Shown here: positions 1 to 64,000 of the stretch, piece after piece | How the letters are laid out: every line of letters begins with the position of its first letter | Numbering within the stretch: position 1 is the first letter of the stretch | Virus record (IMG/VR): IMGVR_UViG_3300013093_000017 | Coordinates: 124,001 to 188,000 of that record | Length of the DNA stretch: 64,000 bases | Strand: one strand, 5' to 3' | The notes under the pieces: generated by a model | The model's database searches: none | Seen by the model: only the letters and a program-made list of their open reading frames with translations | What the model was told of the DNA's origin: nothing | Translations under genes and position numbers: made by a program

Positions 1-978
1 TTATCCGAATTATTCCACCATAAAAAGAAACTAATAGAAGGCGGCAACGTATTTGCAGGCAAGACCACCTCTATTAAGCTCGAACACATTAAACCAACTT
101 TAGATGCGTACTTTGCAGAATTAAAACATCTGTTCCCAAAGAAAGCAGGCATATTTAACGAACAACATTTTGTTCCGCTCGGTTCAGTTGGTAAGAAAGC
201 AGTATCAGGTGACATTGATCTTGGTGTTAGTGCCAGTGAACTTGTTGATAAAGAAATGAGCGATGCCAGTATAGCCGAATGGGGTATTGATCCCAAAGAT
301 GTTGCAGCAGAAGCAGAAGCCTTGCAAAAACGTGCTAGAAGTTCTACTCCAGAACAATCACGCATGAAAGCATTTAATAAATGCCTAGTACGTTATATTA
401 ATGCACATGCCCCGACATTACACTGCGATGAAACAAAAGTAACCAACGGTAATCTATTTGGATTATTTCCGCAGATAGACGAACAAGGCAATCACGTGGG
501 CAGTGGTGTGCAAATTGATTGGATGATTGGAGATCTAAATTGGCTACGTTTCAGCTATCATTCAGCAGCATATCCAGAAGGGTCTAATGTTAAAGGTCTA
601 CACCGTACGCAATTAATGTTATCAGCGTTCCAAGTGGCAGGACTATCATTTAATCACGTTGATGGTGTTAAAGATAAAGCAACTGGAGAGATTATTGCTC
701 GGGATCCAGATCAAGCATTGACCATACTAGGACAACGTCTAGGATTTAAGATAACACAAGCAGATGCAGAAGATTATTATAAACTACATAATCTATTCAA
801 AGCAAAAATGCGCCCAGAAGAATATAGTGCATTGCTAAACATCTACTTTAAGATATTAGACAGTACTCGCGCAGATATTCCTGACGATTTACAAGACGAA
901 TGGCGCAAACGTCAATCGGCATTGGGCCTAACAGGTAAGTTCCTACCTGATAATTCAGCATTAAAGGTGAGACAATGA
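1..978 (+). CDS. Pol-beta-superfamily nucleotidyltransferase, 5'-truncated; probable head-packaged protein
   Basis: Frame 1 is open from base 1, upstream of the ORF-track start at 256: LSELFHHKKKLIEGGNVF...LGSVGKKAVSGDIDLG has the hGS...GDxD NTase motif; a candidate third Asp lies in VQIDWM. Confidence 0.65.
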   Translation, partial: LSELFHHKKKLIEGGNVFAGKTTSIKLEHIKPTLDAYFAELKHLFPKKAGIFNEQHFVPLGSVGKKAVSGDIDLGVSASELVDKEMSDASIAEWGIDPKDVAAEAEALQKRARSSTPEQSRMKAFNKCLVRYINAHAPTLHCDETKVTNGNLFGLFPQIDEQGNHVGSGVQIDWMIGDLNWLRFSYHSAAYPEGSNVKGLHRTQLMLSAFQVAGLSFNHVDGVKDKATGEIIARDPDQALTILGQRLGFKITQADAEDYYKLHNLFKAKMRPEEYSALLNIYFKILDSTRADIPDDLQDEWRKRQSALGLTGKFLPDNSALKVRQ

Positions 979-3926
979 GCGGAGTGGCCGGGGCAGATCG
1001 CATAAAGAGTCGTAACGATTTCAAGCAATTTCTTGCTTCCTATCAAAAACTGATTGCAAAGTTTCCTGGCTTTGTGTCAATGAACACCAGCGGAAGTTAT
1101 AACAGCGATCCAAGTAAAAATGATTTTGGTGATATTGATCTTATTGTACACATTAAGTCAGATAAAGATAAACCTACTGTAAAGAAAGAACTACAAGCGT
1201 TCTTACAAGCACAACCAGATACAGTTATTGTTCCGTTTACATCAGAGAAGCATGCCGGCAAACGTTCATACAATGCAGGTGAGCTAGTATCAGTTCGATA
1301 TCATGATGATCAATTAGGGTATTCGGCACAGATTGATAATATTGTTGCCCTAGACGAATCTGAAGCATCATTCAAGCAACAGTTCTTAGATTTGCCTGCT
1401 GAAAAGCAAGGACTAATTCTAGGCCTAGTTAAGATTGCTACAATTGAAACAGATCCTCAGAGGTTATTCAAAAGCCTGGGCATTACTGCACCGGTGCTTA
1501 CACAACCAAATGAAGAATACGAGTTTAATCTAAGCTCAGTTGAACTACAATTACGCAAGGTTACTTACAAACCAGGTACCTACGAACAAATTGGTCGCGA
1601 AGTTATTTGGACTAGTCGCAATTTTGACGATCTAAAGAAAGTATTATATCAATACAACCTAGATGCAGACTTTGATACACTGTTAGCACGTAGCAAACAG
1701 GTAATCAAAAATCCACGTAGCAATGCTCGTATGCAGGGTGTGTTTAGTAGTATGATTACAGTTAAATCAGGCGAGGTTGGCACTGCCAAAGGTGCCGGCA
1801 AAGAGGCTGCATTGGGCAAAATACAACAAACATTCCGCGAAGATGTATTCAAATGGACTGATTATGAAAATATAGACAACATGGATGATAGACTACATCT
1901 TGCCGAAACGTATTTTACAACTAATGATAATTTATTTGAATCCAATGAGTCCCATGCTACTAATTATTTCTTAAGTTTACGATCAGATGCTAATAATCCA
2001 GAAAAAAATAAAAAATATATTACAGTACTATTAGGATTAGTAGGTAATAGAATTATAAAAATGCAACCAATAGAATTTGGCACTTTTATAAAAAAACAAA
2101 ACGATATATTCTATATTCAATATGATAACGGTCAGATAGCAAAATTTCCGTCCGAATCAACTCAAACTAAATTAATAGCAAAAACATTTCTATTCGATAC
2201 TGTTCCTTCATATGATAAATTTAGGTCAGAAATTATGATGAAATTCAATACATCACTTCCTCCGGTTAATGAAAATCACAAGGACTACAGCTCAAAAATA
2301 AAAGAAAGCCGCTTGCTGAGAGAGATGATCAAACCACAGGCAAACACAGTGGTTTTTGCATTTGGTCGTTTTCAACCGCCTACAATTGGTCACGAGTTGC
2401 TCATTAATACAGTAAAGAACACCGCGGCAGGAAAGAGCGCAGATTACGTCATTTATGCTTCAAAAACACAAGATTCTAAGACAAATCCATTGTCAATTAA
2501 TCAAAAAATGCACTATTTAAACCTGGCATTTCCAGGTACTAACTTTGCTGCCGCTAATGCCGAAGTACGTACATTTATAGAGGCAGCAAAGATCCTTAAT
2601 AACCGATATAAGAATCTTATTATGGTAGCTGGTTCAGATCGTGTACAAGCATTTGAAGAAACACTAAACAAATACAATGGCACCGAATACAATTACGATA
2701 CAATCAAAGTAGTGTCAGCAGGTGAGCGTGATCCAGATTCAGATAGTGCAGCAGGTATGAGTGCAACTAAAATGCGCGAAGCCGCAGTAGCAGGTGATCT
2801 AAAACTGTTTATGAGTGGCCTCCCAAAAACTATCGGTACTAAGGATGCCGAACAGTTGATGAAAGATATACAACAAGGATTGGTTAAACAACCAAAGACT
2901 AATATGAAAGCAAAAGAAATTACTCCAGTGGCAGAAGGCAATGAAATGTCAGATGCAGCACAGGCTAGAGAATTGATCGGTCGTGCTATGTCCAATCGCA
3001 ATGAACGTCAAAAGTATTTTGACTTTATTAAATTCTTAATTAAAAAGAACGGCAAGGATTATGGTATTCAAGTACATCAACTTGCAACTAAGTTAGCCAA
3101 AGAAGGCCAAGATGGTATGGCAGGTGTAGGTATGGGCAACTATATTGTAGACAAAAGCACAACTAACGAACACATCGTTAAACACGGTAGTGGTTATAGA
3201 TTGGTTAGTAAAAAGACAGGTAAGAACTTAGGTGACTTTCCGACTCGTGCTGCCGCAGAAAAACACGAACGAGAAGTACAATACTTTAAACATGCCGGTG
3301 AAAGTGTAGAAACAGACGAAGCAGCAGCGTGGCAAAAATCGTCAGGTAAGAATAAGAACGGTGGCCTTAATAAAAAAGGAGTTGCCAGTTATCGCAGAGA
3401 ACATCCTGGTAGCAAACTAAAGACAGCAGTGACCAAAAAGCCTAGTGAATTAAAAGCAGGTAGTAAAGATGCTAAACGTCGCAAGAGTTTTTGCGCTCGT
3501 ATGAAAGGTATGAAGAAACATAACACTAGCTCTAAAACAGCACACGATCCAGATTCACGTATCAATAAATCACTGCGTAAATGGCACTGCGAAAGCATTG
3601 AAGAAATGGCACAGATGATTGAGAACGCAGAACGTTTCTTAGCCGAAGCCAAGGTCGAAGAAAAGTGGACTAAGAAATACAAAGACAGTATCAACTGTTC
3701 TAATCCTAAAGGCTTTAGTCAAAAGGCACATTGCGCAGGTAAAAAGAAAAACGAAGAAACAGAGATGGAAGAAGCTAAACAACGTTTAGATCCAAAGTGC
3801 TGGAAAGGTTATAAGAAACAAGGCACTAAGATGAAAGGCAACACTCGTGTAAACAACTGTGTGCCGGTAGACGAAAGCGTAGAAACTACTATAGCTAAAC
3901 TTATTAAACTATTAGAATCAAAATGA
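975..3926 (+). CDS. Multidomain protein: N-terminal Pol-beta NTase, AT-rich insert, cytidyltransferase-like (HIGH) domain and several small basic modules
   Basis: SGSY...FGDIDLIV (NTase); FAFGRFQPPTIGH, VAGSDR and GMSATKMR (T4-like phage cytidyltransferase family); C-terminal Lys-rich modules separated by Glu-rich linkers. Confidence 0.7.
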   Translation: MSGVAGADRIKSRNDFKQFLASYQKLIAKFPGFVSMNTSGSYNSDPSKNDFGDIDLIVHIKSDKDKPTVKKELQAFLQAQPDTVIVPFTSEKHAGKRSYNAGELVSVRYHDDQLGYSAQIDNIVALDESEASFKQQFLDLPAEKQGLILGLVKIATIETDPQRLFKSLGITAPVLTQPNEEYEFNLSSVELQLRKVTYKPGTYEQIGREVIWTSRNFDDLKKVLYQYNLDADFDTLLARSKQVIKNPRSNARMQGVFSSMITVKSGEVGTAKGAGKEAALGKIQQTFREDVFKWTDYENIDNMDDRLHLAETYFTTNDNLFESNESHATNYFLSLRSDANNPEKNKKYITVLLGLVGNRIIKMQPIEFGTFIKKQNDIFYIQYDNGQIAKFPSESTQTKLIAKTFLFDTVPSYDKFRSEIMMKFNTSLPPVNENHKDYSSKIKESRLLREMIKPQANTVVFAFGRFQPPTIGHELLINTVKNTAAGKSADYVIYASKTQDSKTNPLSINQKMHYLNLAFPGTNFAAANAEVRTFIEAAKILNNRYKNLIMVAGSDRVQAFEETLNKYNGTEYNYDTIKVVSAGERDPDSDSAAGMSATKMREAAVAGDLKLFMSGLPKTIGTKDAEQLMKDIQQGLVKQPKTNMKAKEITPVAEGNEMSDAAQARELIGRAMSNRNERQKYFDFIKFLIKKNGKDYGIQVHQLATKLAKEGQDGMAGVGMGNYIVDKSTTNEHIVKHGSGYRLVSKKTGKNLGDFPTRAAAEKHEREVQYFKHAGESVETDEAAAWQKSSGKNKNGGLNKKGVASYRREHPGSKLKTAVTKKPSELKAGSKDAKRRKSFCARMKGMKKHNTSSKTAHDPDSRINKSLRKWHCESIEEMAQMIENAERFLAEAKVEEKWTKKYKDSINCSNPKGFSQKAHCAGKKKNEETEMEEAKQRLDPKCWKGYKKQGTKMKGNTRVNNCVPVDESVETTIAKLIKLLESK

Positions 3927-4198
3927 AACAGTTCTACATTACCAAAGAAAATATAACACAAAATCATCCAGATGATTGCTATCTTGCTCCTGAGGATCCT
4001 ATCCAAGAATTAAAGATTGCTGCTATGATGGGTGGTCTTGGTGCACAGGCAAGGCTCGACGAATATAAAGCAAAGGTAGCCGAGACAAATAAGGTAAATA
4101 CTGGCAGTATCGACAAAGCCAAATATATGAAAGATAACAACATCAAGCCCGGCACGCCTGCCTGGTTTGAGCTATGGTTTGGCAGACAAGGAAAATAG
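3923..4198 (+). CDS. Hypothetical phage protein (IKPGTPAWFELWF)
   Basis: ATGA overlap with the upstream stop; part of a contiguous operon. Confidence 0.6.
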   Translation: MKQFYITKENITQNHPDDCYLAPEDPIQELKIAAMMGGLGAQARLDEYKAKVAETNKVNTGSIDKAKYMKDNNIKPGTPAWFELWFGRQGK

Positions 4199-4199
4199 A

Positions 4200-4565
4200 A
4201 TGAGAGCATACGAATTTATGAGAGAAGCCCGCGACTTTAAGGGCGGAAAAGGAATGAAATCAGATCAATCTGGCGCTATTCCAAACTCGCATGTTTATCC
4301 AGAATTAGACAATAGTTCAGGATATATGGCCTATAGATTTGGAATAGCCTTAGCTGGTATGCCTGATCAAAAGATGGATGTCGCTGGCCCAACTGGATTG
4401 AAACTAGTATCTATCGGATACACACCAGCAGATGAAGAAATCCTGCAAGCAGCAGCAGATTTAATCGGAACTCCGCGTGTTCGCTTAACTCCAAATGGTA
4501 GTACTGAATCACCAGGCACTAACTCTGCTAGCCCAGTTCCAGATAGGAAGAAATTAAAGAAATGA
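4200..4565 (+). CDS. Hypothetical protein, probable internal head protein
   Basis: The likely start is ATG at 4200 (MRAYEFMRE), resembling T4 capsid-targeting leaders of the MKTYQEFIAE type. Confidence 0.55.
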   Translation: MRAYEFMREARDFKGGKGMKSDQSGAIPNSHVYPELDNSSGYMAYRFGIALAGMPDQKMDVAGPTGLKLVSIGYTPADEEILQAAADLIGTPRVRLTPNGSTESPGTNSASPVPDRKKLKK

Positions 4566-5020
4566 AAATAAACGAAATCTTAGAAGCACAAGAACGTCCA
4601 TTGCCTAAAACTGATCTACGTGTAGGCGATCATGTTACAGCAGACACAAGCAAAGAACAATATCCAGGTGGTCATAAATCACGCACGGGCAAAGTAACCC
4701 GTGTTGGACAAACTGGTGTACACATTCAACCAGATGACGGTGGTGAGCGTGAATATCATCCTTACAAGATCGTAAAGAAAACTTCAGGGGTAGAAGAATC
4801 AGCAACAGCAGGTGCTACATCAAGCGGCTCTATTGCAACTGTGGTAAATCCGCAACTTAGTCCAGGTAAAGCACGCGGTAAGAAATCTTACACAGGCAGT
4901 CCAGGTCAAAGTGGTACTAAAGCACCACCGCAACCTAAACCGAAAGCACAAAAACCAACAGATAATGCATTGAATATGAAAGGTACTAGCATATTCGGTG
5001 GTCCAGCAATTAAACGATAA
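4562..5020 (+). CDS. Hypothetical protein with SH3/Tudor-like segment, probable internal head protein
   Basis: MKINEILE leader; LRVGDHV...TGKVTRVG beta-barrel-like segment; ESATAGATSSGSIA module. Confidence 0.55.
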   Translation: MKINEILEAQERPLPKTDLRVGDHVTADTSKEQYPGGHKSRTGKVTRVGQTGVHIQPDDGGEREYHPYKIVKKTSGVEESATAGATSSGSIATVVNPQLSPGKARGKKSYTGSPGQSGTKAPPQPKPKAQKPTDNALNMKGTSIFGGPAIKR

Positions 5021-5027
5021 CCCCCAA

Positions 5028-5068
5028 AAAGGTCAGATAACCTAAAAAATTATTTGACCTTTCCTTTT
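5028..5068 (+). terminator. Hairpin, probable terminator, overlapping the next promoter
   Basis: aaaggtcagataa (5028-5040) pairs with ttatttgaccttt (5050-5062), 13 bp with one G-U, followed by a pyrimidine tract. Confidence 0.5.
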
Positions 5069-5082
5069 CAACCCTATATACT
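5054..5082 (+). promoter_or_regulatory. sigma70-type promoter
   Basis: TTGACC-N17-TATACT upstream of an AAGGAG RBS and ATG 5106. Confidence 0.7.
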
Positions 5083-5105
5083 AGTATGACTAACAAGGAG
5101 ATATT

Positions 5106-5381
5106 ATGAGTAAAGCGTTTGGCGATCCAGAAAAAATTAAGATTAAACAAATTGTCTCAGAAGGTATGACTGTAATGCAAGAGATTGCTGACCTAACAGA
5201 AGGACTAAATGAAACCATTAAAGCAATTGCAGAAGAATTAGATGTAAAACCGAGTGTTATTAAGAAAGCAATTAAAATTGCACAAAAAGATCAATGGGAT
5301 CAAGTATTCCGTGAGTTTGATGATTTAGAAACAATCGTAGATATCAGTGGACACGCAAATCGTCTAACCGATTCCGAATAA
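5106..5381 (+). CDS. Small helical dsDNA-binding/transcription regulator (T4 DsbA/GapR-like)
   Basis: Size and helical pattern IKAIAEELDVKPSVIKKAIKIA; position ahead of the polymerase. Confidence 0.5.
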   Translation: MSKAFGDPEKIKIKQIVSEGMTVMQEIADLTEGLNETIKAIAEELDVKPSVIKKAIKIAQKDQWDQVFREFDDLETIVDISGHANRLTDSE

Positions 5382-5397
5382 CAATAAATAAAAACGA

Positions 5398-5460
5398 GAA
5401 AGGTTCCGCGAGCCATAAGTCGCATTTTGAAGGTCAGCCAGCCATAAGTGGTATTAGGAG
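5398..5460 (+). promoter_or_regulatory. Tandem RNA stem-loops in the DNA polymerase leader (candidate translational operator)
   Basis: GCGA-gccataag-TCGC (5408-5423) and GCCA-gccataag-TGGT (5437-5452), each preceded by AAGGT; the second abuts the AGGAG Shine-Dalgarno. Confidence 0.6.
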
Positions 5461-5466
5461 AAGTAA

Positions 5467-8139
5467 ATGTCGTATGTAGATTCCATCTGGGATCGTGACA
5501 ATGATATTGTCAAGGTCGTCGAACGAGATCCAATCAAGGGTCGTATATTCCAACAATTTCCAGCACGCTATGTGTTCTATTATCCAGACGGTCGAGGAAA
5601 ATACACATCAATCTTTGGGGAACCATTGACCAAGGTTGTTAGTAAGAGTTGGAAAGAAAATGTTAAAGAACAAAAGATTCATTCAAGTCACAAACTGTAC
5701 GAGAGCGATATCAATCCTGTATTCCGTTGTTTAGAAGAAAATTATCTAGGTAAAGATGCTCCAAAACTAAATGTAGCATTTTGGGATATTGAGGTGGACT
5801 TTGATCCAGAACGTGGCTATGCTAGTCCAGACGATGCGTTTATGCCAATTACTGCTATTGCAGTACACCTACAATGGTTAGACACTCTAGTGTGTTTAGC
5901 TGTACCTCCTAAAACATTAACTATGGCAGAAGCTCAGGAACAGGTTAAAGATTTTCCAAATACTATCCTATTCGAAACAGAATACGAAATGTTGGATACC
6001 TTCTTAAATTTAATTGAAGATGCAGATGTGTTAAGTGGATGGAACAGTGAAGGCTTTGATATGCCCTACACAGTTAATCGCATTATTAAAACTCTGAGCA
6101 AAGAAGATACTCGTAGATTATGTCTATTCGATCAACTGCCAAAAAAACGTGAATACGAAAAATATGGGAAACAGGCCGTTACTTATGATCTAGTTGGCCG
6201 TGTTCATTTAGATAGTTTAGAATTATATCGCAAGTACACTTACGAAGAACGTCACAGTTATTCGTTGGATGCTATTGCTGAATATGAACTAGGCGAACGC
6301 AAAACACAATACGAAGGCACACTTGATCAACTATACAACAATGACTTTAAAAAGTTTATTGAATATAACCGTCAAGATACTGCCTTGTTAGATCGCTTAG
6401 ATAAGAAATTAAAATTCTTAGACCTTGCTAACACACTAGCACATGATTGTACAGTATTGCTACAAACAACTATGGGTGCTGTGGCTGTTACAGAACAGGC
6501 TATTATTAACGAGGCACATCATTTAGGAATGATTGTTCCAAGTCGTCCTCGAAGAGATGATTCAGTTGACACGCAGGCCGCAGGTGCTTATGTAGCATAT
6601 CCAAAAAAAGGTATTCACGATTGGATTGGTTCAATGGATATTAACAGCTTATATCCAAGTGCAATTCGTGCCCTAAACATGGGTCCAGAAACTATTATTG
6701 GTCAATTACGTCAAGACTATACCAAAGCAGAAATCGAAGCCAAGATGGCTAAAAATGGCGGCAAGTTCGCTATGGCGTGGGAAGGTAAGTTTGGCGCAAA
6801 TGAATATGAGTTTGTTATGGCCAAAGATAAAACTAACGAAATCATTATTGATTGGGAAGATGGGCACACTGATGTAATGAGTGGTGCTCAGATCTATGAG
6901 CTAGTATTTGAAAGTAATCAACCTTGGATGCTATCAGCAAACGGAACTATCTTTACCTACGAGAAAGAAGGTATTATTCCGGGATTATTAAAACGCTGGT
7001 ATGCTGAACGTAAAGACATGCAGAAAAAACTAAAGGAAGCTATCGATGTTGGTAACAAAATTGAAGAAGAGTATTGGGATAAACGACAACTTGTTAAGAA
7101 AATTAATCTTAATAGTCTGTATGGGGCTATTCTTAACGCTGGTTGCCGCTTCTTTGATAACCGTATTGGACAATCCACCACCCTTACTGGGCGACGAATC
7201 GCTAGGCATATGGCCGCTAAGATAAATGAGATTATCACAGGCGATTACGACCATGTAGGTAAAAGCATTATCTACGGTGATACTGATAGTGCGTACTTTA
7301 GCGCATACTTAACTTTAAAGAATGAAATCAATAAAGGTCAACTTACTTGGAATAAAGATACTGTTATTGATCTATATAATACAGTAGCAGACGAAGTAAA
7401 TGGTACATTTCCTCAATTGATGCTAGATGATTTCCATTGTCCTAAATCCAGAGGCGAAGTAATTAAAGCAGGGCGTGAAATTGTTGCCATCAAAGGATTG
7501 TTTATTACCAAGAAGCGTTATGCTGTATTGTATTACGACAAAGACGGTAATCGTTATGACGTAGACGGCAAGGTTGGCAAGATCAAAGCTATGGGTTTAG
7601 ATTTGAAGCGCAGTGATACTCCGGAGTTTATGCAGAACTTTTTGAGCGATGTATTAACCAAGGTGTTAAATGGTGCTGAAGAATCAGAAATTCTTGAGAT
7701 GATATCAGAGTTCCGTACCAAGTTTAAAGTGCGTCCAGGCTGGGAAAAAGGTAGCCCAAAACGTGCTAACAACATTGCTGCCTATCAAGCCAAAGAAGAA
7801 AAGGCAGGTAAGAGTAATATGCCCGGACACGTTCGAGCTAGTATCAATTGGAATACTTTGAAGCGCATGAATGGTGACAAATATTCTATGAACATTGTAG
7901 ATGGTATGAAGGTTATCGTTTGCAAGATGAAAGACAATCCACTCGGATATACCTCAATCGCATATCCAGTAGATGAACTGCGTTTACCTAAATGGTTCCA
8001 AGAATTACCATTTGATCACGCAGAGATGGAAGCTACTATTATTAACAACAAACTAGATAATCTTATTGGAGTATTGGAGATTGACCTTGTGTCAACCCAA
8101 AACAACAATACATTTTCTTCGTTATTTGATTTTGAATAA
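5467..8139 (+). CDS. Family B DNA polymerase (T4 gp43-like)
   Basis: Exo motifs DIE, GWNSEGFD and YNRQD; polymerase motifs DINSLYPS, KINLNSLYG and YGDTDS. Confidence 0.97.
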   Translation: MSYVDSIWDRDNDIVKVVERDPIKGRIFQQFPARYVFYYPDGRGKYTSIFGEPLTKVVSKSWKENVKEQKIHSSHKLYESDINPVFRCLEENYLGKDAPKLNVAFWDIEVDFDPERGYASPDDAFMPITAIAVHLQWLDTLVCLAVPPKTLTMAEAQEQVKDFPNTILFETEYEMLDTFLNLIEDADVLSGWNSEGFDMPYTVNRIIKTLSKEDTRRLCLFDQLPKKREYEKYGKQAVTYDLVGRVHLDSLELYRKYTYEERHSYSLDAIAEYELGERKTQYEGTLDQLYNNDFKKFIEYNRQDTALLDRLDKKLKFLDLANTLAHDCTVLLQTTMGAVAVTEQAIINEAHHLGMIVPSRPRRDDSVDTQAAGAYVAYPKKGIHDWIGSMDINSLYPSAIRALNMGPETIIGQLRQDYTKAEIEAKMAKNGGKFAMAWEGKFGANEYEFVMAKDKTNEIIIDWEDGHTDVMSGAQIYELVFESNQPWMLSANGTIFTYEKEGIIPGLLKRWYAERKDMQKKLKEAIDVGNKIEEEYWDKRQLVKKINLNSLYGAILNAGCRFFDNRIGQSTTLTGRRIARHMAAKINEIITGDYDHVGKSIIYGDTDSAYFSAYLTLKNEINKGQLTWNKDTVIDLYNTVADEVNGTFPQLMLDDFHCPKSRGEVIKAGREIVAIKGLFITKKRYAVLYYDKDGNRYDVDGKVGKIKAMGLDLKRSDTPEFMQNFLSDVLTKVLNGAEESEILEMISEFRTKFKVRPGWEKGSPKRANNIAAYQAKEEKAGKSNMPGHVRASINWNTLKRMNGDKYSMNIVDGMKVIVCKMKDNPLGYTSIAYPVDELRLPKWFQELPFDHAEMEATIINNKLDNLIGVLEIDLVSTQNNNTFSSLFDFE

Positions 8140-8186
8140 TTATATTTCTATCAACAAAAAGACTAAATAGTTGATAGGAGTATTAT

Positions 8187-9077
8187 ATGAACTACAAACT
8201 ACATTATGAATTATTGATTAAAAAAGCAAAGAATCGTATACTCGATCCGCTGATTAAAGTGGAATCTCATCATATTTTACCAAGATCAATGGGTGGCACC
8301 GATATGAACGAAAATCTAATAGCGTTGTTTCCGAGAGAACATTTAATTGCGCATTTATTGTTATGGAAAATTCATCAATCTAATGCAATGACTAATGCGG
8401 CGTGGCAAATGTCACATAGGAAAATTGGAGATGAATATATTAAAATTAACTCTCGTATATATGAAAAATTAAGAATAGCCTTTAGTGAAACACAAACCAA
8501 AAGAATGGCAGACCCTAAAGTAAGAGAACACTTAAAAAATATTAATTTAGGGCATCCCGTAAGTATCGAAAGCAGACAAAAAATATCTGCCGCACTTACA
8601 GGAAAGAAACAACCAAACGAGTTAGTAGAAAAAAGATCTATAGGTATTAGAAAATATATGTCAGAATCACGTAAAGGAAAAACCTGGGAAGAAATATACG
8701 GTAAAAAAGTTTCTAAAAAAATGAGAGAAGATATCAGTAATGCTAATAAAGGAAAAATACTCACCGATTCCCACAAAGAAAATATTAGCAAAGGAAATAC
8801 TGGTAAGCTGTTATCCGAAGAAACGAAAGAAAAAATATCAACATCTAACAAAGGAAAGGTTAGAACCGAGGAGGCAAAAAAACGAATATCAGAATCCCAT
8901 ATAGGAAAACTATTATCAGAGGAACATAAAACAAAAATAAGTGAATCAAATAAAGGAAAACCTAAATCAGAAGAGACTAAACAAAAAATGTCAGAATCTA
9001 AAAAAGGAAAAACGTTCACTGAAGACCATAAGAAAAAACTTAGTGAAGCAGCAAAACAAAGAAAAAAGAGATTTTGA
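8187..9077 (+). mobile_element. Free-standing HNH homing endonuclease with NUMOD3-like repeats
   Basis: [12 protein letters not shown]...[14 protein letters not shown]; repeated SEETKxKIS...KGK units; very A-rich; own CTAAATA at 8163-8169. Confidence 0.9.
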
Positions 9078-9088
9078 GTAAAAAATAC

Positions 9089-9117
9089 TTGACATTGACA
9101 CATTTTCTAAATATACT
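9089..9117 (+). promoter_or_regulatory. sigma70 promoter with tandem TTGACA and embedded late-type TAAATA
   Basis: TTGACA(9089)-N17-TATACT(9112); a second TTGACA at 9095; CTAAATA at 9107-9113. Confidence 0.7.
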
Positions 9118-9141
9118 TAATATAACAAAGGAATCATTATA

Positions 9142-9879
9142 ATGAAAGAAATCTTACAAGACATCGTATCACATACACACAACCTAGGCTTTTTGAGTAC
9201 TGTAAAGATTACAGGCGAAGCTGATTCGACTAAAATTGACTCGATGGCAGATGACCGTACAGTTATTATGTACGCAGAAACTGCCACACCCTACGCAGAT
9301 ATGGTAGGTGTATTTGGTATGCCACAATTAGGCAAATTGAAATACCTATTAGATGGTGCTGAATACAAAGAAAATGCAAAAATTGAAGTGGTTACAGCAG
9401 ATCGTAATGGCGAAACTGTTCCAACAGGACTACATTTTGAAAACACAGATGGTAGCTTTAAGAATGATTATCGCTTTATGAACACAGAAATTATTAACGA
9501 AAAACTCAAGACTGTTAAATTCCGTGGTGCTAATTGGGATGTCGAAGTTAATCCTAGCCTACAGGCTATACAACGGTTTAGTTTCCAAGCAGGTGCTAAT
9601 AACGAGCATACAACATTCCTTGCTAAAACAGATGATCAAGGTAATTTAAAGTTTATCTTCGGTGACCAATCAACTCACGGTGGTGAATTTGTTTTTGCAA
9701 CAGGTGTAAAAGGCAAATTAACCAAAGGCTTTACTTGGCCAGTTAATGCTATCTTAAGTATTTTGAAAATTGCAGACGTAAACAACTGTACATTAAGTAT
9801 CAGTGACGCCGGAGCATTACAGATCACAATGGATAGTGGTATTGCTACTTACAAATACATTATTCCAGCACAAGCATAA
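9142..9879 (+). CDS. Probable DNA polymerase sliding clamp (gp45-like)
   Basis: 245 aa, alternating beta/alpha pattern ending YIIPAQ, downstream of the polymerase, whose C-terminus FSSLFDFE resembles a clamp-binding peptide. Confidence 0.6.
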   Translation: MKEILQDIVSHTHNLGFLSTVKITGEADSTKIDSMADDRTVIMYAETATPYADMVGVFGMPQLGKLKYLLDGAEYKENAKIEVVTADRNGETVPTGLHFENTDGSFKNDYRFMNTEIINEKLKTVKFRGANWDVEVNPSLQAIQRFSFQAGANNEHTTFLAKTDDQGNLKFIFGDQSTHGGEFVFATGVKGKLTKGFTWPVNAILSILKIADVNNCTLSISDAGALQITMDSGIATYKYIIPAQA

Positions 9880-10238
9880 TGATTAAGAATATCGTACAAG
9901 CAAGCTCATTCGTAACTGTCAGTAGTTATATGCCTCAGGTATATGGATCAGGCAATATGAGTGGGCAGATGCGATATAATACCAATTCACAATCTGTTGA
10001 AGTATATGACGGAAATAATTGGATTAGTATTAGTCAACAAGCATCAGTTGGATTGAGCTACGAAGCAGAAGAAGCAATGCGCTGGGCCATTAACAAAAAA
10101 CGCGAAGAAGCAGAGATTAAAGAACTAGCAGAGAAACATAAAGCTGTGGCTGCTGCATTAGAAAACCTAAATAAAGCACAAGAACAATTAAAGATAGTAG
10201 CACACTTATCGAAGGATACAGATGAAACAACAAGTTAA
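9879..10238 (+). CDS. Hypothetical protein
   Basis: GQMRYN...VEVYDGNNW motif plus coiled coil; translationally coupled. Confidence 0.6.
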   Translation: MIKNIVQASSFVTVSSYMPQVYGSGNMSGQMRYNTNSQSVEVYDGNNWISISQQASVGLSYEAEEAMRWAINKKREEAEIKELAEKHKAVAAALENLNKAQEQLKIVAHLSKDTDETTS

Positions 10239-11853
10239 CCTAACCCCATTACAGAAAGACTACGCAGTATATCTACCAGCGATTAGTTCATTCTATAGTA
10301 CCTATATCGCCAAACAACGATTAGAGAAATTTATTTCAGATGACCGTATTCCAGCAGGGTTTGATCGCGGTATTGAAGGTATGAATTTCTTAAATCCAGA
10401 AGAAGGATACTTTACCTACAAGTACGGTCTATATTCAGCAGGTCACGCACAGTTAGATTTGCAAAAATCAATTACACAAGAGTCAATGATTCAACAACGT
10501 GATCGTGCCAACACAATGATCTTAGGTGACTCAGGTGGTTACCAAATTGGTAAGGGCGTTCTTAAGTTTGATTGGTTAAATTTTGATGGTCCGGCTGCTA
10601 ACAAAACACGACAAAGCATCTTAGAGTGGTTAGAAATGACTGCTGATTGGTCAATGATGTTAGACGTTCCGACATGGGCATGTGATCGTATCCATAGTCC
10701 AAAGACAGGATTGAAATCTTTTGAAGACTGTTTAGAAAAAACTAGATTTAATAATGACTATTTCTTAAAAAATCGTTTAGGTCATACCAAATGGTTGAAT
10801 GTATTACAAGGTGGTGATTGGGATACTGCGGAGAAATGGTACAACGGTGTTAAAGAATATAGTGATCCAAATGGTCCTTATGCGGGCAGTGAAGCAGAAG
10901 GTTGGGCATTTGGTGGTGCTAATATGTGTAAGATGGACATCACACTTAAACGTCTAATGACTATGCGTGAAGATGGTCTACTAAAAGGTAAGAATTGGAT
11001 TCACTTCTTGGGTACAGCACAATTAGATTGGGCCTGTTACTTAACCAGCATCCAAAGACAAATAAGGAAACATATCAATGAAGAACTTACAATATCGTTT
11101 GATTGCGCATCACCATTCATTGCAACTGCGCACGGGCTTGTCTACACTAATGCACAACATACCCCAAAACGTTGGAGTGTCATTATGGACAAGGCGCCTG
11201 ATAATAAAGCACTTTCAGGTAGCGATATCCCTTTTCCGTTCGAAAGCGAGTTTGGAAGACGGTTAACCATGAAAGATATTGCCTACTATGACCTAGGTGT
11301 GCCAAAAACACAGGAAGAATTAGGCAAGGATGTTAAATTTAATCACTTAAATCCTGAACATTATACAGTAGTTCCAAAACTTAATAAGTTAGGTAAGATT
11401 CCTAACAAAACAAGTTGGGATAGTTTTGCCTATGCATTAATGATGGGACATAATGTTTACTGTCATATTGTTGCTGTACAACGTGCTAATCAATTAGCTG
11501 ACATCGAATCAACGAGATTTAAACCAGATTGGCGTCATTGGAAGAAATTAAACGCAAAAGATTCAGGTGGTGATCAGTTTAGTGATTGGGTTCCTCGTAA
11601 TATATTGTACTTCAATCAATTCATTAAAGAATTGTTTAACACCCAGACTAAAGAAGAAGCGTTTGAGATGATTCAACAGGCTCGTCCATTCTTAACAAGT
11701 TTAGAAGGTGCAAGGCTACAAGGTGGACCTGCTCAAAATACATTTACTAATTTATTTGATGTTGAAGAAATAACTACAGCAGAAGAAGTAGACTTAGAAA
11801 ATCCAGACGATGACGAACTACGTGCATTAGAACAAGGACTAAATGATGAATAG
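10222..11853 (+). CDS. Divergent TGT/DpdA-like transglycosylase (predicted DNA 7-deazaguanine insertion enzyme)
   Basis: TGT-fold motifs in order: GDSGGYQ, MMLDVP, VLQGG, WAFGG, IHFLG, SFDCAS and GHN; neighbours folE and queE. Confidence 0.75.
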   Translation: MKQQVNLTPLQKDYAVYLPAISSFYSTYIAKQRLEKFISDDRIPAGFDRGIEGMNFLNPEEGYFTYKYGLYSAGHAQLDLQKSITQESMIQQRDRANTMILGDSGGYQIGKGVLKFDWLNFDGPAANKTRQSILEWLEMTADWSMMLDVPTWACDRIHSPKTGLKSFEDCLEKTRFNNDYFLKNRLGHTKWLNVLQGGDWDTAEKWYNGVKEYSDPNGPYAGSEAEGWAFGGANMCKMDITLKRLMTMREDGLLKGKNWIHFLGTAQLDWACYLTSIQRQIRKHINEELTISFDCASPFIATAHGLVYTNAQHTPKRWSVIMDKAPDNKALSGSDIPFPFESEFGRRLTMKDIAYYDLGVPKTQEELGKDVKFNHLNPEHYTVVPKLNKLGKIPNKTSWDSFAYALMMGHNVYCHIVAVQRANQLADIESTRFKPDWRHWKKLNAKDSGGDQFSDWVPRNILYFNQFIKELFNTQTKEEAFEMIQQARPFLTSLEGARLQGGPAQNTFTNLFDVEEITTAEEVDLENPDDDELRALEQGLNDE

Positions 11854-12004
11854 ATTAAATGAATTAATTCAAAGACAAACTGAGTTAGAAGAACAAATTC
11901 GTACAGGTAAGAGTAAGTACTTAGATGATGCTAACTGCGGCAAAGCTGAACAAGAATTAATGATTGTTACTCGTTTAATAGAAGATATCAAAAATGCAGC
12001 GTGA
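11843..12004 (+). CDS. Small coiled-coil hypothetical protein (53 aa, not in ORF track)
   Basis: AAGGA RBS, then MMNRLNELIQRQTELEEQIRTG...IKNAA*; fills the gap between its neighbours. Confidence 0.55.
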   Translation: MMNRLNELIQRQTELEEQIRTGKSKYLDDANCGKAEQELMIVTRLIEDIKNAA

Positions 12005-12539
12005 TTATAATACAGGTGTAGCAGATTCAGTAATATTCTTTATCGGTGACGAGATTGAACAAACTCCTGCATACGGATTACGAACATTATTTGTTGTAGG
12101 TGTTCACGAGTCCAATGACATTCTAAAATTATTAAACACAAAACTTGCCCACAGCAACATTCAACATATCTATTTTGGGGCTAATCAGAGCTTTCCTAAT
12201 CCGGACATAAACAATGCGATTGTTTGGAAAGAATGGGAAGATATGATTATCGCCTGTCTAGAAGCAGGTTATTGGTGTACTCTAGATTTAGATGTACGCT
12301 GTGCTGAAGGATTAGTAGAAGGTCCATTGGTAGAAAATCGTAGATTTATTCCACAGTTAAGTGTAAAGATTCCATACTTGACACAGTTGGGATATAATGC
12401 TACAATTAAATTAGACGACAAAGGATTTGAGGCAAGTAATCCCGGCGTCTGGTGTCATACATTACATTCATTAACTACTAGAGATTCATTCACAAGTTGG
12501 GATGAATACGGTAAAGACGAGATAATTAAACGTGATTAA
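11994..12539 (+). CDS. Uncharacterised protein in the DNA-modification cluster
   Basis: 181-aa ORF overlapping both neighbours, with enzyme-like motifs (HIYFGANQSF, IKLDD, NPGVWCH). Confidence 0.65.
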   Translation: MQRDYNTGVADSVIFFIGDEIEQTPAYGLRTLFVVGVHESNDILKLLNTKLAHSNIQHIYFGANQSFPNPDINNAIVWKEWEDMIIACLEAGYWCTLDLDVRCAEGLVEGPLVENRRFIPQLSVKIPYLTQLGYNATIKLDDKGFEASNPGVWCHTLHSLTTRDSFTSWDEYGKDEIIKRD

Positions 12540-12921
12540 TAAACGAATTTGGGTAACCTTTCAAAAAGAAGGCATTCATTGCTATCCTGCGGCAGCAACT
12601 GACCCTAACCTTAATACTGGAGATGCATATGATGTATCGTTTCTTGCTAGTCCTCACCGCCACATTTTTCATTTCAGGGTGTCAATCAGTGTGTTCCATA
12701 ACGACAGGGACATCGAATTCATCCAGTTCAAACGGTGGCTTGAAACCATGTATGTGGGTAGCGGTGCCACTTTAGAACTAAATTATAAGAGCTGTGAGAT
12801 GATCGCAGATGATCTTTACAAAGAGATCGCTCAAAAGTATCCTAATCGTGATGTTTGGATAGAAGTATCCGAAGATGGCGAGAATGGGTGTTATCATGAG
12901 TACATTAGTACTCGTTCGTAA
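12532..12921 (+). CDS. QueD/PTPS-like T-fold protein with LxxxHRHxF motif (DpdL-like candidate)
   Basis: EGIH...LASPHRHIF...SCEMIA...VSED; the canonical QueD CxxxHGH motif is replaced. Confidence 0.7.
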   Translation: MINKRIWVTFQKEGIHCYPAAATDPNLNTGDAYDVSFLASPHRHIFHFRVSISVFHNDRDIEFIQFKRWLETMYVGSGATLELNYKSCEMIADDLYKEIAQKYPNRDVWIEVSEDGENGCYHEYISTRS

Positions 12922-12947
12922 ACTGTCACAATCTAAGGAGATTTACC

Positions 12948-13187
12948 GTGGCTAATCCAAAATGGCTAAACAAATATCTAACAATAAAGCCAGAAGTACA
13001 TAAGATCTATGATGATCTTGATGCGTGGTTAAACTATTGCAGGTTTAACTTAACCAAGTTTGATCCAGCGGATCTATACAAGTCACCAGCTTGTAAAGAA
13101 TGGCTAGAAAAACGCCGTCGTCGTCAGCAATGGCAACAACGTAATGGTCAGACCAGCAATGGTTATCAAGGTAAGAATCCACGCTAG
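12948..13187 (+). CDS. Hypothetical protein
   Basis: AAGGAG RBS and GTG start. Confidence 0.6.
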   Translation: MANPKWLNKYLTIKPEVHKIYDDLDAWLNYCRFNLTKFDPADLYKSPACKEWLEKRRRRQQWQQRNGQTSNGYQGKNPR

Positions 13188-14011
13188 GAACTGTGAGTAT
13201 ATTGTTCCATTAGTTGAGATAGGGTAATATGGCATTTAGTATTTTTGATAGAATTATCTAAATGCCACAACATACGCAGATTTGTCCAATGCCCTATAAC
13301 CTCAGGAGAGATTCCTTGTTTGAATCCTTCCTCTACAGAAAATATATGATCTAAATGGTATTTGTATCTTGCTCGTGGTAAGTTACTAGGGTTGATTTTA
13401 TAATAATGGGTATGGTAAGATTTAGCAGTAATCTTCTTTACAGCAAGTCTATAAAGTTCTAATTCGCTACGATGCTCGTCACTTACCCAATCACCTGTAG
13501 AAATACGAGATTTTCTAATTTTAGCAGTTACATCTTTTGATTTAGAAGGATTATCTACTCCGTATTTTTCTATACAGGTTTCCTTGTGTTTGTTTTTTAC
13601 CTGTTCAGATTTGAATGGGTTGTCTACTCCATATTTTTCTATACAGGTATTTTTTACTGTATTCCTAAATTCAGTAGATTGAGAGGCAAACTCTGTTCCG
13701 TATTTTGCCAAACAAGCGGCTTTGTATTTTTTCAAGAATGCTGGATTACGATTCCTGCAAGAAGAAGAGCAGTTTTGGGTATACCCGCTCCGGAGTCCGG
13801 TAAATCTTAAAGGGTTAACACGGCATACTGGACATAATATCGGAATGACAGATCCTTCTAAATATAATTCGTGAAATGCTTTTTGAAACAACGGCCATTC
13901 TGAAGGATATTCTGTTAAACAAGTTCCAATATAGTTCTTGATTATAGGTCGTAAATCTGTTATTTTATTTGGATAAGTTTCTATTAACTTTTTTATTTCA
14001 TTTTTAGTCAT
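13184..14011 (-). mobile_element. Free-standing HNH-type endonuclease with KYGxxN repeats
   Basis: CPVC...CSSSC; three KYG(V/T)xx repeats; YHLDHIFS...NLRML...N HNH-like core; antisense to the operon; TATAAATA on the - strand at 14046-14053. Confidence 0.75.
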
Positions 14012-14016
14012 AATAC

Positions 14017-14045
14017 TTGACTCTCAATAATAAGTAGTATATACT
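14017..14045 (+). promoter_or_regulatory. sigma70 promoter for the glycosyltransferase operon
   Basis: TTGACT-N17-TATACT; GGAGG RBS before ATG 14078. Confidence 0.65.
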
Positions 14046-14077
14046 TATTTATACATTATGGCACGGAGGCTTACTTA

Positions 14078-15184
14078 ATGAAACCTACAATTTGGATTTT
14101 CTCGCTTGAGCCAATTGAAACCAGATATACAGCACAATGGCATAAACATATTCCAAAACTACTCAAGAACAACTTAGGAGATAAGTTTAATATAGTTCAG
14201 GTTGATGGTATCCAGAAAGACAGCCAACTTACTCCGGGTGCTTTCTTAAACTTTTCAGATACTAACTATTGGAAAAGTTCGCAATTATGTAATTTTTTAG
14301 AGCATCATAATAGAGGAGAAACTTCCACCGACGATCACATCCTTTTTACCGACGCTTGGAATCCTACGGTTATCCAACTCAAATATATGAAGGATCTGTT
14401 AGGCTTTAACTGGACCTTACACGGTATGTTCCACGCGGGGTCATATGATCCTCAGGACTTCTTGGGTAGATTAATTGGTCCTGCGGCTTGGGTTAGAAAT
14501 GCTGAGAAGAGCTTCTTTGCAGCCATCGATCACAACTACTTTGCAACTAGATTCCATATAGATATGTTTGTTGACAATCTACTAGAAAATGGAGTACCGC
14601 GTGAGAATCCGTGGGCTGATGAAGATAAAGCAAGTTTGCTTATGAACTATAAGATTGTACGTAGTGGTTGGCCTATGGAATATATGGAACATACCTTAGA
14701 TATCTATAAAGGTATGCCCAAGCGCGATCTTATCTTATTTCCTCATCGTATCGCTCCTGAGAAACAGGTTGAGATATTTAGAGATCTAGCACAGGCATTA
14801 CCGCAGTTCGAATGGGTTATTTGTCAAGAACAACAATTAACAAAGAACGAATATCACAATCTATTAGGTGAAGCTAAGATGGTGTTTAGTGCTAACCTAC
14901 AAGAAACATTGGGCATTAGTATGTACGAAGGTGCATTACTAGATGCTATCCCAATGGTTCCAGACAGATTGAGCTACAGTGAAATGTTTGCTAATGTTTG
15001 GAAATACCCAAGTGAGTGGACAGAATCATGGGACAGCTATCTTACCCATAGAAAAGAACTATGTGAGCTGATCGTTGATTATATGGAAAATTATAACGAG
15101 TATGTTAAATTTATTAAGCAACAGGCATATAGTTTAACCAAAGAGTTTTTCAATGCTGGACAATTATTAGAGAGATTAAAATGA
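14078..15184 (+). CDS. GT-B fold glycosyltransferase (GT4-like)
   Basis: FPHRIAPEK and the ETLGISMYEG (E-x7-E) signature. Confidence 0.8.
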   Translation: MKPTIWIFSLEPIETRYTAQWHKHIPKLLKNNLGDKFNIVQVDGIQKDSQLTPGAFLNFSDTNYWKSSQLCNFLEHHNRGETSTDDHILFTDAWNPTVIQLKYMKDLLGFNWTLHGMFHAGSYDPQDFLGRLIGPAAWVRNAEKSFFAAIDHNYFATRFHIDMFVDNLLENGVPRENPWADEDKASLLMNYKIVRSGWPMEYMEHTLDIYKGMPKRDLILFPHRIAPEKQVEIFRDLAQALPQFEWVICQEQQLTKNEYHNLLGEAKMVFSANLQETLGISMYEGALLDAIPMVPDRLSYSEMFANVWKYPSEWTESWDSYLTHRKELCELIVDYMENYNEYVKFIKQQAYSLTKEFFNAGQLLERLK

Positions 15185-15951
15185 AGATTGGAATTATCGG
15201 ATTAGGATTCGTAGGTGGTGCTGTTAAGGCAGCGCACGATTTAGTAGGTATTGAAACAGTTGATGTAGATCCTCATAAGGGATTGCCAGCAACATTAGCT
15301 GATGCTAAAGCGTGTGATGCTATCTACATCTGCGTGCCTAGCCCTATTGGATCAGATGGTGCTTGCGATACCAGCATCTTAGAAAACGTTATGGAACAGC
15401 TAACAGATTACACTGGCCCTATCATTAGTAAGGTCACTGCGCCACCTAGCGTATATGTTCGCTTACAAGAAAGTCATAAGAATCTTATTCATGCTCCAGA
15501 ATTCTTAGTTGCGGCAACTGCTAACGAAGATTACATCAACGGTACTTATGCCATTATCGGTGGATATGAACCTTATGCTACTCAGGCAGAAGCGGCTATC
15601 TTGGCAGCGCAACGCCGAGTAACTAACATTACTAAGATCGGAATAGGCGAGGCAGCATTAACAAAATATGCTATCAATACATTCTTATCTACAAAAGTTA
15701 TCTTTATGAATGAGCTAAAGGCACTTGCTGACGCTGCTGGAATTGATTACAATGTAGTTAAAGATACTATTCAGTTTGATTCACGTCAGGGTAATAGTCA
15801 TTTTGATGTACCTGGTCCAGATGGTAAGTTTGGATTCGGTGGTGCTTGCTTTCCAAAAGATACTTCGGCATTATTAAAATACGCTGAAGGATTAGGAGTT
15901 GAGTTAAGTGTATTAGCAAGTGCTGTGGCGAAAAATAAAATCATTCGTTAG
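15181..15951 (+). CDS. ugd: UDP-glucose/GDP-mannose 6-dehydrogenase, short form lacking the C-terminal domain
   Basis: GIIGLGFVG, ICVPSP, PEFL, KYAINTF and GFGGACFPKD. Confidence 0.9.
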   Translation: MKIGIIGLGFVGGAVKAAHDLVGIETVDVDPHKGLPATLADAKACDAIYICVPSPIGSDGACDTSILENVMEQLTDYTGPIISKVTAPPSVYVRLQESHKNLIHAPEFLVAATANEDYINGTYAIIGGYEPYATQAEAAILAAQRRVTNITKIGIGEAALTKYAINTFLSTKVIFMNELKALADAAGIDYNVVKDTIQFDSRQGNSHFDVPGPDGKFGFGGACFPKDTSALLKYAEGLGVELSVLASAVAKNKIIR

Positions 15952-15980
15952 TTGACAGAGCCTAAATAACCCTATATAAT
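15952..15980 (+). promoter_or_regulatory. Consensus sigma70 promoter with embedded late-type CTAAATA, upstream of folE
   Basis: TTGACA-N17-TATAAT exact; CCTAAATA at 15961-15968. Confidence 0.8.
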
Positions 15981-16024
15981 ATTATTAAACATGGCAATCC
16001 ATCTGCCTTATCATCGGAGATAAA

Positions 16025-16723
16025 ATGGTAGCAAAATACACACCAGTTAGCGAAACTATTCGCAACAACTTAAAGAAAGACAACAAACGTTTCTGGGCTG
16101 GAGATAACATCTCAGAATACATCACAGAAGAAAACAAAGCCCTATTAATTGACGAAGCAACTCTAGCATTTGAAGGTGTGCTTGATACATTGTTAATTGA
16201 TCGTGAAAACGATCCTAACAGTCATGGTACAGCTAGACGTTTAGCCAAAATGTACTTTAATGAGATCATGGCCGGACGTTATGAACCTAATCCAGATGCT
16301 ACAGCATTTCCAAATGACAGCGAAGATCGTTATGAAGGTATGCTAGTAGTTCGCAGTGAACTACGCAGTATGTGTAGTCATCATCACCAACCGGTGGCGG
16401 GGGTTGCGTATATTGGGATTATTGCCGCTCAAAAGCTCATTGGTTTGTCTAAGTACACTCGTATTGCTCAGTGGTGTTCTCGTCGTGGTACTCTACAAGA
16501 AGAACTATGTAATGACATTGCTAGAGAGATTATGAAAGCAACAGGTAGTGAGGATGTAGCAGTTTATATAGAAGCCGAACACGGATGTTGCGTTAATAGA
16601 GGCATAATGGCACATTCGAGCTTAACCCAAACAACTGTATTACATGGTGCGTTTAAGAATGACTCAAGTACCAAAAAAGAGTTCTTTGATAATATCAAAC
16701 TACAAGCAAGAAACGGCAAGTAA
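16025..16723 (+). CDS. folE: GTP cyclohydrolase I
   Basis: SMCSHH, GLSK, LQE, AEHGC and RG motifs. Confidence 0.95.
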   Translation: MVAKYTPVSETIRNNLKKDNKRFWAGDNISEYITEENKALLIDEATLAFEGVLDTLLIDRENDPNSHGTARRLAKMYFNEIMAGRYEPNPDATAFPNDSEDRYEGMLVVRSELRSMCSHHHQPVAGVAYIGIIAAQKLIGLSKYTRIAQWCSRRGTLQEELCNDIAREIMKATGSEDVAVYIEAEHGCCVNRGIMAHSSLTQTTVLHGAFKNDSSTKKEFFDNIKLQARNGK

Positions 16724-17368
16724 ACTAAATCCATTCTCTCTCCAAGTTTTAGAGGAATCGATATTTAGGTGATCAATTTTCTTGCTTGCCCTACCATTGG
16801 TCACAGGGTAAGCATCTAAATTATTATAGATAGTGTTTAATGTCCATTCGGGGATATTTAGAACTTTGTGTATTTCTTTCTTAGTTTTGAATATGCCGAC
16901 TGGAGTAATGAATTTGTCTTTCAAAACACGAGGCGGGATGAAGTCTTTGGCAGCTCTATTTGCTTTCCAAGAGTTTAATCGTTTTTCCTGTATTGTAGGA
17001 TTTTTCATAGGATTATTAATGAGCATACGCAGACGAACTTGCTCAATAAGTTTGGGGGTAGAAAAAATGTTTTCTTTTCCTCGTCGATATCTAGGGCCAT
17101 TAAACGCACTTGATTTATTGAAGAAGCCATAAGCGTGACGCATTTTAATTTCATCTTGGAAATTATCCTGCATTTTGATTAGAAGGCAATGACACACTCG
17201 ATGTTCTTTATAGGTTAAATCTACTAAATTAGTAGGATCGTTTGTTCCACCTAACGATTTAGGAATGATATGATGGCATTGATTAAATTTAGAAGATTTT
17301 GTTCTATTTTCATTTAATGCTCTTGTAATTATTCTATAATATGTTATACTATATTTGTTAGTAATCAT
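16700..17368 (-). mobile_element. Free-standing HNH homing endonuclease
   Basis: CHHIIPKSLGGTNDPTNLVDLTYKEHRVCH; GAGG RBS before ATG 17368; GATAAATA on the - strand at 17395-17402; overlaps the folE 3' end. Confidence 0.88.
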
Positions 17369-17429
17369 AATACGCCTCATAAATTCTATATTATTATTTA
17401 TCTGGTTGTTGCGAAAATAGAGGTATTAA

Positions 17430-17645
17430 ATGAACGAGAAGATTAAACAACTTGCTGAACAGGCTGATAATTTTGCTGATGATAAAATTCGGATGCCTGG
17501 AGAATATCACCCAGATTGGCATGATGTGCGAGATGAAAAGTTTGCCGAGTTGATTGTTAAGGAATGTAGTAATTTCTTGAAAGATACATTGGACGATCAT
17601 TTTGCGGCAGAACAGTTAGAAGAACATTTCGGAGTTGAAGAATGA
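17430..17645 (+). CDS. Small phage protein (MNEKIKQLAEQA...EKFAELIVKEC...EHFGVEE)
   Basis: GAGG RBS; ATG start; 71 aa. Confidence 0.7.
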   Translation: MNEKIKQLAEQADNFADDKIRMPGEYHPDWHDVRDEKFAELIVKECSNFLKDTLDDHFAAEQLEEHFGVEE

Positions 17646-17743
17646 ACACAACTGTTCTTAAGGGTGCATTTAAATCTGATCCAGATACTAAGAAAGAGTT
17701 CTTTGACAATATTAAACTTCAACAGGAATTTGCTCCAAGATGA
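17642..17743 (+). pseudogene. Displaced duplicate of the FolE C-terminus (33-aa ORF)
   Basis: MNTTVLKGAFKSDPDTKKEFFDNIKLQQEFAPR* versus FolE TTVLHGAFKNDSSTKKEFFDNIKLQ: 21 of 25 residues identical. Confidence 0.85.
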
Positions 17744-17976
17744 TAGGCGCTGACGTAGTATGGTTTGGTGTAGGATTAGTCTTTGGAATATTCTTTGGCC
17801 TTAACCTTTACAATGATCGCAAGGCTAGTGATAAACAAAAGGCCTACGAACAAATAGATGAGCAGGTACGTAAAGATCTTATTCGCTATAAGAACATGAG
17901 CGAAAGTTTGTTAGAAGATGTTAAATTTTGGCGTCATCGCGCTAATACATTAAGAGATATAAAGGAAAAGAAATGA
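17740..17976 (+). CDS. Small membrane-anchored protein
   Basis: Hydrophobic N-terminus VVWFGVGLVFGIFFGL followed by coiled coil. Confidence 0.6.
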   Translation: MIGADVVWFGVGLVFGIFFGLNLYNDRKASDKQKAYEQIDEQVRKDLIRYKNMSESLLEDVKFWRHRANTLRDIKEKK

Positions 17977-18179
17977 CACCTAGCGTAGAAAATATGAAAC
18001 AAGGAACCTGCGGTTGTGGACGCAGTTTAAGTGGTGATTGCGATGGCAGTCATGCTTTGAGTGAAGAAATGTGGCAGAATAAACTAGATCAATTAATTCG
18101 TGAAGAAAAAGAACTTAAAGACGAATTAGACGATGACGATATTGACGATAATCACAATGTTAGCAACCAAGGAGGTTAG
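17973..18179 (+). CDS. CDGSH-type iron-sulfur mini-protein
   Basis: CGCGRSLSGDCDGSH motif. Confidence 0.7.
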   Translation: MTPSVENMKQGTCGCGRSLSGDCDGSHALSEEMWQNKLDQLIREEKELKDELDDDDIDDNHNVSNQGG

Positions 18180-18182
18180 TAA

Positions 18183-18530
18183 ATGAGTACAGGAATAAGT
18201 GTAGGTTATAAAGAATCAAATCGTTCAAATCGTAGAGAAACCCCAACAGGTAGAGGCATGTTAAAGAACTTAATTATCAAATGGGCAGATGCTATCTATC
18301 GTAATGAAAGCAATAAACTAACTACAATCGAAATGTCTGATCCGAGCATCAATAGCGATAAAGGTATTAACTTTAGTGTGTATAAAGCTAATGGTGGTAT
18401 GGTAATCGAAACACGGTTCTACGATGATAGTAAGGATCGCAATCGTCGTGGCTTATATGTTATTACAGAAGAACAAGATATGGGTCAAGAGATTGCTAAG
18501 ATCATCACAATCGAATCATTAAAACAATGA
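18183..18530 (+). CDS. Hypothetical protein
   Basis: GGAGG RBS; operonic. Confidence 0.6.
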   Translation: MSTGISVGYKESNRSNRRETPTGRGMLKNLIIKWADAIYRNESNKLTTIEMSDPSINSDKGINFSVYKANGGMVIETRFYDDSKDRNRRGLYVITEEQDMGQEIAKIITIESLKQ

Positions 18531-18868
18531 GTCAAATATTTCTCCCCGCTGGTGCATCTGCTAACAAGTCTGGTAATAATACCGTGATTGGTGGCGCTAT
18601 TAACAATATTACCATAGCAAATGGTGGTACAGGATATGGGGCTGGAAGCAACACTACATTTAGCGGTGCTGGTACAGCTGGTACAGTAGGACCGACAGGA
18701 ACTTTTGGATGGTCTTATACCGATCAACAGCACGAGTGGATGTTAGAATATAAACTCGATCCTATTAAAATGGGCCTGATGTGTGAAAAATTTCCAGCAC
18801 TAGCTAAGAGTTGGAGTCAGTTTAAAATGTTGTATAATCTATGTAAATCGGAAGAAGAGAATGGATAA
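18527..18868 (+). CDS. Hypothetical protein with Gly/Thr-rich N-terminal half
   Basis: Coupled ORF; MCEKFPALAKSW C-terminus. Confidence 0.55.
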   Translation: MSQIFLPAGASANKSGNNTVIGGAINNITIANGGTGYGAGSNTTFSGAGTAGTVGPTGTFGWSYTDQQHEWMLEYKLDPIKMGLMCEKFPALAKSWSQFKMLYNLCKSEEENG

Positions 18869-19382
18869 GAGACGAATCAGTTTTGAAGAATATCGAGGAT
18901 ATGTTGGCGCTATCTGCCGAGATATCACTATTAGCGATTGGATGCCTGATTATGTAGTAGGTGTTACTCGCGGCGGATTACTGGCTGCTACAATGATCAG
19001 TCATTACTTTAAGATCCCAATGCATACATTAAAAGTAGCCTTACGTGATCACGCAGACACAGAAAGCAATCTTTGGATGGCAGAGGATGCATACGGATAC
19101 AACGGCGAGGTAGGTGATCAAGTTGCTAAAAACATTTTGATTGTAGATGATATTAACGACACTGGCGAAACACTAAACTGGATTATGAAAGATTGGCAAA
19201 CTAGTTGCTTACCCAGCGATGCTCGATGGAATCATGTTTGGAATCAAAATGTAAAGTTTGCTACAATTGTAGATAACTTAGATAGTGATTGCAAGGTTAA
19301 GATGGACTATGTTGGTTTTGAAATTAATAAAGCAGAGGAAGATGTTTGGATTGATTTTCCTTATGAATCTTGGTGGGAATAA
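18861..19382 (+). CDS. Purine phosphoribosyltransferase (Gpt/Hpt-like)
   Basis: VGVTRGGL, the PRPP loop ILIVDDINDTGET, and WIDFPYE. Confidence 0.88.
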   Translation: MDKRRISFEEYRGYVGAICRDITISDWMPDYVVGVTRGGLLAATMISHYFKIPMHTLKVALRDHADTESNLWMAEDAYGYNGEVGDQVAKNILIVDDINDTGETLNWIMKDWQTSCLPSDARWNHVWNQNVKFATIVDNLDSDCKVKMDYVGFEINKAEEDVWIDFPYESWWE

Positions 19383-19396
19383 CTAAAGGAACTATT

Positions 19397-20116
19397 ATGG
19401 CTACAAAGAAACAAAAAGAAGAGTTAATGGAAACACTTAAATTCACTCCACGTGAATATAAAATTGAAATTGGCGCATATGGTGGCGAAGTTTATTTTGG
19501 TACTGTAGATCGCAAGATTTATGATTTCTTTAAAGAAAAGAAAATTGACATTGAAGAATATGCAAGTGATTGGGATGATGAGAAATGGGCCGATATCCCA
19601 GAAGACATGCGTCCATTTGAACCAGGCAATGCTTACGATTGTTCCAATCTAGCACATAACAGTGGCGCAACATTTGATGAAGGTAACACTGTTGAAGTCT
19701 ATGATGAAAATGGTGACAAAGTTTGGGAGTGTGTATTAACTACCGAAGCACTTGAAGCCGAAGGGGTTACTGTGGTATGTGATGAAGAAACCTACATCAG
19801 TGAACAGCCAGAAGGCACTGTGGTATTCTATGGTGCTCAAGGTGAAAAAGGTCTTCTATTTGGCAATGACTTTCCATTAACCTCACCATTTGATCCTAAG
19901 AAACTTACAATTAACTATGGTGACTTCGATGGTTGGGAAATGGTTATCAGTGTGTTGTATGATGGCGAAGACATTGACAACTACAATCTAGACACTACAG
20001 GTAAATGGGCTGAATCTAAGTGGATCATTGTTGGAGACGAAGAAGTCTACGAAGGTGAAACTCGCGGCGATGAAGAAGATGAGGATGAAGATGAAGAGGA
20101 TGACAACGAAGAATGA
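19397..20116 (+). CDS. Highly acidic hypothetical protein
   Basis: AAGGA RBS before ATG 19397; D/E-rich tail. Confidence 0.65.
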   Translation: MATKKQKEELMETLKFTPREYKIEIGAYGGEVYFGTVDRKIYDFFKEKKIDIEEYASDWDDEKWADIPEDMRPFEPGNAYDCSNLAHNSGATFDEGNTVEVYDENGDKVWECVLTTEALEAEGVTVVCDEETYISEQPEGTVVFYGAQGEKGLLFGNDFPLTSPFDPKKLTINYGDFDGWEMVISVLYDGEDIDNYNLDTTGKWAESKWIIVGDEEVYEGETRGDEEDEDEDEEDDNEE

Positions 20117-20286
20117 TCCTTAGCAACTATGCCCACGAAAATAGAACAGCAAATGTTTGCAAACAGAGCGGAGAGTATGTTATAATGTGTTATGAAGATG
20201 GGCATTACATACGTTCAGAAATAGCATTAAGTGAAACATCAGCTGATGATATTGCAGAAGATTGGGTATTTAAAAGTGATAACTAA
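20113..20286 (+). CDS. Small hypothetical protein (57 aa, not in ORF track)
   Basis: ATGA overlap; MILSNYAHENR...ADDIAEDWVFKSDN*. Confidence 0.55.
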   Translation: MILSNYAHENRTANVCKQSGEYVIMCYEDGHYIRSEIALSETSADDIAEDWVFKSDN

Positions 20287-20548
20287 CAAAACACAAGAAG
20301 CATTGATTATTCTGCAGGAAGAATGTGCTGAAGTAATACAGGCAGCTAGTAAAATATATCGATTTGGGCTAGATAATTCTCACAAATCAGGCCTTACCCA
20401 ACGAGCTAATTTAGAAATGGAAATTGGCGATATGCTGTCCCTGGTAGATATTTTAGTTGAGCAAGGTGTTCTAGACCTAAATAATTTAAACACTGCTAAA
20501 TTAAACAAAATTGAAAAACTTAAAATATGGTCAAAATTATATGAGTAA
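20276..20548 (+). CDS. MazG-like NTP pyrophosphohydrolase
   Basis: LQEECAEVIQA...LEMEIGD (EExxE...ExGD); probable GTG start at 20276. Confidence 0.75.
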   Translation: MITNKTQEALIILQEECAEVIQAASKIYRFGLDNSHKSGLTQRANLEMEIGDMLSLVDILVEQGVLDLNNLNTAKLNKIEKLKIWSKLYE

Positions 20549-21383
20549 AATTAAAGTAGCAGAGCTGTTTTACAGCATACAGGGCGAAGGTCGCTATATG
20601 GGAGTACCTAGCGTGTTCCTTAGAACTTTTGGCTGCAATTTTTCTTGTAGGGGCTTCGGTATGGGTAAAGGGCAATTGAGTGAAGAATACTTAACTGTTA
20701 ATCCAGAACTATACACAAAATATGATGAACTTCCACTAGTTAGTACAGGGTGCGATAGTTATGCTAGTTGGGATCCACGCTTTAAGCATTTAAGTCCAAT
20801 GTTAGAGTCAGATGCTATTGCAGAAGCAATTGCAGATATGTTGCCTTATAAAGATTGGAATGACGAACATTTAGTTATCACAGGCGGCGAGCCTTTGCTA
20901 GGATGGCAACGTGCTTATCCAGATCTATTAGATCATCCCAAAATGAAGAATCTAAAAGAGATCACATTTGAAACAAATGGTACTCAAGAATTATCACCAG
21001 AACTTAGAACATATCTACTCAATTGGCAAAGTGAAAACTTTGATAGAGAAGTAACTTTTAGTGTAAGTGCTAAATTAAGTGCAAGTGGTGAACATCCAGA
21101 CGAAGCAATTAAACCTGAGATTGTGTGTTCGTATGAAGAAGCAGGTTATACATATCTTAAGTTTGTTATTGCAACAGAAGAAGATGCAGAAGAAGCATTA
21201 GAAGCCGCAGATATCTATCAACAAAATGGGTTTACTGGTCCAATTTATCTAATGCCAGTCGGCGGGGTTGAAAGCGTTTATGCATTAAACAACCGTCGTG
21301 TAGCAGAATTAGCAATGAAACACGGCTTGCGATATAGTGATAGGCTGCAAGTTCCGTTATTTAAAAATGAATGGGGTACATAA
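20541..21383 (+). CDS. queE: 7-carboxy-7-deazaguanine synthase (radical SAM)
   Basis: ELFYSIQGEG, FLRTFGCNFSC...GCDS (CxxxC with a long insertion before the third Cys), ITGGEP, ETNG and RLQ. Confidence 0.9.
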   Translation: MSKIKVAELFYSIQGEGRYMGVPSVFLRTFGCNFSCRGFGMGKGQLSEEYLTVNPELYTKYDELPLVSTGCDSYASWDPRFKHLSPMLESDAIAEAIADMLPYKDWNDEHLVITGGEPLLGWQRAYPDLLDHPKMKNLKEITFETNGTQELSPELRTYLLNWQSENFDREVTFSVSAKLSASGEHPDEAIKPEIVCSYEEAGYTYLKFVIATEEDAEEALEAADIYQQNGFTGPIYLMPVGGVESVYALNNRRVAELAMKHGLRYSDRLQVPLFKNEWGT

Positions 21384-22478
21384 TTGAGTTATCTATTTAC
21401 ATCAGAATCTGTTAGTGAAGGACATCCGGATAAAGTAGCAGATGCTATTAGTGATGCTATTTTAGACCTAGTTATGGTACACGAAGATCCAAGTATGCGG
21501 GTTGCTTGCGAAACTTTAGTTACTACTAATCGTGTTGTACTTGCAGGAGAGTATAAAAATGTTGCCCTACACAATGCGCAGATCGATAGTGCTGTAAGAA
21601 AAGTTATCAAAAATATTGGCTACGAACAAGAAGGATTTGATTGGCGTACAGTTGAGATCACTAACTTATTACATGCACAAAGCGCAGACATTGCACTCGG
21701 TACTGATAACTTCGGAGCAGGCGATCAAGGACTGATGTTTGGGCACGCTACTAAAGAAACTCCGAACTATATGCCTGCGGCGATTTATTACAGCCATAAG
21801 ATTATGGAATATTTGACAACAATGCGTAAAGGTGGGCAAACTTGGTTAGGTCCAGATGCTAAAGCACAGGTAACATTAAATTACATTGGTAATAAAGCTC
21901 GTTATGCTACTAAGATTGTATGTTCAACTCAGCATAGTCAAGGTGTAGAAGTTGAAGAGCTACGTCCTGTAATTGAAACTTATATTAGAGAGTGTGTTCC
22001 GGAGATTATCACAGATGCTACCGAATTTCTTATCAATCCTACTGGTCGTTTTGTCATTGGTGGGCCCGACGGTGATACTGGCCTCACCGGACGAAAAATT
22101 ATCGTGGATACCTACGGTGGCAGTTGTCCTCATGGTGGCGGTGCTTTTAGCGGCAAAGATCCTACAAAAGTTGATCGTAGTGCCGCTTATATGGCTAGGT
22201 ACTTGGCTAAGAACATTGTAGCCAGCGGTCGCGCAAATGTAGCAACTGTTCAATTAAGCTATGCTATTGGTGTTGCTGATCCAATGAGTGTGTACATTGA
22301 CTGCGATGGAAATTGCGAAGGCATTAGAGATTGGATAATTAAACATGTTGATCTAACTCCAAAGGGTATTATAGATAGATTTAATATGTTTCGTCCTATC
22401 TATAGTCAAACTACTAACTACGGACACTTTGGCAAAGATTTTTTGCCTTGGGAAGCTGTAGATTTATTTAAGGTGTAA
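21384..22478 (+). CDS. metK: S-adenosylmethionine synthetase
   Basis: FTSESVSEGHPDK, GAGDQG and GGGAFSGKD; TTG start directly after the queE stop. Confidence 0.97.
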   Translation: MSYLFTSESVSEGHPDKVADAISDAILDLVMVHEDPSMRVACETLVTTNRVVLAGEYKNVALHNAQIDSAVRKVIKNIGYEQEGFDWRTVEITNLLHAQSADIALGTDNFGAGDQGLMFGHATKETPNYMPAAIYYSHKIMEYLTTMRKGGQTWLGPDAKAQVTLNYIGNKARYATKIVCSTQHSQGVEVEELRPVIETYIRECVPEIITDATEFLINPTGRFVIGGPDGDTGLTGRKIIVDTYGGSCPHGGGAFSGKDPTKVDRSAAYMARYLAKNIVASGRANVATVQLSYAIGVADPMSVYIDCDGNCEGIRDWIIKHVDLTPKGIIDRFNMFRPIYSQTTNYGHFGKDFLPWEAVDLFKV

Positions 22479-22479
22479 T

Positions 22480-22968
22480 ATGAATATTATTCAAACATTA
22501 TTTGAAAAAGTTACGGGCATTGATAAGATACGTGCTAAAGCGGCTGCAGAAGCAGAAGCGGCTATTCAATTAGCCCTAGAAGCACAAGCTGAGGCAAAAG
22601 CATCTTCATTAGCAGCAGAAGAAGCAAAGGCAGAAGAAGTCGCAGCAAAAGAAGCAGAGCGTATTGCTAAATTAACGCCAAAAGAACTTGCTACAGAAAA
22701 GAAAGAGCCTTACATTGCAGTATTAGATACCAAAGTAAATCCAGAGAATCCTCGTAATGGATTTTTTGAGCTTGATTGGAATGAATATTTTATCATGCAA
22801 TTGAAAGAAGCAGGCTATTATGGTGAAACAGATGAAGAACTAGCAGATCGTTGGTTCCAAGATTTGTGTCGCAATATTGGTGCAGAATCAGGTGTAGATA
22901 TGGATCGTAGAGGTGCAGGATACATTAATGTAAATGATTTAGGTAATGGTAAGTCAGAGATTAGTTAA
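22480..22968 (+). CDS. Hypothetical phage protein
   Basis: Ala/Glu-rich N-terminal half; NGFFELDWNEYF core. Confidence 0.65.
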   Translation: MNIIQTLFEKVTGIDKIRAKAAAEAEAAIQLALEAQAEAKASSLAAEEAKAEEVAAKEAERIAKLTPKELATEKKEPYIAVLDTKVNPENPRNGFFELDWNEYFIMQLKEAGYYGETDEELADRWFQDLCRNIGAESGVDMDRRGAGYINVNDLGNGKSEIS

Positions 22969-23627
22969 TGTCAAGATTAACAGAGTGGCTCTACGGTATT
23001 CAACAACTAGGTTTACAAATTGATACAGTATATGATATTGGTGCCTGCGTAGGCAACTGGAGCCGCGAGATACAAGATAAAGTTTGCCCCAATGCAGACT
23101 TTATCCTGTTTGAAGCTAACCCTGCATATAATGAAATTTTATCTAATAGCAAATTCCGCTATTTCAATACAGTCCTAAGCAATCCCGGTAGAGAGTTTGT
23201 CGAATTCTACAATGGAACAAACACCGGCGATAGTTACTATAAAGAAAATACCACAACATACGACAATCAAACAACTGTTAGATTGCTCTGCTCCACACTT
23301 GATGCTATAATAAATGAATACAACCTGCCAATTCCTAATCTTATTAAACTTGATACACAAGGTTCTGAATTAGATATTTTAGCAGGGGCTGAATCTATTG
23401 TAGATAAAGTAGATTTAATGTATGTAGAATGTCCAATTATAAACTATAATATTGGAGCACCTAGCATACAAGATTATTTAGATTACTTTAAGAACAAAGA
23501 GTTTGTGCCAGTTGATTTACTTGAAACGCATCAAAACGAGAATATACTATTACAAGTTGATATTATGTTTATGAAAAGAGAAACCAAAGAAAGGATCTTA
23601 ACTCCAACCCGTCAGGTAAGGATTTAA
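22968..23627 (+). CDS. FkbM-family SAM-dependent methyltransferase
   Basis: VYDIGACVG, FEANP and IKLDTQGSEL. Confidence 0.88.
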   Translation: MSRLTEWLYGIQQLGLQIDTVYDIGACVGNWSREIQDKVCPNADFILFEANPAYNEILSNSKFRYFNTVLSNPGREFVEFYNGTNTGDSYYKENTTTYDNQTTVRLLCSTLDAIINEYNLPIPNLIKLDTQGSELDILAGAESIVDKVDLMYVECPIINYNIGAPSIQDYLDYFKNKEFVPVDLLETHQNENILLQVDIMFMKRETKERILTPTRQVRI

Positions 23628-23633
23628 TACAAT

Positions 23634-24620
23634 ATGACATTCATTTTAGTAGACACAGCAAATACATTCTTTCGAGCAAGACATGTAGTACGTGGAGACA
23701 ATAGCGAAAAGGTAGGAATGAGTTTACAGATTATTTTAAACTCAGTACGCAAAGCATGGAAAGACTTTAACGGCACTCATGTTATTTTCTTCCTAGAAGG
23801 CCGCAGTTGGCGCAAGGATCATTATCCTCCCTACAAAAGACAACGTACAGAAGCTCGCGCAGCTCAAAGTCCAAGTGAACAAGAAGAAGATCGTATCTTT
23901 TGGGAAACGTTTGATGAATTTAAAGCATTTGTTACAGAAAAAACTAACTGTACAGTATTACAGCATGAACAGCTTGAAGCAGATGATTTAATTGCAGGGT
24001 GGATTCAAAGCCACCCTAATGACAATCATGTTATTATTAGTACAGACGGTGACTTTGCTCAATTGATTGCACCTAATGTTCGTCAATATAACGGTGTTGC
24101 TGGTGTTACTATCACTCACGAAGGGTACTTTGACGACAAAGGCAAACCAGTAATTGATAAGAAAACTAAACTAGCCAAAGAGATTCCAAATCCAGAATGG
24201 TTGTTATTTGAAAAATGCATGCGTGGTGATACTAGCGATAATATCTTTAGTGCATATCCAGGTGTGCGCACAAAAGGTACTAAGAACAAAGTAGGGTTAA
24301 TAGAAGCATTTGCAGACCGAGATAGTAAAGGTTGGGCGTGGAACAATTTAATGTTACAACGTTGGGTTGATCACGAAGGTGTAGAACATCGAGTGTTAGA
24401 CGATTATCAACGTAATCAACTATTATGTGATCTAACAGCACAGCCCAAAGAGATTAGAAAATTAATCAAAGAAACAATCGAAACTGGCATAACTGCTGAC
24501 AAAAATGTCAGCCAAGTAGGTATTAGATTATTAAAGTTCTGCGCAAGTTATGATCTTGTTAAAGTATCAGAACAAGCGCAAAGCTATGCAGCCCCATTAA
24601 ATGCGAGATATACACAATGA
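23634..24620 (+). CDS. T4 RNase H-like 5'-3' exonuclease
   Basis: LVDTAN, YKRQR, EADDLI, ISTDGDFAQL and GDTSDNI. Confidence 0.9.
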   Translation: MTFILVDTANTFFRARHVVRGDNSEKVGMSLQIILNSVRKAWKDFNGTHVIFFLEGRSWRKDHYPPYKRQRTEARAAQSPSEQEEDRIFWETFDEFKAFVTEKTNCTVLQHEQLEADDLIAGWIQSHPNDNHVIISTDGDFAQLIAPNVRQYNGVAGVTITHEGYFDDKGKPVIDKKTKLAKEIPNPEWLLFEKCMRGDTSDNIFSAYPGVRTKGTKNKVGLIEAFADRDSKGWAWNNLMLQRWVDHEGVEHRVLDDYQRNQLLCDLTAQPKEIRKLIKETIETGITADKNVSQVGIRLLKFCASYDLVKVSEQAQSYAAPLNARYTQ

Positions 24621-25096
24621 ATACAACAGCAAAAGTGCTAGTTCCAAATAAAGTTTGGATATTAGAAAATCGTGGTGTTAAGCTAGGTACTTTGAACAAA
24701 GAAAAGAAAGGTTATGCTTTCTTTAGACAGGGTATGAAAGTAGAATTAACTGATATAAATGAGGTTAAAGCTCGATTTGGCGAAGAGTTATTTAAAGACA
24801 GCATCAATAGTCTTAAACCTAGCAAACCCGCTGATCCAAAATCAATATACGATTTTCCGTGTAGTAGCAAACCATTTAATCCTGTATACAATGTAAAGAA
24901 TAGATTACCTATCTATGCCAAAAGTAGCAAAAGCAAGAGCTTGTACTGTGCGGGATATTATGTTATTCAGTTTCGTAAAGGATGGGTTAAATCATTCTGC
25001 CCAAAATTGATCACATTAGAACGCTATCCATACCAAGGTCCTTTCAAAACTGAACAAGAAATGAAGACCGTACTTAACCAGGTGAACAAACTATGA
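24617..25096 (+). CDS. Hypothetical protein
   Basis: Coupled ORF; YCAGYY and FCPKLITL motifs. Confidence 0.65.
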   Translation: MNTTAKVLVPNKVWILENRGVKLGTLNKEKKGYAFFRQGMKVELTDINEVKARFGEELFKDSINSLKPSKPADPKSIYDFPCSSKPFNPVYNVKNRLPIYAKSSKSKSLYCAGYYVIQFRKGWVKSFCPKLITLERYPYQGPFKTEQEMKTVLNQVNKL

Positions 25097-25320
25097 AACA
25101 ATTAAACACATTGCCCATCGAACAATTCCTAGACAAAGCTAAGATTGCCATTAAGAGCAATCAAAAGCACCTTACTCTGGATATCAAAGAAGTACAAGCA
25201 TTAAATGACAGTCTTGCTGTAGCAATGACCCGCATTGCTGGTCAACTTGATGCTCAGCTACAGGCCGCTAGCACATTACCTGACACAATTTCTGTCAATG
25301 TAGACGGTGGGGGATTTTGA
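25093..25320 (+). CDS. Hypothetical protein
   Basis: Coupled ORF ending VDGGGF. Confidence 0.6.
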   Translation: MKQLNTLPIEQFLDKAKIAIKSNQKHLTLDIKEVQALNDSLAVAMTRIAGQLDAQLQAASTLPDTISVNVDGGGF

Positions 25321-25373
25321 GTTATATGCTGCTAAATACACGAGCACTATCGTTAAGTGCTACGGAGTCGTTT

Positions 25374-25658
25374 GTGAGCAGGCCAAAACCCAATATATTG
25401 TTAGAAATAACAAACAAAAAGACTTATAAAACTGAACAGGTTTTAGAAGCTGATGCCATTTGGGCTGTTTTCTATAAAGGTAAACCAGTTAATTTGAAAA
25501 CTAGTTCAATTGTAGCACAGCAACTAGGTCCTAAATATAAGAAAGTATCATTTAGCAACAGCGGGCATGCACTTAATCTTGCAGAAAAATTAAACAAATT
25601 GTATAACTGTAATGATTTTGCTGTGTATAAACTAACTACCGGTGAACAATTATCCTAA
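25374..25658 (+). CDS. Hypothetical protein, late-promoter driven
   Basis: GCTAAATA at 25331-25338, GGAG RBS and GTG start at 25374 (MSRPKP). Confidence 0.65.
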   Translation: MSRPKPNILLEITNKKTYKTEQVLEADAIWAVFYKGKPVNLKTSSIVAQQLGPKYKKVSFSNSGHALNLAEKLNKLYNCNDFAVYKLTTGEQLS

Positions 25659-26048
25659 ATGGATACCAAAACTCTTCTAACTAAACAATTCCTTAAAGAA
25701 TTAGGCTGGCCAGGCGAACCAATTGATGTAGAAAAAGCGTTACATACCTGGTGGCGTAATCCAAGATTAGGTGAAAGAAGTTTTGGATTAACACCTATAG
25801 GGTTTGAATTATTATCAGAAAGCATTAAGCTCAAATTCTATAAAATAGATATCCCAGATAACACCAGTATCACTAATCAAATAACTATTTGGATGGACAA
25901 ATACATCGATTGTCCGTATTATCTAGACAAAAAATCCATTTATGTAAGCCGAGAAAAGGTTGCTGTACAACTGATCTTATTCAGCGGCGACTTATATAAG
26001 TTTGGAAAATCTAAAGAAATATCTCGAAAAAGCGCAGAATCAGCTTGA
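25659..26048 (+). CDS. Hypothetical protein
   Basis: Abuts the upstream stop. Confidence 0.6.
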   Translation: MDTKTLLTKQFLKELGWPGEPIDVEKALHTWWRNPRLGERSFGLTPIGFELLSESIKLKFYKIDIPDNTSITNQITIWMDKYIDCPYYLDKKSIYVSREKVAVQLILFSGDLYKFGKSKEISRKSAESA

Positions 26049-26073
26049 CATAGACCCCGTTTTGTCATATAAT
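26045..26073 (+). promoter_or_regulatory. Consensus sigma70 promoter
   Basis: TTGACA-N17-TATAAT exact. Confidence 0.85.
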
Positions 26074-26122
26074 ATGTTTGTAGGTTACACATACACACTT
26101 AATTATGCAGAAAGGTTAGAAA

Positions 26123-27205
26123 ATGGCAGAGAAGATTTCAGCAAATCGTACAGTTAGCCCCAATGAAGCAAAGAAGAGCATTCGCAAATGCGTTAAGGTT
26201 AAACGTCCAGTATTCTTGTGGGGTGCTCCAGGTATTGGTAAATCAGATATCGTTAAACAAATCGGCGATGAACAAAATCGCGAAGTAGTTGACGTTCGTT
26301 TATCACTTTGGGAACCAACTGACATCAAAGGTATTCCGTATTACAACAGCGACATGGGTACAATGACTTGGGCTCCTCCAAGCGAATTACCTACTGATGC
26401 AGATAGCACAGCTATCTTGTTCTTAGATGAATTAAATTCAGCAGCACCTGCAACACAGGCTGCGGCTTACCAATTGATTCTTAACCGTCGTGTTGGTACT
26501 TATAAGTTACCAGATGGTGTTTCAATTGTAGCGGCAGGTAACCGTGAAACAGATAAAGGTGTTACATATCGCATGCCAGCACCGTTGGCTAATCGTTTCT
26601 TGCACTTAGAACTACGTACAGACTACGAAGATTGGTTAGGTTGGGCACTTGACAATAAAGTGCATGAACAAGTTGTTGGTTATTTGGGCTTTGCAAAACA
26701 AGACTTATACGACTTTGATCCACGCAGTTCAAGTCGTGCTTTTGCTACACCACGTTCATGGTCATTTGTAAGTGAGTTGTTAAAAGATGACGACTTAGAT
26801 GACGGTACATTAACAGACTTAGTAGCAGGTGCAGTCGGTGAAGGTCTAGCAGTTAAGTTTATGGCACACCGCAAGGTAGCTAAACAAATGCCAAACCCAA
26901 CAGACATTCTAATGGGTAAAGTAGGTAAGACTTCTATCAAAGAAGTATCAGCTATGTACTCATTGAGCATTTCAATGTGTTATGAATTACAAGAAGCTGA
27001 TAAGAAACGTGCTGCCAACTGGAACGAAATGGCAGATAATTTCTTCCGCTTTATGATGGATAACTTCCCAACAGAGTTAACTGTTATGGGTGCTAAGATT
27101 GCACTTACTAACTATAACTTACCGTTTGATGCAAGCAAGTTGAAAAACTTCGACGAATTCCACGATAAGTTTGGTAAGTACATTATCCAAGCAATGGAAG
27201 GGTAA
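26123..27205 (+). CDS. MoxR-like AAA+ ATPase
   Basis: Walker A GAPGIGKS, Walker B ILFLDE, AAGN and NRF. Confidence 0.92.
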   Translation: MAEKISANRTVSPNEAKKSIRKCVKVKRPVFLWGAPGIGKSDIVKQIGDEQNREVVDVRLSLWEPTDIKGIPYYNSDMGTMTWAPPSELPTDADSTAILFLDELNSAAPATQAAAYQLILNRRVGTYKLPDGVSIVAAGNRETDKGVTYRMPAPLANRFLHLELRTDYEDWLGWALDNKVHEQVVGYLGFAKQDLYDFDPRSSSRAFATPRSWSFVSELLKDDDLDDGTLTDLVAGAVGEGLAVKFMAHRKVAKQMPNPTDILMGKVGKTSIKEVSAMYSLSISMCYELQEADKKRAANWNEMADNFFRFMMDNFPTELTVMGAKIALTNYNLPFDASKLKNFDEFHDKFGKYIIQAMEG

Positions 27206-27215
27206 TAAAGCAAAT

Positions 27216-27239
27216 AAAAGGCCCTACGGGGCCTTTTTT
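27216..27239 (+). terminator. Rho-independent terminator
   Basis: aaaaGGCCC-TACG-GGGCCtttttt (UACG tetraloop). Confidence 0.88.
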
Positions 27240-27242
27240 CAC

Positions 27243-27271
27243 TTGTGTTATGGTAAAGAAGAGTGTATAAT
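27243..27271 (+). promoter_or_regulatory. sigma70-type promoter
   Basis: TTGTGT-N17-TATAAT. Confidence 0.6.
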
Positions 27272-27299
27272 ATATACATATTAAACAGAAAGGTATATT

Positions 27300-28553
27300 A
27301 TGTCAGTAATGAAAGCAGAAAAAGTTAAGAAGCCAACAAAGACACGTGAGTATTCACCTGCTGAAAAGAACAAGATTATTGAAAAACTTGTAACTGCTCG
27401 GGTTGGGTTGCTATTACGACATCCTTTCTTTGGCAATATGGCTACACGTATGCAATTAATTGATGCAAGTGATTGGTGTAGTACACTTGCTACAGATGGT
27501 CGCAACTTCTATTATAACAACGACTTTGTCAGCAAATTAAAGCCTAAAGAAGCAGAGTTCGGATTTGCACACGAAGTATTACATAACGTGTTTGACCATA
27601 TGGGTCGTAAAGGTGACCGTGATCATCAATTGTCAAACATTGCCGCAGACTATGCTGTAAATCAAATTCTTAAAGATGAACGCATCGGTGAAGTTCCTAA
27701 CTGGATCAAAATTTTCCAAGACAATAAGTATCGTGGTATGAGCTACGAACAAATTTATGACGACTTGTATCAAAATGCCGAAAAGATCGACATTAGTTCG
27801 TTAGGCGAGATGTTAGACGAGCATTTAGATGACGGCGAAGGTGAAGACGGTCAAGGCAACGGCGGCGACCAAGAAGGTAAGAGCGGTCGTCCTAAACTAA
27901 CAGCAGAAGAAAAGAAAGCTATCCGCGATGAAATCAAAGAAGCTATGGTAGCGGCTGCTCAAAGTGCAGGTGCTGGTAAATTGCCAGCAGGTATCCGCAG
28001 ATTAATTACAGACTTTACAGAACCGCAAATGGACTGGCGTGAATTGTTACGTATGAATATCCAAAGCATTATGAAAAGTAACTTTAGTTTTAGTCGTCCA
28101 AATCGTAAGAGCCAACATTCAGGTGCTGTATTACCAGGCATGACTAACGAAGAAACTATTGATGTAAGCGTAGCAATTGATATGTCAGGTAGTATCAGCG
28201 ATAAGATGGCTAAAGACTTCTTAAGCGAAGTTAAAGGCATCATGGATGAATACGTTGACTTTAAATTAGACTTATGGTGTTTTGATACACAAGTTTACAA
28301 CTATGCTAAATTCTCAGGCGATACTGCTGACGAAATTATGTCATACGAAGTTAAAGGTGGTGGTGGTACAGACTTCGATGCAAACTACGAGTTTATGAAA
28401 GAAAACGAAATTGAGCCAAAACGCTTTATTATGTTTACTGATGGATATCCGGCCGGATCTTGGGGGGACGAAAACTATTGCGAATCACTATTTGTTATTC
28501 ACGGTAATGATTCAATTATTCCACCGTTTGGGCAGGTTGCGTATTATAAGTGA
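27300..28553 (+). CDS. Metallopeptidase-vWA domain protein (MoxR partner, DUF2201-like)
   Basis: AHEVLH (HExxH); MIDAS DMSGS, GGGGTDF and FTDG. Confidence 0.88.
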   Translation: MSVMKAEKVKKPTKTREYSPAEKNKIIEKLVTARVGLLLRHPFFGNMATRMQLIDASDWCSTLATDGRNFYYNNDFVSKLKPKEAEFGFAHEVLHNVFDHMGRKGDRDHQLSNIAADYAVNQILKDERIGEVPNWIKIFQDNKYRGMSYEQIYDDLYQNAEKIDISSLGEMLDEHLDDGEGEDGQGNGGDQEGKSGRPKLTAEEKKAIRDEIKEAMVAAAQSAGAGKLPAGIRRLITDFTEPQMDWRELLRMNIQSIMKSNFSFSRPNRKSQHSGAVLPGMTNEETIDVSVAIDMSGSISDKMAKDFLSEVKGIMDEYVDFKLDLWCFDTQVYNYAKFSGDTADEIMSYEVKGGGGTDFDANYEFMKENEIEPKRFIMFTDGYPAGSWGDENYCESLFVIHGNDSIIPPFGQVAYYK

Positions 28554-29142
28554 TTCCTAAACTGAAATCTTCATACAATTGTTCTTTGGACTTGTGAGAA
28601 GTTTTGCTTTTAGCATAGTTTTCTGTACAATGTACAAGACGAAGGTTAGTAATATCCGAGACAATATTAGCAGGTATAGAGTTTCGAAATCCGTCTGCTA
28701 CACTATAGATATGATCAATATGCCATTCTCTACCTCGTAATCCTTGCGGATCTAACATACCTTTATGTCGATTGTACATTGTATCGGCATATTGATGACA
28801 CCGATCTATATACTGTTTTAGAGTTAATCCCTCAACAGAATAATCTTTGTGGTTATGATATTCATTCCAGTATTCTTTTTTGTTAGCTTTGATTTTAGCA
28901 CGGGCTTCGGGTATATGAGCAGCATTAGATACTCCGTAACGTTCTTCCATAACTTGTTGACGTTTTTCTTTAATAGTAGGACTAGAACTAGCATTAGGTA
29001 CCCCATATCGTTTAATAGAAGTTGCTTGCATCTTAGCCTGAACCGCCGGGCATCGTGCAGGAATTTTAGAGCATTTATGTTTTCCATTCCAGGTAATATA
29101 AGTAGCTTCTTGGCCGCAGTTATTTTCGCATAGTATTTTCAT
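28516..29142 (-). mobile_element. Free-standing HNH-type endonuclease with RYGVxN repeats (same family as 13184-14011)
   Basis: WHIDHIYSVADGF...NLRLVHCTENYAK; antisense and overlapping the vWA 3' end; TATAAATA on the - strand at 29148-29155. Confidence 0.75.
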
Positions 29143-29217
29143 AAATGTATTTATATAAAGTAGCCGTCAGTAAACAAAATATAGTATCAACTAATTAATT
29201 CATCACTTCATAAATGG

Positions 29218-29265
29218 TTGACAATTATCAAAATATGTATTACACTAATTACTAATATATAAATA
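29218..29265 (+). promoter_or_regulatory. sigma70 promoter followed by a late promoter
   Basis: TTGACA-N17-TACACT (29218-29246); TATAAATA at 29258-29265. Confidence 0.65.
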
Positions 29266-29278
29266 AAGTAGGTATTTA

Positions 29279-29560
29279 ATGTCTCTAGCCAAGGAAATAA
29301 TAAATCCATTGAACGTATTAGGGCAACGCAGGTTGAACTATATACCATCTCACTTTAGTACAATGTGTATTAGTAATACTCGTATTTTTGCAGAGATCGA
29401 TCAATGGATTTATCATAACCTAGATAGTAGATATTGTGTTCGGGTTAAGCAAGGGCTCGATGCACAAAGAAGAATAGTAGACGTGATTGAGATCGGAATA
29501 GAAGATCATAAAGAATTAACTATGTTCAGTTTAGCATGTCCACTCTTGCACAAAAAATAA
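29279..29560 (+). CDS. Hypothetical protein
   Basis: AGGT RBS and ATG start. Confidence 0.6.
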   Translation: MSLAKEIINPLNVLGQRRLNYIPSHFSTMCISNTRIFAEIDQWIYHNLDSRYCVRVKQGLDAQRRIVDVIEIGIEDHKELTMFSLACPLLHKK

Positions 29561-29577
29561 TTAGGAGAACCAGAAAA

Positions 29578-29826
29578 ATGGCACAAGAAGATCAAGTAGT
29601 AGATACACCAGAAGTAGCACCAGAACAAGCAGCACCAGCACCAGAATTAACTATTGTTGATTTACAGAATTTACGTTCAATTATTGATGTAGCATCACGT
29701 CGTGGTGCATTTGGCGCAGCTGAAATGGCAGCAGTAGGTGGTGTATTTAATAAGCTAGATGCTTTCTTAGCAGTAGCAGCACCACAAGCACCAGCTGACG
29801 CACCTGCTGATCAACCAGCAGCTTAA
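29578..29826 (+). CDS. Hypothetical protein
   Basis: AGGAG RBS before ATG 29578; IIDVASRRGAF core. Confidence 0.7.
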   Translation: MAQEDQVVDTPEVAPEQAAPAPELTIVDLQNLRSIIDVASRRGAFGAAEMAAVGGVFNKLDAFLAVAAPQAPADAPADQPAA

Positions 29827-29837
29827 GGAGAAATAAA

Positions 29838-30425
29838 ATGAAACATATTGGTAAGATGAAAAACAATTCGGCTAGATTAGCCATTGTGTATCGTACAATA
29901 CCGGGCGAGCCAAATAACTGTTTAGTTGTTGGCACACAAGGATTAGGTGATAGTTATCACGATTCACTAATGTCATTGTTAGAAAGCGATGCGGCACAAC
30001 AAGCAAACGAACTAGCAGATGCATTAGCAGTACGCAAATTCCCAGATGGTAGCGTAATGTTAGGTTATCTACATTCATACGGGCATTTGAAGAAAGTTCC
30101 TACTAATATGGTTCTTATGACTCCAGATAGTCAAACACAGATCCAGTTAGATGAATTAAATCGAATCATTGCTGACCAAAAAGGTATTACAGTTGATCAA
30201 TTGGCAGTAAACGATGGATCAGCTCCTGCTCCAAAATCTACCAAAACAGTTGAAGTAGATACTACAGATACTGCCCAAGGTAAGAAAGAGTCATTCGAAA
30301 TGACTCCAGCAGAAATGCGTAGTCGTGCAGATGCTTTATATAAAGAAGCTGCTAAATTACGTAAAGACGCAGACACAATGGATCCTCCAAAAAGCAAGAA
30401 AAAAGTTGCTGCTGTAGAGGTTTAA
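29838..30425 (+). CDS. Hypothetical protein
   Basis: AAGGAG RBS; MKHIG start. Confidence 0.7.
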   Translation: MKHIGKMKNNSARLAIVYRTIPGEPNNCLVVGTQGLGDSYHDSLMSLLESDAAQQANELADALAVRKFPDGSVMLGYLHSYGHLKKVPTNMVLMTPDSQTQIQLDELNRIIADQKGITVDQLAVNDGSAPAPKSTKTVEVDTTDTAQGKKESFEMTPAEMRSRADALYKEAAKLRKDADTMDPPKSKKKVAAVEV

Positions 30426-30914
30426 TTGATAGCGGGCGTCGTAGCAGTAGAACGTAACCAGGGCATTGGATTTGAAGGTCAGATGCCCTGGCCGCACCTT
30501 AAAGGTGATATGAAATCATTTGTTAGATTAACAACAGATAAGATTGTAGTAATGGGCTCAACTACATGGAAGGGATTAGGTAAGCAATTGCCAAATCGTA
30601 TCAATGTTGTTATTAGTTCAGAACTGCATCCAGGTGCTCATCTTACTTTTACAGATCCAGTAGAAGCTATCACAGAATTACAAGAACGGTATGCAAATAA
30701 AGATATCTTCATCATTGGTGGTCAACAGTTATATGATAGCGTTAAAGATCTAATCAGCGTGTATTATGTAACCGAAATTGACGCAGCCTATACCTGCGAT
30801 AAATTCTTTAATCTAACCTATGTAGAAGATCACTATCCGTTAGTTGAGGAAATTGAACATTTTGAAGCCACTGACACAACCCCAGCATATACTATTAAAG
30901 AGTACAGAAAATGA
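30426..30914 (+). CDS. folA: Dihydrofolate reductase
   Basis: GIG..GQMPW, VVMG, LPNRINVVIS and FIIGG; TTG start. Confidence 0.93.
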   Translation: MIAGVVAVERNQGIGFEGQMPWPHLKGDMKSFVRLTTDKIVVMGSTTWKGLGKQLPNRINVVISSELHPGAHLTFTDPVEAITELQERYANKDIFIIGGQQLYDSVKDLISVYYVTEIDAAYTCDKFFNLTYVEDHYPLVEEIEHFEATDTTPAYTIKEYRK

Positions 30915-31783
30915 AACAATACCTAGCAGCACTTAAAGATGTTTTAGAAAATGGTGATCATCGTCCTGATCGAACAGGCGTTGGCACTATTAGTAAATTT
31001 GGAGTACAACTACGTTTTGATCTTGAAAAAGGTTTTCCAGCAGTTACAACAAAAAAACTTGCTTGGAAAAGTGTAGTTAGCGAACTACTTTGGTTTATTG
31101 AAGGTAGCGGCGATGAGCGCAGACTAGCTGAGATCCTATACGGTGATCGTATGGTAGAAAAGAAAACCATATGGACAGACAATGCTAATTCAGATTATTG
31201 GGTTGAGAAACGCATGAAACGCAGTCCAAGTGATCTAGGTCGTATCTACGGAGTACAATGGCGCAAGTGGCGTAAACCTATAGTACGCATTAATAAGGTT
31301 ATCTTACAGAATCACGATCAATTGATAGAATTAATCGCTGGTATAAAGGAAGATCCCTACAGTCGCAGACACATCTTATCAGCCTGGAATCCCGGAGAAC
31401 TTGATCTAATGGCATTACCGCCATGTCATGTCATGTGTCAATTCTATGTAAACAATGGTCGATTAAGTTGCCAAATGTATCAACGTAGTGCTGATATGTT
31501 TTTGGGATTACCATTTAATATTGCCAGTTACGCATTATTCACTCACATGATTGCTCAAGTTTGCCATCTTGAAGTCGGCGAGTTAGTTATTGTAATCGGT
31601 GATGCTCATATCTATGAAAATCATATCGAGCAGGTTAAAGAGCAATTAACTCGTAAACCTTTAGCTGCTCCTACATTGAAATTAAATCCAGAGATTGATG
31701 TTATCATGGATTTTGAAATGGATGATATTACATTAGAAGGGTACGAAAGCCACGACGCTATCAAAGCGCCGATGGCTGTTTAG
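30911..31783 (+). CDS. thyA: Thymidylate synthase
   Basis: DRTGVGT, SRRHILSAWN, LPPCH and YQRSADMFLGLPFN (Asn retained, dUMP-type). Confidence 0.96.
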   Translation: MKQYLAALKDVLENGDHRPDRTGVGTISKFGVQLRFDLEKGFPAVTTKKLAWKSVVSELLWFIEGSGDERRLAEILYGDRMVEKKTIWTDNANSDYWVEKRMKRSPSDLGRIYGVQWRKWRKPIVRINKVILQNHDQLIELIAGIKEDPYSRRHILSAWNPGELDLMALPPCHVMCQFYVNNGRLSCQMYQRSADMFLGLPFNIASYALFTHMIAQVCHLEVGELVIVIGDAHIYENHIEQVKEQLTRKPLAAPTLKLNPEIDVIMDFEMDDITLEGYESHDAIKAPMAV

Positions 31784-31786
31784 TCT

Positions 31787-32014
31787 TTATCCAGGGTTAG
31801 CCAGCGCAGTTAGTTGAGCCTGTATTGTTGCTAACTGTGCCTGTAGATCAGAAATTGTCGGTGGTGCAGGAGGAGGTGGCGGAGGTGGAGGTGTCCATGT
31901 GCTGGTTATATCCTCCCATCCATTGTTAATTGCTGTTTGCATGTAAGGCAGTTGATGTGATATTGTCTCATCGTATGCATATACATCGCCGTTTGGGTTT
32001 TTGAAATATCTCAT
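31787..32014 (-). CDS. Small tail-fibre-associated protein (possible chaperone)
   Basis: Follows a fibre gene; MRYFKNPNGDVYAYD, poly-Pro linker and C-terminal heptads. Confidence 0.55.
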   Translation of the reverse strand: MRYFKNPNGDVYAYDETISHQLPYMQTAINNGWEDITSTWTPPPPPPPPAPPTISDLQAQLATIQAQLTALANPG

Positions 32015-32023
32015 AATTTATCC

Positions 32024-33883
32024 TTAACTTAATTCTGCCCAGAAGGTACAATCTGCTTCACCTTGCCCACCGCCAACATAATATGTTGCGTCAACTGGTA
32101 CAATGAAAGATACTGCATTACCATTATTATTGTTATTATCATGAGACACGTTAAAGAAATATGTGCCATTTACATAAATTTGATAATTCCCACTTCTACC
32201 GTATCCTAACATAACCATTATAGGTTTTCCAGTTGAATTTGTATACGTTACTCCACAAGATCTGCTTGGGTTTGACCAAGTTTGTCCTACTCCTAATCCA
32301 GAATTAGGTGCGCTTACCCAAGTAGTACCATTAGATGTTAATACACGCCCACTTGCACCGGGTGCTACTGTCTGTAATGCAGATGTACCGTTACCTAATA
32401 ATACTGAATTAGCAGTTAACGAGTTAGTTCCTATACCACCATTTGCCACAGTTAATGCAGATGCTAGGCTAGATACAGTAACATTGCTAATAGTACCTCC
32501 ATTAATTGCAGCAGTTGAGGCAATTAACGAATTAACATTTAATGTGCTGCCTGAGCCAACTGTCCAATTTCCAGTAAGTGTGCCAGCCGTTGTTGGACTA
32601 CCTGTGGTAATATTTTGTGAAATAATATTTAAAGTGCTTCCAGCATTAACTGACCAATTCCCTGTTATTGTTCCGGCAGTTGTTGGCGATCCGCTTGTGA
32701 TAAATTGACTAGTAACATTGCCTGCAACATTGCCTGCAACATTACCTGTAACATTGCCTGTTACATTACCTGTTAGGTTTCCGGCAAAGGTTGCTGCTAC
32801 GGTATTAAATGTCCCAGCATTGGCTGTAATATTAGTAGCAGTTACCGTAACTGCGGTCATTGTAGTTGCATAAATCCCTGCAAATTTATTGTTAGGATTA
32901 CCAATATATACCGGCGGAACATTTGATCCTGAGCCAGGCAATAATGAATTACCATCAATCATTAAGATGTTAGTTGTGGTATTATTGTATTGTAAATTGA
33001 AAGATATTTTAGTAGCATTTACTCCGGTCATCTTACCTTCAGAGTTACCGTGATCTGCGTGGAATCTAAATACCCCGCCTACTCCAACCAAAATACCATC
33101 ATCAGTCGGTACATTTAATCCGATTGAAAAATCATTTTGGTAAGTTGATTTTAACAAGAAATCACCCGGAGCATAACTTCTAGTATTATCTACTAGTCCT
33201 AATGCAGAAGATGCAGTACCCCACAAATAATATCCAGATCCGTTCATGGTGCTGTTAGCTGATATACCAGAAGCATCAGTATCCGCTAATGTGATTCCTT
33301 TTCTAAGGGTAGGAAAATCTCCGTAGAACGATGTGGCAGTATTTACGCTGATATCTTCTGATGCCAGCACTGCTACTACAACATTAGAAGATCCGATTGG
33401 AACAATATGTTGTTCTACATAATGATTATTACCCAAGGAATCTTGTATAGTGGTTAATCCTTGACTTCCGCCACTTCCGCCGCTTCCGCCCGATGTAGAC
33501 GGACCTACTGCTAGCCATTTTTTGCCAGTGTAGACATTTAACACGCTTTGGCTTTGATCAAACCATAGATCCCCTGTGGTTAAATTAGTAGGAGAGCTGC
33601 CGTTACTTGAATATGAAGTATATGCTAGTGACACAAAATTTGTACCGTCAAATACTTTTAATTTTTTGTTAGTAGAATCATACCATAATTGGCCTGTAAT
33701 AGCCTTAGGTGGTTGCGCTTTATTAGCAAAGTTTTCTAATAAATGTAAGAAATTTGTATCAATGAATCCGCCGTATCCAGCATAATTCTTACCAACAAAT
33801 GTCAGGTCAGTTGATTGATTTATCGAACCGTCTTGAACAGTTGCTAGTGTAGATCCATTTGTTTTATTCAGTATGTATGGCAT
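32024..33883 (-). CDS. Tail fibre protein (paralogue 4)
   Basis: Shared N-domain (GKN...LHLLENFA...GQLWYD), VTGN repeats and a GVGQTW...YTN C-domain. Confidence 0.75.
   Translation of the reverse strand: MPYILNKTNGSTLATVQDGSINQSTDLTFVGKNYAGYGGFIDTNFLHLLENFANKAQPPKAITGQLWYDSTNKKLKVFDGTNFVSLAYTSYSSNGSSPTNLTTGDLWFDQSQSVLNVYTGKKWLAVGPSTSGGSGGSGGSQGLTTIQDSLGNNHYVEQHIVPIGSSNVVVAVLASEDISVNTATSFYGDFPTLRKGITLADTDASGISANSTMNGSGYYLWGTASSALGLVDNTRSYAPGDFLLKSTYQNDFSIGLNVPTDDGILVGVGGVFRFHADHGNSEGKMTGVNATKISFNLQYNNTTTNILMIDGNSLLPGSGSNVPPVYIGNPNNKFAGIYATTMTAVTVTATNITANAGTFNTVAATFAGNLTGNVTGNVTGNVAGNVAGNVTSQFITSGSPTTAGTITGNWSVNAGSTLNIISQNITTGSPTTAGTLTGNWTVGSGSTLNVNSLIASTAAINGGTISNVTVSSLASALTVANGGIGTNSLTANSVLLGNGTSALQTVAPGASGRVLTSNGTTWVSAPNSGLGVGQTWSNPSRSCGVTYTNSTGKPIMVMLGYGRSGNYQIYVNGTYFFNVSHDNNNNNGNAVSFIVPVDATYYVGGGQGEADCTFWAELS
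32713..32774 (-). repeat. 12-bp tandem repeat encoding (V-T/A-G-N)n
   Basis: acatt(g/a)cctg units; protein LTGNVTGNVTGNVAGNVAGNVT. Confidence 0.8.
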
Positions 33884-33897
33884 TGTTTTAACCTATT

Positions 33898-35679
33898 TTA
33901 TCTAAATTCTACCCAATTAATAATTGTTTGACCATCTGAGAGGTTGTTTACTGGTTCATCCGGGCAATAGATATTAATATAGTACGATGCTCCGGGAGGA
34001 ACAAAAAACTGTAATGTCATCCATCCTAAATAAGTCGGTCTCCCTGTTTGATTTACGGCCTCTCTCGTGACTTCTACTCCATTTACGTAAGCAATGGACC
34101 AAATAGCAGCATCTTCAGTATCAGAAGTAATATCAGCTGAACTTACAGTAGCATTTACCCAAATTACGTTACCAGTTCCATTAGTGTAGGGTGTTCCAAA
34201 TGTCCTAGCTCCGGTTACATTCTGATAAGATTGTCCTACTCCAAATCCAGAATATGAATAAGATCCACCTAGAGGTACTGGAATTCCATTCATTGTAATA
34301 CTTGAATTGTTTAAGGATGTGTTAGGTATACCAGTAACTTTTGTTCCTGCTAATCCTGTAATCCAACTTGGATTATTATACGAGCCGTTAGTATAAACAC
34401 CGTAAGTAACTGTACCGGCGTTACCTGATACATTGCCTGTCACATTGCCTGTTACATTACCCGTTACATTACCCGTCACATTGCCAATAACACTGCCTGT
34501 GTGTGTACCACTGGTATCACTCCAAACTACTCCTGCGCCGGTGCGTTGAACAATTTTATCTGCCACTGGAGGTACCGATGCGTTAGGTAAATTGTTTATT
34601 TGATTTTGTGTATTGCTAATTGCATTATCGATGTATAATTTAATAGCTTTTTGCGTTGGGATCCTATCATCGCCATTATGAGCAAATGTAGGATCAGTGT
34701 CCCAGCGTGCTATACTCAACAGCGTAGGATCTGTTAATGCTGTGAAACTAACGCTATTGGCATTTACTGTAGGTGCATCAATTGCGTAGGTCCAGATAGT
34801 GTTCCATCGTAATCCCGAACTGCCTAAATTTGCACCATTGTTTGCTACTGGACTCAGTCCATTTAATACATTCCATGTTCCAGCTAATTGGCTTGAATTA
34901 GTAGGTGATATTAATTTGTTAGCAGTTACAGAACCTGCTTGAATATTTCCGCTTCCGTCTCTTTGTACAATGGTATTAGCCTGAGTTGATGTCGATGCTA
35001 GAACATAAGATGTAGCACCATCATTTAACAATGCGTTAGCATTAGTAGCATATAGACTAGTGCCAGTTAATGTAGCATCTGTATTGCCCGCAATGTTACC
35101 ATTTTTAAGTGTTATACCTTTATGTATATGAGATATGCCAGAGATTAAATTAGTAGATGACGTAACAAAGTCATCGCCACTTATTACATAAATTACTTGA
35201 TCATTTACTAATGCTTCAATAACAGGATGTGCTACATCAGCAGTGTCTAATAATGATACAGATATAAGTCTTGTAGGATTAAATCCCGGAGCTTTCTCTG
35301 GTCCAATTAAAGTAAATCCTGTACCAGTGTTAATGAATAATTGATTGTTAACGCTATCATACCACAAATTACTTGCCGACGATGCTCCGGAGGTAGATGT
35401 ACTATATGACATCACTGCCAAAGTTTGCCATTGTGTTTCGTTATAAACTTTCAATACATTGTTAGTTTTATCAAACCATAATTGGCCTGTTAGTTTATTT
35501 GCTGGTTCTGTAGCAGCCGCAAAATTTTCTAATAAATGTAAGAAATCATTGTTCTGTATCTCACCAAACTTTGAAACATTTTTACCAACAAACGTGATAC
35601 TAGACGAAACACTGTCAGTAAATCCGTCTGCTAATTCTAATAGTATCGTGCCGTCTGATTTTGTAATTTGGTATGCCAT
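33898..35679 (-). CDS. Tail fibre protein (paralogue 3)
   Basis: Same N-domain; VTGN repeats; GVGQSY...YTN C-domain. Confidence 0.75.
   Translation of the reverse strand: MAYQITKSDGTILLELADGFTDSVSSSITFVGKNVSKFGEIQNNDFLHLLENFAAATEPANKLTGQLWFDKTNNVLKVYNETQWQTLAVMSYSTSTSGASSASNLWYDSVNNQLFINTGTGFTLIGPEKAPGFNPTRLISVSLLDTADVAHPVIEALVNDQVIYVISGDDFVTSSTNLISGISHIHKGITLKNGNIAGNTDATLTGTSLYATNANALLNDGATSYVLASTSTQANTIVQRDGSGNIQAGSVTANKLISPTNSSQLAGTWNVLNGLSPVANNGANLGSSGLRWNTIWTYAIDAPTVNANSVSFTALTDPTLLSIARWDTDPTFAHNGDDRIPTQKAIKLYIDNAISNTQNQINNLPNASVPPVADKIVQRTGAGVVWSDTSGTHTGSVIGNVTGNVTGNVTGNVTGNVSGNAGTVTYGVYTNGSYNNPSWITGLAGTKVTGIPNTSLNNSSITMNGIPVPLGGSYSYSGFGVGQSYQNVTGARTFGTPYTNGTGNVIWVNATVSSADITSDTEDAAIWSIAYVNGVEVTREAVNQTGRPTYLGWMTLQFFVPPGASYYINIYCPDEPVNNLSDGQTIINWVEFR
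34421..34500 (-). repeat. 12-bp tandem repeat encoding (VTGN)n
   Basis: Protein VIGNVTGNVTGNVTGNVTGNVSGN. Confidence 0.8.
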
Positions 35680-35689
35680 TCTTTATTCC

Positions 35690-37546
35690 TTATGAGACAA
35701 TGCTGCCGCCTTGCCATACTAATGTTCCAGACTGATTAATCACAAGGTATTCTCTAACTACTCTAGTAACTGTTGGAACAATTATTGTCGAAGCCGGAAT
35801 AATACCAGCTAGGCCGGATTGTATTATCACTGTCTGTGTATTATTGTTAATATCTTTTACCTGAACACCGCTTGAATTTAATGTAATCAATTGTTGAGGA
35901 CTAGCAGGTACAGCAATTGATAAATTTGTACATATTACTCGTACTCGTGTGCCTTCACCTAAATTAAGGTATTCGTACGGTGATGGGTTATAAATTGGAA
36001 GAGCTAGATTTAGATATGGTAGAATATCTATTGCCGGATCAGCCATGCCTGTTGTATCAATTGAGAATGTAAATCCTTTTGATCCTACCAATTGTAGTCC
36101 AGCATCAACATAGGTTTTATTTGTAGCATCATATGGGCCTGTTGGGATTGCTACGCTAGTAATTCTATTACCGGTAGCATCTACTGTGCCCGTGCCTGTT
36201 CCTGATAGATATAATGTTTTATTAGTTCCAGTTGCTTGAACGGTACTGTCATGTATCGTTACATTAGTAACTGTTAGAACAGACAGTATACCTAAACTCG
36301 TTAATCCTGGTGCAGACTTGATAACATTGCCCAGCGATGTTGCATTAACTACTGCGTTACCGCCAATTAAGTACGAACTAGCAGTTGAGGTAATGTTAGT
36401 ATTATCATTAAAGTTCCACCCTGACCCGTTATTAACCCAGGTAATGGTATGATCAGTTGTGCCGTGTAAGGTAATACCGCCGCCTGTGGCTACGCTATCA
36501 CTTGGACTACTTTGTCCGTAGGCTAATTCTATATTCTTATCATTAATCTGTAAATTTGTAGATTGTACATTAGTAACATTACCTTGTACAACTAAATTGC
36601 CTTGTATGCGAGTATCGCCATTAATATCTACAGGATACTGAGGAATTTCTGTAAATAGGCCAACTCGTTCATTTAATGAGTCTACAGCCAATGCTGTGAA
36701 ATATGCCACAGTGCTGTTTTTACTGCTAACTCCGCGAATACGTAATAGAGAATCAGTAGTATCATGCACTATGTTAGTACTGGTACTATCAACATAAATT
36801 TGTAAGTTTTGATTATTGCCAACATACAATCCAGGATTATCACTTCTAATACTTAATCCGCCAACTAAGGTTTGATCTCCTGTGTTTGCTAGATATGAAT
36901 TTGGACTAAATCCCTGCACTGAATCTGCGCTGGTTGCTGTACCTACGAATCGTATTCCCGGAATAGATTGATTTAGATTAAATCCAGGTTGTACTGAATT
37001 CATTCCATTATGTGCAACTTCAAAGGTAAATGGTATTGCTGAGGCAATTCCCAGCAATGCGTTATTACTGTATAATGAAGCAACCACTTGAGAATTTTTA
37101 GCAGTGTCTGTTATAGTTTCTACTAACCATCCAGATTTTCCGCTGACTGCTGAATACTGCGGTCCTACTAATGTGAAGTTTGTACCATCTGGGGTAAAGT
37201 ATAATTGATTATTTCCAGAATCGATCCACAAATCGCCTTGATTAGCAATAGTAGGTTGTGTTGGTGTAACCTGCGCACCTGCTACTGGTTTGAATACTTT
37301 ATCCATACCATATACATACATACGGCCGTCAACTTTGTTGTACCATAATTGCCCAACGATCGGACTGCGCGGTTGATTTAATCCGGCAAAGTTTTCTAAC
37401 AATCCTACAAGATCATTATTAAGATACTGACCGTATGAATCTACGTTCTTTCCTATTAATGCTAAACTGGTAGTAAGTTGATCAACCTTAGTATCACTCA
37501 AGGTTAATAAGATTGTTCCATCTGTTCGTGTAATTGTATATGACAT
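35690..37546 (-). CDS. Tail fibre/baseplate-attached protein (paralogue 2)
   Basis: Same N-domain; DATNKTYVD fibre motif. Confidence 0.7.
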   Translation of the reverse strand: MSYTITRTDGTILLTLSDTKVDQLTTSLALIGKNVDSYGQYLNNDLVGLLENFAGLNQPRSPIVGQLWYNKVDGRMYVYGMDKVFKPVAGAQVTPTQPTIANQGDLWIDSGNNQLYFTPDGTNFTLVGPQYSAVSGKSGWLVETITDTAKNSQVVASLYSNNALLGIASAIPFTFEVAHNGMNSVQPGFNLNQSIPGIRFVGTATSADSVQGFSPNSYLANTGDQTLVGGLSIRSDNPGLYVGNNQNLQIYVDSTSTNIVHDTTDSLLRIRGVSSKNSTVAYFTALAVDSLNERVGLFTEIPQYPVDINGDTRIQGNLVVQGNVTNVQSTNLQINDKNIELAYGQSSPSDSVATGGGITLHGTTDHTITWVNNGSGWNFNDNTNITSTASSYLIGGNAVVNATSLGNVIKSAPGLTSLGILSVLTVTNVTIHDSTVQATGTNKTLYLSGTGTGTVDATGNRITSVAIPTGPYDATNKTYVDAGLQLVGSKGFTFSIDTTGMADPAIDILPYLNLALPIYNPSPYEYLNLGEGTRVRVICTNLSIAVPASPQQLITLNSSGVQVKDINNNTQTVIIQSGLAGIIPASTIIVPTVTRVVREYLVINQSGTLVWQGGSIVS

Positions 37547-37558
37547 AGTCTTCTATTC

Positions 37559-39310
37559 TTAATATTTAATCATGTATCTAACCACATAGGTCGAAGTGTT
37601 CACCGAGTTCGATGGAACAATATTGTTTAAGTTTGGAACATTAAATGACGCAGGTCCTGTCTGTCCGTATGGCAGAGTTGTACCTCCTAATGCTGTATAT
37701 AGCGCACTGTAAATTCCACTTGAACTATAAGAGGCACCATCACACCATAACCATCCGGAAGGAGGAGTTGTACCAATAGTAGGAGATAACATTATAAATC
37801 CAGGATACACTATATTAGTATATACATCAGATAAGAAATTTTGTTTATTAATCTTATACGGTGTAGCAGTAGGTGATTGACTTGGATCTGATATAAGCAT
37901 TGTCCAAGTTCCCGCAGCGGAAGTTGCCGTTGTCTGCGCAGAAATCGAAGAATTATTTAAGGTAGCAACTAAATTAATCGCTTGTGTTCCGTTAAACGCC
38001 TGTTGATCAGCAGTAACCTGTCCAGATATTGAAAATGCTCTCGGGTTGGTTAATTGGTCAGCAGTGTATGCCGATCCTTCTAATCTTGTTGTGCCTGTTC
38101 CGATGTAATCAACCCACACTCTACGGAAGTGATTATCAATTGTTCCTAGATCATAGGTTGACGGTGTAGAAGGAATTATTGCTGCGCTGGTATTGGTTGA
38201 TGATACTGATATTGTGTCAACAAACGTTGAATTAGCAGTAACCGTTAGGTTACGATTAAGTTGTACATCACTGCCAACTGTTACTGAGCCAGTAACCTTT
38301 AATGCATTTGTAATTGTAGTAATTCCAGAAATTAATACAGTTCCATTAACATCTAATGTAGCATTTGGATTAGAATTAACGCTGTTAATACCAACACGTT
38401 GATTTTGTCCAGATATCGTTAATATACTGTTACGTATACCATTACTATCAATCTTAAAGATAATATTAGCAGAATCAGCAATATTTGTTATAACTGCATC
38501 TTGCCCTGTTTTGGTTAACAGGAAAGTAGACGAAGTTAATCCAATGCTTAGGCCGCCATTATTGTTTATTGTTAGTACTTCAGTTAATGATTGTGGTATA
38601 TCTTTTCTAAAGAAACTATTAGCTGAAATTACCTGTGTAGCAGGCACCGTTACCGCCAATGCTGCTGCCTGAGTAGCAACACCATTAAATGTTGGTGCTA
38701 TTCCGTTGTATAATTGTGTGCTTAGATTCACCCCCGGAGTTAATAAATTAAATCCTTCAATAACCGCAGATGGTCTAAATGAATCTTGAGCAATAATAGT
38801 AAGCACATTGCCATTAAGATAATTTTTGATTACGTAATGATATGCTCCGTCGGTTCCTAGAATCGAATCTGGATAATTACCAGTTTGATATGTTGAACTA
38901 AAACTTGGTCCAACTAAGGTAAAACTACTACCATTCCAAATGTTTAATTGATTATATGTTGTGTCAACCCAAATATCACCCAATCTAGCATTAGTAGGTG
39001 CTGTTAGTGTTCTAAATACTCCGCCTAGTTCTGGCGAATTGCTGTTTAAACCAGACCCGTCATTGATACGTAATCTTTTGTTTACACTGTCTGATGTATC
39101 ATACCAAAGTTGTCCTTCAGTGGTGTTAGTTGGAGGTGTAGGTGCTGCAAAATTTTCTAATAAATGTAATAAATCACTAGCGATCACTGGTCCAAATCCA
39201 GAAGCATTGCGGCCAACTAGGCCTATACTGGTACTATAATCAATAGTACCTGTATTGATGGTAATAGGTGTTTTAGAAAGATCTGAATGATTTATTGTAT
39301 ATGCTGACAT
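37559..39310 (-). CDS. Short tail fibre with tail-collar domain (paralogue 1)
   Basis: Same N-domain; C-terminal PPSGWLWCDG...FNVPNL...YMIKY collar motif. Confidence 0.78.
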   Translation of the reverse strand: MSAYTINHSDLSKTPITINTGTIDYSTSIGLVGRNASGFGPVIASDLLHLLENFAAPTPPTNTTEGQLWYDTSDSVNKRLRINDGSGLNSNSPELGGVFRTLTAPTNARLGDIWVDTTYNQLNIWNGSSFTLVGPSFSSTYQTGNYPDSILGTDGAYHYVIKNYLNGNVLTIIAQDSFRPSAVIEGFNLLTPGVNLSTQLYNGIAPTFNGVATQAAALAVTVPATQVISANSFFRKDIPQSLTEVLTINNNGGLSIGLTSSTFLLTKTGQDAVITNIADSANIIFKIDSNGIRNSILTISGQNQRVGINSVNSNPNATLDVNGTVLISGITTITNALKVTGSVTVGSDVQLNRNLTVTANSTFVDTISVSSTNTSAAIIPSTPSTYDLGTIDNHFRRVWVDYIGTGTTRLEGSAYTADQLTNPRAFSISGQVTADQQAFNGTQAINLVATLNNSSISAQTTATSAAGTWTMLISDPSQSPTATPYKINKQNFLSDVYTNIVYPGFIMLSPTIGTTPPSGWLWCDGASYSSSGIYSALYTALGGTTLPYGQTGPASFNVPNLNNIVPSNSVNTSTYVVRYMIKY

Positions 39311-39314
39311 TTAA

Positions 39315-39971
39315 TTAACTTCCGTTAGTTAGACTTTGAATTCTAACTGTGTAATCTATCTGTATCATTCTGTTCAATGCTTTTTGTACAGGATGGAAAA
39401 TAACATGAGTTAGCAATGGGCCTGTATTAGCACCAGCTGAACTGTATCCTCGCAATCCTAACTCATCAAACACAAATGTACCGTCTTGGTTTACGCTGGT
39501 GTCAAACGCTGCTTGACCACTTGGTTCGCCAAAGTCCAATAAGCAAGTAACTAATACATCCGAATAAGGTGTACCAGGTACATGACGAACTTCCATAAAG
39601 TTCCTAGATGGGTCAACATCATACGGACTTTGACCATCTACTATTTTGTAATATTGTTGGTTGTATAAGGCTGCATTAGATCCAACAGTGTTTGGTGTCA
39701 AATATGTAATAATGCCAGTTGGATCAACTCTACTACCACCGTTGCCAAATGCCATTTCAGAAATAAATCCACCGTTGTTTGAGATGCTGTTAGCCAATGC
39801 TATTGAAAAGTTTTCATAGTGAATAGCATTACGCTTGTCTACGAATACTTCCTTAGTCTCAGGATCATGTATTTTGATGTGTCCTTGGATACGTACTGTT
39901 CCCATTTCGTTAGGTTTTTTTGTATTATTTTCCATAGTTTCTTTCATCTTTTCAGTTTTAGACTTGTCCAT
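39315..39971 (-). CDS. Virion structural protein
   Basis: Lies in the tail operon; FDELGL...LLTHVIFHPVQK motif. Confidence 0.65.
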   Translation of the reverse strand: MDKSKTEKMKETMENNTKKPNEMGTVRIQGHIKIHDPETKEVFVDKRNAIHYENFSIALANSISNNGGFISEMAFGNGGSRVDPTGIITYLTPNTVGSNAALYNQQYYKIVDGQSPYDVDPSRNFMEVRHVPGTPYSDVLVTCLLDFGEPSGQAAFDTSVNQDGTFVFDELGLRGYSSAGANTGPLLTHVIFHPVQKALNRMIQIDYTVRIQSLTNGS

Positions 39972-42900
39972 AGTGATATTTATCCGGAAGGGCAGCCTGT
40001 CTATCTCGCAAGAACGTAGCTACTGCGCCAGTATCGTTCAATAGAGATGTTGCGGTACTTGCGTACCAATCTTTAGCGGTTTGTTGTACAAGGGTGATTG
40101 CAGTACCTGTGTTTAATCTGCCTGCAGGCACATTTAATGTCAGAACATTATTTGTGCCGGACGATGTGATAGTAAATTCAGGTGGTAGATAATTTAATCC
40201 CTGATACACAAATCCGTTTACCGCAGATAAATCTAGCGAGTTAGTATATACCCATACTTGGTTTGTTGATGTAACCAAATAAGCATTACCTATCACAGTT
40301 GTATTAGGTAGCGCAGTTGAAGTAGAAATTGTTCCTACAATAGTAGCAGTTACATTGTCGTATAATACCGACATATCGTGAACATACATTCCATCTTTAC
40401 GTAGTGGTATACCACCTTGATATACGCGAACTTGGTGTACAGATGCAGTTGACGTATTGAATACTATGCCATTACCTTTGGTGTTGGTCATATTCTCAAT
40501 TACATAGGCAATATCTAATGGGCTTGGAACTACAGCAGTACTAACATTCACAGTTTCAGTATATGGCATTATTTGACGCACACCCTGATCTAATACCTCA
40601 GTACCTACTGGATAACCATCTCTTGCTCCGGTTCCTAATGTAGCACGTTTAAGTCTTGATAATGTATTGCCACTCATTGCCATATATTCAATACGTTCGC
40701 CAGCAATTAATATAACGCCTGGAGCATTTTTTGCTGGATTAGGCACTGATAAATCGCTTGCCTCATCTACCACAATTGTAGTAGAAGTAGTATATAACGG
40801 CTCAGCTAGATTTGTACTATTTGTTTCGCTTATGCGTTTGAATGTTGTACGATTTAATATATCTTTAAATTGACGATATGCTATCACTGTGTTATCTGAC
40901 ACATCAGTCATACTCATTACAACTATTGTATCAGTAGATTGAATTGGATAATTATCATCAACAACTACTGTTTTATTATCAGTATCGATATAATAATCAA
41001 GACCGTTAGTTAACGGTGTTCCGTTAATTGTTACCCATACATAATTGTCATTAAGTACCGCACGATTCATTGTGTATCTTCTTAATGTTCCTGATGTGAA
41101 TACTTCTGTTCTAATCATATCACTATCTTGATTTGTGTACGTTGTGACTTTAAGTATTCCGCCTTCTGGAATTGCAAGTCTGTTGGTATTCAATATAATT
41201 TGACCATTATCAAAATAGTACTGACTATAAACAGTATTAGTAATTGCAACCGCATCACCTGTTTTCAAGATGCCTGGACGGAATACAATTAATTTATTAG
41301 GTTGATCTAAAATAAAATCAGCACCATTTTGAATTTGTATTCCGTTGACAAATACCTGCAATGCGCCTAATGAAAATACGCCTGCTGGATAATTGCTGTT
41401 TGGATCAATTTCAAATACCGTTTGATTAGCTGCCGCAGAATAATATGCAGTGTTTGGTGGTATTAATCTAAGTTTATTCAATTCAACAATTGCTTGAGCA
41501 TTAATTGGTCCAATCACGCCAGGATACTGGGTAAGAGTATACGCAGTAGTAGCAGATGATGTAACAAATATTTGGTCTTTTACTTCACTGTAGCCTTTGT
41601 ATGCTGCTTCGAATACCCACACCTGTAATGTATTTGTACCTGTTAATCCCGAAACAGTAACACCTTTACCATTTAATTTATATTGGTCTGATGTTATTGG
41701 ATTACCATTTAATGTTACATATAGACTTCCAATATCTGCCAATGGTACTCCTACTGGGACTGTAATTGAAGATTTAGTTGATGTAGCATAATCGTAAGAC
41801 GAGTACGCTGCACCTCCAATTCCTACGTTAGTCACAGCAACTACTCCTGTTGAAGTTTGTGTAGATATTGTAATAGTATTATTATTGAAGTCAATAGTAT
41901 AATCGGTACCGTAGTTTAATATACCGCGATTATATGATACCATTAATGATGATGTATTTGCTGGTAACATAGACAACGAAACAGTAGTAGAAGTTGTTGT
42001 TGTGCTTACTAAGAATGTATTCTGTGAGATCATAGGTGATCCACTCGGCACTCGGGTGTAAACACTAATACCAACACTTTCAACTACTTCGCCTGGTACT
42101 AATTCTTCAGGACCGTGGCTTACATTTGGCGATAAGAATTGATCTCCATCAACAATTAGATCTTCTGGATTTAAACCAGTTGCCATTGTATAGGCTAGAT
42201 CACCACCGTCGATAATAGTATCAAGTGATGCTTCACCATTGCCACCATCGTCCCATGCTGCTTCAGTAAATGGTAACATGTCCCAGTTTGAAGTGTAGGC
42301 AAATGGCAATGTTTGAATTTGTGTACCTGGATAATCTACTCCTGTCATTACTTGAGCAGGATCTGCTCCTGGCATACCATCCGTCGGTGCATAGTAATCT
42401 TGAATACGATCAGCAGCATGGTATAAATTAATATTTTTGTTGTAGGTAATATCTAATATCTGTCCTTTATTAGGAACAGATGTTAGTACCAATGTAGAAT
42501 ATAATTTATGATATCCGTTAGATACTTGTGTATAAGTTACTATATCATAATCTAAAGCAAAAATCTTAATACCATCTAATGTGATTTCAATTTCTGATTT
42601 TTTGTTTTCAGCTGCCCAAGATAGAGGGAATTGATAAGTGCTGCCATCACAGAAGAACTGATCTGCGGCCTGCTTATTACCAATCTCTCTAAGACCAGTA
42701 ACACGGTCAAATCGTATATCAATTTTATTAGTACGCACTTTTCCGTTGGCTAATTGAGCATAGGCACGAGCTTGTACAACACCAGTCGACCCGCCGCCAG
42801 TTAATACCACAGTAGGGGTTTGTGTATATCCACTGCCGGGATTGGTTACCTCAATTTCAATTACCTTGCCTAATGATATATAAGCAATTGCAGTAGCAGG

Positions 42901-45900
42901 GTCTGTGATTGTATCTCCTGCTGCTGGAATAATCTGTACATTAGGTACTGATGTATATGTTCCGCCACCGTCGGCTACAATGATGCTACCAACTGTGTAC
43001 TTGTAGTTATCGGCCCATCCCTTACGTGGATATACATTAAGAGAAGCATCACCTAATTCAATAGGAACAAATGTATCTGTAATATTATCGTATATTGCAG
43101 GTAGGTCGAAGTCAGTTGTATAACTTTGTGTTGGTTCTACAACATCATATACTACTTGGAAGTTACGTATTTTAGTATGGTAAGGTTTAACTTCATTTAG
43201 ATAATCTTCATAGTATTCACTATTTTGGAATTTAAATACCGAACGTTGATCCAGCGGACCTGCTAGATTACTTACATTTATAAACGCAGTTTTGAATGCC
43301 CAGTCTAAGAATATTTGTTCGCTCATAGCATAGCGTACTGCTTTAAAGAAGAATTTATTCCAATAGACTTTTAATGGTCCAACGAAGATATCTTCTTTGA
43401 TTGCCAGTAATACGTTTTCTAATTCTGATTCTGCACTTTGGTCATATAATGTTTGATCAAATGTATATAGGTAGTCAAAGTTGTATGTTGAATCTGTAGT
43501 ATTCCATAAAGATTCTTTAAATTGTATTGTACCTTTTTCGCTGTAGACTAAATCATAAGCATCATCAAATGTTCCATTTGAATCAACCTTGGCTAGAATA
43601 ATATATCTACCATTGCCCTGATTATTAACTTTAACATAATCACCAGTAGATGGAGATATTGTAGCTAATAGGTAAGGTTGGTCAACAGTTGTTACCAAAG
43701 GTTTCAATGGATCAAACGAGGTAGCTTGCCAGTCAACATAATCCCAAAATAATGTAGTATCGTAATCTTGGGTATGTGATCTATTCCATTGGTTATTATA
43801 CCATTGATATTCTGCCCATCTATTTCCGCTGGTCGCATCAACTGTTACTATTACAGTATACGGTCTTACCACCAGTATTGGTGTTTCTGTGTAGCCGTAT
43901 CCAGAATTAACTATTGTAGTGCTAACTACTCTACCTACAGAATCAATCTCAGTAGAAATAACAATACCGCTGGTGTCATTCAACACAGCGATAGTTGGCG
44001 CAATTAGGTATCCATATCCAGGATCTTCTATGCTTACACCTGTTACTCTACCATCAGTAATTTGACAAGATACTGCTGCTTGTTTAAAGTAGATAGTTGT
44101 AATTTCGTACAATGCCTGTTCATTATCAACTTGTTGATCATATAATCCAGTTTCTACATCAGGTATAGGATCTTTAGAATTTAGATTTGTAAAGTTAATA
44201 ACATCAGTTACAATATTTTGAGATAATACTGTGTTGGTGTAATCAATTGCGTTACGTAGCGCACCAATTCTATCTTTAAATAATCCTTGGCGAGGACGAA
44301 TGCTTACACCATATTTGATGCGATCTGATAAACTAGGATCAGGTACAGGATTGCCAAGACTATCACGCCCTAATAAACTATCCATTAATTTCTTTTCAAG
44401 CAATGCGTTAGGCATACTGTTAACATCGCCGTCTGCTAATAACATCCATTCGGTGTGTTGATTAATATCATTATCGATATCATCTTCGGCTATGTTAAGA
44501 TAGATATTATTTTGTGATAATGTTGAAGTAACATTAGTAACCGCAATACTATCAGCAGCTAATACAGAAATGTATTTCATTCCGTATGCTGAAGGATTGT
44601 AAATTAAATTAGCAACATCATTTGCCGAAATCTTACGGAAATCTGCTGCAGGAATTGTTACTTTATTTTTTACCCAATAGAAGTAAACATTAGTAGTACC
44701 ACCTGTTGTGGCATTATAATATTGTTTAACGCTGATTACTGAATTGTCTGCGTATTTAGGTTGACCGCTAATTCCTTTAGCAAGGCCGTCTACAGTATCA
44801 GCTAGTGAGCTCCACTGACTCGGTAAGTACTCGCTGCTTACCCATTCGTAAACATCAATACTTGCTCCTGGGAATAAAGTACCCCAAGAGTTTTTTCTAT
44901 ATTCAAGATCACTTTGCTCGTACCAGGTGTATTTTACAGTGCTTAGATCCCACCATAGTTCTCCTAGGTGATCTTCAATCCAGCTGGTATTTGTATCTAC
45001 TACTACCCCTTGAACCCCAATACTGTATACCGCAGGGTCAAAGGCTGTTTTGTATCGTACTTCTTGATCAGCAATACCTACAATACGACCTTTTGCTGGA
45101 TCAACTATATCTAGATAATCAAGAACCTGCTGACTTAATGTGTCAATAGTGATAGCACGTTTAACTTTAGATAGATCAACAAGGTCATCTTGTGATCTAT
45201 AAACATTCCAACTGTTAATAGTTACGTCTTTTTTAGCAAATACATACGCACTACCGATTGTGCTATTTGAAACAAATTTGCCAGGAGTTCCTACTAATAC
45301 TGTGCCGTTGTTAACTGCAACACTATTACCGTATTGACTGTTGGCCACAGGGGAGCCTGTTGCAGGATCTATGTTAAGAACATTGTCATCAAATAATTCT
45401 TCAGCATAGATAAATTTATCATTGTATCTATTGAATACATAGACAGCACCTGATCCTTTAGCGGTATCACCAAAATGGCAAGTTCCATTATCTAAAGTAG
45501 TTGCACCTTTATCAAATGTTATATCAATAAATTTATTATCACCGTGACCAGTTACCGTTAATAATTGTCCTAGATCATCGATTGCCAATGCTTGACCAAA
45601 ATTAAGATTAACATCAGTAGATGGATTATCTAATGTTTGATTTAATACATATTGTGTAGCAGTATTTTGTTTATAGATGAAAACCTTGCCTACATTAGTT
45701 TTGCCATCATTAACACTAGTAGATGCCACAAATAGGTAAGTGCCATCATCTGACATTAATACTGTCGATCCAAATCTGTCACCAGTTTTACACACGCTAG
45801 GTGCTGATATAAATTGTGCTTGTACAAGATTAGTAGTTCCGCTGGTAGCAGTTGAGTAAACATAAACACCGCCGATATTACCGTTTGTTCCTGGAGCAGA

Positions 45901-48900
45901 AATTGCTACCATTGTACCGTCTGCGCTACCGCAAATTGAAGCACCTACTCTATCACCTTGTGTATTTGATGGAGTTATTGTAATTGGGGAAGATTGTACT
46001 ATCGTTGTATCAGTTGACACAATCGACACATTATAAGCATATATCGCACCAGTTGAGGTATTTTGACCAGGTGCGCCAACTACTAATAATTTATTAGTTG
46101 AAGTAGTTTTGCTTACATATAATCCGGCACCGTATTCGCCAGGGTGAACGTTTGGATTTGTTATCACTGCACCAGTGCGGTGGATTTCACTTTTTGTAGT
46201 TCTGTTAATTCCAGAAATCTTTATTAAATCAACAGCAGGGGCGCCGGCAAATATAGAATCTGTTTCGATGTCATATATTAATGTTGCGCCAAAGTTTGTT
46301 GCTACAGATTTGCTGACTGTATTATTAACGATAGTATCATCAATACCATAATTTGTAATAGGAGTTAATATGTTATCTGAATATCCGTACACAAATATGC
46401 GACCATATCCGTACGATGCACCGTAATATCCTGTCGGAGCAGAAATTGCCACAATATTTGCAGTGTCTTGAGTAGCAACACGAGATCCAAATCCTTGACC
46501 AGTTATTGATAGACTAGGAAGTGTTTCGGTAGATGTGCTATAATTGCTAGCTTTTTCATATACTGCCCATTTGCCAGAATTATCACTGTCAACCCAAACT
46601 AAATCACCGTTGTTAAATGATATTGTTTTTTCTAGTTCAGCAATATTATCAAATTGTGCAGCACGCACGCTAACAAATTTAAACATCAATGCCTGCACAG
46701 TTGAAGGATTCACTGAGGCTAATGTAGTTGATATTGTAAATGTTGTCAATGACGGAATAGTTTTAATTACATAAACTCCGTCTGACCCGTTGTCTAATCC
46801 GTGAATAGATACCACATCACCCACTGATAAATTATGGAATATATCAGTTGTAAATGTTAATTCTGACGATGGAATTGTTACAGCAGAATCGACTACTTTT
46901 GGTTTTTGAATAGTATAGCGATACACATCCCATTCACCGTCATTGCGGAATCCTAACCAAATTGTATTGCCATCTTGGATGTTTCCATTGTTAGCAATAT
47001 CAAGTAAACTGTTTGTATTATAAGCAGTAGCAGTTACATCATCAGTACGAACATATCCTGCCACAGGCATTATAATGTTGTTGTCGGCATAGGTAGATGG
47101 TGTTGTAGAAAACGCAGTGTCCGAAGTGTATGTATCACTTTCCATGGTTAAATCAGTAGGAACAATATATGATATTACATCATTTGGTAATACTGGCGCT
47201 GTATCCACAAATTTAATAATCTGTGAATTTTCGCGGAAGTCTGCTTCACGTAGAGGAAACTCTAATTCATTATAAGAAACAAAATTACCATAATTACCAA
47301 CACGGAATGCCCACTCTTCTTTATATTCAATTTGCCCTTGTAGGTTATGAATACTTGCTTTAGCTAATTTAGTAATAGCATTTTGTGTGCCTTTTTCTCG
47401 AATAAATCCTTGATAGAATTTATATTGTGCAATCGGATTAACAAAGATATTATCTAGATAAGTACGTGGTGTATAGCCAATCAAATGTTGTGCCATACGT
47501 TGCTGAGCAACATCAAAGTTATCAATATCTAAACTATAGAAATCTTCAAACTGATTAATTTTATAATCAAAGTTTGGTAGTAATTGTGCTACTGGTTTAG
47601 ATCCTAGTAAATTCCAGCTGTTGAAATCAAAAGATGGTGCACCAGCAATATTAACATTAGCTGAATAGTAATTACCTACATACTTAACAATATCAGCAAC
47701 TTGATAGTCAGTATACTGTGCCCAATCTGAAATCTGTGCATCATCGTAAACAAAGCCCGGACTTAGGAATTCTCCGTTCCAATCAGCAGTTCTAAATCCT
47801 GTCAATTTAATACGACTTTGACGGTATCCTGTTTCAATGTCATATATAATATCATTAAACATACTTTTATTATTCATTACAATTGCATGTTCTTTTTGTA
47901 CAAGATTTAATCTAGCAAAGAATATTCCATCTGTTGTATTCTTAGTCTTAATAGTACATATACCACCTTCGCGGCTTAATGAAAAATTAGCTGCTGGAAA
48001 TACCTGTCCAGTGGCTTTGATTAAACTATATTCATAGAAACTGTTAAGAACATTGTCAACTACAGCATCTGTAAATTGATACTTAATAACATCTGCAAAA
48101 GGACTTAAAGTGATTACTGAACCGTCTGCCCAGTTTTGTGTAGACCAATATAGAAATTCTTTTCCAGTGAAATTCCAATCAATGACTTGATTTAGATCAG
48201 CATTGTATTCATCAAATATAAATCCCTGTGACATTAGCCACTGACCATATCCCATTATTAAATCATATACCTGTTGAATAGTACTATATTGTGTGCCGTA
48301 TGGTACTATTGTTTCTGCCGGATCGTACTGTTTAGTAACTAGAACCGATGCTCCGCCTACTGTAGACAGTTGTTTAATTGCGGCATAATATGTTGAAGTA
48401 AATGTTGCTCCAGAATTATGACTGCTGATTACTCTATAATAAACATTGCTATAGAATACAACCTGTCCTGCTTGATAGAATGAATTAGCAGTCCAAACTA
48501 AGAATGTTTCTGATTTGCCACCAACTGTGATCGCACTACCATTTGCCTGATGCAAAGGTTGATTAATAGTAAAATACGGATAGCGTTTATCATATCCCTT
48601 AACTGCAAAATAACCGTTCTTTTTCTCTACAATAATTCCAGATATTGCAGCAGATTTAACAGGGGTACTTACATTGAAATGCAAGGTGTAATCTTCGTTA
48701 GGTAGTAATACTCCAGGATTTGCTGTGTTAGGACTGATAGAATCAATTGTGATTTCTAATTTATCTTTACTTAAGAATCCGCCTGCTTTGTAAAATAAAT
48801 TAAGATTAACTGATGCTAGATCATTCTTAAGAGTGGTTAGATAATTTGAATTACGTTGACGACCATTTTCAATTAGCCAAACACTGTATCCCGATGCTAG

Positions 48901-51900
48901 AATAATATTACCGTTAGAATCTGTATCAGTGTATAACAACATTTCTGATGGGTTTAAGAATGTTTCATTTGCACCGTAGTTATATTGTCCGGTAATATCC
49001 AATTCCATTCTGCTGGTATCAAACATCATTGCGGCATAGTCAGCTGGCTTGGTTAATGCCATGATAATCTGCATGGCAAATGGCCAAGCACTAGAACGTC
49101 TCCATGCTGTTTCAGCAGGACCGTGATCGCCAAATGCCCAGTCTTGTTCAGTATTCATTATAGAATCATTTAGAGCAATACCTGCCCAGTTACGTATATC
49201 AATAATATTTCCGCTATCATCAACTGGAATGGCCTGACTCAATCCAGGACGAGCATAGGTTGGATCTACAACGATTCCAGATGGAAAACGTTTAATACCT
49301 GCTTCAAGATCTTGCCATAGGTTTAAGTTACCAGCAGTATACGGTGCGGCACCATATTCTGCATCCCACCATGTTGGTTTAATTGTAAACCCAAGCATTT
49401 CCCAAGGGCAGGTGTCTGGACGATCTGTATCAAAATACAATTTGTAAATTGCACGCCAGTTACCAGGTAATGCATTACCTAATACCAGATCACTGACAGA
49501 TTTGTAATTGTATGTCTTATGATTGTTTACATCATACGTACTATTTGTAGCAAAGTCTATTCCGTAGATACTTGCCCACTTCAAGAAATCGCCCTGTACA
49601 AGATTATAAATTTCAGCATAGTTATATTCCGAATTTCTAAATACGTTTGGCAATAGATCGTGAATATCTAAAAGATTTGAATCGTAAGTTACCTTTAAAT
49701 TATTGTAGATTCTTGTTTCATATTCTAATAATGCTAGATCGCGATAATCATCTGCTTCGTTGTAAGCAGAAAATGCCACTGTTAAACTTCCATCGTGGCC
49801 TTGGATAACTTTTTGCGGACCATTGGCATAGGTGTTATCAATATAAATTTGTGGTTCATATTTTGGGAATAGACCTAATTTAGTCGGTGTAGGCGGAATG
49901 TATGATCCTACTGTAGATACATAATCTTTAATTGTGATTACATCACCTTTGTTTAATGCTGTGATGATATTCACTCCAGATTCGTATGCTGGAAAATTAT
50001 AATCTTTACCATATACTAATTGTTTGGTTACACCGTTAGAAGTAAGATATACTAATACAGATCGATCACTCAGTGCAGTCGCTGAAAACGCAGAAGTAAT
50101 CGAATAATGTGTGTTGCGAGAATCAGTTACTGTATAAGTGCTGGTAATATTATTATTGCCGTAGCCTAACATATCGCTATGAGCATAAGGGAATGACGAA
50201 TTCTTATTTGAATTCATTTCAGTTAACGCTTGATCTAACACTTGAACTGGCATTGTATTGCCAGGTGCTTTGGTAATAAAATTAATTAGATTTAATCTAA
50301 ATTGATAGTAATCGTCAGATGCTTTTCTTGTAGCATTAATTAAATTATGTTCAGCATCGGTTATAAAGCATTGAGCAAATGTTAGTGGATTTTGATTACT
50401 AATTAATCTAGATCCATATTTTGTAATATTAGGTAAACTCTTTAGATTGCTACCATTATATTCCGGATCAGCATCAGTCATTGATGTAACGTGATCTGTT
50501 AATTCTGTAAGTGTGAAACTTGATATAAATCCGTTCAAAGGATTATTGGTTAAATTAATTGGTGTTTCATACACCCCAGTGCTATTAGGACTAGATGCAG
50601 AATAACATTTAAACAATACACGCACTGGTGTAGAGGTTCCATCTAATGCAGTGGTAAATGTTACGAATAATTTCTTACCACTAGTAGTAAGTGTATAATC
50701 GGTTCCTGCTTGTTGTTTGGTATTATTAACAAATACAGATACCGCTAGATCAGATATACTAGTTGGATTATCAAATACAGTAACTTCAATACTAGATTGT
50801 ACGGTGGTAATAACTTGGAACTGTTCCACAGGGATAAGATATTCTGCACCAGCAGTCCACGCATTTTCATAAACAGGTGTGCTATTGTTAATGCGAATGT
50901 ATGTTTCTACAGTAGGAATAGTAGTGGTAGTTCCTACTAGTGTAATTGTGTCATTATTTAGATAATTGTCAAATAAGTAGGTACCAACTGTACTAATACT
51001 TTCGGATGTGTATTGTAATGGAAAGCCTAGAATAGAATCCGCTGTGCCTGAGCCTACCGCATATCCAAATATTTGATTACCATAAAAGTCAGAATTGTAA
51101 TATGTTGGATCGCTATAACTATGGCCGTTTTCATCAAACAGATCAAATAACGGTGCTTGATTTATTGCAGTACGTTGTTGACCTTTAATCCAGATAGTGC
51201 CATTGTAATACCAAGATGTTCCTTCATTTACTGTGCCTGATTTAACAACAACCGCATCACTCTTAGAAGGAGATAATATCTCAGTTAATCTTGTTTTTTG
51301 TTTTCCATTAAATGTTGCAATGTTAACTTGGAAAATCTTTCCCTGCACCATTGGATCAGGATCAGCATTGAAAATAACCTTGTTGCCATCTTCTAATAAT
51401 ACACCATCGATATAATATCCGTATGTACCTTCTATGATAGAAAATGCATCAGTGGTTACTTCGTCAATGAAATCAACTGTATCAATAGCTGTTGAACCAA
51501 AATTCCAAAGCTGGATATCTGGTTTGAATTCAATAATAGGACGGGCACCGCGTTTATCTGCAGGATAGTTTGCGGTAGTCCCATTAGCTGCTGCTGAGGC
51601 TGTTATTACATCAGTATGTACCCAACGATTATATCTTGACCAAGGATTTAAGTCTTTGCTTGCTTTGTTGATTGTGATATAATCAGGTGTCTCTGGAATA
51701 TTCTTAAAGTTGTCAAACGGAAAATCATCAAAAGGTGTTCCGTCAAAATTTGTATCATAGGTTGTATTAAGATTTAACGGAGTTGTTAATTTAGTAAAAT
51801 CAACTAGACGAATTCCCGAGCCAATGCCTTCTACAATATATTCGTTATTAGCATAAGTTGACGGAGTTACATTGCCAACAAATTTCACTTTCATCCCATT

Positions 51901-52770
51901 GATAAATTCAACACCGTTTCCTGATTTGTATTGTAATTTTCCAATAATATCAGCATCAACATCAAGTGAAGAATTTTCTACGATAGATTTCACTAGAATA
52001 CGTCCGCTGGCCAATTGATTGTCGCCGGCTGCATAGAACAACACGCTAGGTGTTTGTTCATCTATAGTGATAATAATCTGTCCTTTGCTGGTGCCGTTGC
52101 CTGTTACACCGTGAGTATATTGTGATCCTGCCCCATCAGTAGGCTCTGTCTTAATATATAATTTATGGTTAGAATTAATATTAAACACATAGGTGATACC
52201 TCTATAGAATGTTAACATAGGATCAGGTGTTAGTCCGTCCGGAGTAAACACAAAGAAATTATCATCTGCTGAATCAGTTATAGTGTATGTGCTAACTGCA
52301 TTTTTTTGTAGACCGGCAATAGAAATTGCGTCAGGCCCGTTTGGTAACCAATAGTAGTCACGGAAGTTAATAAATTTATCCCAATCAATATGTGGGTCAT
52401 ATGAATTAAATTTAGGACGGAACAATCTATCAAGATTATCCACATTACCACCATAGTAACTTATCTGATTAACTAAGTCGTCAAATCCGTAGGCTGCTTT
52501 AATACTTTGATCAATATTCTTTAATATTACCGCAGGCTCTAGTTGATAGTTTTCACGCACCGGTAATGATTCCGGAATATAAACATCAGTTGATGGATTA
52601 TAATTAGGACTTAATTTACTGCCCACAAATCCATCTATTCGTTCCAGCGAAGGAACTTTAATTAGTTGGTCAAGTGTGCTTGATAAGAATTTATTATTCT
52701 TATCTGTTCTGAAAAAAGCAGGTAATAAATTTGCTGATTTTCTAATATTCTTTGATGTGTTGTTAGCCAT
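39958..52770 (-). CDS. Giant (4270 aa) baseplate/virion structural protein
   Basis: Single uninterrupted ORF; YQGFIREKGT, KPYHTKIR, FG-GAP-like propeller repeats and G(S/Y)GY repeats. Confidence 0.75.
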   Translation of the reverse strand: MANNTSKNIRKSANLLPAFFRTDKNNKFLSSTLDQLIKVPSLERIDGFVGSKLSPNYNPSTDVYIPESLPVRENYQLEPAVILKNIDQSIKAAYGFDDLVNQISYYGGNVDNLDRLFRPKFNSYDPHIDWDKFINFRDYYWLPNGPDAISIAGLQKNAVSTYTITDSADDNFFVFTPDGLTPDPMLTFYRGITYVFNINSNHKLYIKTEPTDGAGSQYTHGVTGNGTSKGQIIITIDEQTPSVLFYAAGDNQLASGRILVKSIVENSSLDVDADIIGKLQYKSGNGVEFINGMKVKFVGNVTPSTYANNEYIVEGIGSGIRLVDFTKLTTPLNLNTTYDTNFDGTPFDDFPFDNFKNIPETPDYITINKASKDLNPWSRYNRWVHTDVITASAAANGTTANYPADKRGARPIIEFKPDIQLWNFGSTAIDTVDFIDEVTTDAFSIIEGTYGYYIDGVLLEDGNKVIFNADPDPMVQGKIFQVNIATFNGKQKTRLTEILSPSKSDAVVVKSGTVNEGTSWYYNGTIWIKGQQRTAINQAPLFDLFDENGHSYSDPTYYNSDFYGNQIFGYAVGSGTADSILGFPLQYTSESISTVGTYLFDNYLNNDTITLVGTTTTIPTVETYIRINNSTPVYENAWTAGAEYLIPVEQFQVITTVQSSIEVTVFDNPTSISDLAVSVFVNNTKQQAGTDYTLTTSGKKLFVTFTTALDGTSTPVRVLFKCYSASSPNSTGVYETPINLTNNPLNGFISSFTLTELTDHVTSMTDADPEYNGSNLKSLPNITKYGSRLISNQNPLTFAQCFITDAEHNLINATRKASDDYYQFRLNLINFITKAPGNTMPVQVLDQALTEMNSNKNSSFPYAHSDMLGYGNNNITSTYTVTDSRNTHYSITSAFSATALSDRSVLVYLTSNGVTKQLVYGKDYNFPAYESGVNIITALNKGDVITIKDYVSTVGSYIPPTPTKLGLFPKYEPQIYIDNTYANGPQKVIQGHDGSLTVAFSAYNEADDYRDLALLEYETRIYNNLKVTYDSNLLDIHDLLPNVFRNSEYNYAEIYNLVQGDFLKWASIYGIDFATNSTYDVNNHKTYNYKSVSDLVLGNALPGNWRAIYKLYFDTDRPDTCPWEMLGFTIKPTWWDAEYGAAPYTAGNLNLWQDLEAGIKRFPSGIVVDPTYARPGLSQAIPVDDSGNIIDIRNWAGIALNDSIMNTEQDWAFGDHGPAETAWRRSSAWPFAMQIIMALTKPADYAAMMFDTSRMELDITGQYNYGANETFLNPSEMLLYTDTDSNGNIILASGYSVWLIENGRQRNSNYLTTLKNDLASVNLNLFYKAGGFLSKDKLEITIDSISPNTANPGVLLPNEDYTLHFNVSTPVKSAAISGIIVEKKNGYFAVKGYDKRYPYFTINQPLHQANGSAITVGGKSETFLVWTANSFYQAGQVVFYSNVYYRVISSHNSGATFTSTYYAAIKQLSTVGGASVLVTKQYDPAETIVPYGTQYSTIQQVYDLIMGYGQWLMSQGFIFDEYNADLNQVIDWNFTGKEFLYWSTQNWADGSVITLSPFADVIKYQFTDAVVDNVLNSFYEYSLIKATGQVFPAANFSLSREGGICTIKTKNTTDGIFFARLNLVQKEHAIVMNNKSMFNDIIYDIETGYRQSRIKLTGFRTADWNGEFLSPGFVYDDAQISDWAQYTDYQVADIVKYVGNYYSANVNIAGAPSFDFNSWNLLGSKPVAQLLPNFDYKINQFEDFYSLDIDNFDVAQQRMAQHLIGYTPRTYLDNIFVNPIAQYKFYQGFIREKGTQNAITKLAKASIHNLQGQIEYKEEWAFRVGNYGNFVSYNELEFPLREADFRENSQIIKFVDTAPVLPNDVISYIVPTDLTMESDTYTSDTAFSTTPSTYADNNIIMPVAGYVRTDDVTATAYNTNSLLDIANNGNIQDGNTIWLGFRNDGEWDVYRYTIQKPKVVDSAVTIPSSELTFTTDIFHNLSVGDVVSIHGLDNGSDGVYVIKTIPSLTTFTISTTLASVNPSTVQALMFKFVSVRAAQFDNIAELEKTISFNNGDLVWVDSDNSGKWAVYEKASNYSTSTETLPSLSITGQGFGSRVATQDTANIVAISAPTGYYGASYGYGRIFVYGYSDNILTPITNYGIDDTIVNNTVSKSVATNFGATLIYDIETDSIFAGAPAVDLIKISGINRTTKSEIHRTGAVITNPNVHPGEYGAGLYVSKTTSTNKLLVVGAPGQNTSTGAIYAYNVSIVSTDTTIVQSSPITITPSNTQGDRVGASICGSADGTMVAISAPGTNGNIGGVYVYSTATSGTTNLVQAQFISAPSVCKTGDRFGSTVLMSDDGTYLFVASTSVNDGKTNVGKVFIYKQNTATQYVLNQTLDNPSTDVNLNFGQALAIDDLGQLLTVTGHGDNKFIDITFDKGATTLDNGTCHFGDTAKGSGAVYVFNRYNDKFIYAEELFDDNVLNIDPATGSPVANSQYGNSVAVNNGTVLVGTPGKFVSNSTIGSAYVFAKKDVTINSWNVYRSQDDLVDLSKVKRAITIDTLSQQVLDYLDIVDPAKGRIVGIADQEVRYKTAFDPAVYSIGVQGVVVDTNTSWIEDHLGELWWDLSTVKYTWYEQSDLEYRKNSWGTLFPGASIDVYEWVSSEYLPSQWSSLADTVDGLAKGISGQPKYADNSVISVKQYYNATTGGTTNVYFYWVKNKVTIPAADFRKISANDVANLIYNPSAYGMKYISVLAADSIAVTNVTSTLSQNNIYLNIAEDDIDNDINQHTEWMLLADGDVNSMPNALLEKKLMDSLLGRDSLGNPVPDPSLSDRIKYGVSIRPRQGLFKDRIGALRNAIDYTNTVLSQNIVTDVINFTNLNSKDPIPDVETGLYDQQVDNEQALYEITTIYFKQAAVSCQITDGRVTGVSIEDPGYGYLIAPTIAVLNDTSGIVISTEIDSVGRVVSTTIVNSGYGYTETPILVVRPYTVIVTVDATSGNRWAEYQWYNNQWNRSHTQDYDTTLFWDYVDWQATSFDPLKPLVTTVDQPYLLATISPSTGDYVKVNNQGNGRYIILAKVDSNGTFDDAYDLVYSEKGTIQFKESLWNTTDSTYNFDYLYTFDQTLYDQSAESELENVLLAIKEDIFVGPLKVYWNKFFFKAVRYAMSEQIFLDWAFKTAFINVSNLAGPLDQRSVFKFQNSEYYEDYLNEVKPYHTKIRNFQVVYDVVEPTQSYTTDFDLPAIYDNITDTFVPIELGDASLNVYPRKGWADNYKYTVGSIIVADGGGTYTSVPNVQIIPAAGDTITDPATAIAYISLGKVIEIEVTNPGSGYTQTPTVVLTGGGSTGVVQARAYAQLANGKVRTNKIDIRFDRVTGLREIGNKQAADQFFCDGSTYQFPLSWAAENKKSEIEITLDGIKIFALDYDIVTYTQVSNGYHKLYSTLVLTSVPNKGQILDITYNKNINLYHAADRIQDYYAPTDGMPGADPAQVMTGVDYPGTQIQTLPFAYTSNWDMLPFTEAAWDDGGNGEASLDTIIDGGDLAYTMATGLNPEDLIVDGDQFLSPNVSHGPEELVPGEVVESVGISVYTRVPSGSPMISQNTFLVSTTTTSTTVSLSMLPANTSSLMVSYNRGILNYGTDYTIDFNNNTITISTQTSTGVVAVTNVGIGGAAYSSYDYATSTKSSITVPVGVPLADIGSLYVTLNGNPITSDQYKLNGKGVTVSGLTGTNTLQVWVFEAAYKGYSEVKDQIFVTSSATTAYTLTQYPGVIGPINAQAIVELNKLRLIPPNTAYYSAAANQTVFEIDPNSNYPAGVFSLGALQVFVNGIQIQNGADFILDQPNKLIVFRPGILKTGDAVAITNTVYSQYYFDNGQIILNTNRLAIPEGGILKVTTYTNQDSDMIRTEVFTSGTLRRYTMNRAVLNDNYVWVTINGTPLTNGLDYYIDTDNKTVVVDDNYPIQSTDTIVVMSMTDVSDNTVIAYRQFKDILNRTTFKRISETNSTNLAEPLYTTSTTIVVDEASDLSVPNPAKNAPGVILIAGERIEYMAMSGNTLSRLKRATLGTGARDGYPVGTEVLDQGVRQIMPYTETVNVSTAVVPSPLDIAYVIENMTNTKGNGIVFNTSTASVHQVRVYQGGIPLRKDGMYVHDMSVLYDNVTATIVGTISTSTALPNTTVIGNAYLVTSTNQVWVYTNSLDLSAVNGFVYQGLNYLPPEFTITSSGTNNVLTLNVPAGRLNTGTAITLVQQTAKDWYASTATSLLNDTGAVATFLRDRQAALPDKYHYGQV

Positions 52771-52785
52771 TATTACTAATTATCC

Positions 52786-55700
52786 TTAGCTAGTAGTTAC
52801 TATTGTAGATGCTGCTTTTAATTCAGATGCTGTTAAACTTGTGATGATTTGTATATCATTTATTGTTGCACCATTGATGAAAATCTCATTACTTAAACAG
52901 GTAATTTGATATAAACTACCAAACCCATTATCCTGTTTAGGTACTAACACAAAATTGGTTATATCAGGAGTCATTATGTTCATTACATAAGTCGATAATT
53001 CACTGAAGTTAAATGTTTGACCAAAATCCCAATTTTGAATAGCAAAGAAATCTTCAATTGCTGCCAAAATTCTTGTTTGTAAATCTGTAGTACTTACGGT
53101 TCTTGCAGGATTTACCACAGCTTTAAATGTACCCTGTAATGGACCAACTGCTTGACCACCAAACAATACTTTGTAATTTACTGGATGATAAATTAGCTCA
53201 TCACTAATTGCCTTAATTGGCTCTAATGTAGCAGCGTAGTTTTCTTCTAAACTTTGTGTTGTAGGAGGTAACGGTGCTGTTCCTGTGCCACTTGCTAGCC
53301 AATTTCTGTAATCCGAATCATATGCTTTGGTTAATAGATAGATATCTATAATGTTCGATTTGCTAGGATCAATTCTACGTTCATTGCCACTGTTATGTAC
53401 ATAATGGAATTTTAATCCACTACGTCCCGACTGTGCATAATATGTAGGTTCTAACACAAATCCGCCTAATGTAGAAGAATAGCTCTTAACCACATTTACT
53501 GTTGGATCATAGAAATAATATAATTGACCGTCTATTCGATCTTCCGGTAATACTAGATCTTCTGTAGGGTATGGTAATATATCACCTGTGTATAAAGAAT
53601 ATCGTAATCCGTCAGCCGAGGTTTGGAAATAAACAAATTTGTTAAGATATCCAGTTTGTGTACTAGTGCTGGCAGACTGAACAATATTTTCAAACGCATC
53701 CGGGTCATCAATTTGACCATCATCATTATGATCAAAGAAACTAACTGATACTTTCTTAGGTTCAATATAGCCATCTGGTTCTATTACAGCACTATCAACT
53801 TGCCATGAATAATCTATACCTAAATATCCTTGACTAGTTGGAAGTTTATTAATTGATAATACATCTACATGGTCTTTAATAACAGTATCAGTAACAAAGT
53901 CATAATTCTTCTTAGAACTATCTATGAAAAACGCAGTTTCTTGCGCACTTTCAAATATGTATTCTGTAGTACGATATCTAACTACATATTTCTTACCTGT
54001 CCATTCAAATGCCATCATCCAACTAGCATCTTTATTTGTATTAGATACATCTTGTTGGAATAGTAAACTAAATGGACTCTTCAAATCAATGTTAGCATCA
54101 GTGACTACATACCATGCTCTAGTTGTTGAATCAAAACTCAATCCAAAATTGCGTTTAGATAAACATAGATTTGTAATTTCAGTTTCTAATGAGGATGAAA
54201 TTATATTATCAAATACCGGGATAACTGCCGCAGGGCTGGCACTCGATGCCGGAATACCTGTACCTGGAATTGTACCTGTTAAGATAACTGGACCTGTTCC
54301 GTCTGAAAGATTTCCTGCGCCACTATTAGCCCCATCACCTACTACATTTACAATCTGTGTCCATATATAAGATCTAGTAGTATCATCTGATATAGATGTT
54401 AATTTACCACTTGGTAGAAAGTATTGTCCTGTAGGTGGTATCATTTTAACCAAAGCACCTGGCACAAAAAACGACAAGTTATCACTAGCATAAGATCCAA
54501 GCGTTGCCGGACCTGTGGTTAAATTTTTGAAATAACCACGTGTTTGATTTGTGGTCTTATTTGATTGATTCCATGATAGTGGATAGCTAGCAGAATCTAA
54601 TACCAATTGCGGATATTTTGATAGATAGAATGATTTGAAACTAGGAGAATCAATAACTGGTTCAACTTGAGTTTTAATCACACTTAGGATTTCGTTTCTA
54701 CTAGTAAACGTAAATTCAAAATTGTATTCTTTATCTTTTTTGTATAGAATACCATCATTGGCAAAGATATTAGTACTACTATATTTTCCACTCACATCAC
54801 TTAATTCATAATATTTGCTAATACCACTAGCAACACGATTAACACTCTTAACTTTAAGAATATCCGAATCAACAGTAATTGGAGCAATGTTATAATCTTC
54901 CGCAGTGATCATACGATTTTGTGTATAATATGCCTGTGGTGCTTTTAATTGTATATCTGCATTAGATTCACTTGCGGCAGAATTTGTAACGCTGTATTGT
55001 AGACTTAATACAATTGTTAATATATTTGACTGACCGTTACTGCTATAATAAGGAATCTGTACACTTACATTACTTAACTGTTCAGGCTTAACGGTATATG
55101 ATAGGCCGTTACTTTGACGATAGTACAGTCTGAATGGGCCGTTTGGTAAATTGCCAAAACTACCATCTGCGAATGACAAATCAATCTGATCAGTGTCTCT
55201 TGATAATACGCTATAGATATTGCGAATATTTTGGTTTAAACTGTTATAAATTACGTTATTTCCGGTGGTTGCGGCCACTTTTGTCCACAGATCTTGATGG
55301 GTTTTGCCATCTGCTGACATTTGCCATAACCACACATCTGTATCATTAATATTAGAAACATTAACACCTATTAATTCATTAGGTACCGGATTTGCAACGT
55401 TGAAATTTTGTGCTGTTAATGATCCTTGACGGAATTGTATAAAGAATCCCGTATTGGCACTCGAACTACCTTTATTATCATTTTGAAATATAATACCAAA
55501 GTTATTTCCAGGCAACGGAGTATCTTCATAGATATAAGTTTGTCCGCTAAAGGTAGATGGCACCAATTCAAAACTCATTTGTGTACCAGCTATGTTCTTA
55601 TTGAAAGAATAGATAGGCACATCAGTAGTACTGGTATTGATTTTATATTGTTCTGTTGCGATGCCGTTGATAGTTGCCGCAGCAAAAGGCTTACCAAATA

Positions 55701-56202
55701 CTGTAGGATTGGTCATCGCAGCATTAATGATAGAAATAAACTGTTGATACCAATTGCTGTTTGTAGGATCATTCCATCCTATAATTGAATTAGCAAGATT
55801 AATTCCGTTATTATCTATTACACTTTCTGTAGTGGCAATAGATGTAATTTTTAATAGGCCGTTAGCTGGTGTATTGCGTTTAGCATTATAGTTAATTAGA
55901 CGAGCAAGACGCAGGATGCTGTCACGACGTTGCGCTGTTTCTAAGAAATTTTCACGAGCATTTAGGTCGATGCGGAAACTTAGGTTCTGACCTAAGAATG
56001 CAATTAAATCGATAAGGGCAACATATTCGCTACTGTCTATATAATCATTGAAATCTTCCGGATAATTCTCACGAAGATATGTGATCATAGTACGGCGTAA
56101 TGTTTCAAAATCGTAACTTTGGAATTCAGCGTTTTTGAAACTCTGATATATCTTGGTCCAGTCTTCTGCGACCAGTAATTGATTAGTTGTTGATGGTATC
56201 AT
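52786..56202 (-). CDS. Baseplate wedge protein (T4 gp6-like)
   Basis: DFETLR...NARENFLETAQRRDS...YNAKR and TQNRMITAEDY. Confidence 0.85.
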   Translation of the reverse strand: MIPSTTNQLLVAEDWTKIYQSFKNAEFQSYDFETLRRTMITYLRENYPEDFNDYIDSSEYVALIDLIAFLGQNLSFRIDLNARENFLETAQRRDSILRLARLINYNAKRNTPANGLLKITSIATTESVIDNNGINLANSIIGWNDPTNSNWYQQFISIINAAMTNPTVFGKPFAAATINGIATEQYKINTSTTDVPIYSFNKNIAGTQMSFELVPSTFSGQTYIYEDTPLPGNNFGIIFQNDNKGSSSANTGFFIQFRQGSLTAQNFNVANPVPNELIGVNVSNINDTDVWLWQMSADGKTHQDLWTKVAATTGNNVIYNSLNQNIRNIYSVLSRDTDQIDLSFADGSFGNLPNGPFRLYYRQSNGLSYTVKPEQLSNVSVQIPYYSSNGQSNILTIVLSLQYSVTNSAASESNADIQLKAPQAYYTQNRMITAEDYNIAPITVDSDILKVKSVNRVASGISKYYELSDVSGKYSSTNIFANDGILYKKDKEYNFEFTFTSRNEILSVIKTQVEPVIDSPSFKSFYLSKYPQLVLDSASYPLSWNQSNKTTNQTRGYFKNLTTGPATLGSYASDNLSFFVPGALVKMIPPTGQYFLPSGKLTSISDDTTRSYIWTQIVNVVGDGANSGAGNLSDGTGPVILTGTIPGTGIPASSASPAAVIPVFDNIISSSLETEITNLCLSKRNFGLSFDSTTRAWYVVTDANIDLKSPFSLLFQQDVSNTNKDASWMMAFEWTGKKYVVRYRTTEYIFESAQETAFFIDSSKKNYDFVTDTVIKDHVDVLSINKLPTSQGYLGIDYSWQVDSAVIEPDGYIEPKKVSVSFFDHNDDGQIDDPDAFENIVQSASTSTQTGYLNKFVYFQTSADGLRYSLYTGDILPYPTEDLVLPEDRIDGQLYYFYDPTVNVVKSYSSTLGGFVLEPTYYAQSGRSGLKFHYVHNSGNERRIDPSKSNIIDIYLLTKAYDSDYRNWLASGTGTAPLPPTTQSLEENYAATLEPIKAISDELIYHPVNYKVLFGGQAVGPLQGTFKAVVNPARTVSTTDLQTRILAAIEDFFAIQNWDFGQTFNFSELSTYVMNIMTPDITNFVLVPKQDNGFGSLYQITCLSNEIFINGATINDIQIITSLTASELKAASTIVTTS

Positions 56203-56251
56203 AGTGTTTTCTCATTGATACCGTATTTATGGAAAATATAAAGTAGGTATA

Positions 56252-56692
56252 TTATTGTGCGATTAAACCGAGCTCTTTATCAAATGCCAGCTGCATATTG
56301 GAGGTTTGGTCAGTACCAACATATAATAATGTTACTTCTAACAGCATGCCATACTCTTGTTCGTTGATATTGATCTGTATTGGAACAACTCTAGGATCTG
56401 AATTACATATACGACTTACATCGTCACTGATTGCCTGTTTGGTAGACTGTGTAAATGGATCAAATAGTGTATCCCAAACAATAGTGCCAAATGTTGGATT
56501 CATAACTCGTTCACCCCGACGAGTGTTAAATTGATTTACAATATCTTGTTTGATAAGATCAAAATCATATAACTTAGTTGTGCCAAGGGTGTCTGCGTTA
56601 ATAGAACTATAACCTACATAGAACTGACTCTGCTTGGTCGTTTGTTGTAGACTATTTTGTGACGGATTAAGTTCAATATTTTTGTATGCCAT
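56252..56692 (-). CDS. Baseplate wedge subunit (T4 gp25-like)
   Basis: TRRGERVMNPTFGT...DPRV. Confidence 0.88.
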   Translation of the reverse strand: MAYKNIELNPSQNSLQQTTKQSQFYVGYSSINADTLGTTKLYDFDLIKQDIVNQFNTRRGERVMNPTFGTIVWDTLFDPFTQSTKQAISDDVSRICNSDPRVVPIQININEQEYGMLLEVTLLYVGTDQTSNMQLAFDKELGLIAQ

Positions 56693-56709
56693 AGTGTATT
56701 ATTTATTGA

Positions 56710-58962
56710 CTAGACCGTCACTCCTGCTTTAGATAATACTTGTTCTACTTCGCGTTTATGCACAGATACCGTAGCTTCTACCATAGCAGGAGTAAAGTAT
56801 CCTAATCTTTGAGGATCAAATCCTTTATTAGCACTATACCAAGACCCCGATTTAGGATCTCCAGCAACTGCAATTTGTTGATCAGCTGCGGCAAATCTAA
56901 ATGCCGGTAGCAAGATTGTTAGATATATATTACCTAGGGTAGGATTAGGACATTTTGCATTTGGCCAGCCCCATAATTTATTAAAATATGCTTGCACATA
57001 ATCCATTTGTCCAACACGAGACATTTGACGCAAGGCATCAGTGGTAGTCCCGAGTCCCTTAGCAGCATCTTTACCGAATTGTATTAATCCAGTAAATCCT
57101 AAATTATTTGTTATCGCAGGATCAAACGTCCTTGCACTTTCTAAGTTCATACATGCTAATAAATCAATAACAGGGAATCCCAATGCGCCGGCTACTGATT
57201 TAACTTTGTCTAAGAATGGTTGATCAGTACTCCACGGAAATGGTTGGCCTTGAAATGTACCACGGTCACTTGCTGGACCGTTCTTAGCAGGATACGGAGT
57301 ATTTGCGCTCGGATCTGCCGGAACAACCACACCATTTTTAGTAGTTTGTGTTGCTTGAATTCCACTGTTTGTTTTGTCTAATGTAAATTGATTAGGATTA
57401 ATGTTTTCATGTTGGTCCCAAGGTTCGTGCATCGGAACACGTTGCATAATTGTTAATAAATCACCGGCTTTATAGAAATGACCATTTGACCATCCTTGTG
57501 CTGGGTCTCGACGAGGAACAGAATATAAATTTAATGGTATCGGAGATGCTGCACTCATTGCGGCAATAGCAGCAGTTGCAGAAGGAGCACCACTTGGATT
57601 ATTATCGCTACTACGTGAAATAGTTGAATAATGATCAGTTGCACTAGCCCACGTATTATGGGTATCAGCCCCAGTCCATGTAAATTTAGTACCTTGCCAT
57701 CTATAACTTGATGAGCCTGTTACAGTTTCGTTGTAGGTTCCTACTGTAAATTGTTTTGCCGATACTGTTTCTAGGTAGTTTACAGATTTTACATCAATGT
57801 CCTTTGCTGCGGTTGTATAGATGGTACCATTCGAATTTACATGAATATCCCCCGATACCAGCGTCTTAGATGTTTCGCCAATCGTAACATCACTTGTTCC
57901 ACTAATTAATGTACTCATTGTGTCACATATTGTATTATAATTTGATTTAACATTAATATTCATGTCACCTGTTACTGTGGCAACATTAAAATTTCTTCCT
58001 GCTTCGATATTAAAATCTCGATCGGCTCTTAGATTAAAATCTCCTTCGGTATGGATGCTGACACTGTCTGCTGCATAGATATCAATTTTACCGTTTGAGG
58101 TAAGCTCTATCCAGGCAGTTCCTTTGCTGTTGGCAATATAAACCAAATCTGAACTATTGTGTAACAAAATTTGATGGCCGGTTCTAGTACGTATACGCAC
58201 TAATTCATTTTGACCATTCTGGTCACCATCATCCATTACGAACTGTGTTCCGCCAAGTCGACTGATAGGAACATTTGCTTTTGTTTCATATCCCACTATG
58301 CCCTGTTGTGAGCCTGCCGATTTATCCAATGGACCAGGTGTGCTAATACCAAATACCATACTAGGTACTTCACGACGAGCCGAACTAGAGGTAACTCCTC
58401 GAATGTTATCTAATAACAATCCTTGTGCTAGTAATCTATCAGCAAATGGATGTATAGGTTTAAGTTGTGCATTAGGATTTACATTATCTTTCAATGAACG
58501 TTTATGAAATTCTGCCACTGGGAGATTTTTTGTTCCGTATTTTAATTCTTGTTCAGGAGTAATGTAAACATTTTGACTGGCAGCAAGTCCCGGAATCATT
58601 TGGTCTTGGAATTGATCTGCAATACAGCCCATCCAATATCCTTGGTTGGGATCTCCGTCAACAAAAATAACTAGAACAGTGGTACCAATATCTGGAGGTA
58701 CCATCCACATACCGTAGGATTTTTGTACAGAATTGAAATCACGAGGATCTGTTCCTTCATATTTCACATTGGTAACACCGTAGAAAGGACTTAAATATTT
58801 TACAATATAGGTTTGGCTTTGTATATTTGCATCGCCGACAAATCCTTTTTCAATTACCACTTCTATCGATCCCATATATGTTGGATCTAACAGATTGGTT
58901 ATCCTAGCTATGTATGGGCCAGGTCCTGGTAATTTTCCTCTAACTCGTTGATCAATTGGCAT
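56710..58962 (-). CDS. Baseplate hub/spike (gp5/VgrG-like) with C-terminal lysozyme-like domain
   Basis: OB-fold with PPDIGTTVLV; RTRTGHQI; beta-helix repeats; C-terminal MNLES...GLIQF. Confidence 0.8.
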   Translation of the reverse strand: MPIDQRVRGKLPGPGPYIARITNLLDPTYMGSIEVVIEKGFVGDANIQSQTYIVKYLSPFYGVTNVKYEGTDPRDFNSVQKSYGMWMVPPDIGTTVLVIFVDGDPNQGYWMGCIADQFQDQMIPGLAASQNVYITPEQELKYGTKNLPVAEFHKRSLKDNVNPNAQLKPIHPFADRLLAQGLLLDNIRGVTSSSARREVPSMVFGISTPGPLDKSAGSQQGIVGYETKANVPISRLGGTQFVMDDGDQNGQNELVRIRTRTGHQILLHNSSDLVYIANSKGTAWIELTSNGKIDIYAADSVSIHTEGDFNLRADRDFNIEAGRNFNVATVTGDMNINVKSNYNTICDTMSTLISGTSDVTIGETSKTLVSGDIHVNSNGTIYTTAAKDIDVKSVNYLETVSAKQFTVGTYNETVTGSSSYRWQGTKFTWTGADTHNTWASATDHYSTISRSSDNNPSGAPSATAAIAAMSAASPIPLNLYSVPRRDPAQGWSNGHFYKAGDLLTIMQRVPMHEPWDQHENINPNQFTLDKTNSGIQATQTTKNGVVVPADPSANTPYPAKNGPASDRGTFQGQPFPWSTDQPFLDKVKSVAGALGFPVIDLLACMNLESARTFDPAITNNLGFTGLIQFGKDAAKGLGTTTDALRQMSRVGQMDYVQAYFNKLWGWPNAKCPNPTLGNIYLTILLPAFRFAAADQQIAVAGDPKSGSWYSANKGFDPQRLGYFTPAMVEATVSVHKREVEQVLSKAGVTV

Positions 58963-58964
58963 GG

Positions 58965-61900
58965 TTAACTAACACTCTTCATTAATGTAGTTAGCGGACT
59001 TGAGGCATTGGCGCTAACACTTCCGAATTTACTAACTACCGACGAACTAATACTTGATACATCTGGCAATCCACTTGGCACCATTGAACTAATATTGCCA
59101 ATTGATGCTTCTACACTTAATGATTGTCCAGTAATGCTGCCCAGGCCTGCTTGAGCTGTTGAAAGTTTTCCAGCAATACTCGAAGCATCTAATCCCAATC
59201 CGCTAGGTAAATTAATACCGCTTGATGCTAACAATTTGTCTACGCCCGGTATAGAACTTGCTCCTGGAATATTTGCTAAACTTCCGCCTCTATCTAACAC
59301 TGCTTTGATATCAGTAAGATTATAAGACGGCAACGGTGCTATTGCTATAGGTTGTGTACTAGGAATATTTGCCAGTGCTGATTTAGGAATATTGTTTAAT
59401 ATCAATCCAGATTTTACTGCTTGATTTACATCTACACCGTCTGGTATAGTTTTAATAGCATCAGTAAGTGCTCCGGCAACTTTAGATTGTAGGTTAGGAC
59501 TTAATCCTGATAGACTGCTAAGGTCTACTCCTAGATCTCCTGCAATATTTGCATTGCCTCCAGTTATTCCACTAATTTTGGCGCCAACCCCTGATATTAA
59601 TCCAGCGGCACTACTGCCTAAACTAGTAGCAGCCGACATAGCACTAGTGCCAATTGTTGATGCTGATCCTAATCCTGATGCTAATGCAGTGCTGGCTAAT
59701 GCATCTGAGGTAACATTCGGTACACCTGCAGATGCAGCAGTTTTGCCCCATTGTACTATACCTGCAGCAGCCGAAGAAACTGCGCCCGATGTTCCAGCTA
59801 CGGCGTTGGTAACTAAATTAGTTACATTGCCTAACGATAGATTACCTGCTAGACTACTAATTGAACTAGGAACCAACTGTGATAAACTACCTGGTAATCC
59901 TGCCACTGGTAACCCTGCGGTTATTGAAGATAATAAACTATTTGGATCTGCTCTCAATGTAGAAACTGGAGCAGGAGGAACTGGAGTCGGAGCATCAGCA
60001 GCGTTAGGGGCAGTATTTACTAGTGGGGTTCTAGGTTTAATAGGCACATTAGTATCTATTAGTTGTGCTGGTAAACGTACTAACGATAGCGTTTGTTTAA
60101 ATTCGCCATCAGTAAACTTGCTACTAACTTGAATAACTCTAAATACTCCACTATATGGAGCAGTTGCTTGATCAAAAATTGCCTCACCTGTGGTAAGATC
60201 AATATCACTGGGGTTACGGAATGTTACGATTACCATAACATCCTGCGTGGTGTAAGGTGCTTCACCTTCTCCTGCTTCTTTTGTGTCTGGATTAATTTTT
60301 GGTTTATAATTTCCCATGCTACCTGTTACAAGATAGAACGGATCTCCAATAATTTCTATATCCGCTGTACATTGGTCAACGTTGTTAAGAATAGCTTGAT
60401 GTAGGTTTTTTGCCAAGGCTGCAAATGGATCACTCTGCGGCTGCCCAGAATTTGCTATTCCTTTAGGGTTTACCTGTGTAAAGTCAGGGTAGGCTCTTAC
60501 TGGCTGTACACCAAGTGACGATTCTTGAGATTCGCCCGGTGGTTTACCCAACAATGTAGGAAATGTATTACCTTCTGTTTGAATTCCGCTGGTTGCCGAT
60601 GGCATACCTTTTTTATTACCCATTGCCGCAGGAATTGCTTGGAAGAATAATGTATTAAATTTCAAATTAAATTTTAATATATCAACGTTTGCACCAGTAT
60701 AGATATAATCATATTCGCGATTAACCATTGTAGATAATTTGCTAGTATCAACAGTACCGGATACTACAGAATTAGGAATTCTAGTATAATGCATCTTATA
60801 CGGAATTACCACATATCTATATTTGTAGAACGGTTTATTTGTTGTGCTATCTACTGTGCCTAGGTCTTCCATTTCAAGATGAACCATGAAGTAATTTACG
60901 AATCCTGTGTCAGGATCAACATTATTAGGAAAATCTTTTAATAGTTTTTTAGTATAATCACTGTCACGGATAATTGACACAATACATTCATGTATATTTG
61001 CATTTTCAGCAAAGAATATTGCCGGTGCCTTTGGATCATAATGCACAGTGTTTGTAGCAGTATTGGCCATTACGCCCGGATCTTCAAATTTATAAACTGC
61101 TGGATCTTTTAATAGGTTGATTCCTTGACAGGTATCCCATGATCCGTCAGTTGACCCGGCAACTATGCCAGTCTCGTCAACCTTAGGTAATACTATTTCA
61201 TATTGATCACATTTATTTGCGCTAGTATCGCCTTTGGTATTCTTGGCATCGGACTGTATCATTTTATTCAATTCATTTGAAAAATTTGATAAGATCTCCC
61301 CAACAGTATTACCTACTAATTGTATATTAGATTTTAATACCGCAGGTTCTCCAAAGCCTTTTTCATTAAACGGCACACACTTACAATGATATTTTGCGCC
61401 ACTTTCGGTGACCTCTATATCTAGTGAAGTAAACCCTAACACAAAATATCTTGTTGAATTAGGCACCGGAATAGCAGTATCTGGCAGATATTGATCATCT
61501 GGATATCCTACGAACTCCATCTTTAATAGGTATGGACAATTAGTATACTGATCGTGGCCAGCAGCAACCGCAGAAACTTGTAATGCTTCTATGAATCCTG
61601 TCATACTGTAGGGTTCTATTAAATCAAATTCTATATTAGTTGCCACACTTAGGCTGGTCTTTTCGTTTTGACCCATTACTGTGTCAATACTAACATTGTT
61701 GATGTAGAAATCAAATCTGCCTGGACTATTTTTGTTAAATGATGTTACTAGATCCGATACTGATCCGTCTATCGTGGTAATATCTGAAGTATTGGCATCT
61801 GTTGGAGGAATAATACCAGTAGATCCTTTACCTCCAGATCTAGCTATTACGAAATAATCTTGATTGATGCGATAAGATTCAGGATCAGTTAACGCTGTTT

Positions 61901-62003
61901 TCTTTAATGATGCAAGGGTGAATATATAATTGTATGACCGAAAAGAATTTAACGGATTCTTAGCTTTGGTCGTTTTAGCATTTAAGGTTGCTACATCAGC
62001 CAT
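58965..62003 (-). CDS. Baseplate hub/tail protein with Ser/Ala/Gly-rich C-terminal extension
   Basis: NPL..FRSYNYIFTL, IIGDPFYL and YSGVFRVIQVSSKF..GEFKQTL. Confidence 0.65.
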   Translation of the reverse strand: MADVATLNAKTTKAKNPLNSFRSYNYIFTLASLKKTALTDPESYRINQDYFVIARSGGKGSTGIIPPTDANTSDITTIDGSVSDLVTSFNKNSPGRFDFYINNVSIDTVMGQNEKTSLSVATNIEFDLIEPYSMTGFIEALQVSAVAAGHDQYTNCPYLLKMEFVGYPDDQYLPDTAIPVPNSTRYFVLGFTSLDIEVTESGAKYHCKCVPFNEKGFGEPAVLKSNIQLVGNTVGEILSNFSNELNKMIQSDAKNTKGDTSANKCDQYEIVLPKVDETGIVAGSTDGSWDTCQGINLLKDPAVYKFEDPGVMANTATNTVHYDPKAPAIFFAENANIHECIVSIIRDSDYTKKLLKDFPNNVDPDTGFVNYFMVHLEMEDLGTVDSTTNKPFYKYRYVVIPYKMHYTRIPNSVVSGTVDTSKLSTMVNREYDYIYTGANVDILKFNLKFNTLFFQAIPAAMGNKKGMPSATSGIQTEGNTFPTLLGKPPGESQESSLGVQPVRAYPDFTQVNPKGIANSGQPQSDPFAALAKNLHQAILNNVDQCTADIEIIGDPFYLVTGSMGNYKPKINPDTKEAGEGEAPYTTQDVMVIVTFRNPSDIDLTTGEAIFDQATAPYSGVFRVIQVSSKFTDGEFKQTLSLVRLPAQLIDTNVPIKPRTPLVNTAPNAADAPTPVPPAPVSTLRADPNSLLSSITAGLPVAGLPGSLSQLVPSSISSLAGNLSLGNVTNLVTNAVAGTSGAVSSAAAGIVQWGKTAASAGVPNVTSDALASTALASGLGSASTIGTSAMSAATSLGSSAAGLISGVGAKISGITGGNANIAGDLGVDLSSLSGLSPNLQSKVAGALTDAIKTIPDGVDVNQAVKSGLILNNIPKSALANIPSTQPIAIAPLPSYNLTDIKAVLDRGGSLANIPGASSIPGVDKLLASSGINLPSGLGLDASSIAGKLSTAQAGLGSITGQSLSVEASIGNISSMVPSGLPDVSSISSSVVSKFGSVSANASSPLTTLMKSVS

Positions 62004-62004
62004 A

Positions 62005-62307
62005 TTAGAATCCCAACGCTTTCTTTAATGTTGTTATCTTAGGAAGATATATTGTTTGTCCGGAATATAAATCATATATTGGATCTTGAATTATTGATGG
62101 ATTTCTTGTGGCAAATACCCACCATAAATCAACGTTTCCGTATAAAGTATATGCTAATAAGTCAGGACGATTTTCATATTGGCTTGTTATTGTATATTGA
62201 ACATCGTCTGCTTCAAAAGGAAAATCGCGTGATGTAAGTACATCAAGGTAAGATCCATTCAACGGAGTGGTATAATATGGACTTAATTTAGGATAATTTG
62301 ATGGCAT
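62005..62307 (-). CDS. Baseplate wedge gp53/LysM-like protein
   Basis: YENRPDLLAYTLYG...LWWVFATRN; the probable start ATG 62307 overlaps the upstream stop. Confidence 0.8.
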   Translation of the reverse strand: MPSNYPKLSPYYTTPLNGSYLDVLTSRDFPFEADDVQYTITSQYENRPDLLAYTLYGNVDLWWVFATRNPSIIQDPIYDLYSGQTIYLPKITTLKKALGF

Positions 62308-63224
62308 TATAGATATCCTTGTACTCGTTGGGTAGATGATAACCAACCATCTACTGTTCCTTTTAACATTTCGCCTCTACTGTAGATTGGAAGTAATGTT
62401 AACTGTACTGTACTGATTGTTGGAACTGAACTATTTCCGTATGCAGATATTGTCTTACCTGTATTGAAATAATCTACGTTATCTGGTAAATCTAATCTAA
62501 ATCCCGAAACTGCAACTGGTGTGTTGTTGAGCATAAAGTCACCGTAGGCTAATAATCGGCATACTGGAGGTGGACTACCGGCATTTGTGTCATCACCAAA
62601 TCGCATTTTTGTCAAAGCACGCAATAGATGTATTACACTAAGGAATATTCCGGCTTCGTTTTCATTCTGTACAGTAAATTTACCACTTATAGTGATTTCA
62701 CCTACCTGACTATTCTTATAAAAGTACTGTGTATAATTAGAATGAGGTACATTTAATCCATTATAGTTTGCTTTATGTTCAAGATTTATCGTAGGTGTAT
62801 ATGGAAAAATTATTCCGCCAGCTTTGACCAGTTCGTTCTTAGGTCCTGTTGCATGTCCTATCAAATAAGTTTGAGGAATAAGCAATTTAGTTCGGGTATC
62901 GGGTGATCCATTTATTACCGGAACTGCTGGTGTTGCAGTGCTAGGCATCGAACTAAGAGTTGTTGGTCCTGCAGAAGGAGTAGCGCCGCCACCTGTATAG
63001 TAATCCGATGGATTATTAGGATCATAACCGCCCGCTGGTTGCGTAGTATAATCAGGCCCGATATTTGTAGGGTCAGCATATTTTGCGGCTGTGTCAGCGG
63101 CTGAAGCATCTGCACCGGGAACATATCCGCCGCCGATTGATTCTTCTTGACCAGGAACATATCCGCCTGCGACAGAATAGTCTGGTACGTAGTTAGCTGC
63201 TGGTGAATTTGGATCTGTAGCCAT
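62307..63224 (-). CDS. Tail/baseplate protein (tube-initiator-like)
   Basis: IIFPYTP, GSPPPVCRL and LPDNVDY; low-complexity GGYVPG N-terminus; AAGGA RBS; GCTAAATA on the - strand at 63247-63254. Confidence 0.65.
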   Translation of the reverse strand: MATDPNSPAANYVPDYSVAGGYVPGQEESIGGGYVPGADASAADTAAKYADPTNIGPDYTTQPAGGYDPNNPSDYYTGGGATPSAGPTTLSSMPSTATPAVPVINGSPDTRTKLLIPQTYLIGHATGPKNELVKAGGIIFPYTPTINLEHKANYNGLNVPHSNYTQYFYKNSQVGEITISGKFTVQNENEAGIFLSVIHLLRALTKMRFGDDTNAGSPPPVCRLLAYGDFMLNNTPVAVSGFRLDLPDNVDYFNTGKTISAYGNSSVPTISTVQLTLLPIYSRGEMLKGTVDGWLSSTQRVQGYL

Positions 63225-63280
63225 ATTTGTTTATATCCTTATGACATATTTAGCAATAAATAATATACCTACTTAATTGG

Positions 63281-63310
63281 TTGACATTCTGTTAATCAAA
63301 CTGTTATACT
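63281..63310 (+). promoter_or_regulatory. sigma70 promoter for the late sigma gene
   Basis: TTGACA-N18-TATACT; AAGGAG RBS. Confidence 0.65.
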
Positions 63311-63333
63311 TAACAAAAGGAGTTTCGCGCCAC

Positions 63334-64000
63334 ATGACAATAACAATAACACCAACTGGCCGCAAAGTAAAATATCTTAATAATAGAGACTTACTAGCAG
63401 AAATACATAAAAGTAAATGTACATACAGTAGTTTTACACTTCCGGAATACAAGCAACACGACATTATTCTAACAAATCTTGATAAAATCAATATCAGGAC
63501 TATCGCAGATGCCAAACGAGCCCGTGCTAAACGCATGGGGTTAGAAGCATTTATGAATGCCCGCATTGCAGGTGATAAGAAAATCAAATTAGGAGAGTGT
63601 ACGCCAGACTATACCACTATTCCTAAGACAGATATTGTTATCCGCATCATGACATTCGATCATATTCCGCTCTCTCCGGGCAGAAAAAAAACAACCAAAA
63701 CAGTAGCAGACGCACACGAAAAAGTTAATTTTCCTCCATTCCAACATTGGAAGTTTAACGAGAACGATGAACTCATTTGTGTGGCAAAAAGCCATTGGAA
63801 AGGCCCTGTAGATACAGGATACTTTAGTAAAGACCATGGTCGTATTACAGAAAATCTAGGCAAGATGTATATTAAACTGTCAGAGCGTTACGCACAGCGT
63901 AGTAACTGGCGTGGCTACACCTACATTGATGAAATGAAGGGACAGGCTATTCTACAATTAAGTCAAATTGGTCTACAGTTTGATGAGTCGAAATCAGAAA
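63334..64000 (+). CDS. Late-transcription sigma factor (T4 gp55-like), 3'-truncated; not in ORF track
   Basis: Manual translation: MTITITPTGRKVKYLNNRDLLAEI...LGKMYIKLSERYAQRSNWRGYTYIDEMKGQAILQL...FDESKSE. YLNN and NWRGYTY.DEM match gp55-type motifs. Confidence 0.8.
   Translation, partial: MTITITPTGRKVKYLNNRDLLAEIHKSKCTYSSFTLPEYKQHDIILTNLDKINIRTIADAKRARAKRMGLEAFMNARIAGDKKIKLGECTPDYTTIPKTDIVIRIMTFDHIPLSPGRKKTTKTVADAHEKVNFPPFQHWKFNENDELICVAKSHWKGPVDTGYFSKDHGRITENLGKMYIKLSERYAQRSNWRGYTYIDEMKGQAILQLSQIGLQFDESKSE

Follow-up and report, generated by a model that had tools for sequence, protein, structure and literature searches.

Predicted head-packaged nucleotidyltransferases, including a probable polyprotein, in a large T4-like phage

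[quoted passage not shown] The T4 CTS is MKTYQEFIAE, in which positions 4 and 7 have been experimentally defined as important for targeting, and positions 8 and 10 for processing. In phiKZ, SPN3US and 201phi2-1, many head-internal enzymes (e.g., the virion RNA polymerase) are processed after Glu at a short motif by a gp21-related protease, with several sites per propeptide. Among cyanomyoviruses, virion proteomic evidence has been reported for a ‘cytidylyltransferase’ family (T4-GC190; S-CREM2 gp154, P-SSM7 gp191) and for the DUF6321 family T4-GC119. Two further points of comparison are African swine fever virus (ASFV) Pol X, a minimal family X DNA polymerase of 174 aa from a virus that packages its repair enzymes in the virion, and the HIGH-signature nucleotidyltransferases (NMNAT/NadD, PPAT, GCT, TmcAL), which carry (T/H)xGH and SxTxxR motifs.

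Here we examined a 64,000-nucleotide stretch of IMG/VR virus record IMGVR_UViG_3300013093_000017 (positions 124,001 to 188,000; henceforth the window), in which two consecutive genes encode nucleotide-transferring enzymes (Table 1). A previous sequence-only reading had proposed that these genes encode two Pol-beta nucleotidyltransferases and a HIGH-type enzyme, built as a polyprotein that is cleaved after Glu, packaged in the head and injected, possibly to NMPylate host targets, repair RNA ends or restore NAD against host defences. We found that what it had observed in the sequence is real, while its interpretation is supported only in part.

Table 1 Features of the locus; coordinates refer to the window
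Position (strand)	Feature	Residues	Motifs and signals
1..978 (+)	ORF1	327 aa; true ATG 6 nt upstream of the window
1..39 (+)	ORF1 leader, predicted capsid-targeting propeptide	3-15 of MLLSELFHHKKKLIE (first two codons upstream of the window)	Ends in L-I-E15; predicted cleavage before G16
40..978 (+)	Mature ORF1, family-X-like nucleotidyltransferase (palm, thumb and C-terminal helices)		GS at nt 181-186; D73/D75 at 211-219; D175 at 517-519
975..3926 (+)	ORF2	983 aa
975..1841 (+)	ORF2 N-module, second family-X-like nucleotidyltransferase	1-289	GS at nt 1092-1097; D53/D55 at 1131-1139; D121 at 1335-1337; ends with TFRE289
1842..2324 (+)	ORF2 M-module, unknown fold	290-450	Ends with CTS-like stretch ...SRLLRE450
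2325..2936 (+)	ORF2 HIGH-motif nucleotidyltransferase	451-654	TIGH (470-473) at nt 2382-2393; SATKMR (596-601) at nt 2760-2777
2937..3320 (+)	ORF2 helical region of the PHROG 3041 ‘cytidyltransferase’ family, plus EHIVKHGSGY module	655-782	Ends ...ETDE782
3321..3662 (+)	ORF2 DUF6321 basic module	783-896	Net charge of 771-875 is +17
3663..3773 (+)	ORF2 KWTKKYKDSINC...HCAGKKK module	897-933	Preceded by KVEE896
3774..3926 (+)	ORF2 RLDPKCWKGY...NNCVP module plus stop codon	934-983	Preceded by EMEE933
4200..4565 (+)	Small ORF, candidate internal protein	121 aa from the ATG at 4200	CTS-like leader MRAYEFMRE, then A
4562..5020 (+)	Small ORF	152 aa	CTS-like leader MKINEILE, then A; ATAGATSSG stretch

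Domain content and predicted folds

The start of ORF2 overlaps the stop of ORF1 in an ATGA. Both proteins carry the GS...GDID motif (G63 S64 ... G72 D73 I D75 in ORF1 and G40 S41 ... G52 D53 I D55 in ORF2), and these residues, together with a third Asp (D175 and D121, respectively), are invariant in family alignments of 58 and 60 members. The sequence-only reading had named the lack of a Pol-beta fold with aligned Asp residues as grounds for its own rejection; AlphaFold2 models of ORF1 (pLDDT 89.8) and of the ORF2 N-module (pLDDT 92.6) both gave a Pol-beta palm plus thumb. Specifically, the top 9 structural matches (VIA) of ORF1 were all family X polymerases with Z 8.0-9.3, including ASFV Pol X with 166 of 176 residues aligned, and the top 8 matches of the N-module were likewise all family X polymerases with Z 10.6-11.9 and 163-182 residues aligned. 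Foldseek matched ORF1 to Pol beta (E 1e-5) and the N-module to Pol lambda (E 4e-6). The family X matches aligned over 160-198 residues spanning both the palm and the C-terminal (thumb/nascent base-pair) subdomain, while other nucleotidyltransferases aligned over only about 100 palm residues. The structural neighbours point more specifically to family X than had been supposed. This resemblance is by fold only (Z 8-12, 8-17% identity): of 60 ORF2-N members, 11 hit PF01909 weakly and 8 hit PF14792 weakly (best E 0.027), while the ORF1 family had no hit to the family X models (PF14792/PF14791). Neither protein contains the 8-kDa dRP-lyase or helix-hairpin-helix subdomain, as the N-module starts about 10 residues before the first palm helix and ORF1 has only a 15-residue leader; ASFV Pol X also lacks both.

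In 80 related viral loci, ORF1 was always found directly upstream of the ORF2 N-module, and the two were fused in 10; prediction of a complex between them gave no verdict. Given that two paralogous-looking enzymes are always paired, that the genome carries 24 tRNAs and a tmRNA, and that no class II CCA enzyme was found, one could suppose a split CC-adding/A-adding tRNA repair pair. We consider this very unlikely, as all 24 tRNA genes encode their own CCA, CCA-adding enzymes were not among the top 50 structural matches, and the thumb subdomain is of the family X type.

The cytidylyltransferase-like domain of ORF2 is also real: PF01467 scored 21.7-24.6 bits against a cut-off of 21 (24.6 bits for the domain alone), 25 of 26 family members matched the same model, and PHROG 3041 and 395 gave E-values of 1e-65 and 3e-43, respectively, with PHROG 3041 spanning residues 420-737. 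The domain carries both signature motifs and is 36-39% identical to S-CREM2 gp154 and P-SSM7 gp191. In the 80 loci the HIGH-type domain was fused to the N-module, encoded separately or absent. An alternative in which the proteins are packaged but serve NAD+ supply or counter-defence would make this domain an NMNAT that rebuilds NAD+ on entry, with the Pol-beta-fold enzymes nucleotidylating host proteins or small molecules rather than nucleic acids. Indeed, homologues are annotated as NMNAT/NadR-like, and the pattern SxTxxR...G...LP resembles NadD/NMNAT. However, the match to TIGR00482 was weak (13.6 bits against a cut-off of 112), no Nampt/NadV (PF04095) was found in the 230 kb of the contig searched (which is about 65% complete), the best solved-structure sequence hit was a TmcAL-family protein (MJ0951, E only 0.0035) and not an NMNAT, and the two-subdomain family X architecture fits the Pol-beta-fold enzymes better than protein or small-molecule nucleotidyltransferases do. 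We thus regard this alternative as unlikely.

Of the four small basic modules listed in the sequence-only reading, three recur elsewhere as portable units. The AAAWQK... module is DUF6321 (PF19846, E 3e-18) and is 60% identical to P-SSM7 gp194. The KWTKKYKDSINC... module appeared in 11 different protein contexts and the KQRLDPKCWKGY... module (RLDPKCWKGY...NNCVP) in 6, where it recurs at the C-termini of the proteins, and it matches the virion-detected S-CREM2 gp160. By contrast, the EHIVKHGSGY module was found only in this virus among the sampled loci, and the M-module only in this virus and in one other protein among the 80 loci, with no usable Pfam or Atlas match.

Leaders, junctions and putative cleavage sites

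The cleavage argument had rested on seven Glu-ending linkers in ORF2 (TFRE, PVNE, PVAE, LAKE, TTNE, KVEE and EMEE). All seven are present, but none has L/I at P3, and the number of (L/I)xE motifs in ORF2 is exactly what chance predicts (8 against 8.0 +/- 2.5), meaning that the argument as given was weak even though its conclusion gains better support from other evidence. Two of these linkers (TFRE and KVEE) have comparative support, one (EMEE) has weak support, and four (PVNE, PVAE, LAKE and TTNE) have no comparative backing.

Comparison between relatives revealed a more consistent pattern. All 53 leaders or extensions in the ORF1 family end in Glu at P1, with Leu or Ile at P3 in 49 of 53 (L 28, I 21, V 3, T 1), their length varies from 9 to 28 aa, and 25 orthologues begin with Met directly followed by GG at exactly that point. 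Many leaders are 9-10-residue look-alikes of the T4 CTS; for example, MKSFVEFITE matches it at the experimentally defined positions. In the ORF1 model, residues 5-16 have pLDDT below 50. At the ORF1-N fusion junctions, SG is preceded by LTE, MTE or LGE where unfused genes have Met-SG, and ‘TFxE’ is conserved at the end of the N-module. In the HIGH-type family, LxE is conserved 6-8 residues before strand 1 in fused relatives, and CTS-like leaders occur on free-standing ones. DUF6321 homologues are preceded by (L/I/V)xE, with one free-standing form starting MKFRELLSE. All eleven contexts of the KWTKKYKDSINC... module have h-x-E (where h is hydrophobic) immediately before it, two of them N-terminal after the 9-aa leaders MRANEFLTE and MKILDLINE, whereas the C-terminal RLDPKCWKGY...NNCVP module has a Glu 0-4 residues upstream. 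Overall, ORF1, ORF2-N, the HIGH-type enzyme, DUF6321 and the WSxKYKxSINC module are each preceded by h-x-E exactly at their conserved N-terminus whenever something lies upstream, while free-standing orthologues carry 9-10-residue T4-CTS-like leaders or are leaderless.

The neighbouring gp43, d91, d91b and up139 families, used as negative controls, have no such leaders. By contrast, the N-termini of 16 distinct homologues of the 121-aa ORF follow MRAxEF(I/V)xE, with paralogues in several loci; the 152-aa ORF weakly matches the Phage_ProQ_C_like domain, and its ATAGATSSG stretch resembles the mature N-terminus of this phage’s major capsid protein. Genome-wide, the CTS-like motif was enriched at start-proximal Met (9/389 against 6/1015, p=0.008). 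The same contig encodes a gp21-family (Peptidase S77) prohead protease (PF03420, 94 bits) and a gp23-type capsid protein (PF07068, 266 bits), and these head genes show YLRE9 in the protease, MDAFNQLVE in the scaffold and KYLGE41, followed by A, in the capsid protein.

Virion evidence comes from homologues only. S-CREM2 gp154 is a virion protein by mass spectrometry and starts MKNFSSFLTE; gp156, a Pol-beta-superfamily nucleotidyltransferase next to it, is also virion-detected. T4-GC190 and T4-GC119 are both marked as having proteomic data, and their members P-SSM7 gp191 and gp194 start MKKFSAFLTE and MKTYSQFIEE, respectively. The authors of the cyanophage study themselves warn, however, that abundant soluble proteins may co-purify with virions.

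These data can also be explained without packaging: the proteins may be ordinary cytoplasmic early or middle enzymes, with ORF2 a multi-domain fusion that works uncleaved, the h-x-E segments N-terminal caps or linkers of the domains, and the leaders unrelated to capsid targeting. In agreement with this, modules occur fused, split or leaderless in relatives; in 25 of 78 loci, and in the cultured Flavobacterium phage immuto, both family-X-like genes are leaderless, so the enzymes also work without CTS-directed packaging. The genes sit beside replication and chaperone genes (ClpB-like, DnaJ, gp43) and not in the head module, TATAAATA is not enriched genome-wide, and conserved h-x-E could in part be structural. 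ORF2 itself has no N-terminal leader (Met directly before SGVAG), and would need internal CTS-like segments or binding to ORF1 in order to be packaged, whereas the T4 experiments addressed only N-terminal CTS. Nevertheless, we consider this alternative unlikely, as leaders of variable length and sequence end in Glu, with L/I at P3 in nearly all cases, exactly where leaderless orthologues start, the same rule holds for five unrelated modules, the leader is disordered in the model, leaders closely resemble the T4 CTS, and homologous modules have virion proteomic evidence.

An inferred operon of ejection proteins

We propose that the region is an operon of T4-type internal head (‘ejection’) proteins, built as variable fusions. 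What the analysis shows, by structure prediction, is that the two family-X-like enzymes have complete two-metal catalytic triads and a palm-plus-thumb architecture like that of ASFV Pol X; the cargo rule is inferred from comparison, packaging and processing from analogy with T4 IPI-III and Alt, and the enzymatic activities, including any template-directed synthesis, are inference alone. In this view, each cargo module (a 131-aa protein just upstream of the window, the two family-X-like enzymes, the HIGH-motif nucleotidyltransferase, DUF6321 and two small Cys-containing basic modules) is preceded by a short capsid-targeting or processing peptide ending in h-x-E. During head assembly the leader would dock the protein into the scaffolding core, and the gp21-family protease would then cut after the Glu, with predicted sites between E15 and G16 in ORF1 and between E450 and M451 and E896 and K897 in ORF2. 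Sites between E289 and D290, E782 and A783, and E933 and A934 are less certain, and some have poor P3 residues (F at E289, T at E782). The freed enzymes and basic peptides would stay with the packaged DNA and enter the cell with it. Given strong comparative support but no proteome or cleavage data for this phage, we put the probability of head packaging and proteolytic processing at roughly 0.55.

As for function, the two family-X-like enzymes would most likely work as an obligate pair, adding nucleotides to 3'-OH ends of nucleic acid at the very start of infection (e.g., filling gaps in or tailing the incoming genome), although we hold this 3'-end activity to be doubtful on present evidence. 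The HIGH-type enzyme, recurrently fused to the second of them, would probably supply or consume an adenylylated cofactor or substrate (NMNAT/NadD/TmcAL-like branch). More tentatively, a widespread group of large aquatic T4-like phages may inject, together with the genome, a two-enzyme family-X-like polymerase machine plus an adenylyltransferase, delivered as a polyprotein that the prohead protease cuts at internal CTS-like junctions. These would be the first family-X-type ejection proteins in phages, acting on the incoming DNA (gap filling, end tailing or chemical marking) or on host RNA before any phage gene is expressed.

Internal or ejection proteins are the first phage products to act in the cell, with examples including restriction inhibitors, an ADP-ribosyltransferase and virion RNA polymerases. 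If the enzymes described here are delivered this way, they would add a new enzymatic class to the injected arsenal, and would also explain why ‘cytidylyltransferase’ keeps turning up in cyanophage virion proteomes. The analysis assigns two large families of hypothetical proteins (more than 1,800 hits for ORF1 and 532 for ORF2-N among the 8,000 candidates scored) to a predicted fold and an inferred cellular route. The junction rule (h-x-E exactly before the conserved mature N-terminus) is a simple and testable predictor of head-packaged cargo in uncultured T4-like phages, and the CTS-like leaders could also be useful for protein packaging.

Relation to known virus systems

The locus shares with the T4 internal proteins a short N-terminal propeptide with hydrophobic residues at about positions 4 and 7 and (L/I)xE at its end (in ORF1 and its family; in ORF2 only at internal junctions), a gp21-family protease in the genome, cargo that includes basic small proteins and an enzyme (as with Alt), and variable cargo genes outside the head module. 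It differs in that the predicted cargo is nucleotidyltransferases, modules are strung into putative polyproteins with internal CTS-like junctions, and many orthologues have lost the leader. Compared with ASFV Pol X, the phage proteins have the same palm plus C-terminal subdomain (163-166 of 176 residues aligned, Z 8.9-10.6), but no Pfam family X match above threshold, about 100 extra residues, and an obligate pairing. The HIGH-type domain shares the motifs and PF01467 match of its class, but reaches no equivalog model. The cyanomyovirus T4-GC190 and T4-GC119 proteins are separate genes with CTS-like N-termini, whereas here the corresponding modules are fused behind a family-X-like module, and the cyanophages lack the ORF1 and ORF2-N families. 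Finally, phiKZ, SPN3US and 201phi2-1 use an S/A-x-E motif and long propeptides and have a different capsid lineage, whereas here the motif and leaders are of the T4 type.

Genomic setting of the cluster

The two genes lie on a 229,675-bp IMG/VR viral contig (the window is bases 124001-188000 of it) that is about 65% complete, and the same locus is found in a 259-kb record (locus L007). The contig is T4-like: it encodes a gp21-family prohead protease (PF03420, 94 bits; contig positions 202954-203586), a gp23-type capsid protein and a family B DNA polymerase. A near-identity DNA search of cultured phages found no match, meaning that no cultured phage is close at the DNA level. ORF2 overlaps the stop codon of ORF1 in an ATGA arrangement and has its own GGTGA ribosome-binding site. 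The features considered here are listed in the table.

Features of the cluster, the contig and related loci. Positions are those of the window unless prefixed (G000:C1, contig of this phage; L001, L003 and L087, related loci).
Feature	Position	Size	Remark
ORF1	runs off the 5' end of the window by two codons	327 aa in full	family-X-like, predicted
ORF2	975-3926	983 aa	multi-domain
ORF2, HIGH-signature nucleotidyltransferase	residues 451-654		TIGH and SATKMR
ORF2, DUF6321	residues 783-875
ORF2, small Cys-containing basic modules	residues 897-933 and 934-983		recur in other phage proteins
131-aa gene heading the cluster	G000:C1:123600-123995; L003:1100-1495	131 aa	just upstream of the window
Small gene with MRAxEFIxE-type leader	4200-4565		mechanical ORF call starts at a TTG at 4167; family alignment points to the ATG at 4200
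Capsid-like stretch: 152-aa CTS-bearing protein, an 81-aa relative and the major capsid protein	4562-5020 and G000:C1:204717-205892 (outside the window)	152 aa; 81 aa
Family B DNA polymerase	5467-8139
Open reading frame followed by further ORFs of 583-1,138 aa on the minus strand	39958-52770 (minus strand)	4,270 aa	presumably giant tail or fibre proteins
One tmRNA and 24 tRNA genes in one array	G000:C1:24515-24845 and 72039-80674 (outside the window)		all 24 tRNA genes encode a 3' CCA
ClpA/ClpB-type double AAA+ chaperone, DnaJ and peptide deformylase	L003:2-598 and related loci		conserved neighbours upstream of the cluster in many related phages
S-CREM2 gp156	L087:4013-4726		Pol-beta-superfamily nucleotidyltransferase
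Flavobacterium phage immuto gene 182	L001:6001-8724		annotated as NMNAT/NadR

Predicted folds and domain content of the two proteins

Neither ORF1 nor residues 1-295 of ORF2 (the ORF2 N-module, or ORF2-N) matched Pfam above threshold, and sequence and profile searches of the PDB with ORF1, ORF2 and the further queries A1 and A2 found nothing significant. Both families are nevertheless large: ORF1 had 1,817 hits among the 8,000 candidates scored and ORF2-N had 532, all of them viral or metagenomic and none carrying a name. The invariant residues were G63, S64, D73, D75 and D175 in 58 ORF1 sequences, and G40, S41, D53, D55 and D121 in 60 ORF2-N sequences, which is the hG[GS]...DhD...hDh signature of the Pol-beta superfamily. 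Comparison of ORF1 with ORF2-N by BLASTP and by profile-profile alignment gave only a weak alignment around GS..DID (E 0.12, probability 0.5%), so that a paralogous relationship between the two is not shown by sequence.

AlphaFold2 models built on these alignments were confident (pLDDT 89.8 for ORF1 and 92.6 for ORF2-N), and Foldseek against the PDB returned Pol beta, lambda and mu at E 4e-6 to 1e-5. In an exhaustive VIA search, family X polymerases filled the top of both lists. For ORF1 the top nine hits were all family X (Z 8.0-9.3; 160-198 residues aligned, including 166 of 176 residues of ASFV Pol X), while for ORF2-N the top eight were all family X (Z 10.6-11.9; 163-182 residues aligned, including 163 of 176 of ASFV Pol X). 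These matches cover palm plus thumb, whereas TUTases, poly(A) polymerases, CD-NTases and MenT aligned only over the roughly 100-residue palm. Both proteins lack the 8-kDa and HhH subdomains, as does ASFV Pol X. Weak, sub-threshold hits of ORF2-N relatives to PF01909 (11 of 60) and PF14792 (8 of 60) agree with this, and BFVD shows further uncharacterised phage relatives and giant-virus Pol X. A Pol-beta fold with aligned Asp residues had been set in advance as a condition that the sequence-only reading had to satisfy, and the models satisfy it. The resemblance is more specific than that reading supposed, as these are minimal family-X-like enzymes, but membership of family X is not established because sequence models fail and activity is inferred from fold alone. 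A literature search for phage PolX, DUF6321 or DUF6267 found nothing relevant.

In the remainder of ORF2, the HIGH-signature nucleotidyltransferase is supported by PF01467, which matched 25 of 26 relatives, and by matches to PHROG 3041 and 395. No equivalog model was reached, the best solved relative by sequence was a TmcAL-family protein at E 0.0035, and no particular substrate is indicated. For residues 290-450, Atlas and Pfam searches with the M-module (residues 296-450) gave no credible match. We also looked for NAD-salvage and base-excision-repair partners: no NadV, DenV, NAD-dependent ligase or class II CCA-adding enzyme was found in the 230 kb of this incomplete genome.

In 80 related viral loci an ORF1 homologue always lies directly upstream of an ORF2-N homologue, and in 10 of these loci the two are one protein of 612-633 aa. 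The HIGH domain is fused to N, encoded by the next gene, encoded further away, or absent, while DUF6321 and the C-terminal modules are usually in other genes. The cultured Flavobacterium phage immuto has the same pair; its gene 182 is in fact a PolX-like N-module fused to a different, divergent HIGH-type domain (GGFKPPHLAH), with further regions carrying HEMIHH and HEIEH metalloprotease-like motifs. The two PolX-like enzymes are thus an obligate pair, recurrently linked to a HIGH-NTase.

Leader peptides and module junctions

The observation we regard as decisive concerns the module boundaries. The ORF1 family has a short N-terminal peptide, which is disordered in the model (pLDDT <50 for residues 5-16). 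Across the 80 loci, 25 ORF1-type genes begin M↓GG(N/H)(V/I)F (the arrow marks the junction), while 53 carry either a leader (9-28 residues, in 46 loci) or a whole extra domain (62-298 residues, in 7 loci, in at least two of which, L009 and L015, it is the upstream 131-aa gene fused in). In all 53 the residue before GG is Glu; P3 is Leu in 28, Ile in 21, Val in 3 and Thr in 1, and P2 is variable. Ten-residue leaders read MKSFVEFITE, MITFKEFITE and MKTFAQYLAE, which can be compared with the T4 capsid-targeting sequence (CTS), MKTYQEFIAE. In T4, residues 4 and 7 govern targeting and residues 8 and 10 govern processing.

The same rule holds for the other modules. For the N-module, 65 genes start M↓SG, all 10 ORF1-N fusions join as LTE, MTE or LGE↓SG, and five genes have mini-leaders (MIDE↓, MINE↓ or MYITE↓). 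In Flavobacterium phage immuto both genes of the pair, 181 and 182, are leaderless (M↓GGNVF and M↓SGVAGG). For the HIGH-NTase module, fused forms carry ...FRSLLE↓ 6-8 residues before the first strand, whereas free-standing forms start MKKYRQLVE↓ or MKLIELFE↓, or are leaderless; in this ORF2 the equivalent is RLLRE450↓M. Homologues of the DUF6321 module have ...ELLSE↓, IDE↓ or VSE↓ before (A/D)WQK, and one free-standing form starts MKFRELLSE↓. For the WSxKYKxSINC module, all eleven contexts have h-x-E just before it, and two are N-terminal, after MRANEFLTE↓ and MKILDLINE↓.

Neighbouring small genes also carry such leaders across their families. The gene at 4200 starts MRAYEFMRE↓, and its MRAxEFIxE-leader family occurs as two or three tandem paralogues in several relatives (loci L012, L013 and L017), reminiscent of the fast-evolving T4 ip genes. 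The gene at 4562 starts MKINEILE↓; this 152-aa CTS-bearing protein, and an 81-aa relative that starts MKIADLLE↓AATAGATSSGS, contain a near copy of the first residues of the mature major capsid protein (KYLGE41↓AATAGATSSGN), so that it looks like a small protein mimicking the capsid protein's cleavage site and N-arm. The upstream 131-aa gene starts MKLYEFF, its family N-terminus being M(K/L)LxEFFG, and in some relatives it is fused to ORF1 through an (L/V/I)xE↓GGN junction. A candidate late promoter, TATAAATA, lies 18 nt upstream of its ATG and is followed by GGAG; however, the octamer is under-represented genome-wide and absent upstream of the capsid gene, so it does not fix the timing of expression. 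By contrast, adjacent families such as the polymerase and the neighbouring families d91, d91b and up139 do not carry such leaders. Genome-wide, the motif is enriched at start-proximal Met (9/389 against 6/1015, p=0.008). The phage's own head proteins show matching sites, namely YLRE9 in the protease (compare LIE-9 in T4 gp21), MDAFNQLVE↓ in the scaffold and KYLGE41↓A in the capsid protein.

The sequence-only reading had argued for cleavage from seven Glu-ending linkers and the (L/I)xE specificity of T4 gp21. This premise was weak, as none of the seven linkers has L/I at P3 and (L/I)xE motifs are not enriched in either ORF, yet the conclusion nevertheless finds support. Of the linkers, KVEE896↓ has comparative backing, as does TFRE289↓ (a conserved TFxE, followed in relatives by a CTS-like 10-mer); EMEE933↓ has weak backing, and PVNE, PVAE, LAKE and TTNE have none. 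The best-supported sites, ORF1 E15↓G16 and ORF2 E450↓M451, had been missed.

Virion evidence from relatives and interpretation

Experimental support comes from relatives. The S-CREM2 cytidylyltransferase gp154 is 36% identical to ORF2 residues 456-638 and starts MKNFSSFLTE. It was detected in CsCl-purified virions, and the authors of that study note that cytidylyltransferases are frequently detected in cyanophage virion proteomes, although they also caution about co-purification. In Sullivan et al. 2010, T4-GC190 (cytidylyltransferase) and T4-GC119 are both marked as having proteomic data; the P-SSM7 members are 39% and 60% identical to the ORF2 modules, and start MKKFSAFLTE and MKTYSQFIEE. 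The cyanophage genes upstream of the P-SSM7 cytidylyltransferase (gp189 and gp190) are not relatives of ORF1 or ORF2-N. S-CREM2 gp156, a 'hypothetical protein' two genes downstream of gp154, is also virion-detected and is a Pol-beta-superfamily NTase (PF01909, 21.4 bits), suggesting that the pairing of a HIGH-NTase with a Pol-beta NTase may be a general feature of packaged cargo in marine T4-like phages. S-CREM2 gp160, also virion-detected, matches the last ORF2 module.

Taken together, the observation made from the sequence alone is confirmed. Its interpretation, in which the enzymes are packaged in the head and cut apart, is partly supported and has been sharpened. Packaging and cleavage are inferred by comparison, as nothing is shown for this phage itself, and function is inferred from fold only. 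ORF2 has no N-terminal leader, meaning that its targeting would need internal CTS-like segments or association with ORF1; a complex prediction for ORF1 with ORF2-N scored 0.00, which we do not take as evidence either way. In addition, a third of the lineages are leaderless for both enzymes, so the enzymes also function without this route, much as T4 Alt compares with ModA and ModB. With regard to activity, we favour action on nucleic-acid 3' ends at entry, by analogy with the virion-packaged repair enzymes of ASFV, while NAD-related or protein-directed activities are not excluded. In comparison with known systems, the region is most likely a T4-type internal-protein operon, a kind of system already known, which differs in that its cargo is a PolX-like enzyme pair, a HIGH-NTase and basic modules, arranged as protease-cleavable fusions.

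What the first reader, a model, noticed from the sequence alone, without database searches (positions are those of the whole stretch)
5398..5466. Tandem covarying hairpins with an identical 8-nt loop in the DNA polymerase leader
Seen: two units with a 29-nt period, AAGGT..-GCGA[GCCATAAG]TCGC-ATT and AAGGT..-GCCA[GCCATAAG]TGGT-ATT. The loops are identical while the stems change compensatorily (G-C to C-G, G-C to G-U). The second unit ends 3 nt before the AGGAG SD. The upstream GGU could pair with the loop GCC to form a small pseudoknot. Known: T4 gp43 represses its own translation through a hairpin with an 8-nt loop next to the SD. Inference: a duplicated, probably undescribed cis-regulatory RNA, either a polymerase autoregulatory operator or a small-ligand sensor.
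Basis: partly seen in the sequence, partly recalled or inferred. Interest (0 to 1): 0.7.

Follow-up and report, generated by a model that had tools for sequence, protein, structure and literature searches.

The report
Tandem pseudoknot leader of phage polymerase
The untranslated leader of the DNA polymerase gene of a very abundant group of uncultured freshwater giant phages carries two conserved mini-pseudoknot RNA hairpins next to the ribosome binding site: an undescribed regulatory RNA that probably lets a protein, perhaps the polymerase itself, shut off polymerase translation.

Summary
Window 5402-5452 has two units, each GGU, 2-3 nt, a 4-bp stem, the 8-nt loop GCCAUAAG, and the returning stem. 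The second unit ends 3 nt before AGGAG and the polB start (5467).

Single-sequence folding is not significant, but comparison is decisive:
- All 217 related IMG/VR loci (polB 77-94% aa identical) carry both units; 114 leaders are distinct.
- Stems covary heavily: 95.8% of cells paired against 21-44% for slid controls, with 10 and 15 distinct inner stems.
- The loop consensus is GCC-NN-AA-D.
- The upstream GGU always matches the loop GCC. Variants keep pairing (GGC/GCC, GGU/ACC, and AGU with GCU in 6 of 6), so each unit is an H-type mini-pseudoknot.
- G-U pairs place the structure on the sense RNA.

The element occurs only in the polB leader of each genome. It stays with polB while the upstream gene varies. 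It matches no Rfam family and is absent from cultured phages and from polB relatives at 59% identity or less.

Best reading: a new tandem-pseudoknot translational operator of polB, working like the T4/RB69 gp43 operator. The binding protein is not tested. Rivals are a structure-only mRNA stabiliser or enhancer, another RNA-binding protein, and a riboswitch.

The parts
5385..5390 (+). TAAATA box, a T4-late-promoter-like -10 element. Its last A lies 11 nt before GGU(1), which predicts a transcript start about 5 nt before the first pseudoknot.
   Evidence: The box is conserved at fixed spacing in relatives whatever gene lies upstream. TAAATA is about 7-fold enriched in the 80 nt upstream of gene starts in this genome. 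A gp55-like late sigma factor is encoded. The promoter role is inferred; no 5' end data exist.
5396..5401 (+). Conserved purine-rich 5' flank GAGAAA, the likely 5' end of the leader.
   Evidence: Position weight table anchored on GGU(1): G56 A57 G48 A43 A65 A54 of 65 sequences. TAAATA-N(4-6)-GAG occurs only 4 times in the genome, so this flank is not a general promoter feature.
5402..5404 (+). GGU(1), the 5' strand of pseudoknot helix 1. It pairs with loop bases 5412-5414.
   Evidence: Triplet/loop states in 114 distinct leaders: GGT/GCC 93, GGC/GCC 12, AGT/GCT 6, GGT/ACC 3, none unpaired. Tool count on A1: columns 11-13 with 21-23.
5408..5423 (+). Hairpin 1: stem GCGA/UCGC (5408-5411 with 5420-5423) and the 8-nt loop GCCAUAAG (5412-5419).
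   Evidence: Every stem pair has changes on both sides, and there are 10 distinct inner stems. Loop consensus is GCC-NN-AA-D.
5432..5434 (+). GGU(2), the 5' strand of pseudoknot helix 2. It pairs with loop bases 5441-5443.
   Evidence: GGT/GCC 109, GGC/GCC 3, GGT/ACC 2, none unpaired. All changes are one-sided but keep pairing.
5437..5452 (+). Hairpin 2: stem GCCA/UGGU (5437-5440 with 5449-5452, outer pair G-U) and the 8-nt loop GCCAUAAG (5441-5448).
   Evidence: There are 15 distinct inner stems, and 4 of 5 pairs have changes on both sides. G-U appears at the outer pair in 16 of 66 sequences, which fits only the + strand RNA.
5456..5460 (+). Shine-Dalgarno AGGAG, 3 nt after hairpin 2 and 6 nt before the ATG.
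   Evidence: In 112 of 114 distinct leaders the SD core starts 0-4 nt after the inner stem of hairpin 2. In 45 of 114 the extended stem covers 1-3 SD bases.
5467..8139 (+). polB, a family B DNA polymerase (T4 gp43 homologue, 890 aa). This is the gene the leader controls.
   Evidence: Pfam DNA_pol_B and DNA_pol_B_exo1. 26% identity to T4 gp43, E 3e-54. tblastn to phage DNA polymerases.

Best explanation
The 5' leader of the polB mRNA folds into two tandem H-type mini-pseudoknots. Each has a 3-bp helix GGU/GCC, a 1-3 nt spacer, a 4-7 bp stem, and a five-base strand NNAAD that can lie in the groove of the 3-bp helix. The second pseudoknot abuts the Shine-Dalgarno sequence.

The element most likely acts as a translational operator. 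A protein that recognises the conserved GG(U), GCC and AA bases binds one or both units and blocks the 30S subunit at the adjacent SD. The most economical candidate is the DNA polymerase itself, as in T4 and RB69 gp43 autoregulation. That would tie polymerase synthesis to the amount of polymerase not engaged on DNA.

Shown: the structure, the pseudoknot, the strand, the position next to the SD, and the exclusive linkage to polB. Inferred: that it regulates translation, that a protein binds it, and that the protein is polB.
For: - Structure: 95.8% of cells are paired against 21-44% when partners are slid, and 10 of 13 pairs have changes on both sides. RNAalifold finds the same two hairpins independently.
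- Pseudoknot: all 228 units in 114 distinct leaders have a complementary triplet. All 26 variant units keep pairing, including AGU with GCU in 6 of 6. That state needs 5 changes on a quick polB tree.
- Cis pairing: in the AGU/GCU leaders unit 2 stays GGU/GCC, so each triplet pairs with its own loop.
- RNA on the sense strand: 53 G-U pairs in the stems, and U-G is the commonest third pair of the pseudoknot.
- Gene specificity: the tandem model R1 and the single-unit model R2 hit only the polB leader in the 230-kb genome and in ten relatives of 87-327 kb.
- Linkage: the upstream gene differs among relatives (membrane protein, DsbA-like, oxygenase-like, others), yet the element stays attached to polB. 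Where a small ORF is inserted, its stop abuts or overlaps the polB ATG.
- Position: the SD starts 0-4 nt after hairpin 2 in 112 of 114 leaders but is mostly not sequestered by the fold. This suits steric blocking by a bound factor.
- Precedent: the T4 gene 43 leader has a 5-bp stem and 8-nt loop 7 nt before its SD. gp43 represses its own translation there, and AA/AC bases in the 3' half of the loop matter for binding (PMC3014915).
- No RegA homologue was found in the 230 kb held.
Against: No binding or expression data exist, and no RNA sequencing run was listed.

The conserved bases could all be explained by RNA tertiary structure alone (G-C rich 3-bp helix plus A-minor contacts), with no protein needed.

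The review notes that some T4-related polymerases do not autoregulate (PMC3014915). This polB is only 26% identical to T4 gp43. The loop sequence and the pseudoknot differ from the T4 operator, so homology of the mechanism cannot be assumed.

The genome record is only 65% complete, so another regulator or another copy of the element could lie in the missing part.
Confidence: 0.5

Rival explanations
1. A structure-only element with no dedicated trans factor. The two compact pseudoknots at the extreme 5' end of the transcript protect the polB mRNA from 5'-end-dependent decay, or act as a ribosome standby or enhancer platform beside the SD.
For: The predicted transcript start lies about 5 nt before pseudoknot 1 (conserved TAAATA at fixed spacing). 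The SD is left mostly free by the conserved fold. Every conserved base can be explained by pseudoknot formation itself.
Against: The triplet identity and orientation (GG 5', CC in the loop) are fixed in 228 of 228 units, while the neighbouring stems change freely. That points to recognition of the bases and not only to stability. A generic stabiliser would be expected at other highly expressed genes, but the unit is found nowhere else. Two identical units beside the SD is the layout of an operator.
Confidence: 0.2
2. An operator for a different RNA-binding protein of the phage or host (not polB) that controls polymerase translation. Two units would fit a dimer.
For: The structural and positional evidence is the same as for the best explanation. 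The two near-identical units suit a dimeric binder. T4 polymerase is known to bind a single hairpin (PMC3014915).
Against: Dedicated regulators usually have several targets, such as RegA in T4. Here only one site per genome was found, and no RegA homologue was found. No candidate gene is consistently adjacent, because the upstream neighbour varies.
Confidence: 0.15
3. A tandem riboswitch. Each mini-pseudoknot binds a small ligand, for example a nucleotide or dNTP-related compound, and ligand-dependent folding changes access to the SD.
For: The layout resembles guanidine-II (mini-ykkC): tandem small hairpins with identical conserved loops, free stems and a variable linker just before an SD. Small H-type pseudoknots such as preQ1-I do bind ligands. 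These are resemblances from established knowledge, not tests.
Against: No Rfam riboswitch family matches, even at E up to 10. The element occurs before one gene only, a polymerase, and not before metabolic or transport genes. There are no nucleotides between the stem and the GCC strand, and two of the five loop-crossing bases vary freely, which leaves little for a pocket. The SD is not part of a conserved alternative pairing.
Confidence: 0.08
4. A DNA-level element: direct repeats bound by a transcription or replication protein, or a chance local duplication.
For: The two copies lie about 29-30 bp apart, close to three helical turns, just downstream of a promoter-like box.
Against: What is conserved is complementarity and not sequence: 10 and 15 different inner stems. 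G-U pairs would be A-C mismatches on the other strand. The pseudoknot covariation has no DNA-level meaning. Presence in all 217 loci excludes chance.
Confidence: 0.02

Closest known systems
T4 / RB69 gene 43 (DNA polymerase) translational operator
   Same: Both lie in the 5' leader of the phage family B polymerase gene. Both have a short stem (4-7 bp here, 5 bp in T4) with an 8-nt loop a few nt upstream of the SD. Both have an AA dinucleotide in the 3' half of the loop, which is important for binding in T4, RB69 and RB49 (PMC3014915). Each occurs once per genome.
   Different: This element has two units and T4 has one. Each unit here is a pseudoknot with an upstream GGU, whereas the review states there is no evidence of a pseudoknot for gene 43. 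The loop is GCC-NN-AA-D here and AAUAACUC in T4. There is no detectable sequence homology. The polymerases are only 26% identical. Binding is not tested here.
T4 gene 32 autoregulatory 5' pseudoknot and the E. coli rpsO (S15) operator pseudoknot
   Same: All are H-type pseudoknots in the leader of an autoregulated gene for a nucleic-acid-binding protein, and all are used to control translation initiation (PMC3014915).
   Different: The genes and proteins differ. Those are single, larger pseudoknots. The gene 32 pseudoknot nucleates cooperative binding on an unstructured A/U-rich tract, which is absent here.
Guanidine-II (mini-ykkC) riboswitch
   Same: Both have two tandem small hairpins with identical conserved loops, freely covarying stems and a variable linker, placed immediately before the SD (from established knowledge).
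   Different: Its loops are ACGR tetraloops that kiss each other. Here the loops are 8 nt and each pairs with its own upstream GGU. There is no Rfam match, and the gene context is a polymerase and not a transporter or carboxylase.
preQ1-I riboswitch and other minimal H-type pseudoknots
   Same: Size is similar, about 25-30 nt per unit. The topology is H-type, with an A-containing strand crossing a short helix.
   Different: In preQ1-I the 3' tail pairs with the loop, and junction bases form the ligand pocket. Here the 5' flank pairs with the first three loop bases, with no junction bases. There is no Rfam match.

Membership tests
T4/RB69 gp43 translational operator | Lies in the polB (gene 43) leader, adjacent to or overlapping the SD | tested here: met
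   Hairpin 2 ends 3 nt before AGGAG in the window and 0-4 nt before the SD core in 112 of 114 leaders.
T4/RB69 gp43 translational operator | Short hairpin (about 5 bp) with an 8-nt loop | tested here: met
   Both units have 4-7 bp stems and 8-nt loops (rarely 9). The T4 hairpin was read for comparison.
T4/RB69 gp43 translational operator | Loop sequence of the T4 type (-UAAC-/-UAAA-) and sequence homology to the T4/RB69 operator | tested here: not met
   The loop is GCC-NN-AA-D, and only the AA is shared. The leader finds nothing significant in cultured phages. The models built here do not hit distant relatives' leaders.
T4/RB69 gp43 translational operator | Single hairpin without a pseudoknot | tested here: not met
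   There are two units, each with a covariation-supported GGU/GCC pseudoknot. The review reports no pseudoknot for gene 43 (PMC3014915).
T4/RB69 gp43 translational operator | Specific binding by the polymerase and repression of its own translation | not testable with these tools
   The complex-prediction job with polB and the RNA was not folded and gives no evidence. No RNA runs were listed.
Any Rfam 15 family (including riboswitches preQ1-I/II/III, guanidine-II, and phage RNA motifs) | Covariance-model match | tested here: not met
   There were 0 matches at gathering scores in the whole window. At E up to 10 in 5300-5560, the only match is an irrelevant lncRNA hit outside the element.
Guanidine-II (mini-ykkC) riboswitch | ACGR tetraloops on both hairpins | tested here: not met
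   The loops are 8 nt, GCC-NN-AA-D.
Intrinsic terminator / attenuator | G+C-rich stem followed by a U tract | tested here: not met
   No terminator-like site was found in 4900-5700. The sequence after the hairpins is not a conserved U tract.

The most novel reading that the evidence does not exclude
The two mini-pseudoknots are tandem aptamers of a new riboswitch class. It would let a phage set DNA polymerase synthesis by a small molecule, for example a nucleotide or dNTP-pool signal, and would be the first riboswitch known to control a replicative polymerase.
Probability: 0.07. Interest if true: 0.9.

Novelty: new variant of a known kind. Interest (0 to 1): 0.62.

Why it matters
Translational autoregulation of a replicative DNA polymerase through an RNA operator is known essentially from T4 and its close relatives. 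There is still no structure of the complex and little idea of how widespread the mechanism is.

This element is a second, structurally different and far better constrained candidate operator. It has two pseudoknots of about 25 nt each, defined at nearly single-base resolution by natural variation. It occurs in a phage group so common in lakes that the search's 8000-candidate limit was filled, every candidate scoring E <= 1e-50, with the best 120 at 83-100% identity.

It offers a compact, testable RNA-protein or RNA-ligand system. It is a new family for Rfam-type annotation and a marker for this uncultured clade. It is also a natural example of tandem minimal H-type pseudoknots. If the binder is polB, it would show that polymerase autoregulation has been kept or re-invented with a different RNA solution.

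Tried and rejected
- Single-sequence folding gave energies no better than shuffles, and the MFE of the full leader is another fold. It is not useful evidence either way.
- Rfam gave nothing at gathering scores or at E up to 10.
- The leader was searched in cultured phages by blastn. The leaders of Phosso, Atu_ph07, Vibrio 2.275.O, SCTP-2, CBB, 121Q and RaK2 were read and searched with model R1. The motif is in none of them; Rak2-like leaders carry a terminator hairpin.
- polB relatives at 52-59% identity from the representative search have no motif.
- RNA sequencing runs: none was listed. Only lake and freshwater DNA metagenomes hold the sequence, so no 5' ends could be mapped.
- Complex prediction with polB plus the leader RNA was not folded by the tool. 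It is no evidence for or against binding.
- RegA homologue: none in the 230 kb held. The record is 65% complete.
- A regex scan for further single units in the genome found only relaxed-loop hits near the number expected by chance. The best-looking one, at G000:32109, lies inside an ORF. It was rejected as chance, and model R2 confirmed this.
- The idea of a stop-codon readthrough or frameshift stimulator for the upstream gene arose because many relatives have a stop 4-5 nt before GGU(1). It was rejected: the upstream genes are unrelated, the window's stop is 20 nt away, and linker lengths vary.
- A terminator or attenuator was rejected because there is no U tract and the scan found no site.

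Full report
**What is there.** The window is part of a 229,675-base IMG/VR virus record (about 65% complete, 38.6% G+C), a giant phage from lake water.

ORF 5467-8139 is a family B DNA polymerase. It is 26% identical to T4 gp43. Its closest cultured relatives are only 42-50% identical: Sinorhizobium phage Phosso, Atu_ph07 and the Rak2-like phages. The gene upstream (5106-5381) is DsbA-like.

The 85-nt intergenic leader reads: stop 5379-5381, TAAATA 5385-5390, GAGAAA 5396-5401, then two units.
- Unit 1: GGU 5402-5404, UCC, GCGA, loop GCCAUAAG 5412-5419, UCGC.
- An 8-nt linker follows.
- Unit 2: GGU 5432-5434, CA, GCCA, loop GCCAUAAG 5441-5448, UGGU.
- Then AUU, AGGAG 5456-5460, and AUG at 5467.

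The only amendment is that the loops are 29 nt apart while the AAGGU words are 30 nt apart.

**Is it more than chance?** Within the window, the unit pattern occurs twice against 0.10 expected. The decamer AGCCATAAGT occurs three times in 230 kb, two of them here. Thermodynamics alone says nothing: z-scores are -0.3 to -1.0, and the MFE of the whole leader is a different fold.

**Comparative evidence.** Three scans of IMG/VR with polB proteins returned 217 loci whose polB is 77-94% identical to the window's.
- All 217 carry both units, and 114 leaders are distinct.
- On a MAFFT alignment of 66 distinct leaders, 95.8% of cells form standard pairs, against 21-44% when partners are slid by 1-3 columns. 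Ten of 13 pairs show changes on both sides, and no shuffle reached the observed covariation score.
- RNAalifold predicts the same two hairpins without guidance.
- The inner four base pairs take 10 different forms in hairpin 1 and 15 in hairpin 2.
- The loop is GCC-NN-AA-D. The two N positions are free, and the AA is nearly invariant.

**The pseudoknot.** In every one of the 228 units, a triplet 5-9 nt upstream of the loop is complementary to the first three loop bases.
- Unit 1: GGU/GCC 93, GGC/GCC 12, AGU/GCU 6, GGU/ACC 3.
- Unit 2: GGU/GCC 109, GGC/GCC 3, GGU/ACC 2.
- No variant breaks pairing.
- The G-C to A-U double change is perfectly linked: 6 of 6 GCU loops have AGU, and none of the GCC or ACC loops does.
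- On a quick polB tree that state needs five changes. The tree is a FastTree of a star-like radiation, and leader recombination is possible, so I treat the number of independent events as uncertain.
- In those six leaders unit 2 remains GGU/GCC, so each triplet pairs with its own loop and not with the other unit's.

The topology is a classical H-type pseudoknot. In order, it has the 5' strand of a 3-bp helix, a 1-3 nt spacer, the 5' arm of a 4-7 bp stem, the 3' strand of the 3-bp helix with no junction bases, a five-base crossing strand NNAAD, and the 3' arm of the stem. That the conserved AA makes minor-groove contacts with the G-C pairs is an inference from known pseudoknot structures.

**Strand and molecule.** There are 53 G-U pairs in the stems. 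U-G is the commonest third pair of the pseudoknot. On the other strand these would be A-C mismatches. What is conserved is complementarity and not sequence. The element therefore acts as sense-strand RNA and not as a DNA site.

**Context.**
- Copy number: model R1 (both units) and model R2 (one unit) find only the polB leader, in the 230-kb genome and in ten relatives of 87-327 kb. A looser regex scan gave only chance-level hits.
- Upstream gene: it is unrelated from one relative to the next. It may be a 99-aa membrane protein, a DsbA-like protein, an oxygenase-like protein or another gene, yet the element always stays with polB.
- Inserted ORFs: in three loci a 45-50 aa Cys-rich ORF, and in one an 11-codon ORF, lies between the element and polB. 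In the three where I read the junction, the inserted ORF's stop abuts or overlaps the polB ATG. The element therefore still heads the translational unit.
- SD position: the SD core begins 0-4 nt after hairpin 2 in 112 of 114 leaders. It is partly (1-3 nt) covered by an extended stem in 45 of them. The conserved fold does not by itself hide the SD.
- Promoter: a TAAATA box sits at fixed spacing, with its last A about 11 nt before GGU(1), whatever lies upstream. TAAATA is about 7-fold enriched upstream of gene starts in this genome. A gp55-like late sigma factor is encoded. The leader probably starts about 5 nt before pseudoknot 1; this is inferred.
- A sigma-70-like site lies only before the DsbA-like gene, and no terminator is predicted.

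**Phyletic range.** The element is absent from polB relatives at 52-59% identity. It is also absent from the cultured giant phages examined. The clade that has it is very large.

**Mechanism.** The best-supported reading is a translational operator. It is a gene-specific, sequence-constrained, duplicated RNA structure placed directly against a free SD, which is the layout expected for steric repression by a bound factor. The known precedent is in the homologous gene. The T4 gene 43 leader, read here, has a 5-bp stem with the 8-nt loop AAUAACUC 7 nt before its SD. gp43 binds that hairpin and the RBS region to repress its own translation. AA/AC bases in the 3' half of the loop are important, no pseudoknot is known there, and some T4 relatives do not autoregulate (PMC3014915).

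I therefore say that the element works like the gp43 operator, with a confidence of about 0.5. I do not file it as a member of that family, for four reasons:
- Sequence homology and the T4 loop type were tested and not met.
- The element is doubled.
- Each unit is pseudoknotted.
- Binding could not be tested; the complex tool did not fold the job.

**Rivals.**
- A structure-only 5' stabiliser or enhancer (0.2). It fits the 5'-terminal position. It does not fit the fixed base identity of the triplets or the restriction to one gene.
- Another RNA-binding protein (0.15).
- A tandem riboswitch (0.08). The layout recalls guanidine-II and minimal pseudoknot aptamers. There is no Rfam match, only a single non-metabolic gene context, and no junction bases for a pocket.
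- A DNA-level site or chance (0.02).

**Novelty.** I found no description of this element. Rfam 15 has no match, and the literature searches run turned up nothing similar. It is best classed as a new variant of a known kind: a phage polymerase leader operator or cis-regulatory pseudoknot. It has unusually clean comparative support and a very wide environmental distribution.

Noticed in passing
window 5385-5390 and genome-wide; gp55-like gene at G000:C1:187784-188071 (window about 63784-64000, running off the end): TAAATA, the core of the T4 late promoter TATAAATA, is rare in the genome (189 copies on both strands). Yet 38 of 160 predicted gene starts have it in the 80 nt upstream, against about 2.8% of sequence space. 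A gp55-like late sigma factor is encoded (E 5e-7 to T4 gp55). This suggests T4-late-type promoters, including one dedicated to polB.
   Followed up: partly
L106, L108 (locus 267-404) and L110 (252-404); L109 (369-404): In a few relatives a small ORF sits between the leader element and polB. It is a Cys-rich 45-50 aa ORF (CxxC...CxxxC, zinc-ribbon-like) in three loci and an 11-codon ORF in one. In L106, L110 and L109 its stop abuts or overlaps the polB ATG, which suggests translational coupling.
   Followed up: partly
upstream of polB in L004-L083 (compare window 5106-5381): The slot immediately upstream of the polB leader is hypervariable among close relatives. It holds a conserved 99-aa membrane protein in many, DsbA-like genes in the window, L060 and L020, 2OG-oxygenase-like genes in L013, L030, L032 and L066, and unrelated ORFs elsewhere.
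   Followed up: partly
window 8187-9077 (+): An HNH/NUMOD3 homing-endonuclease-like ORF (296 aa) lies directly downstream of polB.
   Followed up: no
window 975-3926 (+): A 983-aa ORF carries DUF6321 and a weak cytidylyltransferase-like match. Its function is unknown.
   Followed up: no
window 5054-5082 (+): This is the only sigma-70-like promoter match in 4900-5700 (TTGACC-17-TATACT), just upstream of the DsbA-like gene. polB could therefore also be co-transcribed with it.
   Followed up: no
L096-L098 (CBB, 121Q, RaK2), about 40-80 nt upstream of polB: Rak2-like phages have a G+C-rich hairpin followed by a T tract (terminator-like) in the polB leader, where this clade has the tandem pseudoknots.
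   Followed up: no
L099 3930-3955 (-), T4 gene 43 leader: In T4, GAGU upstream of the operator hairpin is complementary to ACUC at the 3' end of the 8-nt loop (seen by eye). The geometry is unfavourable because there would be no crossing strand, and the GAGU lies in a TATAAT-like region. This is probably meaningless.
   Followed up: no

What the first reader, a model, noticed from the sequence alone, without database searches (positions are those of the whole stretch)
10222..11853. TGT-fold enzyme lacking the Cys3 zinc site, with a possible clamp-binding tail
Seen: the catalytic-type motifs DSGGYQ, LD, QGG, HFLG and FD are present and HN is retained, but there is no CxCxxC. Near the C-terminus is QNTFTNLFDVE, which closely resembles the polymerase tail NNTFSSLFDFE. 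Known: T4-type replication and late-transcription proteins dock on the gp45 clamp through a C-terminal SLDFLF-like peptide. Inference: the transglycosylase rides the sliding clamp and modifies DNA at the replication fork, which favours DNA over tRNA as substrate.
Basis: partly seen in the sequence, partly recalled or inferred. Interest (0 to 1): 0.7.

Follow-up and report, generated by a model that had tools for sequence, protein, structure and literature searches.

The report
Clamp-tethered phage DNA deazaguanine transglycosylase
A giant-phage enzyme that most likely swaps guanine in DNA for a 7-deazaguanine base carries, in a floppy tail, a near copy of the short peptide at the end of its own DNA polymerase, the kind of peptide polymerases use to hold the sliding clamp, so it probably modifies DNA while riding the replication machinery.

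Summary

The gene sits in a 7-deazaguanine module: DpdL signature LxxxHRHxF, FolE, a QueE-like gene, QueD elsewhere, no QueC found. It lies directly after polymerase B and a PCNA-fold clamp.

The tail peptide QNTFTNLFDVE (residues 505-515, in a disordered stretch) is the best non-self match in the 230-kb contig to the polymerase's last 11 residues. A variant occurs in all 96 phage homologues fetched, down to about 33% identity. Bacterial-island homologues lack it.

A second DpdA lineage shows the same mimicry. ACP17 has polymerase SLDDLFE and DpdA TLDELFE; BUCT-ZZ01 has TLDDFFS and SLDSFFD.

Complex prediction puts the motif in the canonical PIP pocket (0.47 against control 0.01, "weak support"). 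No paper found links DpdA to a clamp.

Verdict: a known enzyme kind with an undescribed, probably replication-coupling, clamp tether. Binding is not yet shown.

The parts
10222..11853 (+). 543-aa TGT-fold enzyme, a DpdA-type (most likely DNA) 7-deazaguanine transglycosylase. Catalytic domain about residues 8-495; disordered tail 496-530; terminal helix 531-542.
10528..10545 (+). DSGGYQ motif. D103 is equated with Z. mobilis TGT Asp102.
   Evidence: D103, S104, G105, G106 and Q108 are at least 90% conserved in 106 representatives. The equivalence to TGT is inferred from motif identity and order, not from a residue-level superposition.
11095..11106 (+). SFDC segment. The invariant D294 is the presumed nucleophile, equivalent to TGT Asp280-Cys281.
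   Evidence: D294 is invariant in 106 representatives. PDB titles name TGT mutants D102N and C281S. The equivalence is inferred.
11449..11454 (+). HN (H410-N411) on the last barrel helix. H410 is equated, by motif and position, with the His zinc ligand of TGT and bDpdA; the three Cys ligands are absent.
   Evidence: H410 occurs in 91 of 106 and N411 in at least 90% of representatives; CxCxxC occurs in 0 of 106. bDpdA has CXCX2CX22H, with the His on the terminal barrel helix (PMC10164549).
11734..11766 (+). PIP-like clamp-binding candidate QNTFTNLFDVE (Q505-E515), lying in a disordered linker.
   Evidence: pLDDT is below 50 at 500-511 and 518-528, with a one-turn helix at 507-511. It is the top non-self match to the polymerase tail. 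F512 is at least 90% conserved. The predicted interface residues are 506-508 and 510-515.
11812..11847 (+). Second conserved tail element: an acidic run followed by the helix DDDELRALEQGL (residues 531-542). Partner unknown.
   Evidence: Helix 531-542 in the model. The NPDDD.L..L positions are invariant among close relatives, and PA5oct has NDEKLTELEQGLDN.
5467..8139 (+). Family B DNA polymerase.
   Evidence: Pfam DNA_pol_B 1e-36 and exonuclease domain 1e-18.
8104..8136 (+). Polymerase C-terminal tail NNTFSSLFDFE, the presumed clamp-binding peptide.
   Evidence: All 58 unique polymerase tails in related loci carry [LMIF]F within the last 8 residues. The analogy to the T4 and RB69 gp43 C-terminal clamp peptides is from established knowledge.
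9142..9879 (+). PCNA-fold sliding clamp subunit (245 aa).
   Evidence: AF2 pLDDT 90.7. Foldseek top hits are PCNAs, E 1e-10, TM 0.66-0.70 over the full length. Atlas neighbours are PCNA and gp45 clusters. A clamp ORF is present in 135 of 139 related loci. An RFC-like loader ORF lies elsewhere in the contig.
9879..10238 (+). Small ORF (119 aa) between clamp and transglycosylase. An ORF of similar size and position recurs in relatives; function unknown.
   Evidence: An 87-aa ORF occupies this position in PA5oct and an 89-aa ORF in L085. Homology between them was not tested. Only weak PHROG hits of unknown function.
11994..12539 (+). 181-aa protein of unknown function, conserved in deazaguanine clusters.
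   Evidence: blastp E 4e-12 to the 132-aa ORF just upstream of ACP17 DpdA. No Pfam hit.
12532..12921 (+). DpdL-type QueD paralogue, the proposed 7-carboxy-7-deazaguanine decarboxylase.
   Evidence: Contains LASPHRHIF, matching the DpdL signature LxxxHRHxF (PMC10516641). tblastn hits to the phiST DpdL region (33% identity, 2e-8), ACP17 (58%) and PA5oct (55%).
14078..15184 (+). GT-B (GT1/GT4-like) glycosyltransferase, conserved beside DpdA and DpdL in PA5oct and ACP17.
   Evidence: Atlas scores 0.97-1.00 to Glycos_transf_1 clusters. blastp 4e-91 to PA5oct EST35_0317 and 8e-71 to the ACP17 342-aa ORF.
16025..16723 (+). GTP cyclohydrolase I (FolE), first step of 7-deazaguanine synthesis.
   Evidence: Pfam PF01227, 1.3e-40.
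20511..21383 (+). Radical-SAM, QueE-like protein (7-carboxy-7-deazaguanine synthase candidate).
   Evidence: Weak Pfam Radical_SAM and Fer4_12 hits, 3.5e-4, below the curated cut-off. A gene at a similar position in PA5oct is annotated as 7-carboxy-7-deazaguanine synthase; the two were not compared directly.

Best explanation
ORF 10222-11853 is a phage DpdA-type guanine transglycosylase. It has a TGT (beta/alpha)8 barrel with a complete Asp/Asp catalytic set and no structural zinc. It most likely exchanges guanine in phage DNA for a 7-deazaguanine base made by the neighbouring pathway (FolE, QueD, QueE, then DpdL; probably 7-deazaguanine itself, giving dDG). Its disordered C-terminal tail carries a PIP-like peptide, Q505-N-T-F-T-N-L-F512, that copies the C-terminal peptide of the phage's own B-family polymerase. 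The proposal is that this peptide docks in the hydrophobic pocket under the interdomain connecting loop of the phage PCNA-like clamp encoded two genes upstream. The enzyme would then be held on clamps loaded on newly replicated DNA and would modify it processively, during or just behind replication, in the way DNMT1 and UNG2 use PCNA. Shown here: the fold, motifs, gene context, motif conservation, mimicry of the polymerase tail, and independent recurrence in another DpdA lineage. Inferred: physical clamp binding, DNA as substrate, identity of the inserted base, and the timing of the reaction.

For: DNA context. The DpdL signature is present, along with FolE, a QueE-like gene and QueD; no QueC was found in the 229 kb held. 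PA5oct, the cultured relative at 43.5% identity, has the same order polymerase, clamp, small ORF, TGT, glycosyltransferase, DpdL, QueE, and its DNA resists G-site restriction enzymes (PMC12191111).

Clamp. ORF 9142-9879 has a PCNA fold, and an RFC-like loader ORF is present.

Motif. It is the top non-self match to the polymerase tail, score 39 against a maximum of 37 for 300 shuffles, and it lies in a segment with pLDDT below 50. Among 106 representatives clustered at 50% identity, 44 carry the strict motif, against 11.3 +/- 2.9 expected from shuffled tails (maximum 20 in 500 shuffles). Among 96 unique phage-locus homologues, 90 carry [LMIV]F in the last 48 residues and the other 6 carry conservative variants.

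Cognate pairs in distant lineages. L085 has polymerase TFFEF-stop and TGT SLFEF-stop. L093 has polymerase NTFNKLFEF-stop and TGT NNFSSLFEGG-stop. L003 has the identical 9-mer NTFGSLFSF in both proteins.

Independent DpdA2-type lineage. ACP17 has polymerase SLDDLFE-stop and DpdA TLDELFE-stop. BUCT-ZZ01 has polymerase TLDDFFS-stop and DpdA SLDSFFD-stop.

Absence where expected. Bacterial-island homologues have no adjacent polymerase or clamp and no such tail. nt-1 DpdA2, which modifies only 0.02-0.11% of G (PMC6884629), also lacks it.

Docking. Clamp trimer plus residues 496-530 gave ipSAE 0.47 against a best control of 0.01. Contacts were peptide residues 506-508 and 510-515, and clamp residues 39, 42, 123-130, 197, 223-225, 240 and 242-243. 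The tool's verdict was 'weak support': the mark was reached by 58 of 80 solved complexes and 2 of 110 mismatched pairs, but at 0.60 or under by only 7 of those 80 and by both mismatches that passed.
Against: No experiment shows binding. The complex score is only 'weak support' and may reflect the model's memory of PCNA-PIP complexes. The motif lies 28 residues from the C-terminus here rather than at the extreme end as in the polymerase, and it has Leu where canonical PIP boxes have the first aromatic residue. The formal same-genome versus permuted similarity test was only modest (12.7 against 11.1 +/- 0.59; 20 of 5000 permutations reached it), it is confounded by phylogeny, and the motif picker was noisy. 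LF versus FF does not co-vary strictly: L074 and L042 have polymerase LF but TGT FF. The contig encodes 24 tRNAs, including Tyr-GTA, His-GTG and Asp-GTC, the classic TGT substrates. A phosphoribosyltransferase (18861-19382) and a MazG-like gene (20231-20548) nearby leave room for a nucleotide-pool route for the modified base. phiST DpdA3 reaches 100% replacement without any such tail, so a clamp tether is not required for complete modification in general.
Confidence: 0.68

Rival explanations
1. The shared peptide binds a replisome partner other than the clamp, for example the SSB, the clamp loader or the helicase-primase. Polymerase and transglycosylase would then be co-recruited through that protein.
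For: The evidence that the polymerase tail binds the clamp is by analogy with T4 and RB69 gp43 and with PCNA clients (established knowledge), not a test in this phage. The tail also has a second conserved acidic-helix element of unknown partner. The complex prediction gives weak support only.
Against: The motif fits the PIP pattern Q-x-x-h-x-x-a-a. The prediction places exactly residues 506-515 on the interdomain loop and C-terminal residues of the clamp, and a control with an unrelated chain in place of the clamp scores 0.00. The clamp gene is adjacent in 135 of 139 loci. In T4-like ACP17 both tails match the classical gp45-binding type SLDxLF.
Confidence: 0.12
2. The resemblance has no docking function. 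The LF peptide would be an intramolecular or dimerisation element of the enzyme, or a compositional accident maintained by descent.
For: TGTs are dimers (literature). Short hydrophobic motifs are common; the loose pattern F..LF[DE] has an expectation of about 1.5 hits in this contig (my own composition-based estimate), against the 2 found. The motif-covariation statistic is confounded by shared ancestry.
Against: The full 11-mer match beats all 300 shuffled controls. The motif persists in unalignable, disordered tails down to about 33% identity, while its position shifts between internal and extreme C-terminal. It arose separately in DpdA2-type enzymes with the flavour of their own polymerase, LF in ACP17 and FF in BUCT-ZZ01. 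It is absent from bacterial homologues that have no phage polymerase or clamp nearby.
Confidence: 0.1
3. The enzyme is a tRNA-guanine transglycosylase for the phage's own GUN-anticodon tRNAs (or host tRNAs), and the tail is irrelevant to substrate choice.
For: The fold is that of tRNA TGTs. The contig encodes tRNA-Tyr(GTA), His(GTG) and Asp(GTC).
Against: No Pfam TGT hit, and only about 14% identity to TGTs. The nearest sequence relatives by profile are phage DNA-modifying DpdA2 enzymes. It is linked to DpdL, which is proposed to yield 7-deazaguanine found in DNA (PMC10516641). DNA of the PA5oct relative is refractory to G-site restriction enzymes. The gene is embedded between the clamp and the deazaguanine synthesis genes in a polymerase operon-like array.
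Confidence: 0.05
4. The protein is catalytically dead because it lost the structural zinc site, and it serves only as a clamp- or DNA-binding accessory.
For: CxCxxC is absent, and the one partly conserved Cys of the family (position 354, Cys in 61 of 106) is Ala here. The zinc site is conserved in TGT and bDpdA.
Against: The DSGG motif is at least 90% conserved, and H261, G264 and D294 are invariant across 106 divergent representatives. That pattern points to purifying selection on the active site. DpdA2 and DpdA3 also lack CxCxxC, yet nt-1 DNA contains dPreQ0 and DpdA3 phages are fully modified.
Confidence: 0.03

Closest known systems
Phage DpdA2 (Vibrio phage nt-1 YP_008125322; Hutinet et al. 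2019, PMC6884629) and its long-form relatives in Acidovorax phage ACP17 and Synechococcus phage BUCT-ZZ01
   Same: TGT-derived barrel with DSGG.Q, QG, H.LG and IS.D motifs (hhalign 94-96.5% probability). No CxCxxC zinc motif. Encoded beside FolE, QueD, QueE and, in ACP17 and BUCT-ZZ01, DpdL. The ACP17 and BUCT-ZZ01 enzymes also end in a copy of their own polymerase tail.
   Different: Only about 20% identity over about 180 aligned columns. The window protein is longer (543 aa), with an extra N-terminal segment and a 325-400 insertion. Its motif is PIP-like and internal to an acidic tail rather than the T4-type SLDxLF at the extreme end. nt-1 DpdA2 itself has no polymerase-like tail and modifies less than 0.2% of G.
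DpdA3 (Cellulophaga phage phiST gp042; Hutinet et al. 2023, PMC10516641)
   Same: Partner of DpdL in a FolE/QueD/QueE cluster lacking QueC. Located next to the replicative polymerase gene. No zinc motif.
   Different: phiST DpdA3 has 259 aa, DNGAGD instead of DSGGxQ, only a partial profile match (76% probability, 83 columns), and no polymerase-like tail. Its phage uses a Pol III alpha-type polymerase.
Bacterial DpdA and tRNA-guanine transglycosylase (Z. mobilis TGT; S. Montevideo DpdA, PMC10164549)
   Different: TGT and bDpdA have the structural zinc site CXCX2CX22H; this family keeps only the His. No Pfam PF01702 hit. About 14% identity.
PIP-box clients of PCNA that modify or repair DNA (DNMT1, UNG2; archaeal FEN-1 and polymerase B) and the gp45-binding C-terminal peptides of T4/RB69 gp43, gp55 and gp33
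   Same: A short Q-x-x-h-x-x-a-a-like peptide in a disordered tail, predicted to dock under the clamp's interdomain connecting loop. It would couple a DNA-acting enzyme to replication. This comparison rests on established knowledge.
   Different: No base-exchanging transglycosylase has been reported as a clamp client in the literature searched. The aromatic pair here is L-F, and the motif copies the cognate viral polymerase.
Pseudomonas jumbo phage PA5oct EST35_0316 (Wroclawvirus, Arenbergviridae)
   Same: The closest cultured homologue found (43.5% identity, full length), with identical synteny and a tail SFNSLFDVD against polymerase HFDSLFGW-stop. A deazaguanine system was noted in PA5oct by Iyer et al. 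2021, and its DNA resists G-site enzymes.
   Different: Annotated only as a hypothetical protein. Its polymerase is split by a homing endonuclease. No tail or clamp link has been described.

Membership tests
TGT superfamily (tRNA-guanine transglycosylase fold, Pfam PF01702) | (beta/alpha)8 barrel with TGT-specific insertions, superposable on solved TGTs | tested here: met
TGT superfamily (tRNA-guanine transglycosylase fold, Pfam PF01702) | Catalytic aspartates (Z. mobilis D102 in DSGG.Q; nucleophile D280 in FDC) | tested here: met
   D103 lies in DSGGYQ and D294 in SFDC. D294 is invariant and D103 at least 90% conserved in 106 representatives. The residue equivalence is by motif, not by coordinate superposition.
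TGT superfamily (tRNA-guanine transglycosylase fold, Pfam PF01702) | Structural zinc site CxCxxC...H | tested here: not met
   No CxCxxC in the ORF or in any of 106 representatives; only H410 is retained.
TGT superfamily (tRNA-guanine transglycosylase fold, Pfam PF01702) | Significant match to the family's sequence profile | tested here: not met
   No Pfam hit. No PDB hit by phmmer or by the family profile.
Phage DpdA (DNA 7-deazaguanine transglycosylase) | Homology to an experimentally supported DpdA | tested here: met
   hhalign of the family profile to nt-1 DpdA2 gives 94.2% probability, E 1e-7, 177 columns. To ACP17 DpdA it gives 96.5%, E 1e-9. This is superfamily-level only; the protein does not fall in a named subfamily.
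Phage DpdA (DNA 7-deazaguanine transglycosylase) | Co-location with 7-deazaguanine biosynthesis genes in a virus | tested here: met
   DpdL at 12532-12921, FolE at 16025-16723, QueE-like at 20511-21383, and QueD at contig 95888-96412.
Phage DpdA (DNA 7-deazaguanine transglycosylase) | Inserts a 7-deazaguanine base into DNA | not testable with these tools
DpdA3 subfamily | Sequence kinship with phiST or Campylobacter-phage DpdA3 | tested here: inconclusive
   hhalign gives 76% probability, E 2e-5, over only 83 columns. The proteins are 259 and 543 aa, and the DSGG motif differs.
PIP-box / clamp-interacting peptide | Consensus Q-x-x-[hydrophobic]-x-x-[aromatic]-[aromatic] in an intrinsically disordered segment | tested here: met
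   Q505-N-T-F508-T-N-L511-F512, with Leu at the first aromatic position. pLDDT is below 50 on both sides, with a one-turn helix at 507-511.
PIP-box / clamp-interacting peptide | Conservation as a short linear motif, and likeness to the cognate polymerase's clamp peptide | tested here: met
   plus the independent cases in ACP17 and BUCT-ZZ01.
PIP-box / clamp-interacting peptide | Physical binding to the clamp's interdomain-loop pocket | not testable with these tools
   Prediction only: ipSAE 0.47 against best control 0.01, verdict 'weak support', with contacts at the canonical pocket.
PCNA / gp45 sliding clamp (ORF 9142-9879) | Two-domain processivity fold over the full length | tested here: met
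   Foldseek to yeast, human, archaeal and ASFV PCNA: E 1e-10, TM 0.60-0.70. No Pfam hit by sequence.
PCNA / gp45 sliding clamp (ORF 9142-9879) | Cognate clamp loader in the genome | tested here: met
   A DNA_pol3_delta2/RFC-like ORF of 314 aa at contig position about 113.6 kb, E 2e-13, above the cut-off.
DpdL (ORF 12532-12921) | QueD-like fold with signature LxxxHRHxF in place of CxxxHGH | tested here: met
   LASPHRHIF is present. The signature is taken from PMC10516641. tblastn to the phiST DpdL region gives 2e-8. The fold itself was not modelled.

The most novel reading that the evidence does not exclude
Tethering to the sliding clamp is a general strategy, evolved more than once, by which phage DpdA transglycosylases reach genome-wide replacement of G by deazaguanine. 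The tail would co-evolve with the cognate polymerase's clamp peptide. Its presence (window/PA5oct clade, ACP17, BUCT-ZZ01) or absence (nt-1 DpdA2, bacterial island homologues) would predict high versus trace modification. Other enzymes of the module, such as the 447-aa BUCT-ZZ01 protein that ends in SLEDFFND, would be clamp clients too, forming a replication-coupled 'modification replisome'.
Probability: 0.35. Interest if true: 0.85.

Novelty: new variant of a known kind. Interest (0 to 1): 0.7.

Why it matters
Phage 7-deazaguanine DNA modification is known, but an open question remains. A base-exchange enzyme must flip and replace individual guanines in duplex DNA, so how can it modify from under 0.1% to 100% of them, and when does it act? 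Hutinet et al. 2023 concluded only that insertion is post-replicative.

A clamp-binding tail gives a concrete, testable mechanism: recruitment to, and sliding with, clamps on nascent DNA. This would be the viral counterpart of the DNMT1-PCNA and UNG2-PCNA arrangements.

The family is very large, with more than 7,000 proteins in the first search and 883 clusters at 50% identity. It includes the therapeutic-candidate Pseudomonas jumbo phage PA5oct, where the gene is still annotated as hypothetical, so the prediction can be tested in a cultured system. It would also give a sequence marker for predicting heavily modified phage genomes, which matters for sequencing, restriction and CRISPR evasion, and phage engineering.

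Tried and rejected
- Sequence searches found nothing for the ORF: Pfam, PHROGs, phmmer against PDB, and the family profile against PDB. Megablast against phage records also found nothing. The fold had to be established by structure prediction.
- The search for related loci with the 106-sequence alignment had no stretch conserved enough to search with. It was repeated with smaller alignments, and the second run was largely saturated by the abundant close lineage.
It was redone without that row.
- The same-genome versus permuted motif similarity test gave only a modest excess (12.7 against 11.1 +/- 0.59). The automatic picker sometimes chose a structured-helix FVEELF site instead of the tail motif, so this is not used as main evidence.
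- A search for further clamp clients in the contig found only a 739-aa T5orf172-like ORF ending in IDNLFI. It is a weak candidate and was not pursued.
- Filing the protein as DpdA3 was considered and rejected, because the match is partial and the architecture differs.
- Treating the missing zinc site as a distinguishing novelty was rejected, because DpdA2 and DpdA3 lack it too.
- Context look-ups for P0176 and P0229 returned no DNA, and those for P0178 and P0194 were uninformative about polymerase or clamp.
- One script timed out and one failed on a type error before the genome scan ran.
Full report
**Where the window lies.** The window is bases 124001-188000 of a 229,675-bp IMG/VR viral contig estimated to be 65% complete. 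Relatives of the gene of interest sit on contigs up to 356 kb. The nearest cultured relatives are the Pseudomonas jumbo phages of the PA5oct group, at 43.5% identity over the full length, followed by Sinorhizobium phage Phosso and Vibrio phage 2.275.O.

**Checking the observation.**
- Its six cysteines never form CxCxxC.
- QNTFTNLFDVE is residues 505-515, 28 residues before the end.
- The B-family polymerase (5467-8139; Pfam 1e-36) ends in NNTFSSLFDFE.
- I scanned the polymerase's last 11 residues against all 86,700 residues of frames of 80 aa or more in the contig. The transglycosylase site was the best non-self hit (39, next best 28). The best hit of 300 shuffled peptides averaged 28.0 +/- 2.6, with a maximum of 37.

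**What the protein is.**
- Sequence methods were blind to it: no hit in Pfam, PHROGs, phmmer against PDB, or the family profile against PDB.
- The family is very large. More than 7,000 proteins passed E 0.001 in the word-indexed search, and there are 883 clusters at 50% identity.
- An AlphaFold2 model built on 106 representatives is confident (pLDDT 90.4, pTM 0.91).
- Every one of the 50 listed Foldseek PDB matches is a tRNA-guanine or archaeosine transglycosylase (E 1e-6 to 2e-5).
- In the 106-sequence alignment, P150, H261, G264 and D294 are invariant, and D103, S104, G105, G106, Q108, D148, N193, G197 and N411 are at least 90% conserved.
- By motif identity, D103 corresponds to TGT Asp102 and D294-C295 to TGT Asp280-Cys281. 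This equivalence is an inference; the PDB titles name the D102N and C281S mutants.
- Profile-profile comparison links the family to phage DNA-modifying enzymes: 94% probability to Vibrio phage nt-1 DpdA2, 96.5% to the Acidovorax phage ACP17 DpdA, and only a partial 76% to phiST DpdA3.

**The zinc site.**
- None of the 106 representatives has CxCxxC. One Cys (query position 354, Ala in this protein) is present in 61 of 106, and H410 in 91 of 106.
- TGT and bacterial DpdA have a structural CXCX2CX22H site described as conserved in the DpdA family (PMC10164549).
- The phage subfamilies DpdA2 (nt-1, ACP17, pf16, BUCT-ZZ01) and DpdA3 (phiST) also lack it.
- The loss is real but ordinary for phage enzymes. 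It does not argue against activity, because nt-1 DNA contains dPreQ0 (PMC6884629).

**Gene context favours DNA as substrate.**
- Downstream ORF 12532-12921 carries LASPHRHIF. This matches the LxxxHRHxF signature that Hutinet et al. 2023 gave for DpdL, the proposed 7-carboxy-7-deazaguanine decarboxylase of phages whose DNA contains 2'-deoxy-7-deazaguanosine (PMC10516641).
- That ORF matches the DpdL regions of phiST, ACP17 and PA5oct.
- FolE lies at 16025-16723 (1e-40). A radical-SAM, QueE-like gene lies at 20511-21383 (weak Pfam hits); a gene at a similar position in PA5oct is annotated as QueE.
- A true QueD lies at contig 95888-96412, and no QueC was found in the 229 kb held.
- This is the FolE/QueD/QueE/DpdL-without-QueC pattern of dDG phages, with the caveat that the contig is incomplete.
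- PA5oct has the same order: polymerase, clamp, small ORF, TGT-like, 353-aa protein, DpdL, then QueE further on.
[quoted passage not shown] Iyer et al. 2021 had noted a deazaguanine synthesis and incorporation system in PA5oct.
- Against this, the contig encodes 24 tRNAs, including Tyr-GTA, His-GTG and Asp-GTC. A tRNA role therefore cannot be dismissed for want of substrate.

**The clamp.**
- ORF 9142-9879 has no Pfam hit.
- It folds confidently (pLDDT 90.7) into a PCNA-type clamp subunit. Foldseek matches yeast, human, archaeal and ASFV PCNA at E 1e-10 and TM 0.60-0.70 over the full length.
- Language-model neighbours are PCNA and gp45 clusters.
- An RFC-like clamp-loader ORF lies at about 113.6 kb of the contig.
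- A clamp ORF is present in 135 of 139 related loci.

**The tail motif.**
- In the model, residues 500-511 and 518-528 have pLDDT below 50, with a single helical turn at 507-511. This is the usual appearance of a short linear motif.
- Q505-N-T-F508-T-N-L511-F512 fits the PIP pattern Q-x-x-h-x-x-a-a, with Leu at the first aromatic position.
- Across 106 representatives at 50% identity or less, whose tails cannot be aligned, 44 carry a strict motif: aromatic-x-x-[LMIF]-F, or [LMI]F within the last 8 residues. Shuffled tails give 11.3 +/- 2.9, with a maximum of 20 in 500 shuffles. Several more carry relaxed forms.
- In 96 unique homologues from fetched phage loci, 68 have the strict form and 90 have [LMIV]F in the last 48 residues. 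The other six carry conservative variants at the same place.
- All 58 unique polymerase tails have [LMIF]F in their last eight residues.

**Cognate pairs resemble each other.**

| Locus | Polymerase tail | Transglycosylase tail |
|---|---|---|
| L003 | NTFGSLFSF (9-mer) | NTFGSLFSF (identical 9-mer) |
| L019 | FNKLFDF | FNKLFDF |
| PA5oct | HFDSLFGW-stop | SFNSLFDVD |
| L085 (38% identity to the window enzyme) | TFFEF-stop | SLFEF-stop |
| L093 group | NTFNKLFEF-stop | NNFSSLFEGG-stop |

A permutation test of same-genome similarity was positive but modest, and it is confounded by phylogeny and a noisy motif picker. I do not lean on it.

**Independent recurrence and informative absences.**

| Phage (T4-like, DpdA2-type enzyme) | Polymerase tail | DpdA tail |
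|---|---|---|
| ACP17 | SLDDLFE-stop | TLDELFE-stop |
| BUCT-ZZ01 | TLDDFFS-stop | SLDSFFD-stop |
| pf16 | SLEDFFS-stop | TLDLMCA-stop (degenerate) |
| nt-1 | TLESFFG-stop | none recognisable |

- The ACP17 enzyme aligns to the window enzyme at 21% identity by blastp.
- In BUCT-ZZ01 the neighbouring 447-aa protein also ends in SLEDFFND.
- nt-1 modifies only 0.02-0.11% of its G (PMC6884629).
- Homologues in bacterial genomic islands have no neighbouring polymerase or clamp, and either no tail or a different one (W.TDDLEEF). They are P0243 beside OGG-domain and TIR genes, P0200 beside QueD/QueE/QueC, and P0176 beside an integrase.
- The polymerase-like tail therefore tracks phage genomes with their own clamp and arose in at least two DpdA lineages.

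**Docking prediction.**
- The job was three copies of the clamp plus residues 496-530. It gave ipSAE 0.47 (three runs: 0.46, 0.47, 0.52) against a best control of 0.01.
- The tool's verdict was 'weak support'. The mark was reached by 58 of 80 solved complexes and 2 of 110 mismatched pairs. At 0.60 or under it was reached by only 7 of those 80 solved complexes and by both mismatches that passed.
- The pass may also reflect the model's memory of PCNA-PIP structures.
- The confident contacts are peptide residues 506-508 and 510-515, which are exactly the motif. On the clamp they are residues 39, 42, 123-130 (the interdomain loop), 197, 223-225, 240 and 242-243. That is the canonical PIP pocket.

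**Interpretation.**
- The best-supported reading is a DpdA-type DNA transglycosylase that is tethered to the phage's PCNA-like clamp through a polymerase-mimicking PIP-like tail, so that it modifies newly replicated DNA.
- Shown here: fold, catalytic motifs, context, motif conservation, mimicry and recurrence.
- Inferred: actual binding, DNA substrate, the base inserted (probably 7-deazaguanine) and the timing.
- Rivals are another shared partner, a non-docking role for the peptide, a tRNA substrate, and a dead enzyme. Each is weighed in its own section of the report.

**Novelty.**
- The enzyme class is known, and PA5oct's deazaguanine system has been noticed before.
- Full-text searches found no paper that links DpdA or deazaguanine insertion to a sliding clamp, PCNA or a PIP box.
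- The DpdA papers read here discuss only that insertion is post-replicative.
- I therefore rate it a new variant of a known kind. It offers a mechanistic handle on the open question of why modification density ranges from trace to complete.

Noticed in passing
window 14078-15184 (+) and 15181-15951 (+): A 368-aa GT-B (GT1/GT4-like) glycosyltransferase is conserved right beside DpdA and DpdL in PA5oct (43.5% identity, 4e-91) and ACP17 (36.7%, 8e-71). Here it is followed by a UDP-glucose/GDP-mannose dehydrogenase-like gene. This hints that the deazaguanine module includes a sugar-transfer step, perhaps a further hypermodification.
   Followed up: partly
window 11994-12539 (+): A 181-aa protein with no family assignment. 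It is homologous (E 4e-12) to the 132-aa ORF just upstream of ACP17 DpdA, so it is another conserved, uncharacterised member of the module.
   Followed up: partly
L146:165-1508 (Synechococcus phage BUCT-ZZ01, ORF upstream of DpdA): A 447-aa hypothetical protein also ends in a polymerase-like clamp peptide (SLEDFFND-stop; polymerase TLDDFFS-stop). More than one enzyme of the modification cluster may be a clamp client.
   Followed up: no
window 11812-11847 (residues 531-542 of the transglycosylase): Downstream of the PIP-like motif lies a second conserved element, an acidic run plus the helix DDDELRALE (PA5oct: NDEKLTELEQGL). Its partner is unknown.
   Followed up: no
L161:7070-13135 (bacterial genome GCA_943370095.1) and L160:7689-11389: Distant homologues of the enzyme sit in bacterial genomic islands. 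One lies with QueD, QueE, QueC and two unknown genes next to a resolvase, an integrase and an NB-ARC gene; its C-terminal motif W.TDDLEEF is shared by P0195, P0202, P0224 and P0240. Another lies next to an OGG-domain protein and a TIR gene. These may be undescribed bacterial deazaguanine DNA-modification or defence systems.
   Followed up: partly
window 8187-9077 (+), 13184-14011 (-), 16700-17380 (-): Homing-endonuclease-like genes are scattered through the replication and modification module: HNH+NUMOD3, DUF7487 and HNH. In PA5oct the polymerase itself is split by a homing endonuclease.
   Followed up: no
window 18861-19382 (+), 20231-20548 (+), 21384-22478 (+), 22968-23627 (+): A phosphoribosyltransferase, a MazG-like pyrophosphohydrolase, a SAM synthetase and an FkbM-type methyltransferase sit in the same gene array. 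The first two could feed a modified base into, or remove dGTP from, the nucleotide pool, which would be an alternative or additional route to modified DNA. A PRTase also follows the homologue P0229.
   Followed up: no
contig G000:C1:72039-85499 (outside the window): A cluster of 24 tRNA genes plus one odd call. It includes Tyr-GTA, His-GTG and Asp-GTC, the classical substrates of queuosine-type TGTs.
   Followed up: partly
L002:7912-8658 (PA5oct EST35_0314): The PA5oct homologue of the clamp is annotated as 'structural protein' on the basis of virion mass spectrometry, which is unexpected for a sliding clamp.
   Followed up: no
window 39958-52770 (-): A single 4,270-aa ORF flanked by several ORFs of 580-1,140 aa on the minus strand, presumably virion or tail proteins. 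Not examined.
   Followed up: no
contig G000:C1:28038-30257 (+) and 34395-34880 (+): A 739-aa T5orf172-like protein ends in IDNLFI-stop, a weak candidate for a further clamp-type tail. A 161-aa protein ends in an SSB-like acidic tip, EEEFDDDDLY-stop.
   Followed up: partly
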